Assembly: GCF_006345805.1 (NCBI RefSeq)
Contig: NW_021832432.1
Span: forward strand, 310,001 to 374,000
Direction: 5' to 3'
Length of the DNA stretch: 64,000 bases
Origin: Octopus sinensis
Lineage: Eukaryota
Below are positions 1-64,000 of this stretch, piece after piece. The translations under genes and the position numbers were made by a program. The first letter of the stretch is position 1; each line of letters starts with the position of its first letter. The notes beneath the pieces are model-generated. The model saw nothing but the letters and a program-made list of their open reading frames with translations, had not been told where the DNA came from and did not search any database.

Positions 1-19
1 TAGAATGCATGTATTGTTG

Positions 20-240
20 TAGTTGCTGTTGTTGTTTAACCCTAGGGTAACCTTGTTCAAGTAAGACTTACGATCAAAGTGTTCCAACTATTATCATTTC
101 AGCTTGTTTTCTAGCACAGTGTAAGGACTACATTAACCATTGTATCATTTTTGAAGATGATAGTGTAGATCAAGACAGATTTTGCTGTTATTTCTAGCAG
201 GTCAAATAACCATATAGAGAATCCCTTGTTAGCTCATATC
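20..240. repeat. Unclassified interspersed repeat (family E); related copies near 10910-11100, 12880-13040 (inverted), 47995-48175, 62995-63260
   Basis: Shared motifs gttgtttaaccc..gatcaaag..ttccaac..gctgttatttctagcagg..ccttgttagctc recur at these loci. Confidence 0.6.
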
Positions 241-308
241 ATTGTTGGTGAGTGATAAGACTATAAAAGACAAGCAAGAGGTCAGGAGTATTCATAGAAA
301 GATTAATG

Positions 309-946
309 CAGGATAATCTTCTTTCAGATAGGATGAAACATTTACCATCTTTGTTAGGAATGAAGTAAATCTATCTCATTAAAAAAAAATTTAATTTTGA
401 GTGATTTTTGTTACAATATAAAATATTTTTGAATCTTTGGTCTAAATTTCTCTTCTTAGACAATCATGTCAGGATTGTCTTCTTTCAGATAGGATGAAAC
501 ATTTACCATCTTTGTTAGGAATGAAGTAAATCTATCTCATTAAAAAAAAAAGATTTAATTTTGAGTGATTTTTGTTACAATATAAAATATTTTTGAATCT
601 TTGGTCTAAATTTCTCTTTTTAGACAATCTCAGGATTGTCTTCTTTCAGATAGGATAAAACATTTACCATCTTTGTTAGGAATGAAGTAAATCTATCTCA
701 TTAAAAAAAAAATTTAATTTTGAGTGATTTTTGTTACAATATAAAATATTTTTGAATCTTTGGTTTAAATTTCTCTTTTTAGACAATCTCAGGATTGTCT
801 TCTTTCAGATAGGATAAAACATTTACCATCTTTGTTAGGAATGAAGTAAATCTATCTCATTAAAAAAAAAAAAAAGATTTAATTTTGAGTGATTTTTGTT
901 ACAATATAAAATATTTTTGAATCTTCGGTCTAAATTTCTCTTTTTT
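309..946. repeat. Tandem repeat, 4 copies of about 160 bp, abutting an exon acceptor
   Basis: Units start at 309, 470, 631 and 790 (caggat..tcttctttcagataggatgaaacatttaccatc..ctaaatttctcttttt), near identical. Confidence 0.95.
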
Positions 947-955
947 GTTATTCAG

Positions 956-1112
956 ATTACAAAAACTCAAACATAAGGTTTCTGTTAATAAATGGAATTT
1001 CATCAAGACAAAATGTAACTACTTACATTATCAAGCCGTTGCTGATTTTATCGATCAGTCTATACAAGAAATTGATGGTGAACCCCCACCTGCTATACCA
1101 CACTTAGATTTT
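956..1112 (+). CDS. Fer: Fer exon: end of FX coiled-coil region (LQKLKHKVSVNKWNFIKTKC...IQEIDGEPPPAIPHLDF)
   Basis: ttattcag|...TTT|gtaagt; DGEPPPA resembles the DGKEPPP segment of vertebrate Fer; ends in phase 0. Confidence 0.85.
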
Positions 1113-1432
1113 GTAAGTACAGACAATCTTGTTTTTATTTTATCATTACTTTACCATAGCAATAACTCTATGGCACCAAAGATTAGATACCCTCTAATTT
1201 TAGCAGCTCATTTTCAGGAAAAAATGTTTATAGTGCATTAAAATATGTAATATTTTTTAAGGTGGCAAGCTGTACATTTTGCTCACTGGGCAAAATGTAC
1301 AGTAGCTTTTCATCAATCTTTATGTTCTAGGTTCAAAATATGCCATGGTCGACTTAGCCTTGGAAATGTATGGAAATGCTATAAAGTAGTAGTAATAATC
1401 AAAAGATTTACATGTTTCTACTTTATTTGCCA

Positions 1433-1841
1433 CTAGCTTAAAAGCTGCACTCCATGTGGGCTTTTAAGCTAGCTCCTGCGGAAATCTAATTGGGCCTGTG
1501 GCCCAAAACTGGAGAGAGCAATAATAATAAAGCATTTATTGGTACCCTTCCAATATAGGGTTACTTTAAATTGAGTCTGAATGAGAATCTTGTAAGTTCT
1601 CAAATTTTGGGAGTTCTTTTAAAATTTGAATTTTCAACTGTTAGTGTATAACAAAGTATAGCAAATCCTCATCCAGACCTGATCCCAATGCTGGATGTTC
1701 AAGAACCAAATGAAGGGCAGATTTTCAAACCTGGGATCATCCTGATTCCCAAAAGTTGTAACATGTCTATGTAGAGCAAATGTAGACTAAGATACAGAGG
1801 TCCCGAGCAGACAGACAGAATTTTGTGTTTATTATTATAGA
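1433..1841 (-). mobile_element. Non-autonomous Helitron
   Basis: Minus strand begins A|TCTATAATAATAAA and ends with a hairpin ..cttttaagCTAG|T (13-bp stem 1433-1445/1460-1472). Confidence 0.6.
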
Positions 1842-2269
1842 TTAAAGCTTTGCACTTTACGTTAAATGATTTTTCTAGTAAGAAAGTGTTTTACAGTGAT
1901 ATGGTGCTAACTTGAAACCAACACCACTTGAATTTATTCAGGACAGTCTGGAAGTAAAAGTCTTCCACAATGAACAGTTACTAGCCTTTGATCATGAACA
2001 TATGACTGCTGAGGAAAATACTTCTGCTCTAATCGAGATACCAATTAGATGTGCATAGTCTTAATGTCATGTTAAGCATTAAATTTTCACAACCAACTGA
2101 AGCAGTGTTCCCCTTGCTTATAGGTTGCAACTGATAGTGACCAAAGATACTACTGCCTCTGTCCAGGGCCCCTTATATCTATACATACTAATTATGTCTT
2201 TGACTCTGTCCAGCTGTGTTAATATCTCATATTAGAAGCATAATTTATAGATCTTTATCTATAATTATT

Positions 2270-2592
2270 CATTATATATATACACATGCACACGCATATA
2301 TGTATATGTATATATTTATGTCCATACGTGTGCATATATATGTATTTGGGAAAAATTTGTATGTGTATATCATGTTTATATATGTATATATGTATGTATA
2401 TGCACTTATATATGTATATATATGTATGCATGTATATGTATATATACATATATATATATACTCATACATATGTATATATATATATACATATATACATACA
2501 TATATATATACATAATATATACATACATATATATATATATATATATATGTATGTATATATACATACACATATATATATATATACATACACAC

Positions 2593-2640
<48 letters not shown>

Positions 2641-2652
2641 CATACACATATA

Positions 2653-2716
<64 letters not shown>

Positions 2717-2750
2717 ATACATATATATATATTATATATATATATATAAT
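2270..2750. repeat. (TA)n/(TATG)n/(TACA)n microsatellite block
   Basis: Direct reading; source of the YIYI ORFs. Confidence 0.95.
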
Positions 2751-3142
2751 GTAATATTAATCTTTCTATGGATTTGTTTACATATTAATCACTTATTAAT
2801 CTTTTTTTTTCTTTTTCTTGTTTCAGCTTTTAAAAAATGTCAGCAATTTTATTACTAAATTAGAGCATACAATTTTGAATTTTGACAGAAAAATATGGAT
2901 ATTCTATTTCTGATATTTTCAAAAATTCTTCTAATTTATTTATTTATTTTTTAAGAACTGCCGTACTTTAGCTTATGTAAACCAAAACATTTAAATGATT
3001 CTGTAAAATTCCACTGCAGGTGGTTGAAAACCAAATCAAAATTTGCTCGTTTCAAATTGTGTTACCTGACTCAAAATAACACTCATCTCATTTGTATTCA
3101 TATTTATATCATTTGTTGCCCATTTTTTGCATTTATTTCCAG

Positions 3143-3274
3143 GATCCATCATGTTTGCAAGTTGGCTCTGGGGCTACATTGCTTAAAAAATTTAATTCCA
3201 TGCCTAATACATTAAGGAGGTTTGCTAGTCGAAGTACTTTGTTCAATATGAGTACAATAGATTACTCAGCAGAG
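3143..3274 (+). CDS. Fer: Candidate Fer linker exon A (DPSCLQVGSGATLLKKFNSMPNTLRRFASRSTLFNMSTIDYSAE)
   Basis: ttttttgcatttatttccag|GAT...GAG|gtaggt; 132 nt, open, phase 0/0; KKFNSMPNTL loosely resembles the vertebrate Fer linker SKFESIRHSI. Confidence 0.65.
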
Positions 3275-4599
3275 GTAGGTACTGGAAATGGAGGCAACTT
3301 GCATGATATCCTCAATTAGAATTACGTTCTGAGAAGCCTGCCTCTTCTAATATCTTTCATCTGCCAAGCGAATGGTAGGGAATCTCAATTTGAAATATTA
3401 ACTGCTTACTGTTAATGGATTGTAGGTCAAAGCCAAAATGTGATTCTAACTGAATTTTTGAATAATTTTTAAATAAACTTTGCTTGAAGTTGATCGTGCA
3501 GAGGAAATTTTAAAAAAATAATAATAAATATAAACTTGACAAAATATACCTTTGAATGTTTTGGTGTTATGTAACCAACAATATTAACTGCAAGTAACTA
3601 CAAGCTGAGAATTAAACGAATGGACTTGTTAAAATCAATTAATATCAATGATTTCGATGTGTTAACAGCTTTACTGGAGTTCTGTAACAAGTTGAACACT
3701 ATAACTCTCTGTTGTTTCATTTCTTATCTGTTTCTTCTGTGTGAAGACAGATTGCTAATAGTAACAACCTTTTTAAAAAGCAGCTGCTCAGACTACATAT
3801 AGTTGTGCTGTCTTTTACATAGCCTCTAGCTGCTTTGCCTGAAATCCTGTTATGAGATGGACTCTCAATGAGGTTAAATTACTACTACTGATGTTATTTT
3901 CTGTTATTTGTTATTAGTGCTGCTAACTAACATCTTCATTCTTTATTTTTCTCTTGGGATTATTTTTTTTTTTTTAGTTACTTTTCAAAACTTTTTTGAA
4001 ATACAAACATTAACATGTGAGTCTTTAAATAATTAAGAAATAAGATTATCAGCAGACAGGTATATTTCAAAACTGGAAGAATATTTTAGCAAAAAGCCCT
4101 TTAGCTACATCTGATACGACTCTAACAAAGCATTGTAACCAGGCAGATCTGGTTGCAGCTCTTGATAGTATCCATGGTTGCAGCTCTTGGTTGCAGCTCT
4201 TGATAGTATCCATGTTAAACTCCTGCTGCTACTTGACCCAGTAAGGTTCACTGCAACCATTATAAGGGTGTTATATGATATGAATAGGACATCTAATATG
4301 AGAGAAACCCATGAGGTATGAAGTTGGTATTTCTTGTAGAAATATATATATATATATAGAGAGCAGCACACCTGCTTCTTCCCTCATTCTTGATCACTCT
4401 CTCTCCCTCTCCTCTTGCTTTTCCCTATGGCTGGTTATTCTAACCTTTCGTCATCCGACACAAGATTACCTCCTCCAATGCCCCTGCCGCTATAGCAAAA
4501 CACCTGTTTCTGCTTCCCTGTACTTTCTGTCAGACTCTTATCTTTCATCATTTGATACAAGATCCCCTCCTCAAATGCCCCTGCCCCTCTCAAAATTCC

Positions 4600-4915
4600 T
4601 TGTCTTGCAAGTTACTTGGTGACCCTGCCAGTGCTGGTACCTCATAAAAAGCATCCAGTCCACACTGTTAAGTGCTTGGCATTTGGAAGGGCCTCCAGCT
4701 GTAAAAGCCATGCCAAAACTGATCTTGCCTGTGCTGGTGCCACGTAAAAATCATTCAGTCTTCTCTGCAGAGTGGTTGGTGTTAGAAGGACATCCAGCTG
4801 TAAAAGCCATGCCAAAACAGACACAGTGGCCTGGCATAGTCTTCTATCAGGTTGACTCCTGTCAAACTGTCCAACCCATACCTGCACAGTAGATGGATAT
4901 TAAATGATGATGATG
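4600..4915 (+). mobile_element. SINE-like element family C with (GAT)n tail; other copies near 6670-6800, 29920-30060, 30990-31115, 42840-42940, 57714-58190 (minus)
   Basis: Recurring gtgctggtgccacgtaaaaa..ggttggtgttaggaagggcatccagctgtagaaa..gtccaacccat..gttaaatgatgatgat. Confidence 0.75.
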
Positions 4916-5160
4916 ATGGGTAATTCTTCACTGTTTGCTTCACTGAATGGTAATATTATCTGGAGTGTATATTCGCAATAATTATAACAGTAGAGAATGT
5001 GGAAACTGGTACATCCTCAAAATATATTTCCTTTTATTTTACAATGTCATACAGCATTTTGAGGATGTACCAGTCTCCATATTTTCTATCATTATAATTA
5101 TTGCTGATATACACTCCAGATAATATAACGATTCAGTGAAGCAAATATGGAATTACCCAT
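4916..5160. mobile_element. Fold-back MITE with about 105-bp inverted arms
   Basis: at|gggtaattc..ctggtacatcctcaaaat / attttgaggatgtaccag..gaattaccc|at. Confidence 0.8.
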
Positions 5161-5956
5161 TGGAAGAATTTACAGCGTGACAACTCATAATAGTCATAGA
5201 TGTTTAATACTAATCAGTGCAGTTAGCCGTAATCTGGAACATGACAGAGAGCTACCACAGTATCCGCTCAGATAATATATCCCTCTAAACTCACACAAAT
5301 GTATGCATAGTTTTTTATACCTTGTGGTATTTGTTCTGCTTGAGTTACACAAAAGCTCCCATGTCACACATGCTGTCATAAATACAGTGAATGTATGTTA
5401 GAAAACTGTAACCAATACTGCTATTGTTCACATATTGTGATAGAAATATAAATAAATAACCTTAGCCATCATTGCTTGGGCTTGTAAACAATCAATCAAA
5501 ACTATACTAGTGCCATTTGTATGTCCAACATTCTGGATAGGAAAACGTGAGATTGAAAACAGTTTATTTATTTATTTATTCGATGAGTCACTACTGTTTA
5601 ATCTTTATTGTAGCCATACAGTGCTAAAATTTAGAATTTCACATTTGTGATTCTCTTTTTTTAACCCTTTTATCGCTATATCCCGGTTGAAATTCTATAT
5701 ATTGAATAAAATATGAAAATATTTTGAGGAACATAGATTAAATGACTCTATAGAAACTAATGTGCAACCAAAGAATAGATGTAAATTCTTGGTTTCTTTT
5801 GCATATACAGAAGCAGATGGCATTTTACTGAGTTTTTTTTTTTTTTCCAGAATTTTCTTGTCTTTAATTTTTATTTTCTATCTTTTTTCTCTCTTTCTCT
5901 CTCCCCTTTAGCAGCTCAATTTTTAAGGAATTACTGGAATGGTGCATCAATTTATT

Positions 5957-6124
5957 TATCGTATTTTAACATGTATAAGGAACCCTTTTTTGTCAAAGAT
6001 TAGATTTAAAAAATATAAGAGTTTCTCATACATGGATAGTATTATAATCCCTTACAAAACCTTTTTTTCCAAATTTTAAAACCCTGTAATTAGGGGGTTC
6101 CTTATACATGTTAAAATATGGTAA
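5957..6124. mobile_element. Small MITE, Tc2/Tc1-mariner-like termini
   Basis: TIRs tatcgtattttaacatgtataaggaaccc / gggttccttatacatgttaaaatatggta. Confidence 0.65.
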
Positions 6125-7213
6125 TTTTTATTCTTTCTGCCACAGAAAATTTCATGCTATGACCGTTTTCTCAAAAGAAAGCATTGTCTGCAAGTGTGCA
6201 TGTGAATCATTTTTTAGATGAAGGTTTTGTCTCTTCCGAAATACTGCACGAAGCTGCAGTTGATTCACTACAACAATATTACTGCTGCATTTGATAATAT
6301 TTATTTTTTTTCAGATATAATCTCTATTTTGCATTATTAGGTCATCAAGTGTGTATCTGATGTACATAGCATGTATTGCGTAGTTTTATAATGTTTGTAC
6401 TAATACATTAACAAGTATGTGTGTGTGTGTGAGTGTTGTATGGATGCAGCATGGCCACATAGTTCAAATGTTTGCTTCATAATCAAGTGCCTTTATTACC
6501 AAAAAAAAAAAAAGGAGAATGCTCTGAGTTTTCATCTACTTAGAAATGTAGGGATATTAAGAGAGAGAGGTGCAATTCTTAGTAGTACTAATTTAGCTAG
6601 CTTTGTGTTCCATTGTGTGTTTGTATATGTGTGTGTACATGTGTGTGCATGCACACACACACACATAAGATCTGTGGGTAAAAAAGTCCCTGACTTGAAA
6701 ACAAGTCAGAGTTGGCAACATATCCATCCATAAAATCCAACTTCAAAATCAATTCTCATCCAAATCATACTTGGATGGAAAAACGAATGTTAAAAATGTT
6801 AAATGAGCAAAAAAAAAAAAAACCCAGGTCACACACATAAACAAACACACAAAGAATATAGAACAACTTCAAAGTGCTCAAAACACATTTGTGTTACTGG
6901 GTGTAGATTCTAACATATGGATGTATAGCTGACTAAACCATGGAAACCAAATCAAAATGTCTTGCTAGTTTTTAGTAGTTCCGTAGTATCATTTAAATAT
7001 TCCTAAATTTTAGTTAAAATGAGTGACTAGTAGTGCAATGTTTTTTGTTGGGTGCTTTTTTTAAAATTTTGGTTTTTTATATAATTTATTCAGAAAAGGA
7101 ATAGCAACATCCATGACCTTTTTCCTGGGTTTTACTTCCCTGTCCACTCCTGTTGTTGTGATAATGGTTTTAGCTCTTCAGAACTAACTCCCTAAACTGG
7201 CCCTTCTCTAGAC

Positions 7214-7540
7214 CAGTGGTTCTCAACAGATGTTCATATGACATTGTGGGTCTCAGCTGGGGTCCATAACATTGTTGGTGTCCATGTAACAAAATAGTAA
7301 ATTGGGGATCACAATAGTATTTTAAGGACCCCTGCAAAAAATTTTGCTTTAGATGTATGCATTGGTATGTGTTGCAAGAAAAAACTAGGTTTCTTTCTCT
7401 AACATTTTACATAGTTCAACTTAGATGAGTTAATTCGGGAAAAACAAAAGAAAAATTTTTGACTGGCTATGAGGTTCCACCAGAATAAATTGTAATCAAA
7501 GGGGTCCTTAGATAAAATAAAAAATGGTTGAGAATCCTTG
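7214..7540. mobile_element. hAT-type MITE
   Basis: TIRs cagtggttctcaac / gttgagaatccttg; 8-bp TSD ctctagac / ctgtagac. Confidence 0.75.
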
Positions 7541-8095
7541 CTGTAGACCCTGCACTGTACATTTTTTGAAACTCCTTTTTTAATGGCTTAGTCAGTGGAA
7601 AAAGAGCAGTGTTGATGATCCTGGTGGGACCAAAGAAAGACATTATCCTTAGACTGGAGACCTACCCTGTTTACTTGCAACAATCATTCAGGGAGTTAAA
7701 GCAGGTGACAGATGAAGTCTATTGTCCTAAAACAAGAATGGGCCTACTGACAGGCCTCCACATACTTTATGGTTGTAAAATTTGCCCTACAAAACTGTGG
7801 TTGCTTTGATGCTATGCTAGAAGGCATTTGTCCAAATTGTGGCATCATGAGATTGAATTCAAACCCATGCACTTGTGGAGCAAACTTCTTAACTCCGCGG
7901 CAGTGTTTGCACTTGATAATATCTGCCTGGATTGCAATATACTCTGCCCTCATTTTCCTTGTGGGTGATGATTTACAGAAGTTCAAATTGAAACATAATC
8001 ACATCAGTCTCTAGAAGACTTAATATTATTATTTAAATATTTTTAGTGTAAGAAATCTTCTTCTTCTTCATCATCATCATAATAATAATAAATTG

Positions 8096-8311
8096 TAAGG
8101 TGGTAAGCTGGCAGAATCATTAGCACTCTGGGGAAAATGCTTAGCAGTATTTCATCTGTCCTTATGTTGTGCATTCAAATTCCACTGAGGTTGACTTTGC
8201 CTTTCATCCTTTCGGGGGTCAATAAAATAAGTACCAGTTGAACACTGGGGTCAATGTAATGACTTACCCCTCCCCCCAAAATTACTGGCCTTGTGCTAAA
8301 ATTTCAAACCA

Positions 8312-8395
<84 letters not shown>

Positions 8396-9860
8396 CATTA
8401 TTATTTTAATTATTGAGTGAGAGAGCAGTGCATGCCATCAAAGTGACACTGGGGTAAAATATACAAAGCCCAGTATACCCATCATGACTACCCATCTGAT
8501 AAGGGTACACCAGGCACATGCATCACAGCCAAATATGTGTAACATGGTAATCTCATATCAAGATAAACAGTGCATGACCTTGCAGGTGGGGCCCAGTTAG
8601 AATTTTCTTCTGGTCGAGTAACCCATCCCGCTCAAGAGGTCCCTGAATAAGGGTTGTTTAAGGATGTTGAATGAAACACCCATTTTTCCAGAAGTGAATT
8701 ATTCAAACTTCTAAGAATTCCTTCCAGCACACGGCTATGATGCTCCCCAACTACTTCTGCTCGTGATCAAAGATGCACATATCGTCAGCCACTAAGGGCA
8801 TGCTCAACTGGTCATGGTCAAACAACTGAGAAACAAATCTGTGGTATTGATCAGAATATTTGCTACAGCCCATCTTTTATACCAAGACAAAACAATGTAC
8901 ATGATAACATTTACAATCAGTTAAGATCAGCAGCCACGAGAGCCATGCATCAGGGCATTTATTATTATTATTGTTATTATAAAAATTGTAAGGTTGCAAG
9001 CTGGCAGAATCATTAGCAGGCCAGGTAAAATACTTAGTGGCATACATCCAATTGTACATTCTGAGTTCCAATTTTGCCAGGGTTGATTTTGCCTTTCATC
9101 TTTCTGGGGTCAATAAAATATGTACCGGTTGAGTTCTGGGTCAATGTAATCAACTTACCCCTCCCCCGAAATTGCTGGCCTTGTGCCAAAATTTGAAGCC
9201 ATTATTATTTTAAATTGTAATGGGAGTATAGGGGATTGATCAAATTATAAGAATAGTGGACAACATACCTTACTGTATTCATTCCGTCTCTTTCCTTTCT
9301 GGGTTCAGATTCTGCTGAGGTCAACTTTAATTCTCTTGGCGTCAGTAAAATATAATACCAATGAAATACTGAGGTAGATTTCATCAACTGGTCCCCTCTT
9401 CACAGTTTTTGCCTATGTTAGAAATAATTATTAATTGCAAAAGATTGTGGATGTTAAAAGTAGGAGAATGCCAGATCAAATTTTTTGTGGTGGTTACTTG
9501 TCTTTTTATTACATGATTTCATGTCTCAATGACGCTGACAATGTTCTTTTTTTTTTTTTTTGTCCCTAGGGTAGCGATAAATAATATTAATCAAATACTG
9601 AGAGAAATAATATTAATAATAATTATTATCATTGTTATTGTTAAGGTGGCAAGCTGGCAGAATTGTTAGCACGCCGGACAAAATGCTGCTAAGCATTTCA
9701 TCTGTCTTTACATTCTGAGTTCAAATGCTACCAAGGTCAACTTTGCCTTTCATCCTTTTACGGTTGATAAAATAAGTACCAGTTGAGCACTGGGGATCAA
9801 TGTGCTAGGCTTACTCCCTCCCCTGAAATCCTGGCCTTGTGCCAACATTTGAGACCAATA
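8096..9860 (+). mobile_element. Cluster of tRNA-derived SINE family A copies (8096, 8989, about 9230, about 9440, 9643) with (ATT)n tails, plus an unclassified 560-bp repeat (8413-8960) inside the ATT tract
   Basis: ggtggtaagctggcagaatcattagc..gagttcaaattc..gactttgcctttcatcctttcggggtcaataaaataagtaccag..ggccttgtgccaaaatttgaa(att)n. Confidence 0.85.
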
Positions 9861-10177
9861 TTTTTATTAGTATCGTTAACAATTTCTTTAATATATTCAC
9901 TGATTGATATTTTTTATTTGTCACAATAATTATTTTAATTTAGACTCTTTTTCTAACCTTCAGAGATCAGGAAATTCTTTCCATTTATATTTTTTGTTTT
10001 TGCATTATGATTAATCATGCTTTTAACTTAACACAGCCTTCCAGGGAAAAAAAAAGAAAGAAAAGCCACATACTATTTTTAGTATGTTGAATGCTTATTC
10101 AAAAATCAAGTGAGAAAGTCTATTCTATAGATTCCTTTTTAAATGAAAGCTTAATTTCGCTGCTCTCACATGTTCAG

Positions 10178-10381
10178 GATGGCACTTCAATGGTATCAGC
10201 AAGTTCTTCACAAACAAAAGCCAGATGGAATATAACAAATATTTTCAAAAGTCTTGGTGGTAACGTGATTTCCACACCATCTCCAGATAACACTGAGAGC
10301 AAACAAAACCAAAACCAAAACCAGAAACAGAACTATGAAGAACAGTTTGATGTTAAGGGTGTTGAAGAATACAATGGAGAG
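10178..10381 (+). CDS. Fer: Candidate Fer linker exon B (DGTSMVSASSSQTKARWNITNIFKSLGG...YEEQFDVKGVEEYNGE)
   Basis: ctctcacatgttcag|GAT...GAG|gtgaga; 204 nt, open, phase 0/0; DGTSMVS resembles vertebrate DARSVTS, which follows EPPP. Confidence 0.75.
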
Positions 10382-11999
10382 GTGAGATTTCTATTTAAAA
10401 CCAAACCTTTTTCGAACTAGCTTTTACTGTCTGTCACATCACAATTGTTTCCATTTTGGTTGTTTCTTCTATTTATTTCAATTTAATTATTTTAAAATTA
10501 TTTCTTTATATATTAGTTATTCTCTCATTAATGTCAAGTTCACGAGGATCCAGTATTTTAGCCTTTGTTTTCGTTTTTGATTGGAGTCATTTTATTTCAT
10601 TTACACTGTTATAAAGATGTCTTGGGAAAGCACTTAAATATTTCAATCATTTTTGGGGAAAAAATTTTTTTAAATCTCCAGTTTTGGATCCATTTGAGAA
10701 TGTAATGATTTCTTTTACATATAAAGGGTTTCTTTTTTTTTCTGTTCTAAACATGCATGAAACTATAATGAGTCTATCTGAAAACATATATTTGGTTTAA
10801 AAAATTAATTATGATTAATTATCTGTATTTAAGAACAGTGCTTTAAGCAAATGTCTTGACTGAGTCAAATAAAGATGCAGTCTTTATTTATTAAGCTGTG
10901 ACACCTGTTATTCTTGTTTAGCTATGATTGAATAGAACTATAATCAAAGGCATTCCAAACACGACCATTTTGTCTTTCTAGATGTTTCCAGGATTACATA
11001 ATTTGATTATCCTTTCCAGAATATAATTTGGGGCAGATATGGCTACTATTTATAATAGGTTGACTATGTACAAACTTCCTTGTTGTTGGCTCATAAGGCG
11101 TGTTTGGAGTTCATCATTGTTATCATCAAATTATATCATAACAAGGAACTTTGCATTGTACAAGTCTATTGCCAAAGAATGCAGAAAAGTTGTTTAAAAA
11201 AAAGTTTGAAAAGAAAAATGGTGATGGTGGTGGTGGTTGCCGCCGTCGTCGTCATGGTTGTGGTGGTAGTCATTGTAGTAGTTGTTTCCTGCTAGTATCA
11301 GAGTACAATTTATGGAGGGGGGACCGTTTAAAAATGCCCTCATCCCATTTTAAGCTATTTGACATTATATGCTTTTTCTGGTGGAAAGAGGATTGGTAGA
11401 ATCAACTGAATGAGAGATAAAATGCCCTCTGGCATTTGGATGCATAGTTTTACGTTCTGAGTTCAAACTCTGTTGAGGTCAACTTTACCTTTCATCCTTC
11501 AGAGTAGGGAAACAGGTTTGATAAAATAAATACCCGTTGAGGGCTGATGTCAATGTAATCATCTTTACTTGTTCCTCACAGTTTAGGCCTTGTAATTTTG
11601 TTTGTAACTAATATTAGATACTTCGGAACAAATAAATGTAGTATGATTAATATATTCCGGCTTTATCCCATTCAAATATGGAATAAACTGGTTTGCTGTA
11701 AGGAAGAGAAATTATGTAGCATTTTAAGCAATGCTCTTCATTTATTATAACCTCTCACCCATCCCACCCCCTGATGAGGTGGGTACTGTCTTGTGGCCCA
11801 AAATCTATAGGTTGTATTAATTTAATCAACATCCTTAGGTCATTTTGCATATTGTGTCTCCATTTAAAGTATGGTCAGAAGATATGTCTGTTAATTGAAT
11901 AGACAAAGCTATATCCAAACTCACTTTCTATATAAACCTTCACTTTTATTTAGGTATTCATTATGTGGACATCATACATTCGGTGGTGAATGGATAGTT

Positions 12000-12310
12000 T
12001 TTGATTATATGATTGTAGTCGCTTGTAGTCCAAGGAAGACAGTCCTACAATTTCTTTCTATAGTCCTGCACGAATAATTTGTTTACAGTGATCAAAATTT
12101 TGTGTGATATAAGCTCACTTCCCCTCATCAAATTAACATTGCCTGAACAGGTGTATGGTGTACCACATGTCAGATGTTGAAGTGATTATAGAGTGGCATG
12201 AGATGTAGTGCTTTGCTCAAGAACACAATGCACCACATAGTTCAAGAGTTGAAACCACAGTCTCATGATTGTGGGTACAAACACCGTAACCACTAGGCCA
12301 TGTACACTCA
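12000..12310 (-). mobile_element. tRNA-derived SINE (family D-like), minus strand
   Basis: Reverse complement reads tggcctagtggttacggtg..gtggtttcaactc..tgtgttcttgagcaaagcact (A/B boxes plus CORE-like block). Confidence 0.65.
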
Positions 12311-13362
12311 CTTTTGACTTTTATGTATAGTGAATAGCTTTAGATAATATCTTTCCAGTTACTGTCCACATAATACCTCTTATAAGCTGTATCACAAACC
12401 AACACTGAAGGATGTATTTGTTCACTTTAAATAAATTGAAGCCAAATCCCCCTCAAATCACACCATTGCTTACTTAAGCTCTTCTCTTTGCTCTTTATGG
12501 AGCATAGGCTTTCTATGACTTTTCCCCACTATTCTCACCTCTGAGTTGTCAGAGCCACTTACTCAGTGTGGGTGAGGGGCACCATATTTTCCATGAGGGA
12601 AGGCCTTTCTCTCCCAGGTCTTGTTGGTTTTGAATTGTAATCAATGGTTCTGTAATCTGGCTTTTTTTGTGTAAGTGGGGCTGATGACTTTATTGCAAAC
12701 CTTTTTTGGGGTGGGGGGGTGGGGAAGGTGATCCTTATAAGTCTGGCCTCTATTATTTGATTTGTCTAGCATAGAAGGCCCTACTAGGAGCTTGTGATCT
12801 GTTGGCATAGCTCTCAGAGTGACTGAGGAACATAAGCCACCACACTGCAACAAGAACTAAACCTTGTGGTGGCAAATCATATCATACTGTCTTTAAAAAA
12901 AAAGTGTCAAGGGGGCACAACACATTTGATAATGTAATCCTAGATATACTATGTCTCAGAAAGAAAAAAACTAGATGGTCATGACTGGAATGCCTTTGGT
13001 CTTCAGATTTTACAATTAGGGTTGACCTATTAAACAGAAACAGTCTGTATCAAATTGACATTTGTAAGCTGTGTATAATAATTTTCCATCTCTTACTAGT
13101 GTCTGTTAATGTTTTAGTCATTGACTGTATCTATCTATCCAGTCAATGTCTGTGAGTCTTTCCCATCCAATTGATGGCATGAAGACTGTGGTTATCAGGA
13201 GAATTCCTGTCAGTTGAAGAAGGAATTCGAGTTGGAGTCATTTTGAAACATACTTATTCATTAGTACCAAGATCTGCCAACATATGGTTTGGTGATCATC
13301 TCTTTAAGTATCTTCATAACTCTGGTTTTTGTTTTTTTAATCCTAAATACTATATTATAAAT

Positions 13363-13437
<75 letters not shown>

Positions 13438-15409
13438 GTCTATGTAAATCTACATGCATTCATATGTGTAAAAAGATGCATAAACAATTCTATATCCCAT
13501 TTTTTGTGTTCCTTGCAAAGTCATTATCTTTTTATATTCCCATTTTGCTCAGATGCAACTATTTAAGAATACTTATTTCACCGAGTTAACAAGAGTTGAA
13601 ACAAACACGCATTAAACACACACACAGACACACACACACATACATACATACATACATGCATATGAAGGCTCTGTTTTCTAACTGCACATGTTTAGTGGTG
13701 AAAATGATGAAGAGAACCACTCATTAAGCACATATCACAGACATATTAGAATACCACCTCAACCTAAATGTTGTAACTTATGAATCAGCTGTAGGATTGG
13801 GTTTTAAATTACACTGCACACAAAGTATTGAATGACCTGACAAGCATTACCAATGCAAGGAGGGAGTTGGAGAAGGCACATAATTAAATTTACAGATTTA
13901 AATCTATAAAAAAAAAATGTCAGAGACACTGAACATTAATTGCTATTTTTTGTTTGTTTTTTATTTTTATTCACATTCTTCTTTTATCTTATCTTCTTCT
14001 TCACTATTACATTGTTATATTGCATCATCTGTCGTTTGACTCAAGAATGATGCCTCTGGGTGGTTTATTGTTGTTATTATTGTTGCACTGCAACTATATA
14101 TGTGATTATTGTTATTTTTGCTTCGCTGCCAATGTGGTGTTTTTCTTTTTCTTTTTTTTTTTTGTACTACCTCAGACTTAGCAACTGGGTTGGTTTTTTT
14201 TTTTTTTTTCAGGTCACACACATAGTCTAAGTGTGGAGTCATATTGTTTGTTTAGTTAGAAAGAACAATTTTGGCATTTGATATAGTTTTACCCCCTTTT
14301 TTTTTCCCTCCCCATCTCTCATTCTCTCCATCTCATCTGAATGAGATTTCCCTAGTATTTCCTAATTTTAAGACAAAAATGATGAGAAATGAAAAATAAA
14401 ATTTAAAAAATTTTTTTATATTTTGTGGGAAAATGTCTATGAGCCATTGTTAGAACAGAAGTGTTAACTTGATAAATGGAAGGGATTAAGAAAAATATTA
14501 TATTATGGAAGGTTTTTTTTTTTTTTGTTTCTTTGTTTTATTGGATTAGGGTTAGATTTCACTCTGATGATTAAAATTTGATTTTTGTTCCTCTTTGTTT
14601 CAAAGGATTTTGTTATTTTACCTTTCCCTCTCACTCATTAATCGAGTTAATTTGATAAACAGTTAAGTCTTTTCAAATCTTACGTGAAATGTATGGTGGA
14701 AATTTTAGAGCGAGTGATAGAAATTCCTTGTAAGCTTACAGCTTTGTTGGAAGTGTTCACTGTAAAGTCTCGTTAATAAATAAACAAGGTGTCATATATA
14801 TGATACTTTGTGGAATTAATGTTGTTCTTTCTCTCTCTTTTAATTCATGATTCTCATTCTCTCTCTCTCTCTCTTTCTCTCTCGTGCTCTCTGTGTTGAA
14901 ATCTTGACCTTCTCAACAACTGCACGTGTAATTGATTGTTGCAGCATGCATATAAACTAGCATGGAATCCGTTTCCGAAGCATGTATTCACTTCAGCATT
15001 GTGCTTGCATGTTTTCCTTCAAATTCTAATTGAAAATAATAATCTTTAATACATTCTTTTCTCTTTGATTCATTTGAATTTTTTTTTTCTTTTTCTTTTA
15101 AATTTCTATAGGCAGTTTAGCTGCAATTTTTTTTTTTTTTTTCTGCAAAAACAAATTTCGGTTTTAGTATTTGCCTAAATCTTTAGTTCTTACTGGCAAA
15201 TTTGTATTCTTACTTTACTTTAATTTCTTTTTTTATTTTATTTTCTATATCTTGTATTCATTCATATGCTTTCTTTATAATCTCTTTCTCTCTGAAATTC
15301 TTTCCTTTCTTTTGCCACATTCACACATACACAGATATGTACATAACAAACACAAGATTAATACATAACTCACACATACACATTCTTCATCTTAAGAAAC
15401 TGTAATTGA

Positions 15410-16640
15410 AATACATCTCATAGTGCTGCACCAGAAATCTTTCCCCCATTAGTTTTGTTAGATCCTTAATATCACAATGTGTGTCTTTGCCAACAACATC
15501 AATGCAGAAGTTTCCAAAATTTAACATTTGATATAGTGTGTTGTTAAGTATGATAGTAGTGGCCAGCAAAGCCTACTCTGTTTTGAGCAACAATAGTAGA
15601 GGTAGGAATAATGTATCCGAGTGCCTGTGTGGTAAGTAGCTTGCTTACCAACCACATGGTTCTGGGTTCAGTCCCACTGCGTGGAACCTTGAGCAAGTGT
15701 CTTCCACTATAGCCTTGGGCCTACCAAAGCCTTGTGAGTGGATTTGGTAGACAGAAACTGAAAGAAGCCCATCGTATATGGGTATGTGTGTGTGTATGTT
15801 TGTGTGTCTGTGTTTGTCCCCCCAACATTGCTTGGCAACCGATGCTGGTGTGTTTATGTCCCTGTAACTTAGCGGTTTGGCAAAAGAGACCGATAGAATA
15901 AGTACTAGGCATACAAAGAATAAGTCCTGGGGTCGATTTGCTCGACTAAAGGCGGTACTCAGCATGGTCGCAGTCAAATGACTGAAACAAGTAAAAGAGT
16001 AAAATCTCTCTGGTCTTGTGCTTATGCCATGAGATGTTTTTAAGCCATCATGAGAAGCATTGTATATGTATCTTGAAAGTGATCATGAAGCTTTTTTTTC
16101 TGTCCAAGTTTCAGCTTCATTGAAAAGAATGCTTCCTACACATGTTGGGAAGAAAGCAAATCTTGCTCACTTCGGAATACATATATTACCATTAGATGGT
16201 TTGGAACTTGTTACAGGCTCTTCAGGTTGCTCCCCTGTGTATAAGGAAATCTTTCTAACTGTCAGCAACATAGGAGTCAAAGTATTTGAAAGCACTAACT
16301 TCTCTGAACTGTGTGCCTTCATTGCAACAAATTGGCTGGTGGCTTTCATCTTCATTGATGGTCATGCATTCAATTTTCTTTATATTGAGAGACAGACTGA
16401 CTTTGGTTGCAGTATTCTCAAGGGAGGCTAGCATGTCTTACACATATGTAACTTCCTTGCGCTTCTGTCATCAGGTTAACAAATGACCTGTTGTAACTTG
16501 ACAAGCACTTGCCACTCTGATTGATCTTGATCACTTCTCAGCTGGTAGTAAATGGGTTGTTTTATGTTATTAGCTCATTGTTTATGTGATCTTCTACACC
16601 AACGAATCCTTGGGGTACTACCAAATATGATGGTTCATTA
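15410..16640 (-). pseudogene. Degenerate RTE-like LINE fragment (RT C-terminus/thumb), interrupted by a SINE
   Basis: Minus-strand translation pieces LENTATKVSLSLNIKKIECMTIN, VSAFKYFDSYV, RACNKF, KNISWHKH, RVGFAGHY, IDVVGKDT; stops and frameshifts. Confidence 0.7.
15619..16003 (+). mobile_element. SINE family B (tRNA head, CORE-like block, central (TG)n); further + copies near 18045-18455, 21580-21740, 33057-33400, 37608-37997, 41155-41495
   Basis: tgtgtggtaagtagcttgcttaccaaccacatggttctgggttcagtccca..accttgagcaagtgtctt..cagcatggtcgcagtcaaatgactgaaacaagtaaaaga. Confidence 0.85.
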
Positions 16641-18819
16641 AGGGCTATTGAGAGGCTGATGGTAAATATTGTTAAAATCTAATGTAAATATCAGATTTGT
16701 GGGTCATCCAGAGCATATCTTACAATGTTTCAAAATACCGTAGTGTTTTATATTATAACATATCTTAATGATGTAATAAAAATACCCTCTGATCACTGTG
16801 GTAATGACGACGACAACACTGATGGTGATGACAATGATGATGATAGTTTTGATGTGCATATGAAGCTAAAATGATGATGATAATGCTGCTGCTAGTTTAG
16901 TGTTATATATAATAACATACTTTAGTGTTTATAATAGAAACTCCCTCTATTACAATGGTGGTAATGTTTATGTACATAAGATACTGTACATAAGGTACTC
17001 TACAAATATAAACTGTAAAGTAAATGTTTAAAATTTTTTTTATACCTAGCTTAGTCAGAGGAGGAAGGGCTGTGCTCATGGCCGTTTTTCAGGACCACTA
17101 GGACTGGTGGGTTGGAAGAAAATTGTTTCTCTTCAGACCAGAAATCTAGCCCCAAATGCTTCCTACAGAATGCACTCTGTCAATGGCACTCAACGACCAA
17201 ATGGTAGTAGCATTAAACTGGGTGACAGATTAAGTCTAACACATAAGAACATGAACAGTCTCTTAAACAAGCTCACATAATCTCTGTCTTAGAATAAAAC
17301 TTTTAAACTTCTGAAACTAATTGTAGAAGCATAAATACATTTTATAAGCTATTGCTTCAGTATTTGCTAGAGCAGAAAAAGAATTAGTTTAGCCTCATGA
17401 AAGAAATAATAATAATCTTATAGTTACAGAGAATAAAATAACTTCCTAATGACACAGGGGAATCACAATTCTCAGTACCAGATGCAGGGGTCTCAGGTGG
17501 GTGTTCATTCCATAAATAGATCAAATTGATTTCTGCATAAACCTATAGCAGCTTATAAAAGCAGTAGCGGTGTTTATCTGTGATATATCCCGAATGTCAG
17601 TAAGGTGTGAAAATAGGTGGTAGAAGCCATATGGAAGGTATTTATTAGAATATATAAAAAAAAAATCTATTGTTACTTGAGAACATTATGTAGACCATGA
17701 GAAATAATATTTCCAAATATCTATCCTGTTTTAGAATAGCTTTGAAATTGGTAGAGAGCCAGTACATTTATGGCATCTTGTTCCAATACCGCAGTGTTTT
17801 GAATTTACATCTTGTCTGGGTTAATTACTTTTTATTATTTCCAGAGCTGTTTATAAAATGTGTACTAATAATACTAGCAATAAGCTAGTGTTAATTCAAT
17901 TGAATAAGTCTCCACCAACCCTACAAAATTTGCCCTATAATAAAAAGAAATTATTATAGAAATGTACAATGAGCTTGTGCTATTTTCTTGGTGGCAATTG
18001 GAAAACTGAAGCAACAATAAAAATTGATTATTCTGTATTATATATACAGGCACAAGTATGAATGTGTGGTAAGAAACTTGCTTACTAACCACATGGTTCC
18101 AGGTTCAGTCCTGATGTGTGACACCTTGGGCAAGAGTCTTCTACTATAGCCTTGGGCTGACCAGCACCTTGTGAATAAATATGGTACACAGAAACTGAAA
18201 GAAGACTATATACATGTGTGTGTCTTTGTGTTGCAGTTTGCTCCCCCCACTACCACCACCACTGCTTGATAACTGATGTTGTTGTGTTGACATCCCTGTA
18301 ACTAAGCAGTTCAGCAAAAAAGACTGATAAAATAAGTACCAGGCTTTAAAAAAAAAAGCACTGGAGTTAATTCATTCAACTAAAACTTCTTCAATGTAAT
18401 GCCCCAGCATGGCCACAGTCTAATGACTGAAGCAAGTTAAAGATAAAAGATAAAAATATTATCTTTGCAAATTTGAACAAGTTCATACACAATGGAGAGA
18501 CAAGGGTCTTCGTTTCAAGCAAAGCCTTTTGTTGCAGAAAGAAATTATTTGAAATGTTTATGGTAACATTGAAAATAGATTTTTTCTTTGTTCCTCTCCA
18601 ATGGACCCTCTCTCTGCAACATTCAAACTATTCATATTTTTGAATGATGTTCACCAACAAGGACCACTATTAGTTTTCTCAAACTCTGAGTTGTATAATA
18701 AATTATATACTAACTTCAATATCTTTTGACAGTTTCTCAAAGTGGTTTGAAGGAGAAAATGAGCAGTGCATTCATTTATCATGTATGGTCATAGAACTGG
18801 TTCTAAAATAAATAATGGC

Positions 18820-19215
18820 ATCAAATTTTGGCACAAGGGTAGCAATTTTAGTGTAGGGTTAAGTTGATTACATTGACCCCAGTGCTCAACTGGTACTTAT
18901 TTTATCAACCCTGAAAGGATGAAAAACCAAGTCAACCTAGGCACTTAGCGATATTTCGTCTGTCGTTAGGTCCTGAGTTCAAATTCCGCCGAAGTCGACT
19001 TTGCCTTTCATCCTTTCTGGGTCGATAAATTAAGTACCAGTTACGCACTGGGGTCGATGTAATCGACTTAATCCCTTTGTCTGTCCTTGTTTGTCCCCTC
19101 TATGTTTAGCTCCTTGTGGGCAATAAAGAAATAAGAATTTGAACTCAGAATATAAAGAGCCAAGAGCCAGAATAAATGCTACTGTGTGCCAGCCATTCTA
19201 CTAATTTTCTGCCTT
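18820..19215. mobile_element. Minus-strand family A SINE split by a younger 5'-truncated plus-strand family A SINE (18944-19134)
   Basis: Old copy reads through gtcaacctaggca|..|gaatttgaactcagaa; insert ends ..gtgggcaataaagaaataa. Confidence 0.85.
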
Positions 19216-20398
19216 ACTTTTAGAATAAGGATGACAGAACCAGAATAGATTTCATGGAATAATTGAATAGCTCTTAAATTTATGAAAACAACTACAAACG
19301 GATCTAACTGCTTGATAATCTGACCATTACGAACCATACTTTGATTTTGATTTAGCTACAAAAGAGGAAGGAAGGGGTTCAGGCAGTATTTCCTAAGCTT
19401 GTCTGAAATCCTTCTATCTACTTTGGTAACTGAATCAAAATATGTTTTTTCTTAGTCACATTATTACTCAATTTGTAGTTCTTTTCATAAATTTAAGAGC
19501 TATTCAGTTATTGAGTATCTTCATTGATGAACTAGAAATAGAAAAATAAATGTTAAAATAAACTATTAAAGGCTAGGATAAATAATTATGTGCTTTATAT
19601 ATTTTGATAATTAATTATGGGATTTATATATTTTAATAATTAATTATGGGATTTATATATTTTAGTAATTAAAGTCACCATCATCATCATCACTATCAGT
19701 GACATCATTATTTTTATATCCACTCTTCTGTGCTGTCATGGAATGGACAGGACATTTCAGGCAATGGTTTTACAGTTGGCCATTCTTCCTGACAACAACC
19801 TTTTTCAGTCATCTCTTACAGTATGCAAGGTTACCGTGTACCTTATCTACACAAAGTGTAAATTATAATAACAACTTGTGGGGTGTGGTCACTAGTTTTA
19901 GTGTTTTCAGTGTAATTAACAAAACATTGTTCTCACACAAATATTGGAAACTATTTAGCAAAAGTAAATGTCAGTTCCTTGAACAACAAAAAATAGACCA
20001 CACTAATCTAGAGAATGTTATTTCCGTAAGATTTTAGTTCATGATGCTATTAATATAGAGATCTACAGATTATGGTTGTTTAGTTATGAAAAAAAAAGCT
20101 TATTGGTGTCAATATTATTCTCCTGATGAGTTTCAGTACAAATGTGAGTGAATGTGTGTGTGTGTGTGATTAGTGGTGGAGTTGTTGATTTAATAACCTT
20201 CAGATTCTCCCACATAAAACTGCAGCAGTAGTAAGTCTAAGAATTCTTTGCTTTGCATTAAAATATCTCCCAATGATTCAGGTTTTTCTCTGGGTGTGTC
20301 ATTTTGGTAAAAGTTCAAGTTTGTATCAACAGACACATCTAGACATAGGGAATTTAATGGAACCTGTATAGAGATATTTCTTTGTGTTTATGTATATC

Positions 20399-20463
<65 letters not shown>

Positions 20464-21194
20464 ATATTATATATATATATATATATATAGATATATATAT
20501 ATATATATGCATTTTAAGTTTCCTAGCTTTAATTTATCACCACCTCTTTTAAAATTGGAACAGTTTTCATTTTTGCAGATAAATTCACGAGGAAAAGTAG
20601 TAATTTCTTCATAGAGTAATTATCATAATTATTTTTATTGTTATCAATGGATTTTTTTATTTTCTATTTCTCCTTACCTGAATTCCATTACAAAATGTGA
20701 TTGATGCAACAACTTCATTCATAACTTGGAAGTATTTCAAAGTTGTTACAAAATTTACTGTAGCTGAAAGCTCTTGTTCAGAGCTTCCACTCAACCATGA
20801 AATGATGGGCGTATATGTATACAGTCACATACATGCAGACATACACACATATCGTAGTAAATGTATGTATAGGTGTATATGTGTATACACTCTCTTACTC
20901 CCCAGATACACATATAAATGAAGATGTAGACATACTATTATCAGGGATACGGTTAGATTGAATAATTGGTGTCTGTGGAGAGAACAATAAAATAGCTAGG
21001 TTTAGGTGATGGATATAAAGATAATCTTAACCATTTGATAAATAGGTATTGATAATATAAATACCAGAGTAATGGAGTCAATATGATTTAAGGTTGTATA
21101 ACTACTGCCCAATGACTGAAAATAGTAAAATAACAAAAACTGAGTGGTAGAAAGAGCTGAACAATGTACTAAGAGTGTTTCAGTCATCTATGTT

Positions 21195-21580
21195 CCTCCC
21201 AATAATGGTTGTGTCTCATATTAATTACAGAATTCATGTGGTACTGTTCCAGCCAGAGAATACCTTCTCTATTTAGGGTGTTCAATATTTCAGGCCAAAT
21301 TCCTCCCTTTTCAGTGGCCTTGCCACATTTGGGCACTTTAATTACCTATATGACTTCAGCCTCTGTGAAGTTAGCCTTTGTCCCTAGATGCACCTCATGT
21401 TTACCAGATTTTATTGTGGCCATATTTACTTAGAAGTAATTATTCTTCTGAGCAGTTCTGAGGTTGTTGGGGCTTACACCTTTAGCCAGTTGTAAAGAAG
21501 ATGTATTTGAGATTCTCAGCCATAGGCTTTTGTTTCTTGAAGCCTAGAAATATCAGTATTACTCACTTAAAATCGGTTTG
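21195..21580 (-). pseudogene. RTE-like LINE fragment, same family as 27690-29620
   Basis: agagaataccttctctattta..gccacatttgggcactttaat..tatgacttca.cctctgtg.agttag also present at 27961-28070. Confidence 0.65.
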
Positions 21581-22355
21581 TTTACATCCCCATAAATTAG
21601 AGGTTCAGCAAAAGAGACTGATAGAGTAAGTGCCAGACTTAAGAAAAGAAGTTCTGGGGTTGATTTATTCAATTGACCCTTCAAGGCATTGCCTCAGCAT
21701 GGCCGCAGTCCCATGTCTGAAACAAGTAAATGATAAAAGAGTTGCTTGTCATTCTCTCCATCAAAAATGCGATGAATGAGAGATTGACCAATTGGCAAGC
21801 TTTAACTAACAGCGGTGTTGTTTACTTAGGATAAAAAAAAGGAGAAAAACCATGTGAAGTAATGTCATTTCATTTTTTCCCTTCTCAAAATAAAGGACTT
21901 TGGTTTTAGTCTAAAGAAAGCAATACTTTAAGGATGTTATAATGTAGTGAATTAAGTGAGAAACCATTGAAGCATTAAGTACTTTTTTAAAAGAAAACAG
22001 TATTATGGAGATTGTAGATTGACTTGTCTCCTTTACTGCTCTTAATTTATTGATTCTAAAGGTATGAATGGAAGAGGTTTTGGTGCCACTGATATTCTTT
22101 GCAAATTCATAAGTCCTTCGGATTTTTATTAAAAGTAGTTAACAGCTAACATTTCAATAGTTAACTTAGAGTTTAATCTTTGCTTTATCCAAAAAGCAAT
22201 TTTTAGAGCCTCCCTACCAACATACATTACTCTTTCTGTCAGAGGTTTTCACAAAGCTGTAAAAAGCTAATTAACCTGGTAAAATCATTGGAATTCATAA
22301 ACAATTTTGAATTCAATGGGAAAATATTTTTTTATTTATTTGTGTGAATGGGGAA

Positions 22356-22403
<48 letters not shown>

Positions 22404-22860
22404 AGGGTGTGAATGGATGTGACTATCTAATGACAAGACTAATGTCTTCATACTAATCTGACTTTGAAGAAGTAAAGAATTTATGTAGAGGTACACGTTG
22501 GCACTACACACCAAACATAACATGAATAACTGTCATTTGGATGTAAAATAGCATAAACATTAATAGCTCTTCCAATCAAACTTCCTTCATATATCTGGAC
22601 AACACAATTCCCTCTTGTTCCTCCCTTTGCCTTTGTTCCTTGGCTTTCCTCTTTTTCGCTTCTCTTCCTATTTTCCCTTTTCTTTTTCCTTTCCTATGGT
22701 TCTTCCCTACCTACCTGCCTCCCTCCTTCCCTCCCTTCTTATTGTCCCTTCTTCCCTCGTTTCTGCTCCTCTACTTTAAACTGTATTTCCTACTATTTTC
22801 AAGCTACATGGTTTAAGTATGCATGAAGACAATGATCTGAGGCTTGTTTTTCTTGTCTAG

Positions 22861-23058
22861 GACAGCTCCTCTTCAGTAGCATCCCTCTCTTCTTATCTGA
22901 GAAGGTCACACGTCAATCTTTCCAAGAACACCAACAGCAGTTGGTTGAAAACATTGCATACTACTACCGGCCGAGGTCTGGCTGAGAGAAACAAGTGGGA
23001 GTGTTACGAGGAATCAAGTGTGCGGAAAATAAGCCAGGATTTGGGCAATTTTAATGAG
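22861..23058 (+). CDS. Fer: Candidate Fer linker exon C (DSSSSVASLSSYLRRSHVNLSKNTNSSWLKTLHTTTGRGLAERNKWECYEESSVRKISQDLGNFNE)
   Basis: ttgtttttcttgtctag|GAC...GAG|gtgaga; 198 nt, open, phase 0/0; compositionally complex island between long pyrimidine tracts; missed by the ORF track. Confidence 0.65.
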
Positions 23059-24419
23059 GTGAGATATGAGGAAGAGGCTTTGAGATAAAGAAAGATGGTT
23101 CATAAGAGATGGTGTCAAAGAACTGTTTTCTATTGTTTGTAACATTTCTGTTGTCTTTTATTCTATGAATGTCACCTAGACGCTTTGATTCTCTTTTCTT
23201 TATTCTCCATTCTGTTTTTTTTCTTTTTCTTTATCTATTCTTTCTTTCAACATCATTATGGATGCTACCACTAAACATTCTTAGTGAATTTCCATTTATA
23301 ATTCTTTCTTTATTTTTTAGAAACATTCTTTAAAATATTCAACTTGACTTTATTTTCTTTGGAATGATTTTTCTAAGCACTTCCTTTTCTCCCCTTCCCC
23401 TCTCTATCTTTTTCACTTTCTCTCTTTTTTCATCAATTTAGAATTTGATGCCTTTTGTGTTTTATTTCTCAAATTGTTAATTAGTGAGGGATTTTTTTTT
23501 AATATCACTGTTTGATTTATATATTTATTCTTTTTAATTTTTTTTGTTCTTCTTTGAAAAAGGATTTTCTCCCTTTAACATAGATTTTTTTTTTTTTGCA
23601 TCCTTAGCACTACACTTTGCCCCCTATTGTTTCATAAGATCCAAGACAATTCAGCTTCTCTGCATCTTCCACTTTGCTAGAAGTAATTCTCATTAAAATT
23701 TTTTAAAAGAGCAGGAAATTATGAATATCATAAGTACCAGAAATTCAAATTTGAGCAGTCAGTTCACTAAATAAACTTTGTGAAGACTATAAATTTCTGA
23801 AACAGATTGCATACTTAACTCTTAAGAATTTTCGTGTAAAACTGCAGTGAATTTGAAATTACAAGAAGCTGTCATAGACCCTTAATTTTTGTACCTAAGA
23901 ATAAGTTTATAGATTATATAGGCAGTAAATAGTTGAGTAGATTTTTTTTTCATAATAAGATAAACTTCAAATAGCTTTTATAACTTTGTTATATAACTAC
24001 TATTTTGTTATCCTAATAGATTTCAACATACTAAAAACATTTTATCATTTTTATTGTTGGCACTATCTGTTTTATTAGAAACAAACTGGTATAGTGACAA
24101 AAGCAGTGGAGTGCCAGACTGGATCAATTAAAGTACCTAATTTCATCTCAATTCACTCAGAGTTGCTATCTCAGCTGAGCTAACTTTGCTCTTCAGCTCT
24201 CCATATCCAATAATATATTAAAAGTTTTCACAACTACATAGCTAATGCCCTTCAAAAAAAAAAACATAAAAATCATTCTACCCTAATTTTCTCCTCCTTC
24301 TTAAAATTTGTGGCTTTGTACATCTTAGTAAGAAATCAATATTTTAATTAAATATTTATTCAATGTTTTTCATCTCGATTGTTGATATTGTTAGTAAAAT
24401 TGTTCTCTATTCTCTCCCA

Positions 24420-25780
24420 AGAATGTATTCTATTGTTCTCTGCGTTCTCTGAAGACTTCATCTATGTAGTAATGTCTGTGATGTTGAATTGTTCTATGTT
24501 TCTATCAACACTCGATCCATATTGTCTGTGATATAGTATTTTTGTGTCTCTACCAACTCTTTATTTGTGCAGTAATGTATATTTATATATTGTAGTTCTG
24601 TGTCTCTACTAACACTTTGTGTTATAATGTGTTCTTCTGTGTCACTACCAACATCTAACCTATGTCTCTACAATACCTGTGATATTGTAGATCTATGTCT
24701 CTACAAATACTCTATCTGTAGAATTGTGTTGCCTGTGATATTGTCTCTACCAACACTTTGTATATTATTATCTGTGATATTGTACTTTACTGTCTATATC
24801 CTTACTCTACGTGTTATAACTATGTTGTCTGTCATAGTTTTTACTGTTCAATGTCTCTACATACATTTTTCCCGACTACTTAATGTCTGTGATATACTAC
24901 TTTAAGTATATCCCCAAACTCTGTCTACTAATGTTGTTTGTGATGTTGTAGTTCTATGCCTAAGTTGTTCTATGCAACATTGTCGTTCTGTGCCTATGTA
25001 GTTCTACCAACACTCTACCTGTGTACTAAAATTGTCTCAGATATTGCACTGTTGTTTATCCTCCTGTTCTTCGCCTTTACTTGTTGAGTATTGGGGTTGA
25101 TACAGCCACACTCAAGACCTGGATTCGATTCTCCTCTATTTGTTTATCAGAATCACTTACACTGTACCATATGGACTGTAGGGGACTACTAACAGTGTCC
25201 CTTTCTCCAGAAAAGAAGGATGCAACAAAGGGCTGGCAACTTATTCTCATAGAAAAACCAATACACTACTGGAATCATTCAAGGCAGTTCAGCACAGAAT
25301 GGATATAAAGCAAAAGGCCTCCACCAATACTCTACCTGTGTGCTATCATTGTCTGTGACATTGTACTGTTGTGTGATTTTACTAATGCTTTACCTGTGTA
25401 CTAATGTTGTCTTTGATATTGTACTGTTCCACATCACTACCAAGACTCTACTTGTATACAGGTGTTGTCTGTTCTGTGTCTCTACTAACACTCTACATGT
25501 GCACTATTGTTGTCTGTAATATTGTACTGAACCTTTGTCTTTCTCAAGACGACAAGTATACTAATAATGTCTGTGAAATATTTCCACATCTATACCATGA
25601 CCCTACCTGTGTACTAATGAAGTCAGTGATATTATACTGTACTCTGTCTCTTCCAAGAGACAACAGAACAATCTAATATCACAGACAACATTAATACAGA
25701 GATAGACCTGTGTTCAAATGTCTATAATTTTATACTATTCCCCACCAAAGTTGTATCAGTATTCAATTGATATTTTGTGA
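24420..25780. repeat. Old degenerate minisatellite (about 50-55 bp unit ctctaccaacactctacctgtgtactaatgttgtctgtgatattgtactgttctgtgt)
   Basis: Motifs gtctgtgatattgta and tctaccaacact recur many times; interrupted near 25055-25320. Confidence 0.75.
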
Positions 25781-25854
25781 TGTTCAACACCGTTTTCTAC
25801 CGAGGCTTTGCCAATATATTGGTGTAATATGAAATTTTAATCTTTTCTGTCCAG

Positions 25855-26052
25855 ACTGCACCAGTCAGCCAAAGATTAGAAGATGAAGAATGGTTTCATG
25901 GAGTTCTTCCTCGAGAAGAAGTACAGCGTCTTTTAGTCACTGATGGGGATTTCTTAGTTCGTGAAAGTAAGAACAAGAAAACAAATGAAGTTTTGTATGT
26001 ACTTTCTGTTTACTGGAATGGTCATAGACATTTCATTATTCAAACAAAAGAG
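25855..26052 (+). CDS. Fer: Fer exon: SH2 N-terminal part ([39 protein letters not shown]...HFIIQTKE)
   Basis: ctgtccag|ACT...GAG|gtatgt; WFHG and [10 protein letters not shown]2 motifs; 198 nt, phase 0/0. Confidence 0.96.
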
Positions 26053-26466
26053 GTATGTCTTCATCTGTTCTAATTGAATATTAATCCTTAATGTTAACCA
26101 TTGTTGCTTTGATACTAAAATTATTCTAATGACTAAATAAAAAGGTGTGTGTGTGTGTGTGTTACGAATCAAAATTTTTATAATGAATATTTATTTAAAC
26201 ACTTTACTTGCATTGTAAATTGGCTGGTGGTAGGAAGGACATTCAGTCATTAAAAACCACAGTAAAAAAGAAAGAATTGAATTTAAAAAAACAGGTGTTC
26301 TGTAAGCTGCATTGCTTATGTAGTATTGATATGGGGTAGCGGGACCCTTCAGTCTAATTACAGTAATTTCTCCAGTGCTGGTGCTATGTTAAAATGCACT
26401 GAGATAACATTGTAAAGTAGTTGGTCACTGGAAAGGCATCCTACCATTAGAAACATGTCCCCACCC

Positions 26467-26701
26467 AGAAGGCGGCAAGCTGGCAGAAACGTTAGCACAC
26501 TGGGCGAAATACTTATCAGTATTTCATCTGCCTTTACGTTCTGAGTTCAAATTCCGCCGAGGTCGGCTTTGCCTTTCATCCTTTCGGGGTCGATAAATTA
26601 AGTACCAGTTACGCACTGGGGTCGATATAATCAACTTAATCCCTTTGTCTGTCCTTGTCTGTCCCCTCTGTGTTTAGCCCCTTGTGGGCAATAAAGAAAT
26701 A
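26467..26701 (+). mobile_element. Young full-length family A SINE with 18-bp TSD
   Basis: TSD agaaacatgtccccaccc (26449-26466) / agaaacatgtctccaccc (26702-26719); many CpGs retained. Confidence 0.9.
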
Positions 26702-27689
26702 AGAAACATGTCTCCACCCTACCAAAAACTGGAATGAACAAAGTAGACATTGACTATGCATGCCACATTGCAAGCAGAGCATCTTGGAGTGCAATAACTG
26801 TGAATAAAAATTGGTTGAGGATAAAGGAAAGTCTGTACATTCTACTACAGAAAGCCTCCCTAGTGCTAGTGGGACAATAGAATGTATGTTATGTCCCTTA
26901 TATCTTCAAGTACCACTCCTGCTGTGGCTGCCGATGATGTAAGCCTCATTTAAATTGATGAAAGGATTATAACTGCAACTTTTTATATTGCAACAATGAA
27001 GATAATGTTGATGTTAGTGAAGAAATCTGCAGTTGCTGCTGCAAATAAAATGCATAATAATTTCTTTATTCTTGCTGTTTTGGATAAATTCTCTTCAGAC
27101 AATGAGCATTGAGAAGAAAACGATGCTTACTTGAGATAAAACAAAAAGGAGGAATGTGTTGAGATAAAACTGTTCTTTGACAACTGAACAAGCTCTTAGA
27201 ATTAGACAGGGAAGCCATGATTTTTTTTTTATTTGATTTTTTTTTTATTCATCTTAGATTAGTTGAGGAATTCTATCGACACTAACAAATGGAAGTTTGT
27301 AAATCTTTAAAAGAACAAACACAAAAATATATTTCTTTGCTGACTTGGATTGTTTGTCATCTGAAGTAGCATCCATAACACTACATTAGTTATCTGTGCT
27401 AATTAATCCTACTCTGCAAAAGAATGGTGAGATACTAAATAAAAAGCACCAAAGCAGCAGGCTAATTGTATTTGTACTCTTTTATGGCTTTTAGTCATTG
27501 GAGTACAGTCATGCTGGAGCACCACTTTTAATGGTTTCAGTCAATAATGTCAGCTTCAGTACTTTTATTAATTTCATCAATCACTGTTTATTAGATGGCT
27601 ATGTCTACCTACTGAGTTATGTGCCTTTAAGAATATAATTACCACACAGACACACATATTTGTGTGCATATGTGTATGTTACACCTGCC

Positions 27690-29620
27690 ATAGAATGAGT
27701 ATCCTGTATCCTGTTGGTTGTGCTCCTTCCAGGATGGAAGCCACACTCTTCTTCAACAGACTTGTGCTCCCCAACTTCCCTTCATCTCTTTTCCAGGCAC
27801 TTATTGTAGATTTTACTGGAAAGGTTCAACAAGATGATTCCTTTATGATTAGCACACTCTCTCTTGTCTCCTCTTTTAAAAATTGGGTCTATCACTCTGG
27901 ATTGCCATTGTTTTGGTGTCTTTCCGGAGATCAAAGCCACCTGGCATACACAGGTCAGTTAGAGAATACCTTCTCTATTTAGCCCTTTTCAGCAGCTTTG
28001 CCACATTTGAGCACTTTAATTGGCCTCTATGACTTCAACCTCTGTGGAGTTAGTTTTTGTCCAGCGATACACTTTTGTGTCTACCACAAAATTTTATTGT
28101 GATCAGATTTAGAAGATCAGAAAAATATTCTCCACCTCCCAAGAATGTTTATTTCTGTAAAGAGAAGGACCCCTGCTGAGTTCTTAATGGCAGGTATGGA
28201 AGAGGGCTTCTTGTTATGAAGTCAATGGGTGGTCTGCCAGTATACATCATTGGTCAATCTAAAGTCAGAGATCAGCTCAACTCCAAAGTCCTCCCATGAC
28301 TTACCCTTGAACATTTTTACTATCTTGACTGCAACATTTTTGCTTCAGTGTACCACCTGCACAGAAAGACCTGTTTCCAAGCCAAGCTTTGTAAGCCACC
28401 TTCTTTGCTTGGATAGCATTTTTTAAGCTTCCTGATTAAACCAAAGTGTTCTTTTACCATCTGGTGTCACATTGAGCAGCCTTTGTCCAAGTATTTTAAA
28501 GCCAAAGAAGACATTGCCAAACAAAACAACCTCCACTCCATTTTGAAATCCTCAGCTTGTTCAGGAAGGTCTCTCAGTTTATCTGATTTAATGTCTGTAT
28601 ATTTATTTCTGTTCCTGTTGTCTGCTAGGGCTTCCCACTTTATCCTGTATGTTTCACTAGGAGTACCAGTTTTATGTGTTCTCCCTGTTGTAGATAGTCT
28701 CGGGTTGCAGACAACTAGGTGGTGATCAGTTGATTACTCTGTCCCTTTCTTTACATGAATTTGCAACACAGAATCAAAGAAGTCAAAGATGATAACAAAA
28801 TCTATTAGTGAGCTCTGACCCAAAGTATCTTTATACCAGGTATCACTGTGATATCACCAGATATCACTGTGCTGAAAGAATATGTTCATAATGAAGAGCA
28901 CATTTCTAGCATAGGAATCTACTAAGTCCTCCTCATTTGCATTGAATTCAGGGTCCTCATTTCTCACAATCATTCCTTTCGATATCTGGTGATTGATGCC
29001 AACATGTACAATGAAGTTTCCTTGTAGGACAAATGACTCAGTTTTACCTTCAGCTAAAGCAGTAGTGACCTCATCAAGGAAGGATTTCTATTTGGCTTTG
29101 GCCTCACTGTTTGGCGCATATATTTGCAACAGCCATAGCAGACCTTCTTTTAGTCTAAGCTTCCGAAGATAAACTCTCCCACTTAGTGAAATCTATTCCA
29201 TAACATAAACAAACAGCTGGGTGTCTTGTGGTTATCCTCATTCCTGTCTGTGCAGATATAGCTGGCACCACAACTATAAAGGGATGCTGAAAAATTCCTT
29301 GCTTTAAGGCTGTCGTGAAAGGTCTGGCTGGAGGCCCTAAGTTCTGAGTTCGTTTACGGGACTTAGAAAAACTGAAGAATCACTGCAATGAGTGTGTGAA
29401 TCTGAGAGGGGAGTATATTCAATGAAATCATAATTAACTGATCCTCCTGTATTTTCTTTTACCCAAAGCCAAGAACTTTTCAGCACCCCTTCATATCTTC
29501 AAAACCTTGAAGAGGAGACACTGACTATATTTTGCCTGTAGCGTTTGGCCTCCTCTACTAGTTTCTGCTCTTTATCCGTTAGAGTTGTGACATTCCAATT
29601 TCCAATCCTTAATGGTTGCC
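27690..29620 (-). pseudogene. Degenerate RTE-clade LINE: APE endonuclease through start of RT
   Basis: Minus-strand pieces LRIGNWNVTTL, LLQIYAPNS, TWYKDTLGQSSLIDFVI, STDHHLVVC, PIFKRGDKRECANHKGIILLN, EEECGFHPGRST. Confidence 0.85.
29275..29495 (+). mobile_element. mariner-derived MITE inserted in the LINE
   Basis: TA-flanked TIRs taaagggatgctgaaaaattccttgcttt / aaagccaagaacttttcagcaccccttca; internal remnant ..CNECVNLRGEYIQ* resembles a mariner transposase C-terminus. Confidence 0.8.
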
Positions 29621-30281
29621 CCGTCCTGGACCCACTTCAGGGTCCTGGAACATGCTTCCTTTGTACTTCCACCCCACACCTCCCTGAACAAATTGCAGGC
29701 TTATTGTCGGTTCTACTGACATTGAGTTGAGACTGCAATATATTTTTCGAATAGAGCCCTCTGCCTAAAATCCAAAAGTGTTCTTTGTTAACCCACATGA
29801 CAAACAATGTGGTATATTCAATCCTTTGAACTCCTTTCATATTGCAGCTTTTAATGGTTTTATTTGCACCAGGCACCAAGCCTGTATTTGCATTTGAACC
29901 ATGAAATAAATGTGTGTGTGTTGTTAAGAAGGGTATTCAACTGTAGAAACCATGCCAAAGTAGACATTGGAGCTTGGCACAGCCTTCTTGCTCATCAGTT
30001 CACGTTGAACTGTCCAACCCATACCCACGTGGAAAAGATGTTAAACGATGATAATGATGAGGATGTACAAATGTAATATGTGTTTCTATATTTGCTTACA
30101 TTTGCACTTCTCCAAGAATTACTGAGCTATACAAGCAGTGATACTGTTGCTAGTTTCTCTGCCAATAAATCATCTGTGATATAAATTGTTTACACCTTCA
30201 AATACATATAGAATAAGAGATCCCTTGTAGCCTTGTGCTGATATCAAAAATCGTTTTTTTCTTTTTCTTTTCTTTCTTTAG

Positions 30282-30458
30282 GAGGGTTGGCATTTGGAAG
30301 GTCCCACTTTTCCAACCATCCAGCATCTCATTCATAATCAGATGACTAAAGGACAGCCTGTTACAAGTAAATCGCAAGCAATTTTGAAAAATCCAATTTT
30401 AAGAGAGCCGTGGGAATTGAAGAATGATGATATTCTTCTTGATATGAAAATTGGCAAT
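30282..30458 (+). CDS. Fer: Fer exon: SH2 end and kinase start (EGWHLEGPTFPTIQHLIHNQMTKGQPVTSKSQAILKNPILREPWELKNDDILLDMKIGN)
   Basis: tctttctttag|GAG...AAT|gtaagt; 177 nt, phase 0/0. Confidence 0.96.
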
Positions 30459-30482
30459 GTAAGTATTCTATCTTTTATCTTT

Positions 30483-30911
30483 TAGTTGTTTTGGTCATTT
30501 GACTGTGGCCATGCTGGGGCATGACCTTGAAGAGTTTTAGTCAAACTAACCGACCACGGAACTATTTTTTTAAGCCTTACACTTATTCTATTGGTCTCTT
30601 TTGCTGAACCACTAAGTTACAGAGATGTAAACACACCAACACTGGTTGTTAAGTGGTGGTGAAGGACAAACACAAACACAAAGCCACACACTTATATGTA
30701 TATATATGTATGACCGTGTGTGTACCATTGGCGATATTTTTTTCCTCCATCTTCCCTTCTCTAGATCTTTCCTTTTCCTATGTTTCTGACGAAGAGCTCC
30801 GCTCTAAATGTAAAACCCTCCTTCTTCCCTTCCTTCCTGAGAGTCCAATAATACTATATTTGTTCCACGTCCTCGCATTGTTGTGTTTTCTCTGTGTTTT
30901 CGTGTTTGGAT

Positions 30912-30972
<61 letters not shown>

Positions 30973-31272
30973 ATATATAAATGTATCTGCTGGGTGGTTG
31001 GTGTTAGGAAGGGCATCCAGCTGTAAAAATTCTGCCAAAACAATCACAGAAGTATGGTGCAGATTTCTGCCTGGCCAGCTCCTATGAAGGCAGACGTTAA
31101 ATGATGCTGATGATACATCAGGCTTCTTTCAGTTTCCATCTACCAAATCCACTCACAAGGCTTTGGTCGGCTCAAGGCTATAGTAGAAAACACTTGTTCA
31201 AGGTGCCACGCAGTGAGACTGAATCCGGAACCATGTGGTTGGGAAGCAAGCTTCTTACCACACAGCCATGCC
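30483..31272 (-). mobile_element. Minus-strand family B SINE whose central microsatellite hosts nested inserts (30716-30915 element, (TA)n, family C fragment)
   Basis: Two halves, 30483-30690 and 31118-31272, are the reverse complement of the family B pattern. Confidence 0.75.
30716..30915 (+). mobile_element. Short (TA)n-associated element with decayed hammerhead-like core (Penelope/retrozyme-like)
   Basis: CTGACGA-A-GAGC-tcc-GCTC-TAAATGTA at 30786-30812; homologous to the reverse complement of the 39077-39625 units. Confidence 0.55.
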
Positions 31273-32796
31273 TATTGAGAAACATTTCAAAGTATTTTCA
31301 AATAAGTTTTGCTAAACTGATTTTGCAGGCTTCCATGCTTGACATCTAAAGCTTTTCACGTGACATACACCATTCCTGAGGTAATTAGAAGTCAAAAGGC
31401 TGAATTAGTTCAATCAAGGAATATGACTTTCCAAACCCTTGACCAAAACAGCTTAGACCACATGGAAAATTGGCTAAGAGGTGAATCTCCCATCTCTATG
31501 AAGATATAGAGCTATCTCTCTCAACAAACAACAAGCAGAGCAGAACATCTGGCTGCTGAGTGTTGTAAGAGAGTGCAAAGACACCAAGAGGACAAGTAAC
31601 TGAAGTATGACAGTAAATCCAGACACAGTCATTGGTATGGGATTGCATTCTTGCAAAAGACATATTACAGACTTAGTTTTGATACAGTGTACCTGGGGAA
31701 AACTCAACTTCGCAGAGTTCATCCCTCTCTCCAAGTTGTACCCACGAGGAAAATTAAGCACAGCCCTGGAAACAAATGAATATTGTTGTCGATTTACAGT
31801 GCTGCTTAAGGTGATGAGTGAGCTGGCAGAATTGTTAGGATGCTTTATTTTCTGAGTTCAAATTCTGACAAGGTTGATTCTGTCTTTCTTCCTTGATAAA
31901 ATAAGTACCAGTTAATAACTGGGATCGATGTAATCAACTTACCCACTACCCCCCCAAACATGCTGGCCTTGTGCCAAAATTTGAAAGCAATTTATAGTGC
32001 TGCTGCTACTTACATCAGTAAGTTGTTTTATAGCATGCTGAACTGAGTTGTTGAGTGGTAAGGGTTGTCTTGGATAAAAAAAAACCACCAGATTTTCAAT
32101 TTGGTGCTATGAGCCCTACTCTATTAACTCATCCTTCTCTCTAGTTAATCTGTAGGCTGCAAGGATTTTCTCCTCTCTACTTCAACAAATATGATGAAAT
32201 CTATGGTTTTACTGAGGAGGCCTAATACGACCAAAATATGCCTGGAGTTGTCTCCCATACATACTAGAATAATTATAAGTCTTTAAATAATACTGTCATT
32301 TCCTCACTGTATGATTATTTCTAAATAGTTTTTTAATGCTCACTGCATTAAAAATATTAATTTTAACTTGATTATATGATATAGTAGTTGGCATCAAGTA
32401 TTCATCTCTTAAAAATTCTCCAATAGATTGTGCAACTGTTCAGTTTATAGACAGGTTTCCACCCTACTCCTTTGAAGTGTGATTATTCATAGAGAAATAT
32501 GATTAATACATATAATTTATAGAGTAAGTCTTTTCTATTTATTGCATACCAGCTGTATAAAGACTTTAGTCAACTAATCTTTGGTACGTGGCCACTAAAT
32601 GATAAGTCCCATTTTGAGAGATCTGAAGAACTTTTCTAAATGATTGAATTTGTTAACTGGAACTACCTATGCTATGCATTACATAGAAAAGGTGACATAA
32701 ATGTCTCTAAATTGATGTTTGTGCTTTAACACATAAATGTATGTAATTAGAACATTTGTATGATGTTAAATATTTTTGTCTTTTTACTTCCTTCAG

Positions 32797-33010
32797 GGTA
32801 ATTTTGGTGAAGTGTACAAGGGTAAATATAAACCAGAAGACAAGGTGGTAGCAGTAAAAACATGTCGAGATAGTTTAACCGAGGAACAACGAAAAACCTT
32901 CCTGCAAGAAGGACGTATTCTAAAACAATACGATCATCCTAATATCGTAAAATTCATTGGCATTGCAGCCCAGAGAAAACCTGTCATGATTGTCATGGAG
33001 TATGTTGAAG
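32797..33010 (+). CDS. Fer: Fer exon: kinase subdomains I-V ([25 protein letters not shown]...[30 protein letters not shown])
   Basis: ttccttcag|GGT...GAA G|gtaagg; GxGxFG split across exons; VAVK lysine. Confidence 0.97.
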
Positions 33011-33557
33011 GTAAGGCACTTAGGATTATTATGAAAAAATTTTAAAGACAAAATATTGGCTGTATGATTAAGAAGCTTGCTTTGCAACCATGTGGTTTTG
33101 GGTTCAGTCCCACTTCACAGCATCTTGAGCAAATGTCTTCTACTATCAGCCCAGGCTGTCACAATACTTTGTGAGTGACTTTGGTTGATGGAAACTATAT
33201 GGAAGCCAGTCATGTATGTGTGTCTGTGTTTGACAACTGCTGTTGGTTCCATATCCTCATAACTTAGTGGTTTGGCAAAATGGACTCACAGAATAAGCAC
33301 CGGACTTTAAAAATTAGTACTGGGGGTCAATTGTTCAACTAAAACCCTTCAAGGCAGTGCCCCAGCATGGCCACGGTCAAATGACTGAAACAAGTAAAGG
33401 AAGACATATGTATACAAATGTGTGTATTCATAATGCATATTAGTGTTACAAGAATGGAACCTTATTCTTCCAAGAACTGCATGTGCTTGTGTGTGTGTGT
33501 GTGTGCATGTGTGTCTCTTTTACTAAAGTATAATGATAACAGATCTTTACTTTTAAC

Positions 33558-33915
33558 TTTTACTTGTTTCAGTCATTAGACTGTGGCCATGCCTTGAAGA
33601 ATTTCTAGTCGAATGAATCGACCCTAGTACTTTTTTAAAATCTAGTGCTTATTTCATTGATCTCTTTTGCTGAACTGCTAGTTTACAGGGACATAAACAC
33701 GCCAACACCAGTTGTCAAGCAGTGGTGGGGTTATTGGTACAAATACACACACATATATGATGGGCTTCTTTTCAGTTTCCATCTACCAAATCCACTCACA
33801 AGGTTTTGGTTGACTTGAGGCTATAGTAGAAGGCACTTGCCCAAGGTGTCACACAGTGGGACTGAACCTTGAAGCATGTGGTTGAGAAGCGAGCTTCTTA
33901 CCACACAACCACACC
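33558..33915 (-). mobile_element. Family B SINE, minus strand, tail-to-tail with 33057-33400
   Basis: ttttacttgtttcagtcat..gagcttcttaccacacaacc is the reverse complement of the family pattern. Confidence 0.85.
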
Positions 33916-34074
33916 TGATTAAAATATTAAAAAAATAAGATTTAATATTTACACTTTAATTAATTTTACTGACCCCCTATCCAGTATGTCCACTTCCATT
34001 AGTGACCATAACTATATTTTTACCTGACTGTCACTTTATCTAATAATTATTATTTTTGCTTTGTCTTTTGTCAG

Positions 34075-34198
34075 GTGGGTCGTTGTTGTTATTTTTGCGA
34101 AAAAATGGACGACAACAAACACGAAATCAACTTGTATTAATGTGCGAGAATGCTTCTAGTGGAATGAATTACCTAGAGAGTAAAAACTGTATACACAG
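34075..34198 (+). CDS. Fer: Fer exon: kinase ([41 protein letters not shown])
   Basis: cttttgtcag|GT...CAC AG|gtattg; phase 1 to 2. Confidence 0.96.
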
Positions 34199-34523
34199 GT
34201 ATTGCTATCTTTCAGTTTTACAAATTTTCTATTTTATCAACAAAATGAATCTGGGCCTAACACTATCCAACCATTCAGCCATTCAAAACAAATATAAAAT
34301 ACATTAATGTCACCTCATGGTGAATGCATGCATACATGGCCTAGTAGTTGGCGTGTTGCACTCACTATCATAAAATTGTAGTTTCGATTCCTGTACTGGG
34401 CACTGCATTGTGTTTTTGAGCAGAACTCTTCATTTCACATTGCTCCTGTTCAGCTGTAAATCAGTTCCACTGCTGTGACGAGTCAGCATCCCATTCAAGG
34501 AGCAGTGTTGTAATCTTAGTCAT

Positions 34524-35278
34524 TTAAACTTTTAGATACCAACCCGCCTGAAACTACCCTTCGTCCTATGATACAAACTTCCCATTTTTAAATAATCTAA
34601 ATTAAAATTTCCATTGAAATTTCATGTTAATTTATGTTCCAAACCCCAGCTAAATAATGTCAGAGTTATTTTAATAATTTTTTTATTATTTTCAAAAGGC
34701 AGTGTATTTTCAAAATTATTTTCAAAAGGCTGTGAATTTTCAAAATTATTTTCAAAAGGCAGTGTATTTTCAAAATTATTTTTAAAAAGGCTGTGAATTT
34801 TCAAAATTATTTTCAAAAGGCAGTGTATTTTCAAAATTATTTTTAAAAGATAGTGTATTTTCAAAATTATTTTCAAAAGGCAGTGTATTTTCAAAATTAT
34901 TTTCAAAAGGCTGTGAATTTTCAAAATTATTTTCAAAAGGCAGTGTATTTTCAAAATTATTTTAAAAAGGCTGTGAATTTTCAAAATTATTTTCAAAAGG
35001 CAGTGTATTTTCAAAATTATTTTCAAAAGGCAGTGTATTTTCAAAATTATTTTCAAAAGGCAGTGTATTTTCAAAATTATTTTCAAAAGGCAGTGTATTT
35101 TCAAAATTATTTTCAAAAGGCTGTGAATTTTCAAAATTATTTTCAAAAGGCAGTGTATTTTCAAAATTATTTTTAAAAGATAGTGTATTTTCAAAATTAT
35201 TTTCAAAAGGCAGTGTATTTTCAAAATTATTTTCAAAAGGCAGTGTATTTCAACAGAAATATCGTAAAGAAAGGTTAA
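34524..35278. mobile_element. TTAA-bounded MITE containing a 19-copy 30-bp minisatellite (about 34685-35250)
   Basis: Flanks align to the MITE copy at 36908-37139; unit ttttcaaaattattttcaaaaggcagtgta with variants. Confidence 0.85.
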
Positions 35279-35965
35279 ACACCATACTAGATTAAATTAC
35301 AGCCCTGAGTCCTCGAGTTCATGAAAAAAGTAAAAAATGTTGCTTCATGGAAGGATCTCTGAAAGATATAGATTGGAGTTTCTTTTGTGTACAATGTATT
35401 AAAACTTGATTTTTAGTCTCAGAAAATCTGTTGTTTTCACATTCAAGTCATTTCTTGATTTTATCCGACAAATAGGATTTTCTTCCCATTACTGCCCTAT
35501 AATCTCATTTGTTGCTAAACAAATTTGCCATGTAAGTTGTGGATCCTATCTCTCTGTGCAGCCCCATAGATAAGTGTCTTGTGCCCTTTAGTCAAATAAA
35601 GCCTCCCGGGTGAAATTTAGTTGACAGACACTGTGGAAATCTGTCATAGGGGATTATTCTTGTGCTTATGTTGTTGAGTTAATCTTTTGTCTGGCATAGT
35701 AAAAATTAATTTTATTATATTTTGAAAGAGTCATATTATTAAAGCTTATAAACGTAGTCCATGCCCCCCCCACCTCAACTACTTCTTCTTTTTTTGCCTC
35801 ACCATCTTTATGGCTTTTTTTTAATGGATATAGAATTTCAAATGATGTATATTTTTTTTAAATCCAAATATTTTGAAAATTTGTATTCATTGAAAAGGCA
35901 GAGATGGTATGGAGAAAGGTAAAAAAAACCTTGAATATAGACAAACAACAGCTGTGATCATAAAC

Positions 35966-36395
35966 TTAACCCTTTAGCATTCAGATTATTCTGTGAAATG
36001 TAATGCATATTTATTCACAATGTTTTGGATTAATCATGCATTATCTGATAGCTTTGAGATTTTGATGATGTGATTGCATATTTCTAGAGTGACATTCTAA
36101 GTAGATGTGAAAGGCTGAATCTGACCAGTTTAACCCTTTCATTACCAACCTGGCTGAAACCGGCTCTGGCTCTGAGTACAAATGTCTTGTTTTCATAAGT
36201 TTTGAATTGAAATCTTCCACCAAACCTTAGTCACAATTTATGTTCCTAACACTAGCTGAATGATAACTAAGTTATTTTACCAAATTCTTTGTTATATTGA
36301 AAGTAATTGAAAGAAACACAGAGCATCTCAAAATATATACAGTAACGAAAGAGTTAAACATAAAACAGGAAAATATTTTGGCTGGATAGAGTTAA
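35966..36395. mobile_element. piggyBac-like TTAA MITE with a second TTAA MITE (36130-36357) nested in it
   Basis: Outer ttaaccctttagcatt..; inner TTAA-ccctttcattac..gtaacgaaagag-TTAA; inner family also at 50833-51061, outer family also at 44179-44710. Confidence 0.85.
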
Positions 36396-36605
36396 ATAAT
36401 ATAATTTTTACAAAATATGACAATATTGGATTCAATACATAGTTTCTGATAAAAATTCTTATGAAACAAAGAAATTCAGTGTTAAATTCCTTATTATTTT
36501 GAAAAGTAATTAAGAAGATATAACTGGTCATGAAAGGATTAAATTTTATCTTATTGTATTATTATGTTTTACATAAAGCAACCGAGTTTGAGAGATTCTT
36601 GCTAA

Positions 36606-36779
<174 letters not shown>

Positions 36780-38531
36780 TAATAATTTTCTTTTCTTTAT
36801 TTTCTCATTAAAGTTTATATTAGATCTTACTTGATCTACCAAGTGTTGTGTCCACCTTTAAGTATAGCTTACAATCACCTGAAATATATATGATATAATT
36901 GCACATTTTAACCTTTTGATACCAACCTTCCTGCATATACACCTGATTCTATGGATACCAACTTCCAGTTTGAAAGTGATCTAAATTAAAGCCTTCCATC
37001 AAAATTTCATGTTAATTTTATGTTTTAACAACCAGTTTAATGGTGACAAGGTTATTCTACTAAATCCTTCATTATTTTCAAAATAGATTGAAACAAAAGA
37101 CTGTGTAAATCAACAGAAATAAGGTGAGGAAAGGGCTAAGCTCAGTTTAAGGTGAAAAAAACCTATTAATTTGTCTTAAGGCAATCAGCTGGCAAAATTG
37201 TTAGCACACCAGTTAAAATGCTTAGCAGCATTTCTTCTGTCTTTACATTCTGAGTTCAAATTTTGCTGAGGTTCACTCAGGGTCGATACAATAAGTACCA
37301 TTTGAATATTGGGGTTGATGTAATCAACTTAGCCCACTTTCGTTGAAATTTCTGGCCTTGTGCCAAAATTTGAAAGCAGTTTATATATATTATCATAGGG
37401 TAAGAAGCTGGCATAATCGATAGCAATGCTGAGTAAAGTTTTTGTCTTTACATTCCGAGTTCATATTCCACTGAGGTCCACTTTGCCTTTCATCCTTTCA
37501 GGGTTGATAAAATAAGTACTAATTGAACACTGGCGTCAATGTAATTGATTTATCCCCTCCCCTGGAATTGCTGGTTGAGTGCCAAAATTTGAAATCAGTT
37601 AGAAATGAGTGACTGTGTGGTAAGTAGCTTGCTTACCAACCACATGATTCCGGGTTCAGTCCCACTGCATGGCATCTTGGGCAAGTGTCTTCTACTATAG
37701 CCTCAGGCCAACCAAAGCCTTGTGAGTAGATTTGGTAGACGGAAATTGAAAGAAGCCCATCATATATTTGTATATATATGTATGTGTGTGTATATGTTTG
37801 TGTCTGTGTTTATCCCCCCAACATCGTTTTGACAACTGATGCTGGTGTGTTTACATCCCCGTAACTTAGCAATTCGGCAAAAGAGACCGATAGAATAAGT
37901 ACTGGGCATACAAAGAATAAGTGCTGGGGTGATTTGCTCAACTAAAGGCAGTACTCCAGCATGGCCGCAGTCAAATGACTGAAACAAGTAAAAGAGAGAG
38001 TTACGTTGACTTTCTCATTTTAGTATATTTCATACCTGACATAATCAACCTGTTTTTATGGAAAGACAAGCCTTATTTAATGTTGTAAAAATTATATTTA
38101 TATCTTCTGTATACCACTACTTCTGAATTTTTTTTATGACTGATGAGACTAAATTTGTAATGGACTCAGTCTCTTACCTGTCACTATGCTACCTGTAAAA
38201 ATATTGTTAATCATGCACATACTTTCTTTTAATAGTAGACTGTTATATAATGAAAGTCTTGTTAGTTACTATGGTAACAAGTCTACCTCATCTATGTATC
38301 TTTCACTCTCTCTGTCTTTCTCTCCCAGCAACAACTTGTTCTTTCTGATTTTTTTTTTTTCTTGAAACAAAGTTTAATTCTATCTTTCACGCACATATAG
38401 ACACACACTAACACACACAGTCTCTCTCTTTCTTTCACTGAATTTCTCAACAACAACAACAACCTGTCATTATAGTGAAAGTTTTCTTTTAAAGTATGCA
38501 TTGCATTGTCTCTATGTTGAAAGACATACAG

Positions 38532-38565
<34 letters not shown>

Positions 38566-39037
38566 CCAAAAGAATATATATCTATATTGTTATACAGTGA
38601 AAGTCTTTTTTTCCTTTTTCTGAAGCTGTGTTGCATTGTGTTGTCTCTATGTATGTAAATGAAAATAAGGTCTATCAATATTTCGATAACTAAATACAGA
38701 ATGCTTTTAATTGAGGTAGAAGTGACATCTGTTTACACACACTTATATAAACACGTGCAGGCATTGCTGTGTGGTCAAGAATTTTTTCTTGGGTTTAGCC
38801 CTACTGTGCAGCAACTTGTTTGGACAAGTCTCTTCTACTATAGCTTATCAAAATCCTGTGGAATGGATTCGGTCATCAGAAATTGAAAGAAGCCCATTGT
38901 GTGTGTGTGTGTGTGTGTGTACTGACATCTTGTGCTAACTGTAAACAAATGTCATTCCTCTGTATGAAAACTGGAGATTAAAATGATGATAATGATATAT
39001 ATAATATAATATAATATAATATGATATAATATATATG

Positions 39038-39076
<39 letters not shown>

Positions 39077-39080
<4 letters not shown>

Positions 39081-39309
39081 TAAATCCAAAAAAAGAAGAT
39101 GAACAAACAAAAAACAACAATGCAAGGATGTGGTACATGTGAAATATTAGCAGACGCTCAGGGAAGGAAAGAAAGATGGTTTAATGTTTTGAGCAGATGC
39201 TCTTCTTCAAACAGAGGAAAGCCTAGTAGAAAAGAAGAAGGAGGAAGAAGATTGCGAACGATTCATATGTGGTTACATTTTGAAAATCATATATCTATGT
39301 ATATGTATG

Positions 39310-39345
<36 letters not shown>

Positions 39346-39578
39346 ATATACAGTAAATCCAAAAAAAGAAGATGAACAAACAAAAAACAACAATGCAAGG
39401 ATGTGGTACATGTGAAATATTAGCAGACGCTCAGGGAAGGAAAGAAAGATGGTTTAATGTTTTGAGCAGATGCTCTTCTTCAAACAGAGGAAAGCCTAGT
39501 AGAAAAGAAGAAGGAGGAAGAAGATTGCGAACGATTCATATGTGGTTACATTTTGAAAATCATATATCTATGTATATG

Positions 39579-39625
<47 letters not shown>
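39077..39625 (-). repeat. Tandem dimer of a 273-bp (TA)n-flanked element with a decayed hammerhead-like core
   Basis: Units offset by 273 bp (39099/39372), unique parts identical; minus strand TTGAAGA-A-GAGCA-tc-TGCTC-AAAACATT. Confidence 0.85.
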
Positions 39626-39629
<4 letters not shown>

Positions 39630-40254
39630 GAGAATAGATATTTATATTCAGTTTTATTCAGCAACCAACTACTTCTTTTCCTTTCTGCACCTACACCTGT
39701 TTCTGCAGTAATTAACTAATGCGCACTAAAAAATTTGTATCTTTGTGTGCACTTATTGTTAGTTGCCACTTCTTCAGGGTGGAATCAACCACATTGTTCA
39801 AATAGAATCTAAATTAAATACAAGTCCAGCCAAAATACATGTGGTGCTGTCATTGTTCCAAAAAATAGCCTAGATCATGTCCTTTTCAACTCTGCTAGTT
39901 GTCCAAGGAATTTTAGTATTCTGCTGATGTAGACCATCCTTAAATGGTAAGTAGTAGTATTAATGCTTAGTATCAGGTTACCTTAAGTATGTTTTTTACT
40001 GTTATTATCATCCCTCACCTTAGTATTCCTGCCTCTGCCATTCTTATTATTATTGTTGATATTGTTAGTAATGAGCTATAAGTCTATTATTTAATTTGGT
40101 AATTTCATAATTAAATTAAGTTTATTTAAATTTAAGGATATCATTAATTTCATTCCCAAACTGTTATATAATCCCTGGAATAAGGTTGATTTATCTAGGA
40201 GTTTAATTCAATTACCCTCTCAATTTGCTATTGTTTACTTGATTTCAGTTCTAT

Positions 40255-40558
40255 AATGAGAGGGTTCACTGCTTCCGTAGCTGAATGGAAGAAACCCTGA
40301 AGTATCAGGACCTGACAGTGAACTATCTCTTCCAGCCTGTGGCATTTGAGACGTTCGGAGGGACTGGGCCACTAATCGCAAAGTTCTTGTCAATGTTCAC
40401 AGCTCGCCTTACCGAGGTGTCAAGTGATGCCCGTGAGGGAGCTTGGCTTTCCCAATGCCTTGGCCTCGCCATCGCCTGTGGTAATGCTGGCTTGCTTCAG
40501 TAGGTTCTGTTAAAACTTGTGGTGTGTAACCAGTTACTGTGATAAAAAAAAAAAAAAT
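40255..40558 (+). mobile_element. 3' end of a CRE-like (restriction-like endonuclease) non-LTR retrotransposon with poly(A) tail
   Basis: LKYQDLTVNYLFQPVAFETFGGTGP..FL..RL..SDAREGAWLSQCLGLAIACGNA matches the KY..F.P.A.ET.G..RL..QRGNA C-terminal pattern; A-run at 40544-40557. Confidence 0.7.
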
Positions 40559-40760
40559 CCCCACAAATGGCTTCAATAGAGTTTTAGCAGAATGATTTGG
40601 AAGAATTCGATGAAAATTTTCCAGTAATTTTCTTGCATGTAAATTGCAATGTTATTATCAGTCCGAATGGGCATAAAGCATATTCAAACTGATAATAACA
40701 TTGCAATCTTACAATTACTGTTTTAATATTAATATATGTTTTAATATTATATATTATGCA

Positions 40761-41087
40761 AAGGCACGTAGCCTATTGGTTAGGGCATTTGGCTTACATT
40801 CGTAAGGTCGTGAGTTCAATTTCTGGTGACACGTTGTGTCCACGAGCAAGACACTTTATTTCACGTTGCCCCAGTCCACTCAGCTGACAAAAATGAGTAG
40901 TACCTGTATTTCGATGGGCCAGCCTTGTCACACTCTGTGTCATGCTGAATCTCCCTGAGAACTATGTTAAGGGTACACGTATTCATGAAGTGCTCAGCCA
41001 TTTGCATGTTAATTTCACGAGCAAGCTGTTCCATTGATCATATCAGCTGGGACCCTCTTTGTCATAACTGATGGAGTGCTCCTGTTT
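40761..41087 (+). mobile_element. tRNA-derived SINE family D; related heads at 34330-34520 and 44219-44513
   Basis: A box tagcctattggttagg, B box gagttcaatt, CORE-like tgtgtcc.cgagcaagacactttatttcac. Confidence 0.75.
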
Positions 41088-41633
41088 TACCTATTATGCT
41101 ATTATTCAAATGTATGAAACGTATATTTAGCTTGGTGAATACAACGTAATGCATAGCACCTTGGGCAAATGTCTTCTTCTATAGCCTCAGGCCAACCAAA
41201 GCCAAAGCCTTGTAATTGGATTTCGTTGACAGAAACTGAGAGAAGCCTGTCGTATATATTATATATATATATGTGTGTGTGTGTTTTGGTGTCTGTGTTT
41301 GTCCCCCACCACTGCTTGACAACCGGTGTTGGTGTGTTTACATCCCAGTAACTTAGTGGTTCAGCAATAGAGGTTGATCGAATAAGTTCTAGGCTTTCGA
41401 AAAAAAAGTCCTGGTGGTCGATTTGTTTGACTAAAACCCTTCAAGGTGGTGCCCCAGCATGGCCACAATCAAATAACTGAAGCAAATGAAAGAGAGAAAA
41501 CAAATATATAAAATATATTATTCTTATATATACATATGAATGGATAGATAAGATGCATATGTACGGACATTCGCATACACATACACCTTTTAAGAAAATT
41601 ATCTTCATTGTTTTATTATTTGTTATATTTCAG

Positions 41634-41756
41634 GAAAATATACATCACTGTGTGATGTATGGAGTTTTGGCATTCTTATGTGGGAGGTTTTCTCTTCCGG
41701 GCTTACACCTTATCAAGGTATGAGCAATGCACAAGCGAAGGAACGAATAGATGCAG
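41634..41756 (+). CDS. Fer: Fer exon: kinase subdomains IX-X ([40 protein letters not shown])
   Basis: ttatatttcag|GA...GCA G|gtaaat; DVWSFG motif. Confidence 0.97.
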
Positions 41757-41807
41757 GTAAATATGACAGCTATCGTTTGCCTTGTTTTAAATTACGATCA
41801 TGAAAAA

Positions 41808-42172
41808 TCTCTCTATATATAAACGGCAAAATGTCTGCGTGTGTGTCCTTTATACAAATCCACAATTTTTCAGTTAGAGGGGTCGCACTTTCTATGGTCA
41901 TTCAAAACCGTCCAAGGGTGGTCATGCACATCTTTGCATTTCCCCAGTCATCCCGCAAAGCCATTAAAAAAATCAATAGAAGTGACTTTTTTGTGAATTT
42001 TCTATCCAAAACCCAATCAAAATGCCCGAAACTTGATACGCCAATTGAATGCCAGCTAGCTGTATGTGATTGGTCGGAGATTTGGACAGTACTCGTGTGT
42101 ATGTGCGCACGCACGCAGCTGTATATGGATGCACTAGCACTATGACCCGGCAACGCCGGGTCATAGTGCTAG
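41808..42172 (+). mobile_element. Non-autonomous Helitron
   Basis: A|TCTCTCTATATATAAA..., 3' hairpin ..cccggc-aac-gccggg..CTAG|T, no TSD. Confidence 0.85.
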
Positions 42173-43734
42173 TATGAAATAAAACGTTTGTTTTGAGATT
42201 CACAGTTGAGTAGCAACCTTAGCAGAGAGAGAGAGAGAGAGAGAGCGCTACAAAGCATTGATGTTTATGAGTAATTTCTAATGTCTTTGCCTTTTGTTAA
42301 ATTTATACCTGCGTACCATGAAGTTATGGTGTTAAGTTGGGTGTCATTTTTGCCTACAAGTAGATGTACATAAACTGTCCAATAAAGAAAAATTAAATTT
42401 TACAGAATTTTCTCCCCTTGGTAAAAATAAGCGTGTGAGATTTTGACGTGCTCTTTCTTGTTCATGTAATTATGAATGCAACCTTTTACACATGAAACTG
42501 GATGTAAGCGAATATATTCTTAGAAGATAAGCATATATAATGCATTCATTAGGGATATTGCATGTCTATAGCAAGCAGATCACAAATGGAAATTTTTGGT
42601 CTGCCGACCTATTTGTAGTCCTGGGCTGAACAAAAACTTACATCACCCAAAGCCTTGTGAATAAATTTGGTCGAGGGAAACTGAAAGCAGCCTATCACAT
42701 ATACCTGTCAAATATGTGTATGCATGTTTGTCTTCATGATAGTTGTAAATGAGTGTCACTGTCATATAAGCAGTGTCATTCATTTCTAATCTTCAGTGAA
42801 AACATGCTTGGCCAGGGGGAAAATATTACCTTACTTGGAAACGAGTGAAGGTTGGTGACAGGAAGGGCATCCAGCCATAGAAAATCTGGTTTCACAAATT
42901 CTGTCTGACCCATGGAAACGTGGAAAAGTGGATGTTAAATATGACACTGGCAATTTACATATATTTACATATTTTTGTCTTTGTCATATTGTTTAGTATA
43001 AAATAATTGAGTGTATGTATTTATGCCCAATTTTACATAACCCATTAAAATTTTATTAAAATCCCTAAATAGATAAATTTAAGTCACACGGTCCTTGGTG
43101 ACTGTGTATCCTAAAATGACATCCAACATGGTTTAACACAACTTCACTCATTCACTTCACTGTGATATTTGTAATAAAAGTCTTTAGGATGAAGTTTTAT
43201 TTTCTATGAGCAACCACTTCTGTGAATGTGTGTGCAAGATCTCTTGGTCAAGCTATTACACAAGACATGCCCTCTGTCCTTTGCATCATGAAGTGCATAA
43301 TGTGCACTTGGCATTCTCTTAAAGAACGTTGAGTATATAAGGTAGAAATCGCAACAGATTAACATTTTCCTGTTAAAAACGATATCTTCAGTTCTATTAC
43401 ATAAGATGAGTAGTGTTTGATATCAGAGCATTTGTCAGCCTCCATCATGATGCTAGTTACTAAAAATTTGTGAAGACTCTTATATATAATTGGCTTTTAG
43501 TGTTTGTGTATTGAATTTTCTTCAAGTGATGTAGCCTTTCAGATTTTTTCCTTAGCATAATATACATTGATTTTGTTTAGTAAAGTAGTTTGGATTTGTT
43601 TAAATAATGAACAGATTGAGACTCTAATTCTGAACATGCATTGTGTGGAATGGGTTGTGGAGAATCCTACATAAACTAATTATGTTGATTAGACTTATAA
43701 GTCATCACTGCAAATAAGGGAAACATTCATCAAT

Positions 43735-44070
43735 ATAATAATAATAATAATGAAATTATTGTATACAGTGCCCAGGTGCACCACAACTTGTCAGAAAGTG
43801 CGTATAAAGTGTATGCAGTAATGTACAAATGTCTGGAAAGCGAACAGTGTATGAGTCAGATACATGCTTGCGTGTGTATGGAGGGGAGAAAATCAGGTGT
43901 AGTGTTGGCGAATCTCAGAAAGCATGGAAGTTTTGAAGGATGCAGTGCTCCGACAACTAACAACTGATGCCGGCAGTTTGTTCCATGCCTCAGCAACTCT
44001 CAGCATGAAAAAAATGTTTCCGAAAGTTATGGGAGCTGTGCTGTTTTCTGACTTTGTAAATATGCCCACA
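43735..44070 (-). mobile_element. CR1-like LINE 3' end with (ATT)n tail; small further piece at 57144-57250
   Basis: Minus strand GHIYKVRKQHSSHNFRKHFF/MLRVAEAWNKLPASVVSCRSTASFKTSML; matches 63790-64000. Confidence 0.8.
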
Positions 44071-44178
44071 CTCCTTATATTGTGTTTACTTGGTGTTACT
44101 AATTTAAAGTTTGATGGATTGATTAGGCTAGTAGTACAGCCAGCCAATCACAGATGAGTGAGCTTGGTCACTACTTGT

Positions 44179-44710
44179 TTAACCCTTTAGCATTTAAAAC
44201 TGCCTTATCCAGCCCAAGTCATGAGGTAGTGAATTTGATTCCTAGACCAAGCAGTGTGTTATGCCCTTGAGCAAGACACTTATTTCATGTTGCTCCAGTG
44301 CACTCAGCTGTAGAAATGAGTTGCAACGTCCCTGGTGCCAAGCTGCATCTGCCTTTGCCTTTCTCTTGGATAACATTGGTGGCATGAAGAGAAGGGACTG
44401 GTATGAATGGGTGACTGCTGGTCTTCCCTGAACAACCTTGCCCAGACTTATGACTCAGAGGGGAACTTTCTAGGTGCAATCCCATAGTTATTCATGATCG
44501 AAGGGGGTCTTTATTCAGCCAAAGATTTCTGCCTGTTTTATGTTCAAACTGGCCAGATCTGACCTCTCCTACTAACCCTACAATATCATTCAAAAAATTA
44601 AGTTACTTCATCAAAATATCCATAGCTACAAGATAATGCATGATTAAATTAAAACAATATGAATAAAAAAGCATTGTATTTGATAATATAATGTGAATGC
44701 TAAATGGTTA
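44179..44710. mobile_element. TTAA MITE interrupted by a 5'-truncated SINE (44219-44513)
   Basis: Degenerate TSD ttatccagcccaag / ttattcagccaaag around the SINE. Confidence 0.7.
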
Positions 44711-45373
44711 CGGTTCTATTTAATCCCACAGACATAGACATACTCCTGACCTCTTCACCCTTGATTCTGCAGAACATCTAAGACGTGACAGCTGGAGTAA
44801 GAGAACGCTATACCAACACCCAGTTGGTAATCATTACTGCTAAGTAAACAGAAGCAATGTGAAAGGAAGTACCTTGTGCAATCTGGTATCATTCCTGGAA
44901 TTGAACATACAGCCTTATCATCAGAGCTGAATACCTGGACCACTAGACTATACATCTTACTAGTATAAATTAAATGTTACATGGGTACTGATTGATGACA
45001 ATGATTAAATACAAACCATTGCCTTGTTCACTTGCTTTCTGATATCCTGTTGGTCAGATCACTTGAATTTCTCTCTCTCTCTTTCATATTAATTGTATGC
45101 AAGACTAATAGCAGTTGTTAATTGAAAAAGCATCCAGCTGTTAAAATAATCACTCCATATCTTACCTATGCAAACATGGGGAAATTGATAATGTAAAAGA
45201 ATATGCAAGATTCAATAGATTTTCGGTAATATTTCTAGAGATTGTCTATCAGAAACATGATGCATTTATCCAAATAATGCACTTCATGAAGTCGTAACTG
45301 GTTTGATTTTACTGACTTGTAACTTTTCATTCTAAGCATGTTCATGTGTTTTTTTTTTCTATTTCTACGTTAG

Positions 45374-45513
45374 GCTACCGTATGCCAGCACCTCAAGGAA
45401 CCCCTGAGGAAATATATGAACTGATGCACCGGTGCTGGAAGTATGATCCAGAAGCTCGACCTCATTTTGATGAAATCAACAAGGAGTTAAAGAAAATCTT
45501 AGCTACCATCTAG
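45374..45513 (+). CDS. Fer: Fer terminal coding exon (YRMPAPQGTPEEIYELMHRCWKYDPEARPHFDEINKELKKILATI*)
   Basis: ctacgttag|GC TAC...ATC TAG; CW..P..RP.F subdomain XI. Confidence 0.96.
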
Positions 45514-46345
45514 ATTTAAGAATTAGGCATTGTTACTACGCAACAAACTGAGAATTGTTTCTAGGCAACAAGCTATTAAACATGAAAGCATTTTTAGAGT
45601 GCTGTCTATCCTAGAGTGAAATGTATAGCAAAATGAGAAAGAAACTCTTTCCTCTCTTTTGCTATTTTTTTCTTTCAGAATGAAAAAGTGAAAGAATTAT
45701 CTTGAAGAAATGGTTAGGATTTTGTACAGATTAAAATAATCAAATGGACTACATATTTTCTTTGTCTAATTTTTATATTTAAAGAAAAAATCCCAAGCAA
45801 AAGTAGGCAATAAATATATTTAACTTAAAATTTCACAGGGAGAGAAAAAAAAAAGAGAAATGAAAGAAAAATTATTAAAGGGAAATTGCTTTAAAACTTG
45901 GGTTGCTTTTTCCGATATCTTATAATTTAATTTTTTTAATGGGATGGGATTCAGAGATTAATCATTCTTTTTAACTATTTTTATTCCTCTTTTTCTAAGC
46001 TGACTGCATTTTCTACATCTGAGTCCAATTTTTATAAATTTTATCCAGCAAATTTACAGATCTATTTTCACTTCATCTCTATCACTTATAATTCTACTCT
46101 ATTGCAGTCTTTTCCCTTGCTCTTACCTTAATTTCTGACACATATTTTGTTTCTTTTTATTGAAATATTTCAAACCCTGCAATGTCCCCTGAAAACACCC
46201 TTAAATAAAAAAAAATATCATTTGCTATCAGAAAATTATATTTTTCTAGCTGCATTTTTTTTTTTTATTATTATCCATTATCTATTTTTTATTACCGTAA
46301 CTATAAAAGTAAAAAATCAAACACCCCTAAAAGTAAAGAATAAAC
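45514..46345 (+). other. Proximal 3' UTR with candidate AATAAA signals (about 45809, 46204, 46339); true end unknown
   Basis: Follows the stop codon; AATAAA hexamers are common in such AT-rich DNA. Confidence 0.35.
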
Positions 46346-46680
46346 TTTCATAACTGTGAGATATTTGATGAAATAATGAAGGTAATAATCATTGGTAGTT
46401 ATGATGATCAACTGAAGATATGAGGATTTTTCTAGAAGTTACATTGACCTCCAACTTGCACCCATATTTTTATTATTTCTAGAAGATTTTTACAGTTTCT
46501 CACTGGCTTCTTTTCAGCCTTTCCCTGTGACAAACATGTAATGTGAAAGAAACTGCAGCTCTTCTCTCCCATGCATCGACACTTTCATACAAATATCTTT
46601 TCCATTTACTTTCATATTCTTTCTCTCTATCCATCAATCCATCCACATATCCATCCATCTATATATGTATGTATATGTAT

Positions 46681-46734
<54 letters not shown>

Positions 46735-49700
46735 TATATATCCCTCTCCCTTCTTCTTACATATATGCACACACACACATATTTAAAATTATTTTTATAC
46801 ATAATATAATGGCCATAAGGATACTTCTATTCCTGCCAATCAATCAACCAACCAACCTACTTACACACAAACACATACACATAGACAACTCATTTCCAAC
46901 AAAGTGTATATTTAGCATATACATTCAGACTCTCTATTCATCATATCAAATTGCTAATTTTTATCAAAATTGACAAAGAATCTATTATAGAAACACAGAA
47001 ATCCTAAGAATTTGATTCTACAACAGGAAAAACAAATAATTATTTGGGGACCAGTGTGTTCTGTCAGTTCTAAATACTTGGTTCGATTAAACCAATTGTA
47101 TTGAGTGCCAACCTTAAAATTTTCTCCTCTCTAGGGTATCTACTGATACTTCCAGCTAATACTTTTTTTTCTCTCACTACCCATTCACTCCTACTCCTGC
47201 TACATTTCTGTATAAAACAGTGAGTGTACCTTCAAAATCAAGCTCGGCACTACTCCTGTGTTCATTGGCTTTGACTATGCCAGATCTTGCATTGTCAGAG
47301 AATCATCTGCAGTGCCCTGGCAGCCCCCACTGAGGATTTAGTGATATGTGATGTGATGTAGATGCTGATATGATGTTAATTCTTTCTTCTGCATTTGGAT
47401 ATCTGTTGTGCTATTGTTACTTTTTAAAGGCAATGGAATTCCAGAATCCATACAGTGACAGGGAAAATATATCTCACAGCATTTGGTTGTTGCATTTTAT
47501 GTTCTTACTTCAAATCTTGCCGAACCTGACTTTGCCATTTAAGTACACCTGTAAAATATAGGAATGGATGTAACCAACTGTTTGGGATTTGTGTTTATGT
47601 TAAACACTAACTTTACATACTAATTCTCAATACATCCTACCCTTCTAACACAAAGAATCTGTTTTATTCATGCATATTCACACACACGCTCCTCCCTAGA
47701 GTTCCCATCAATGAATGATATTTAATCTTTGGAAAAATTGCAGTGAATTACTGCAAACTCAATAAGTGGCTTGGTGACAAGTTGTGACCATTTCGCATTG
47801 CTTATGTTGCTAATTTCTTTGAGAAAGCATGAACATACTCTCACAGACCCCTTGTTGTAAATTTCAAAACCACCTGCCTATATAAGACATATTATTAAGT
47901 CAAATAGCCATTAGTTATTTAGCTATAATTCTTAGTTATTTTTCCTACTTCTCTTGAATAATATTAAAATTATCAAATTCATTAGATGTGCATTTTTCTT
48001 GCTGTTAGCCTCTGGTCAGTCATCACTGATTGAGCAGAACTGTCATCAAAAGTGTTCAAAGTCAATTTAGTGGTATATTACTCTTCATTGTGTCCCTTTT
48101 TTTAAGATGGTAGGTTATGATTTGAAGAAGATTTGACTGCTGAGTAACTGCACAGAGGTCCCCTTGTTAGCTCCTCTTTGTGTGCCATGTGTGAAGGACA
48201 GTGATAAAATTGCATGCCTATTTTTGTTTATATAGCACTAGCATAGGTAATGGTGGTAGTAGTAGTAGTAGCAGTAGCAGTAGCAGAAGCAGCAGCAGCA
48301 GTAGTAGTAGTAGTAGTAGTAGTAGTAGTTCCTTTAATCAATATTATGGATTGTTGGTTTTAGGTGGCAGATTATATAGCAAGACTCAGCACCTGCTGGT
48401 ATCAGTTGCATATGTAATGAAAATAAATTTCGTGCTTGCAAGTACAACTCGAAACGGATTTGAGCAGTAATTGTCATTGCTGTTATCATCACCATCATCA
48501 TCATCATCATTGTTATTCTCCTTGTGTTATAGTGTGGGTTGCACAGGTCTGCAGAGTGGTTTACTCTGCCGCTGCTCTCTTGTCTTTGCTGATTTCTTCA
48601 GTTTTCTCAAAACCTCATAGATCGCTCTTGACACCATAATTCTCTTTCTTTGATCTCTCTCGTCTCTCCTCTCTCATTTGTCGGTTCACTGCATCCATTT
48701 TCTCCCTTCAGTCCTTCTCCTCTTTCTCATCCATTATCATCAGATCTCCATGTCAGTCCTCTATTCTATAAGCAACCTCTTCTATTACTGATTCAAAGGT
48801 TTAATGGGTGTTGCCTCACATACCTCAAATCGTATTTTATGTTGGGAACAATGTTAACGTTTATACATTATCATTTAATTTTACTTTCTATCTTTTAATC
48901 CTTTTGTTTCTTTTGGGTAGCTTATGTCTTATCTTACTGACTATATTTTATACTTGAGGGATTAACCATGACAAAATTTCAAATATGAATGTCTGTACAC
49001 TTCCTGTAAAGTTGAAGAAAGTATTTTCAGAAATACTACAGAAACCACATCAATCAATCGGATATTGTGAACAACTTCCAGAACTAAATTACCCTTGTTC
49101 CACCTTAACCCACTGTCAATTTTTTTAAATCAAGAATTATAATGAAGATGTATTCTTTTTTCATCTTCTTCTGGCTCGTAGTTGATACAGAATCAACGTT
49201 GGCTCCTGTACAAAAAGGAGACACTTACAATTATATTGCTAAACGGTTTTACATCAAGAATTAAACTTAAAGAACCACTCTTCATCAAAAAGATGATCAA
49301 AAACAAAACAAAACAAAAAAATGAAATGAAAAGCACCTTTGAATTGAATTTCCAAAGGTTTTAGATACCTGAAAATGACATTGAAAATTCTGAAGATCAG
49401 GCAATCTGGAAGATTTAACAGATTCCTCTAAAAATTATTTTTTTCTTGAATTATTAAAAAATTATACTGACCAAAATTGCTGTCAAATAATTCCACTAAT
49501 AGGTGATTATAATTTCTTTTAAATTATTATTATGTTTTTTTTTTTTTACTTCCTTAATAATTTGATGATTGAACTGGCTTTAAATGTTCTTTGCATGGTC
49601 TCAAATATCTTAAGTCTATTGTTATTTCTTGTTTCTGCTGATCTGAATGGAATTTTGCAGGAAACATGCAAATGTCTTCCAAATATATGTTTCAAAAATA

Positions 49701-50278
49701 AAACTTGAAAAAAGAAAGACAGAAATAAATTGCAGATCCTTAGAAATTTTATTTTAAATATTTCTTATTTTATTTCATCTGAATTTTCTTATTTTCATTT
49801 CAATAATTTAAATTCAAAAGCTGACATTTTTATTACCAATTTTGTATATTTTTCAAATATATTTATTGATTTCAAGTTATTTATTTTATTGAAAAAACAA
49901 AAAAAAAAGCGTTTTAGTCAAAAATGTAATTTGAGCTCAAAATCGTATTTTATTTTGAGCTATAACTGTGCATTCTTTAATTAACTGCTGTTGAAGTAAT
50001 GTAATTTGGTGCTTAAAGGATTATGCAATCAGCAAAGTATTTTTGGAAGAGTAAATTGATATAAAGCAGTTTCTTCTGTAGAGAAAACCCTTCTTGAAAT
50101 CTTCATTGCTGTATGACGTGATGTGATACTGCTTTGGAAACAAACATACGTTTAAATGCGTTTATTCACTCAGAAGATCTGTTCAAATTTTTTCGTCTAT
50201 TACAAAGTTGTTGTTATATAACTAAATGGTCATCATAAATGTTATTGATATTAATAATTATTATAAGACAAAAAAAGA

Positions 50279-51834
50279 AAGGTGATGAGCTGACAAAATC
50301 ATTAGCACACCAGACAAAATGCTTAGCAACATTTCATCTGTCTTTATGTTTTGAGTTTAAATTCTGCCAAGGTTTTACTTTGCCTTTCATTTTTAAGGGT
50401 CAATAAGATAAGTACCAGTTGAGTACTGGGGCCGATGTAATTGACTAGTTTTCTTCCCCAAAAATTCAGGCCTTGTGTTTATAGTAGAAAAGATGATTCT
50501 ATCGCAAAATCAGTTGAGTGCTAGACTAAATAAAATGCCTTACAGCATTTGGTTTTGTCCATTTATGTTCAGAGTTCAAATGTCACCTCTGCCTTTCAGC
50601 CTTCAGCTTGAGGTGGACAAACTAGTGGGGAAGTAGATAACATAAACATCAATCAAATACTAGGGTGAGGTGATTTAATCAACTTTAACTTTCCTCAAAA
50701 TTTGTGATCCTCTGTCTAGATTAGAAATAATTACTAGCAGAATTAGTGTCAACAAAAATGCCTTGCACTATTTGTCCTGGCTTCTTACATTTTCAGTTGA
50801 AATCTCAGCAAAGCAACCTTTACTTCTATTCTTTAACCTTTTCGTTACCAACCCAGCTGAAACTGGCTCTGGCTCTGTAGTACAAATGTCTTGTTTTCAT
50901 AAGTTTTGAATTAAAATCTTCCACCAAATCTTAGTCACAGTTTATGTTCCTAACACTGGCTGAATGATAACTAAGTTATTTTACTAAATTCTTTGTTATA
51001 TTTAAAGTAATTGAAAGAAACACAGAGCATCTCGAAATAAATACTGTAATGAAAGGGTTAAGATCAATGAAATAAAGTGCCAGTCAAATACTGGTAGGTC
51101 AGAATATCTGACTGTCCCTTTATCCCAAATGCCTCGCTTTGTTCCTATGTAAGAAATCTAATATTATCATTGGCAGAATCATTAGCATGCCAGACAAAAT
51201 GCTTTGTGGCATTTCATCCATTCTTGTACATTCTAAGTTCAAATGCTGCCAAGGTCAACTTTGCCTTTCATCCTTTCAGGGTCGATAAAATAAGTACCTG
51301 TCATGCATTAGTAGGGTTGTTGTAATCAACTAGCTCCCTCGCCCAAAATGTCAAGCTTTGTGCCTATAGTAAAAAGGATTATTCTTATTATTATCATTAT
51401 TATTATTATTATTGGCTGGCAGAATCATTAGGGCATTGCAAAAAATACTTAGTTGTATTTATGCGAGCTCATTACATTCTGAAGTTGACTTTGTCTTTCA
51501 TTTTTTTCGAGGTCAATAAAACAAAATACCAATCAAATACTGGGGTCAGTGTAATCAACAAATGCTCTAACCCCTAAAATTGCTGGCCTTGTGGCAAAAT
51601 TTGAAATCATCATTATTATTATTATTATTATTTGGCAGAATCATTAGCATGCGGGGCAAAATGCTTAGTGGTGTTTCACCCGTCGCTACATTCTGAGTTC
51701 AAATTCCACCGAGGTCAACTTTGCCTTTCATACTTTTGGGGTCGATAAATTAAGTACCAGTGAAACACTGGAATCTGTTTAATTGAGTAGTCCACTCCCT
51801 CTAAATTTCTGGCCTTGTGCCTTTAGTAGAAAGG

Positions 51835-51873
<39 letters not shown>

Positions 51874-52890
51874 TTTTATTAGAGAGTGGTGAGTCTGTAG
51901 AGCTCTGAATAAAAATGCTTTGTGGCATTTTGCTGCATTCCCAGACTGAACTCAGATCCTGTTGGGTTAACTTTAATTTTCATCCTCTCAGGATTGATAA
52001 AATTTATACCAGCTGAGTATTGGATCAATCAACATTATTGAACTCTCCTCACCAAAAGTTGGTGACTTAGTGCCTATGTTTGAAACAATTACTATCATCA
52101 TCATCATCATTATTATTATTATTATTATTATTATTTTTACTATTATCAAGACGGTGAGCTGGTAGGATCATTAGTACATCGGGAAAAATGCTTAGTGGTA
52201 TTTTGCCTGTCTTTATGGTCTGAGTTCAAATTCTGCCGAGGTCAGCTTTGCCTTTCATTCTTTCAGGGTCGATTAAATAAGTACGAGTTACGTACTGGGG
52301 TCGATGTAATCAACTTAATCCCATCCCCCAAATTTGTGGCCTTGTACTTCCAGTAGAAAAAATTATTATTATTATTATTAAAGTGATGAACTGGTAGAAT
52401 TGTTAGGAAGTTGGACAAAATGTTTTGTGACATTTCTTTCCGACTCTTTACATTCTGAGTTCAAATTCTGCCAAAGTTGACTTTGCCTTTCGTTCTTCCA
52501 GAATCGATAAAAGTAGTACCAATTGAGTATTGGGGTCGATGTAATTGACTAACCCTTTCCCCTCCAGAATTTCAGGCCTTGTGCCTATAACAGAAAATAA
52601 TATTATAGATTAATATTATTATTATTATTATTATTATTATCGTCATCATGGAGATGAGCTGGCAGAATCAGTAGCATGCTTTGCAGCATTTTGTACGTCT
52701 TTGCAGTCTGGGTTCAAATTCCACTGAGGTGGACTTTGCCTTTCACCCTTTGGAGTTGATTAAAGAAGGACCAGTGGAACACTGGGGTTGATCTAATCAA
52801 CTTATCTCCTTCTCCGAAATTGCTGACCTTGTACCAAAATTTGAAGCCATTATTATTATTATCATTATTATATTATTATTATTATTTGTA
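50279..52890 (+). mobile_element. Head-to-tail array of about 10 diverged family A SINEs separated by (ATT/ATC)n
   Basis: Heads near 50280, 50500, 50735, 51170, 51413, 51631, 51886, 52149, 52381, 52649; TTAA MITE nested at 50833-51061. Confidence 0.9.
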
Positions 52891-53639
52891 TAATATGAAA
52901 ACAATTTCTTTGACTCTTATTGTATGTTGATGTCCCTGATATTTTACTGTACGTAATATGTATATCATCTTTAAAATGTACGTGTGCTTTTCTGAAAATG
53001 GTCAGTAATTAAAAGAAAAACGAAAAACAATCGTAAACGAAAAGGATGCTGGAAAAGAAAACTTTTTGAAAACCTTTCTTAGTTGGAAAACTAAACTAAA
53101 AAAAAAAATTGATGTTTTTGTTGTTGTTGTTTTGTTATTTTTCCTATATATTTTTTGTTGTTGTTATTTCATAATATATGTTTCTTTTTTTTTATTTTCG
53201 GTTAACTTCACACTATAGAAGAAAAAAAAAAACTATAACAATTATTATAAGTTATCTAAAATCAATATAGTAATTGGTTTGAAATCTTCAGGATTCTTGT
53301 ATATGATGGCTATGAAATGTCTGTTAAAAGAAGATCGCATTTAATTTGTATTGCAGGAACTTCATTTACTATGTAAACACATTGCGATATTCTTTTCTGT
53401 TTATTTTTGTAAAAGTCACTTCCAGTGGCCGTTCTGATATCTCAACAGAATTTATTTGTCAATACTTGACAAACCTTTTAAAGGGAAATAACTGTATATT
53501 ATGTTTTCGGTTTCAAAATCTGTATATACCATACCATCTCAGATTCGTGTTAAATATCAAGCGCCTATTCTCATAAGTGCACAGATTTTTGTGGCTATCA
53601 TATGTAAAATCACACACATACACAGGTGTTTGAATATTG

Positions 53640-53662
53640 TGTTTGTGTGTGTGTGTATTTAT

Positions 53663-53720
<58 letters not shown>

Positions 53721-53807
53721 GTGTATGTGTTTATTTATATAAATGCATATATGTGGCTGTCATATGTAAAATTATATACACACACACAGTTGTATATTAT
53801 GTTTGTT

Positions 53808-53838
<31 letters not shown>

Positions 53839-53972
53839 ATATTTATGCATATAAATTTGTGTATGTGTTTATATATGTATATGCACATATGTATATATAC
53901 ATATGCATTTATATATACACACTTATATACATACATGTGTATATGTATATAAATGTTTGTCTCTCTCTCTCT

Positions 53973-54029
<57 letters not shown>

Positions 54030-54090
54030 TATAAATGTGTGCATGTGTCTGAATAGACATGTATGTATAAGCATATGTATGTATGCATAT
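53640..54090. repeat. (TA)n/(CA)n/(TG)n microsatellite block
   Basis: Direct reading. Confidence 0.9.
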
Positions 54091-54770
54091 TTACAAGTTA
54101 AAGAAAAGATGGAGTGTTTTTGTTATTTTTTTTTATTATTATTTTTATTTAATCAGTCATATTTTCAATTATTTTTAATCTGGGAGAAGGAACATGTTAT
54201 TAAACATTTTTTAATAGCATATTACAATCAATAAAATTTTCTCAAACAAAAAAACAAACAATTAAACATTAGTTTATGCATTCATATGTGTCATCTGTAT
54301 TATTTCATATTAACGGTTTCTTTGAAAACTATTATGTATAATTTCATAAAAACCCAGAGACCAAGGCAATTAGAGGTTACTCGTTTGCATCTGCAAAATT
54401 GAATAACGAATTAGGTTAATCAGTTAGAGTTTATAACATTTCTATGCGAAAGGCAGATGCAAATTCTAACAGTTCAAAGTCCAAAAGTTGGATCCAGTTA
54501 AGTTGTAAAAAATATTCATATCTCCTCATTAGCTTACAAACTTATTTAAATTTACTAACTATAATAGAGTTGACAGGATTGCATACCTTTAAAAATTGGA
54601 TAGTTCTCAGGATTTCTTCATTGTTTGATAAGATACAAATATTTGTTTGGTTGGCTCTTTCAGATAAGTGGATTTGTCTCATGTTAGGGCCAGAAATCAT
54701 TAGTTAAAATATTTTGTTTTTGTAATTGGTTTGCAAGATTCTTGATGTGAACTTGTGTGTTGAAACAAAT

Positions 54771-55140
54771 TTTGTTGCACTTTGGGATAATCATTGCAAC
54801 AATAACAAACACAAGCACCAGTTCAATTTCACTTCTTCATTATTAGTCAGTTTGTTTAGTTATTTAACCAACTAACTAATTGATTGCTTGCTTAATCTCT
54901 TGGTTAATCAGTTGGTTATTTCTCAAAGTCCTTTAGTTGACATTCTTGACCTCATCAATGATATGCCTGCTCTCTACTCCAGAACTGCTTCAAGTCTGAA
55001 GATTTGAAGCAGACCCAGAGTAGAGAGTGATTAAGCATGCAATTGATTAGTTAAACTAACCAATTCACTTGTAATAAAGAAGTGAAATTGAACCAGTGCA
55101 TGTGTTTATTATTATAATGACCCTCCCAAGACACAACAAA
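54771..55140. mobile_element. Degenerate fold-back element
   Basis: acacaagcaccagttcaatttcacttctt / aagaagtgaaattgaaccagtgcatgtgt and further inverted matches. Confidence 0.65.
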
Positions 55141-57213
55141 ATATAAATAAAATGATTGTTTTACACTCATTTTGTATTTGTATCATATACTGTCTGGCAT
55201 TCAAGCAGAGATTTCTTACAGTATGAGTTTTGTTGATTCTGCGTTTGTATTTAAAGAATATATATGTTATTAATTTTAACACAGAAAATATAGATGGTTC
55301 TGTGTTGAAAAATTGGAATTATAATATTCTTAAAACAGATGCTTTTGTCTGGATGAAGAACCAGTAATGTATTGTGAAGTACTAAAAGGTAAAATAGTTT
55401 GATTCCACACATCCTAAAATCACCAAATATAAAACTTTGAAACATGTACTGCTACTAATAAATAATTACATGATTTTGATTATTAGATGTGTGATCATCC
55501 CTCCCCTACTAAATAGTAAACAAAAATAATCCTTAATAATGAAGAATTTAATTTGTTTTGGATAACATTTTTTTTTATTTGTTTTTCCAAAATCTGTAGC
55601 TATACGCACACTAACTTTCTGCATTAATTTTAATGAAATTTAATAACAACGGTAATAATAATAACAATATCAATAATACTGAGACTAATGAAAAAAATAC
55701 CATTCAGATCCAGCTTCTTTGTTTAACATTGTCACTGCACAGAATTGTTAGTGTTGTCAAAAATATTCTCCACAAATGTCTACTTCTATCTATATATTCA
55801 CTCTAACAAAATAGTGCGGCTAATTATCATCTCTAATTTTCTTTTTGTTGCTACTAAAAGCAATATTATTATTGCTCTCTAGGAAATATGGAAGTATTTA
55901 TGCTTTTCACTAAGCTTTATGTCTTCCATTTGTGTGTTCTTTTTGGTAAGGTTATTTACCAAAAGATTCCAGAAGGCTGTGTCTCTGTAGCTTCTACACT
56001 GCATTTATCTAGTGACAAAAGCATTTGTGACTGCTTTAAAAAAAACCATTCCTCTTCACCATTTTTTTTTTTTGAGTACTCCACACCCCATTCCTTTGCT
56101 TCCAGCAAACGACTCCTTCATCACCTGCTCTTTCTTTTGTTACACTTCCTCTAAACTAATGTTTGAAACCCTATCTTCAGAAATATCCTGAGAGAATAAT
56201 GAAAAAAAAAATTGTGCATGAAAGTATTTCTTCAAACTGTCTTCTTTAATTAATGAAAGAAAAAAGAATATATTGCTGAATAAAATTTTTTTAAAATGCA
56301 TAGTTTTGTTGTTGTTATTTTTAATTTAAATGTATAATTTAATTAATTCAATAACCACTAAACTGCTAAATTAGGAACAAATTCCTAAACATTAAATATC
56401 TATAGGGCCATCTCAGCAACATCATAGGCCTTAGGTACACCAATGAACTGGACCCTCCAGTATTTATTTATTGGCAGCAAGCTACAGCATAAAGATCAGA
56501 ATTAGGCCCCTAGACTCTTGAGGGCCCTGGGCAACTGCCCAATGTGCCCATTCCTTAAGACAAACTGAATGTCTAGTAAAATTATTTGTGATTGCAATCT
56601 ATTAACTTCATTCAGCTTTGGTGTTCTGTTTTCTTTCTTTTTATTTTTACATGCTTTTTTTTTTGTTTGGTGTGATTTCTAACCATATTCTGGTGTCTTG
56701 TTCCTGCATGTTTTTATAAAAAATACTTTATTTGGTTGGTTTAGGATACAGCCAGATAGAACATCTGTTCTTGTGCAGTAACTGATGTTGAATATTATGA
56801 CTCTTTTAACAATTGCAGTCAGAAGGCTGTGGCCATGCTGGGCTACCACCTTCAAAGAGAAGAAATGAAACAGACCTTCTGACAGGACTTGAGCTACCCC
56901 ACTGCACATACACATACAGAGAAAGAGAGTTTGCAGCAGAACCACATGATTGATTACAATACACAATTATAAATTTTACACAAGACTTGTCTATAACATA
57001 TAAAAATTTTGATATTAACTGAATTTGCTTTACTCACGCAACTCACTCGGATATCAACCTTCACAAATATGTATTTGACTAAATATGTATATGAAGTCAT
57101 CATTATCATATTTATGTTCACTATTCTTTAAGGCCCTCATGCTTTCCGAAATCCGCCGAAACTACACCTGATTATATATACACTTTAGATGAGTTGTAGT
57201 GCACCTGAGCACT

Positions 57214-57249
<36 letters not shown>

Positions 57250-58966
57250 CATACTTGCAGAGATCAGATGGAATTTATTGAGGCAAATTTTCTATGGCTG
57301 GAGTTCTTCTTGTCACCAAACCGTCACCTGTTTCCAAGTAAAGCAAGCAAGGTAATGTCTCCCCATGGTTGAACAGTGTTTCTCAGAAGATTGGAAACAA
57401 ATGACACTGTACAATACTCATTTACAATTATTGTGAAATGTCAAGACAAGAAGGCACAAGCATTCATGCACGCACACAGACACATAAGCACCGAGCATAC
57501 ACACATATACATGTACACACACACATATGATGGGATTCTTTCAGTTTCTGTTAACCAAATCCTCTCACAAGTCTTTGATCAGCCTAGAGCTATAGTAAAA
57601 AGTCACATGCTCGAGTTGCCATGCAGTGAGTATGAACCTTAAAGCATCTGGTTGGGAAGCAAACTTTTAACCACATAGCCATGCCCTATAAGATATAATT
57701 TTACTATTCAAATCATCGTCATTTAACGTCCGCTTTCCATGCTAGCATGGGTTGGACGATTTGATTGAGGACTGGCAAATCAGATGGATGCACCAGGCTC
57801 CAATCTGATCTGGCAGAGTTTCTACAGCTGGATGCCCTTCCTAATGCCAACCACTCCAAGTGTGTAGTGGGTGCTTTTATGTGCCACCGGCACGAGGGCC
57901 AGTCAGGCGGTACTGGCAACGGCCACACTCAAATGGTGTTTTTTACGTGCCACGTGCACAGGAGCCAGTCCAGCAGCACTGGCAACGACCTTGCTCAAAT
58001 GTTTCTTCACGTGCCAGCAAGGCAACGCTGGTAACGGTCATGCTCAAATGGTGCTTTTTATGTGCCACCGGCATGGAAGCCAGTTAGCTGCTCTGGCAAC
58101 GATCATGCTAGGATGGTGGTCTTTGCGCTCCACTAGCACGGATGCCAGTCATCGAATTTGATTTCACTTGCCTCAACAGGTCTTCGCAAGCACATACATA
58201 TTTAAATTAGTTACAGAAATGTCAGTGCATTAAGTAGTAGTCTAACTAGAGGAAGAACAAGAGGGCAGTCCATCATAGGCAATGCCTTTATTGGGTGGCA
58301 CTTGTGGGTCAGCTGTATTGCTGGGGACATGAAGGCCTTGGACAACACACACACAGATTACGCCAATGTGAACAGGATGCATTGCAGTATTTCTTCTGGC
58401 TGTCTATACTCTGAGTTCCAATCCTACTGAAGTTAGGTTTTACCCTTGTCATCCTTTTAGGGCCCTGTAAATAACATATTAGCCAAATGCTGGTTCAGCC
58501 CTCTACACTGATCTCTCTCAAGCTCTCATATACTAAATGTTGCTCCCTTGTTCAAGGTATAAGGATATCACTTTTTAAAAATTGAAATTATCAAATTAGG
58601 CAATAGCATGGATAAAAAATTGACTCAGAATCCAACAGAGAAAAAGCATTTTGATTGTTAAACACAAAAATTATCCAGTTATTTTAAAGGCAACCTCAAT
58701 TACAATTGAGTCAAAGCTGAGAAAAAAAAAGTACGTGTCACTTGATTATGTTTCAAACTCTCTCAACTTCAACAACAAAAACAATGCTGACCAATTTTTA
58801 CTCTCAAAGATGATGCAACAGGTAAAATGATGATGGAATAGTTTCAAACACATAGGGAGAAAATAGAAAAATCAGAAATAGCTCATTTCCCCATTTATCA
58901 ACTTTGCCTCCTGACCGTATCTATCTGCCAAACTACTAAGTTACTGGGACATAAACAGACCAGCAG

Positions 58967-59172
58967 AGGTAAAGAATATGCACTGCACACCACCCATTTT
59001 TGGCATAAACCTAACCCTAAACCCTAAATCATAACTTTAACCCTAAACACCGGGTGTATGTATTCTTTACCTAAGTGGAGGCTGGAGGTAAGGAATATGC
59101 CCACCACCCGTTTTCGGCGTATCCTGAACCCTAAACTTAACCCTAATCACCGGGTGTGTGTATTCTTTACTT
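58967..59172. mobile_element. Two tandem 90-105-bp mini-elements with short TIRs and internal CCCTAA-like motifs, inside a family B SINE
   Basis: aggtaaagaata..ccctaa..tattctttacct, twice. Confidence 0.6.
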
Positions 59173-59994
59173 TCACCAACAGACCAACACCAGTTGTCAG
59201 GTGAGGTAGGGGTTGGGGTACAAACAAAAAGACACCAATAGAATAAAAGCCAAGTCATACAATTAAAGCACTGGGGTTGATTTGTTTCACGAAATCCTCC
59301 AAGGCGGTGCCCCCACCATGACTGCATTCCAAAGTCTGAAACAAGTAAAAGGTAAGAGCTGTCCCCATCAAAGCGTTGACCTGCCCGGGCAACCCCCCAC
59401 CTCCTTCATCAACCAGTTATGCTACTGATTTGGTTATAGGCCAGCTCAATCAGGAATGACAATAGGTGAAATAATTCTTTCTACAACAGGAACAAGGTCT
59501 GAAATTTGAGGAGAAAGGATTGGATGAGTACATAAACTCCATTACTTAAATGGTACTCATATTATCGTCCCTGAAAGATGAAAGATACAGTCGAACTTGG
59601 TGGAATTTGAACACAGAACATAAAGATTGACGAAATGCTGTTAAATGCTTTGTCCCGTTTGGTAATGACTATGCCAGATTGCTATCTTGGGTCAAAAAGG
59701 ATAGGCATAAAAAAAAAATGTGAAAATGAATTCTAAATAAGTTACACCTTTTCAAAGAAACCTCCTTCATTTTAATCTAATGAATTGTTAACTTCCGGTT
59801 TTGCTTGCCAGTCGAAATGAAGTGAGGGTTTTCACTGTTATTTATCTCATATTAAACTTTACACCCAATTTCCTTCTCACTAATATAATTGCTTATCTTG
59901 CAATACCAAACAAAAGTGAAGTGCTGATAAAAGATTATATTTATTTATTTATTTATTTATTTTTCAGCAAAGTTATGGAGATAATTTCAATACT

Positions 59995-60377
59995 GGGATC
60001 TTTTCGGTTTGAACGGCAGTTTTTAACCTAATTTCTAGGTAACTAAAAAATCTTAAACTTCGTATACTGATAGAATGTGTTTATAAAACATCTTTTTCTC
60101 TTGACTTTATTGAGAAAATTCTATGGTTTGTAAGATATTTGTTGTTTTTTTTTCTTCAATTTCTGCAATTTCAACCAATCACTGACGTCTATTGAGGTAA
60201 AAAAAAAACATTCTGTGCCGTATGAATATATCCCTCGTTTAAGAAACAGATTGGGTTTATTTACATTTGTGAAGAAAAAAGATACCCTTCCCCCCACCCC
60301 TATCCCTAACCCTAGTCATAATTGTGGGTGACAATTTCATATGACACCACTAGAAAAATCTGCCGTTCAAACTGAAG
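59995..60377. mobile_element. MITE, right TIR truncated by the next element
   Basis: gggatcttttcggtttgaacggcagtttt / aaaatctgccgttcaaactgaa. Confidence 0.7.
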
Positions 60378-60705
60378 TTAATAACGGTACTACTTAAGAA
60401 GAGTGGTCCCGGTGCGCACACTCGCACTCGCGCATCCGCGCTAGGTAGTCGTGACTAGTCGATCCTACAACGACTACCTAGCAAAGTAAATAAAACCCAA
60501 AATAAATAATTTTTTCACACAGAGTAAATAATGTTTTTTAAAACCAAGTAAATAAAACACAAAGTAAATAATTTTTTTTAAAACCAAGTAAATAAAACAC
60601 AAAAACACAAAGTCAGGATCAACTAGTCACGACTAGCTAGTGCGGATGCCCGAGTACGCGAGTGCGCGCACAGGGACCACTCTTTTTAAGTAGTACCGTT
60701 ATTAA
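60378..60705. mobile_element. GC-rich fold-back MITE with about 95-bp TIRs
   Basis: ttaataacggtactacttaagaagagtggtccc.. / ..gggaccactctttttaagtagtaccgttattaa. Confidence 0.85.
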
Positions 60706-60793
60706 TGATGACTAAAGTAAGTTTTTGACACTTTTTCGAATTTTTTTAATGTCTGCTTTACGAAGCTCAACATAATTATTTTCAATATACATT

Positions 60794-60835
<42 letters not shown>

Positions 60836-61178
60836 TACATACATACATACATCATACATCATACATACATACATACATGTGTGCGTGCGCGTGTGCATAA
60901 CCCCCCCCCCCCCACATGTATGCTCCTCTTCCCACGAGTTTGTTGCCTCATAACTTCTGAAAAATTAATATTTTTCAATGAAATTCTCAACAAATACGCT
61001 TCAGATGGTGTAGATTCCAATTATATTGGAATTTGTGTTAAACAAAACAAATTTTTCCGAAATTGTGGTGATGAGCTTAGGAATATTCAGACTTTACATC
61101 TTATTTTCTTAAGCTTAAAATGCTATAAGATTCTACAAAACTTTTAGAAACTATACATGGCAATATTAGTCGGCGGGA

Positions 61179-61395
61179 AGGCAGCGAGCTGGCAGAATCG
61201 TTAGTACGTCTGACAAAATGCTTAGCAGCATATTGTCCATCCTTACGTTTTGAGTTCAAATTCCGCCGAGGGTTGACTTTGTCTTTCATCCTTGTGAGGT
61301 CGATAAACTAAGTACCAGTTGAGAGCTGGAGTTGATGTAATCGAATTACCCACTACCCCGAAATTGGTGGCCTTTTGCCAAAATTTGAAACCAAT
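61179..61395 (+). mobile_element. Family A SINE (another at 62730-62910; a minus copy at 59478-59690)
   Basis: ggcagcgagctggcagaatcgttag..gagttcaaattccgccgagg.. Confidence 0.85.
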
Positions 61396-62395
61396 CTTAA
61401 TTGGCGGAGTTTCAGGGAAAGTTGAATTTTTTCTGTTTTGAAGGGGGACTCTCTTCTACTCTTCTATTTGTTTCAGTCATTTGACTGTGGCCATGCTGGA
61501 GCACCACCTTTAGTCGAACAAATCGACCCCAGGACTTATTGTTTGTAAGCCTAGTACTTATTCTATCGGTCTCTTTTGCCGAACCGCTAAGTTACGGGAC
61601 GTTTGCAATTTTTTTTTTTTTTACCAATCATTATGCTATGAGTAATTTTACATTAGTGTAAATACTTAACCGGATAGTATTATTCATTTTTCCATAATCC
61701 TCGGCGATATGGAATGAAAAATGGTTGGAAACCCTGACCGACATACACACACACATTCACACACACACACGCACACACATACGCACGTACACACACACGT
61801 ATGCATGCATGCACACACTCGCACACACCACATATCCACCTCTCCATCTGGTGCAAAATATGGCTGAACTAGAAAAAAATTTTTTTTGAAAATCTATGAT
61901 TGCTTTCAACCTCAATCCTCCATCCTATTGTATCGGTTTATAATTTTAAAATATTGGAGCGCTTGAGAAGGTCTTTGTCACAGTGATTTACAAAAAAGGT
62001 ATGTAAAAGTTAATTTATTTTAATAGCGTACTTTTCAGTTAGTAAAAGTTTTTTCTCACACAAGGCCTCGTTTAGTTCAAAGGAGGAGGGAATTAAAAGT
62101 TTAAATTACCAATTGTGTGTGTGTGTGCTTATATCCAACTAATGGACGATACGTGTGTCACTTCTACATCACCATTCCATAAAATGTGTTTACCGGGAGA
62201 AAAAATGTTGAGAAACATCAATTCATAAGAGAGTGACAGAGAAACAAGGAAGGTGATCGTGGGATGTGCTAGAAGCAACAACCACATCTTCCTGAAATCA
62301 CACACCTTTTCGTCCGAAAATATTTGCAATTTTTTTTTTTTTACCGAAAAAAATTCTATCGTTTTTAAGAACAGATTGCCAAAAAAAAAACTTGT

Positions 62396-62715
62396 GGCGA
62401 TCTTTCGTCTCTAGTAGACCTTTCCGTCGATTTCCGTAAAAAATTTTTATTTTACATATGGGCTTGCGAAAACTTTTGAAGTAATGAGAGCGAAAGAGAC
62501 TAAGAGAAAGCGATTGTCTATCTCCCACACCCCATCAAACACACACACACATGTACATCAATGCTTTCCATGCACGGTAACTTCAAAAGAACTTCCCTCG
62601 TCATACAATCGCTTTCTCTTTCATTACTTCAAAGGTTCCCTCAAGCCCATATGTAAAAAAAAAAAAGTTTTTTACGGAAATTGACGGAAAGGTCTACTAG
62701 AGACGAAAGATCGCC
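62396..62715. mobile_element. MITE with long TIRs and exact 8-bp TSD (Merlin- or Mutator-like)
   Basis: aaacttgt|ggcgatctttcgtctctagtagacc..ggtctactagagacgaaagatcgcc|aaacttgt. Confidence 0.85.
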
Positions 62716-63789
62716 AAACTTGTAGTCACTACAGCGGCATTTCGTCCGTCTGCACGATCTGAATTCAAATTCCGTCGAGGTCGACTTTGCTTTTCATCTT
62801 TTCGGGGTCGATAAATTAAGTACTAGTGAAACACTGGGGTCGATCTAATCGACAGGTCCTCTCCCTCAAAATTTCAGGCCTTGTGTTTTTACTAGAAAGG
62901 ATTATTATTGTTTGGTTCTTCATAATATTTTAAATTTACTTTCCAGTCTGTCTCTATAGCTTTCTCTACTCCGCCTTGTCATTTTTTCTCACAATGTCAT
63001 TGCTGTTGTTTTAGCCCCATGTCAGCCTGGATCGAGCCAACTAATAATCAAAAATATTGTAACTAATGTCCATCCTGCCGCCCCCACAGCGCAAAGAATA
63101 TTTTCCGCACTCTGATATTCCATGTATCTTCAAAGATGGCAGGTGTGATTTAAGGGAGATTGGGATGACTGTTATTTCAAGCAGTTTGGGCTACCATACA
63201 GAGGCGCCTTCAATTCAGCTCAGCGTTAGTCATTTTGCATATCTAGGACTTCATTGTCCAATGTTTCCTTTCAATTTTTTTTCCAAACAAAATTTTGTAT
63301 CGCATAGTATCTCACAAATGACTAAATTTATATTTCAAACCCATTCGATGTATGTCTTGCCAATTTCATGGATTATTTCGTATCTCTTACCCAAGAATTG
63401 AAATGATTATACAGTGCTGCAAGAGACGGCCTGTGTCTTGTGGAGATACATATATGCTAGGAATATCGAAAATTCACAATGCGAATTAACCACTGTTCTA
63501 CCGTAGTCAGATCCCAGTCTGTTTGTATACGTTTACTGCTTTCTGTTTGGGTGATATAAACTAGGCAGTGGTGAAGTGGAATCCCCAATCAGGTGTCCAT
63601 CGCTAGCAGTTGCTCTAGTCATTCGTTTCTACAAGCTCCTTTAATGTGGGAATTTTCTTTTACTGATCTGTAGCTTATTTCCAATAATCACCGAAGATTC
63701 ACATCATGCTCAACTTGTAGAAGAGAAGGAGGAAACAAAGAGTAATCCAAATTCGGCGTCCGGAGGAAAATGTCATCCCTACTCCAAGA

Positions 63790-64000
63790 CTTTCAAACTC
63801 CACCTGTCTAACACCCGTGGACATGTTTACAAAGTCAGAAAACAGCACAGCTCCCATGACTTTTGGAAACATCTTTTCACGCTAAGAGTTGCTGAAGCAT
63901 GGAACAGACTGCCGGCATCTGTTGTTAGTTGTCGGAGCACTGCATCCTTCAAAACTTCCATGCTTCCTGAGATTCGCCAACACTACACCTGATTTTCTCC
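63790..64000 (+). mobile_element. CR1-like LINE ORF2 3' end, runs off the window
   Basis: FKLHLSNTRGHVYKVRKQHSSHDFWKHLFTLRVAEAWNRLPASVVSCRSTASFKTSMLPEIRQHYT*; TRGH..RV..WN.LP..VV is typical of CR1. Confidence 0.8.

Follow-up and report, generated by a model that had tools for sequence, protein, structure and literature searches.

Apparently combinable cassette exons in the FX–SH2 linker of the octopus Fer kinase

Kinases of the Fes/Fer family are built from F-BAR, FX, SH2, and kinase regions, and the same domain order is found in the octopus protein studied here, whose gene carries three exons, designated A, B, and C, between its FX and SH2 exons. Several described systems resemble this arrangement. 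In mammals, isoform variation just 5' of SH2, as in octopus, has been described for FerT (PMC10049441), next to the autophosphorylation of FER at Tyr402 (PMC10276154), with the difference that FerT is driven by a promoter within an intron and loses the F-BAR, which the octopus isoforms keep. Cassette exons encoding disordered, motif-bearing segments were described by Buljan et al. (2012, PMC3437557), and the octopus exons are likewise in frame, predicted to be disordered, and part of a signalling protein, to which they contribute short conserved motifs and sites that are candidates for modification; those cassettes are tissue-specific, whereas the octopus case is known from protein records and two of its cassettes are probable paralogues. 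B and C also resemble the tandem-duplicate clusters of mutually exclusive exons (MXEs) treated by Hatje et al. (2017, PMC5740500) in their similar length, their phase, and their probable weak homology; unlike such clusters, the octopus exons occur in in-frame joined forms, lie in a region predicted to be unfolded, and include A, which has no detected homology to the other two. According to the same source, disordered regions are favored by cassette exons and folded ones by MXEs. Finally, TNK1, one of the non-receptor tyrosine kinases, is switched through a Ser outside its kinase domain by MARK phosphorylation and 14-3-3 (PMC8429728), and cassette A holds the MARK consensus LXRXXSXXXL (PMC6890249), although TNK1 belongs to a different kinase family and the parallel is an analogy only. 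Our literature search, which covered mostly openly accessible papers, found no paper on cephalopod Fer linker cassettes; the isoforms with these exons are nevertheless known already, as the RefSeq annotation carries them.

The window analysed is a stretch of 64,000 nucleotides of Octopus sinensis DNA, the features of which are collected in Table 1. The encoded protein displays F-BAR/FCH, SH2, and tyrosine kinase in this order, with Fes/Fer as its nearest family; precomputed FCH (PF00611), SH2, and kinase domains are present in the full-length proteins, and the best match among solved structures is the human Fes SH2-kinase unit (3BKB, E 1e-124). The assignment to Fer made in an earlier note on this DNA is thus upheld, as are the exon positions and signals that it had read: A, B, and C measure 132, 204, and 198 nt, are open in frame 0 with phase 0/0, follow AG acceptors, start with an Asp codon, and end at the donors GAG/gtaggt, GAG/gtgaga, and GAG/gtgaga, respectively. 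The FX and SH2 exons on either side are also in phase 0, and the three exons between them lie in the FX–SH2 linker. The splice consensus AG/G and AG/gt is partly behind the common Asp start and Glu end.

Table 1. Features of the Fer locus in the window
Feature	Position	Strand	Remarks
Fer exon, end of helical FX region (ends ...EPPPAIPHLDF)	956..1112	+	Phase 0 donor gtaagt; in 23/23 tallied cephalopod proteins
Cassette A, 44 aa	3143..3274	+	Two L-x-[RK]-x-x-S motifs; sequence, protein records
TGCATG, 26 nt 3' of A	3300..3305	+	Rbfox-type element, activating position; lead only
Cassette B, 68 aa	10178..10381	+	Orthologous to the one linker segment of lophotrochozoans
TGCATG, 41 nt 5' of C	22820..22825	+	Rbfox-type element, repressing position; lead only
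Cassette C, 66 aa	22861..23058	+	Probably a tandem duplicate of B that has diverged; carries YEE/YDE
First SH2 exon	25855..26052	+	Phase 0 acceptor; PF00017, E 3e-11
Six more Fer exons (remaining SH2, kinase domain)	30282..45510	+	tblastn of P0007; PF07714 on two; approximate coordinates 30282-30458, 32797-33012, 34074-34199, 36624-36779, 41633-41770, 45373-45510

A splice-site scan of positions 1113-25854 (purpose-made weight matrices, thresholds 3/3, candidates of at least 45 nt) returned, on the sense strand, exactly A, B, and C in phase 0 and nothing in phases 1 and 2, and on the antisense strand 1, 0, and 1 candidates in the three phases. On average, 60 block shuffles of the region yielded 0.05 candidates that were 120 nt or longer, and three were never reached. 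A looser scan gave six weak further candidates, none of which was found in any octopod protein linker. Each of the A, B, and C peptides is found without a single difference among the Fer proteins that RefSeq lists for Octopus sinensis, and Pfam yielded no family above cut-off for any of them. In a repeat scan of 946-26100 we saw microsatellites and dispersed repeats, with nothing tied to the cassettes.

Which cassettes occur together was tallied in 23 Fer proteins of cephalopods that cover the linker, taken from public protein records and assembled contigs, the RefSeq isoforms among them being predicted models. The combinations are ABC (3), BC (5), AB (4), AC (4), B alone (5), and C alone (2), so that A is present in 11 and absent from 12, B in 17 against 6, and C in 14 against 9. 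All lengths are divisible by 3, and each cassette is present or absent without a frame break, which bears out the view that the exons are real and alternatively used. RefSeq carries ABC, BC, AB, AC, and C as isoforms X1-X5 of O. sinensis and the first four of these as X1-X4 of O. bimaculoides. Two full-length proteins on single Logan contigs (2.9-3.2 kb) contain A+C (P0018) and A+B (P0132), and their lineage groups with a named cuttlefish protein, i.e., they are of squid/cuttlefish type. Left out were P0169 and P0170 (intron read-through), P0171 (a gene model in which C is represented by its 3' part only), and P0172 (unlike cephalopod proteins).

The earlier note had proposed that A, B, and C are ancient duplicates used in a mutually exclusive manner, one per transcript. 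Their like sizes, their single phase, their D start and E end, and the single-cassette forms (B or C) in 7 of 23 proteins would suit one such three-way cluster, which we nonetheless regard as most improbable: at least two cassettes stand in series in 16/23 proteins, all three do so among the annotated isoforms (ABC in 3 of the 17 named octopod proteins), A alone occurs in 0/23, A precedes B or C in 11/11 A-containing proteins, A+B and A+C lie on single assembled contigs, and no homology of A to B or C was detected. Because the exons are combined within protein records, they appear, as far as sequence records go, to be ordinary mix-and-match cassettes and not a mutually exclusive cluster; with isoforms standing in RefSeq and cassettes in disordered linkers being commonplace, the claim of a hidden exclusive cluster falls. 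We also deem it very unlikely that A, B, and C act as alternative starts of the coding sequence in short SH2-kinase isoforms resembling FerT. Mammalian FerT does start from an intronic promoter ahead of SH2, in-frame Met codons lie within A and B, and a snail-type protein of 400 aa (P0168) begins inside the linker, but the FX exon is joined upstream in every tallied protein, all three exons have good acceptors, and a search for shorter proteins gave four matches and no such spliced octopus form.

A narrower form of exclusivity has more in its favor, namely, that A is an independent cassette while B and C form a duplicate pair with leaky mutual exclusion, with B+C minor and over-represented by gene models. 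The six transcript-type proteins (B in four, AB in one, AC in one) all contain exactly one of B or C and never B+C (0/6), whence B and C may in practice be largely exclusive; they are probable paralogues, the TGCATG 5' of C could repress C, and no protein in 23 is without both. The form lacking B and C (784 aa) was inside the length range of the protein search. The B-to-C join is found in gene models only, whereas A-to-B and A-to-C joins are also on single assembled contigs. Furthermore, the BC models of O. vulgaris and Argonauta may derive from homology, and the two O. sinensis loci, being 99.5-99.8% identical, are not independent. On the other hand, B+C occurs in 8 of the 17 named octopod proteins, from four species, six proteins are few and assemblies keep dominant paths, and no steric, frame, or splice-site-type barrier is in place: the introns between the cassettes measure 6903 and 12479 nt and are all GT-AG, so that a steric limit, a U2/U12 mismatch, and a frameshift are absent. 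Overall, we consider this reading unlikely. A complementary site shared between cassettes was not found within 300-nt flanks, in octopus DNA only. The one complementarity signal in the docking/selector search (1 of 21 flank tests at 0/100, a gapped AT-rich match) was rejected, and so was the one of flank similarity (1 of 6 tests at 2/200, AT-rich). No mechanism that would enforce exclusivity is thus apparent at the sequence level, although proteins may regulate the choice.

The comparison was extended to 47 non-cephalopod lophotrochozoan linkers, which range from 23 to 159 aa (median, 95; the B-only octopus form is 83 on the same ruler), and the argument that the linker has room for one exon only does not survive these lengths. 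In the other lophotrochozoan Fer proteins studied, a single main segment resembles B, with small additional cassettes in some, whereas octopus has three stackable cassettes giving inserts of 66-178 aa. In Mercenaria (clam), Arctopsyche (caddisfly), and Anoplophora (beetle), isoforms skip a segment of 57-67 aa that ends 12-13 aa before the SH2 WxHG, which is the octopus position. The linker appears to be an old protostome splicing site, in use in clam, snail, ribbon worm, caddisfly, beetle, and cephalopods, and expanded in coleoids. A YE motif is present in 37/47 of the non-cephalopod linkers (shuffled mean, 3.8), although the clam and insect isoforms without the whole cassette indicate that the YE site is not essential everywhere. 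FER Tyr402, we assume, also lies within the FX–SH2 linker and in a YE context.

When compared with a profile of these linkers, built without the short forms P0036 and P0060 (2/47), B is matched as well by 0/300 shuffles for all four B versions, and it has in common with the lophotrochozoan linker a Ser-rich start, a basic-aromatic stretch, and the YE motif; B is the ancestral segment of the linker. C gave no match to the mollusc linker profile (35, 70, and 247 of 300 shuffles). The similarity between B and C is moderate, being reached by 1-23/500 residue shuffles, 1-83/500 block shuffles, and, for DNA, 27/500, and we regard C as a probable old duplicate of B. Of the ancient duplication previously suggested for all three exons, therefore, the B/C part is probable, while profile tests of A against B or C gave no significant homology, bar one at 16/500. 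The motif claims divide similarly: YEE is kept in 4/4 B versions and as YEE/YDE in C, and RRFAS is retained across species as KKFAS, whereas squid/cuttlefish-type proteins retain neither the "RRS" of C nor the N-(G)-E end. Argonauta C has Glu as its first residue, and P0171, the named cuttlefish gene model, likewise includes C's 3' portion.

Cassette A was found only in coleoids among the sequences compared. It is 77% identical across them (34/44 against the squid/cuttlefish-type version), and the FX exon is 48% identical. Its L-x-[RK]-x-x-S motifs at Ser19 and Ser29, the latter an exact LxRxxSxxxL, are both intact across coleoids and occur together in 0.2% of shuffles, the pattern having been picked after the sequence was seen. 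The ESM Atlas held no usable match for A. RNA editing as the origin of the differences in A was not supported, as only 2 of 10 fit A-to-G.

The AlphaFold pLDDT is below 50 over residues 410-591, i.e., the whole linker, where the shallow alignment also lowers the score, and the linker is predicted to be disordered. Taken together, we consider it probable that A, B, and C are tandem in-frame cassettes of a predicted-disordered cephalopod Fer linker, seen in several combinations in public records, that tune the kinase through added or removed length and phosphorylation motifs. In the history that we propose, a skippable protostome linker cassette, B, would have been duplicated as C before the octopod/decapod split, and A would have been gained separately. 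The exons do carry different candidate phospho-motifs, as had been claimed. B and C would each bring a single Tyr-Glu site, lying at most about 25-30 residues upstream of the boundary to the SH2 exon, and in its phosphorylated form this site would be a candidate ligand for the SH2 of Fer itself or for another SH2; this supply by B or C may explain the absence of records without both. Of the substrate preference described for Fes, the YE sites match the +1 position alone and not the aliphatic -1 (PMC2572732). A would add a candidate Ser site of the MARK/AMPK type and possibly one for 14-3-3, placing A-containing isoforms under Ser/Thr kinase control, and the combination of cassettes would decide how long the linker is, how many Tyr-Glu sites it has, and how a Ser phospho-switch is set.

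Alternatively, the cassettes could vary nothing but spacer length and charge, with the motifs incidental. The wide range of linker lengths and the fast divergence of B and C (38% and 29% identity across coleoids) agree with a plain spacer; the better conservation of A than of its constitutive neighbor, with both Ser motifs intact, and the retention of YE in otherwise divergent linkers do not, and we judge a plain spacer rather improbable. What makes the locus of use under our preferred reading of motif-bearing cassettes is a conserved YE motif together with a strongly conserved optional Ser-motif exon in the coleoid Fer linker. The isoforms are natural variants with which to probe how the linker, which is little studied, connects the half of Fer that binds membranes with the SH2-kinase unit, and they offer an example of duplicated exons evolving without strict exclusivity.

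A more elaborate, and in our opinion doubtful, version is a two-layer switch in coleoid Fer. The ancient duplicates B and C would obey a rule of "at least one", with exclusivity in squid and cuttlefish and a relaxed form in octopods, and this rule would determine how many SH2-binding phosphotyrosines there are; A would be a coleoid-specific MARK/14-3-3 module, and an Rbfox-type factor acting via the flanking TGCATG elements would turn A on and C off, giving an A+B kinase in nerve or muscle. For the TGCATG 3' of A, which was noticed after the fact, the probability of such an element within 50 nt is about 0.02.

According to Pfam, tblastn and a PDB search, the gene is a Fes/Fer kinase (background on Fes/Fer domains in PMC11311543), and the coordinates that the earlier note had given for three cassettes, A, B and C, in its FX-SH2 linker were confirmed, each being open in frame 0 with an AG acceptor and a GT donor. 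They are the sole three phase-0 exon candidates above thresholds within the 24.7 kb from the FX exon to the SH2 exon, where phases 1 and 2 of the sense strand gave none and the antisense strand gave two across three phases; 60 shuffles of the interval averaged 0.05 candidates and never reached three. RefSeq Fer proteins of Octopus sinensis contain peptides identical to those of the cassettes. The locus recurs on contig C12431 (132900-159000), 99.5 to 99.8% identical across 26 kb and with all three cassettes exact; this second copy is probably an uncollapsed haplotig, although RefSeq annotates a separate gene there, with models (713 to 825 aa) that start at a different N-terminus. The earlier copies of the 159-bp repeat terminate in a stretch of pyrimidines followed by AG and resemble decoy acceptors.

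Features of the Fer locus, with positions in the window
Feature	Position	Strand	Remark
159-bp tandem repeat	309-945		3.9 copies, 95% matches; stops just ahead of FX exon acceptor
FX exon	ends 1112	+	upstream flank of cassettes
Cassette A	3143-3274		
Intron stretch upstream of B	10091-10177		
Cassette B	10178-10381		
Cassette C	22861-23058		
Degenerate repeat, ~58-61 nt	24537-25639		7 copies; intron directly 5' of SH2 exon
First SH2 exon	starts 25855	+	downstream flank of cassettes
30-bp minisatellite	34685-35250		18.8 copies; kinase-domain intron; source of long spurious ORFs

The linker was excised from each cephalopod Fer protein spanning it (n = 23); RefSeq isoforms in this tally are model predictions, the O. 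sinensis pair of loci is non-independent, and one protein search was seeded with C, which favours C-bearing forms. The 17 named octopod proteins comprise ABC (3), BC (5), AB (3), AC (3), C (2) and B (1), with RefSeq X1 to X5 of O. sinensis being ABC, BC, AB, AC and C, and X1 to X4 of O. bimaculoides ABC, BC, AB and AC, respectively. The six proteins predicted on Logan contigs of 2.9 to 3.7 kb are B (4), AB (1) and AC (1); three of them were placed in a tree, where they cluster with a named cuttlefish protein (coleoid clade 100/100, own branch 89/88). The earlier proposal of a mutually exclusive cluster does not hold, since 16 of the 23 proteins carry more than one cassette in series, including ABC in 3 of the 17 named octopod proteins (with B>C from gene models). 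A>B and A>C are each seen within single assembled contigs, which, we infer, requires real spliced reads. The B>C join comes from gene models only (8/17 named octopod proteins versus 0/6 Logan-contig proteins). A leaky exclusive B/C pair is a less probable alternative. A alone occurs in none of the 23 proteins, nor does a linker with neither B nor C.

No mechanism enforcing exclusion is evident. Intron sizes (2030, 6903, 12479 and 2796 nt), GT-AG borders throughout and cassette lengths that are each a multiple of three rule out steric clash, splice-site mismatch and frameshift, which Hatje et al. (PMC5740500) list among such mechanisms. The 21 tests of the cassette flanks revealed no shared complementary site. 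In the AlphaFold model of the ABC form (57 sequences), pLDDT is below 50 at residues 410 to 591, the entire linker, which joins the F-BAR/FX half, helical and confidently predicted, to the SH2-kinase; PMC5740500 describes cassette exons in disordered-type regions and mutually exclusive exons in folded domains. When compared with both classes, the locus groups not with three-member mutually exclusive clusters but with tandem cassette exons that encode a disordered segment bearing motifs, a kind described in PMC3437557. The splicing is of a known kind, and the isoforms are already annotated in RefSeq; in the article listings searched, no paper deals with splicing of the Fer linker in cephalopods or other invertebrates.

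A profile of 45 of the 47 non-cephalopod lophotrochozoan linkers identifies B as the ancestral segment, since all four B versions outscored 300/300 shuffles; A scored weakly (8/300 and 1/300 shuffles) and C gave no match (35/300, 70/300 and 247/300). The ancestral layout is a Ser-rich start, a basic-aromatic stretch and a YE motif, the last found in 37/47 linkers versus a shuffled mean of 3.8 (maximum 8). The ancient duplication suggested previously (for background on exon duplication, see PMC9013439) stands in part: B and C are probably duplicates, judging from reciprocal profiles in which only 1 to 23 of 500 residue shuffles were as good (7/7 tests), but block shuffles matched them more often (1 to 83 of 500), and no relationship of A to either was detectable. 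The DNA likeness of B and C is marginal (27/500 shuffles); squid/cuttlefish-type versions of both have LFKS and NY[ED]EP. Identity across coleoids is 77% for A (34/44), 38% for B, 29% for C and 48% for the constitutive FX exon. Octopods and decapods split about 270 million years ago. In P0169, a related octopus protein that is a genomic read-through of B, the intron upstream of B is nearly unchanged over ~90 nt (translated), which may reflect species closeness or a conserved splicing element.

Linker skipping appears widespread among protostomes, as segments of 62, 67 and 57 aa, ending 12 to 13 residues ahead of the SH2 WxHG as in octopus, distinguish the paired isoforms of Mercenaria, Arctopsyche and Anoplophora, respectively, and Pomacea and Lineus isoforms have smaller linker inserts. 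A PF[KR][KRS] motif, frequently in the form NPFKK or KPFRR, is present in 14/47 lophotrochozoan linkers (P0020-P0066) and in the skipped cassettes of beetle and caddisfly Fer proteins; its basic-aromatic character may serve binding to membranes or to a partner.

One YE[ED] tyrosine lies in each of B and C, and Tyr402 of human FER is presumably located in the FX-SH2 linker. The one or two candidate sites supplied by B and C could set the ease of SH2 engagement, which would fit the lack of forms with neither B nor C. Tyr402 is described as autophosphorylated (PMC10276154), and the SH2 domain of human Fes as binding a pYEPV peptide and, when ligand-bound, as stabilizing the active kinase (PMC2572732). 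However, the B/C sites fit the Fes substrate preference at +1 only, and clam and insect isoforms omit the cassette entirely.

TGCATG occurs 26 nt downstream of A and 41 nt upstream of C, each with P ~0.02 and spotted post hoc, and within 50 nt of none of eight constitutive exons; PMC11874969 describes Rbfox sites as activating downstream and repressing upstream. Cassette A contains LKKFNSMP and LRRFASRSTL, the latter (LKKFASRSNL in a distant version) matching exactly the MARK consensus LXRXXSXXXL (PMC6890249); two such motifs together arose in 0.2% of shuffles, for a pattern picked after seeing the sequence. The tyrosine kinase TNK1, described as controlled by MARK and 14-3-3 (PMC8429728), would be a precedent for the predicted control through serine sites in A.

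Extra small cassettes seem to be present in gastropod Fer linkers (P0035, P0165, P0167 and P0168 of the Pomacea cluster, and other gastropod proteins), one a 10-aa segment with YEQ and another of the form NGP..M..MRE.G. One contig encodes a 445-aa protein without the SH2 WxHG as well as one of 400 aa that begins inside the linker.
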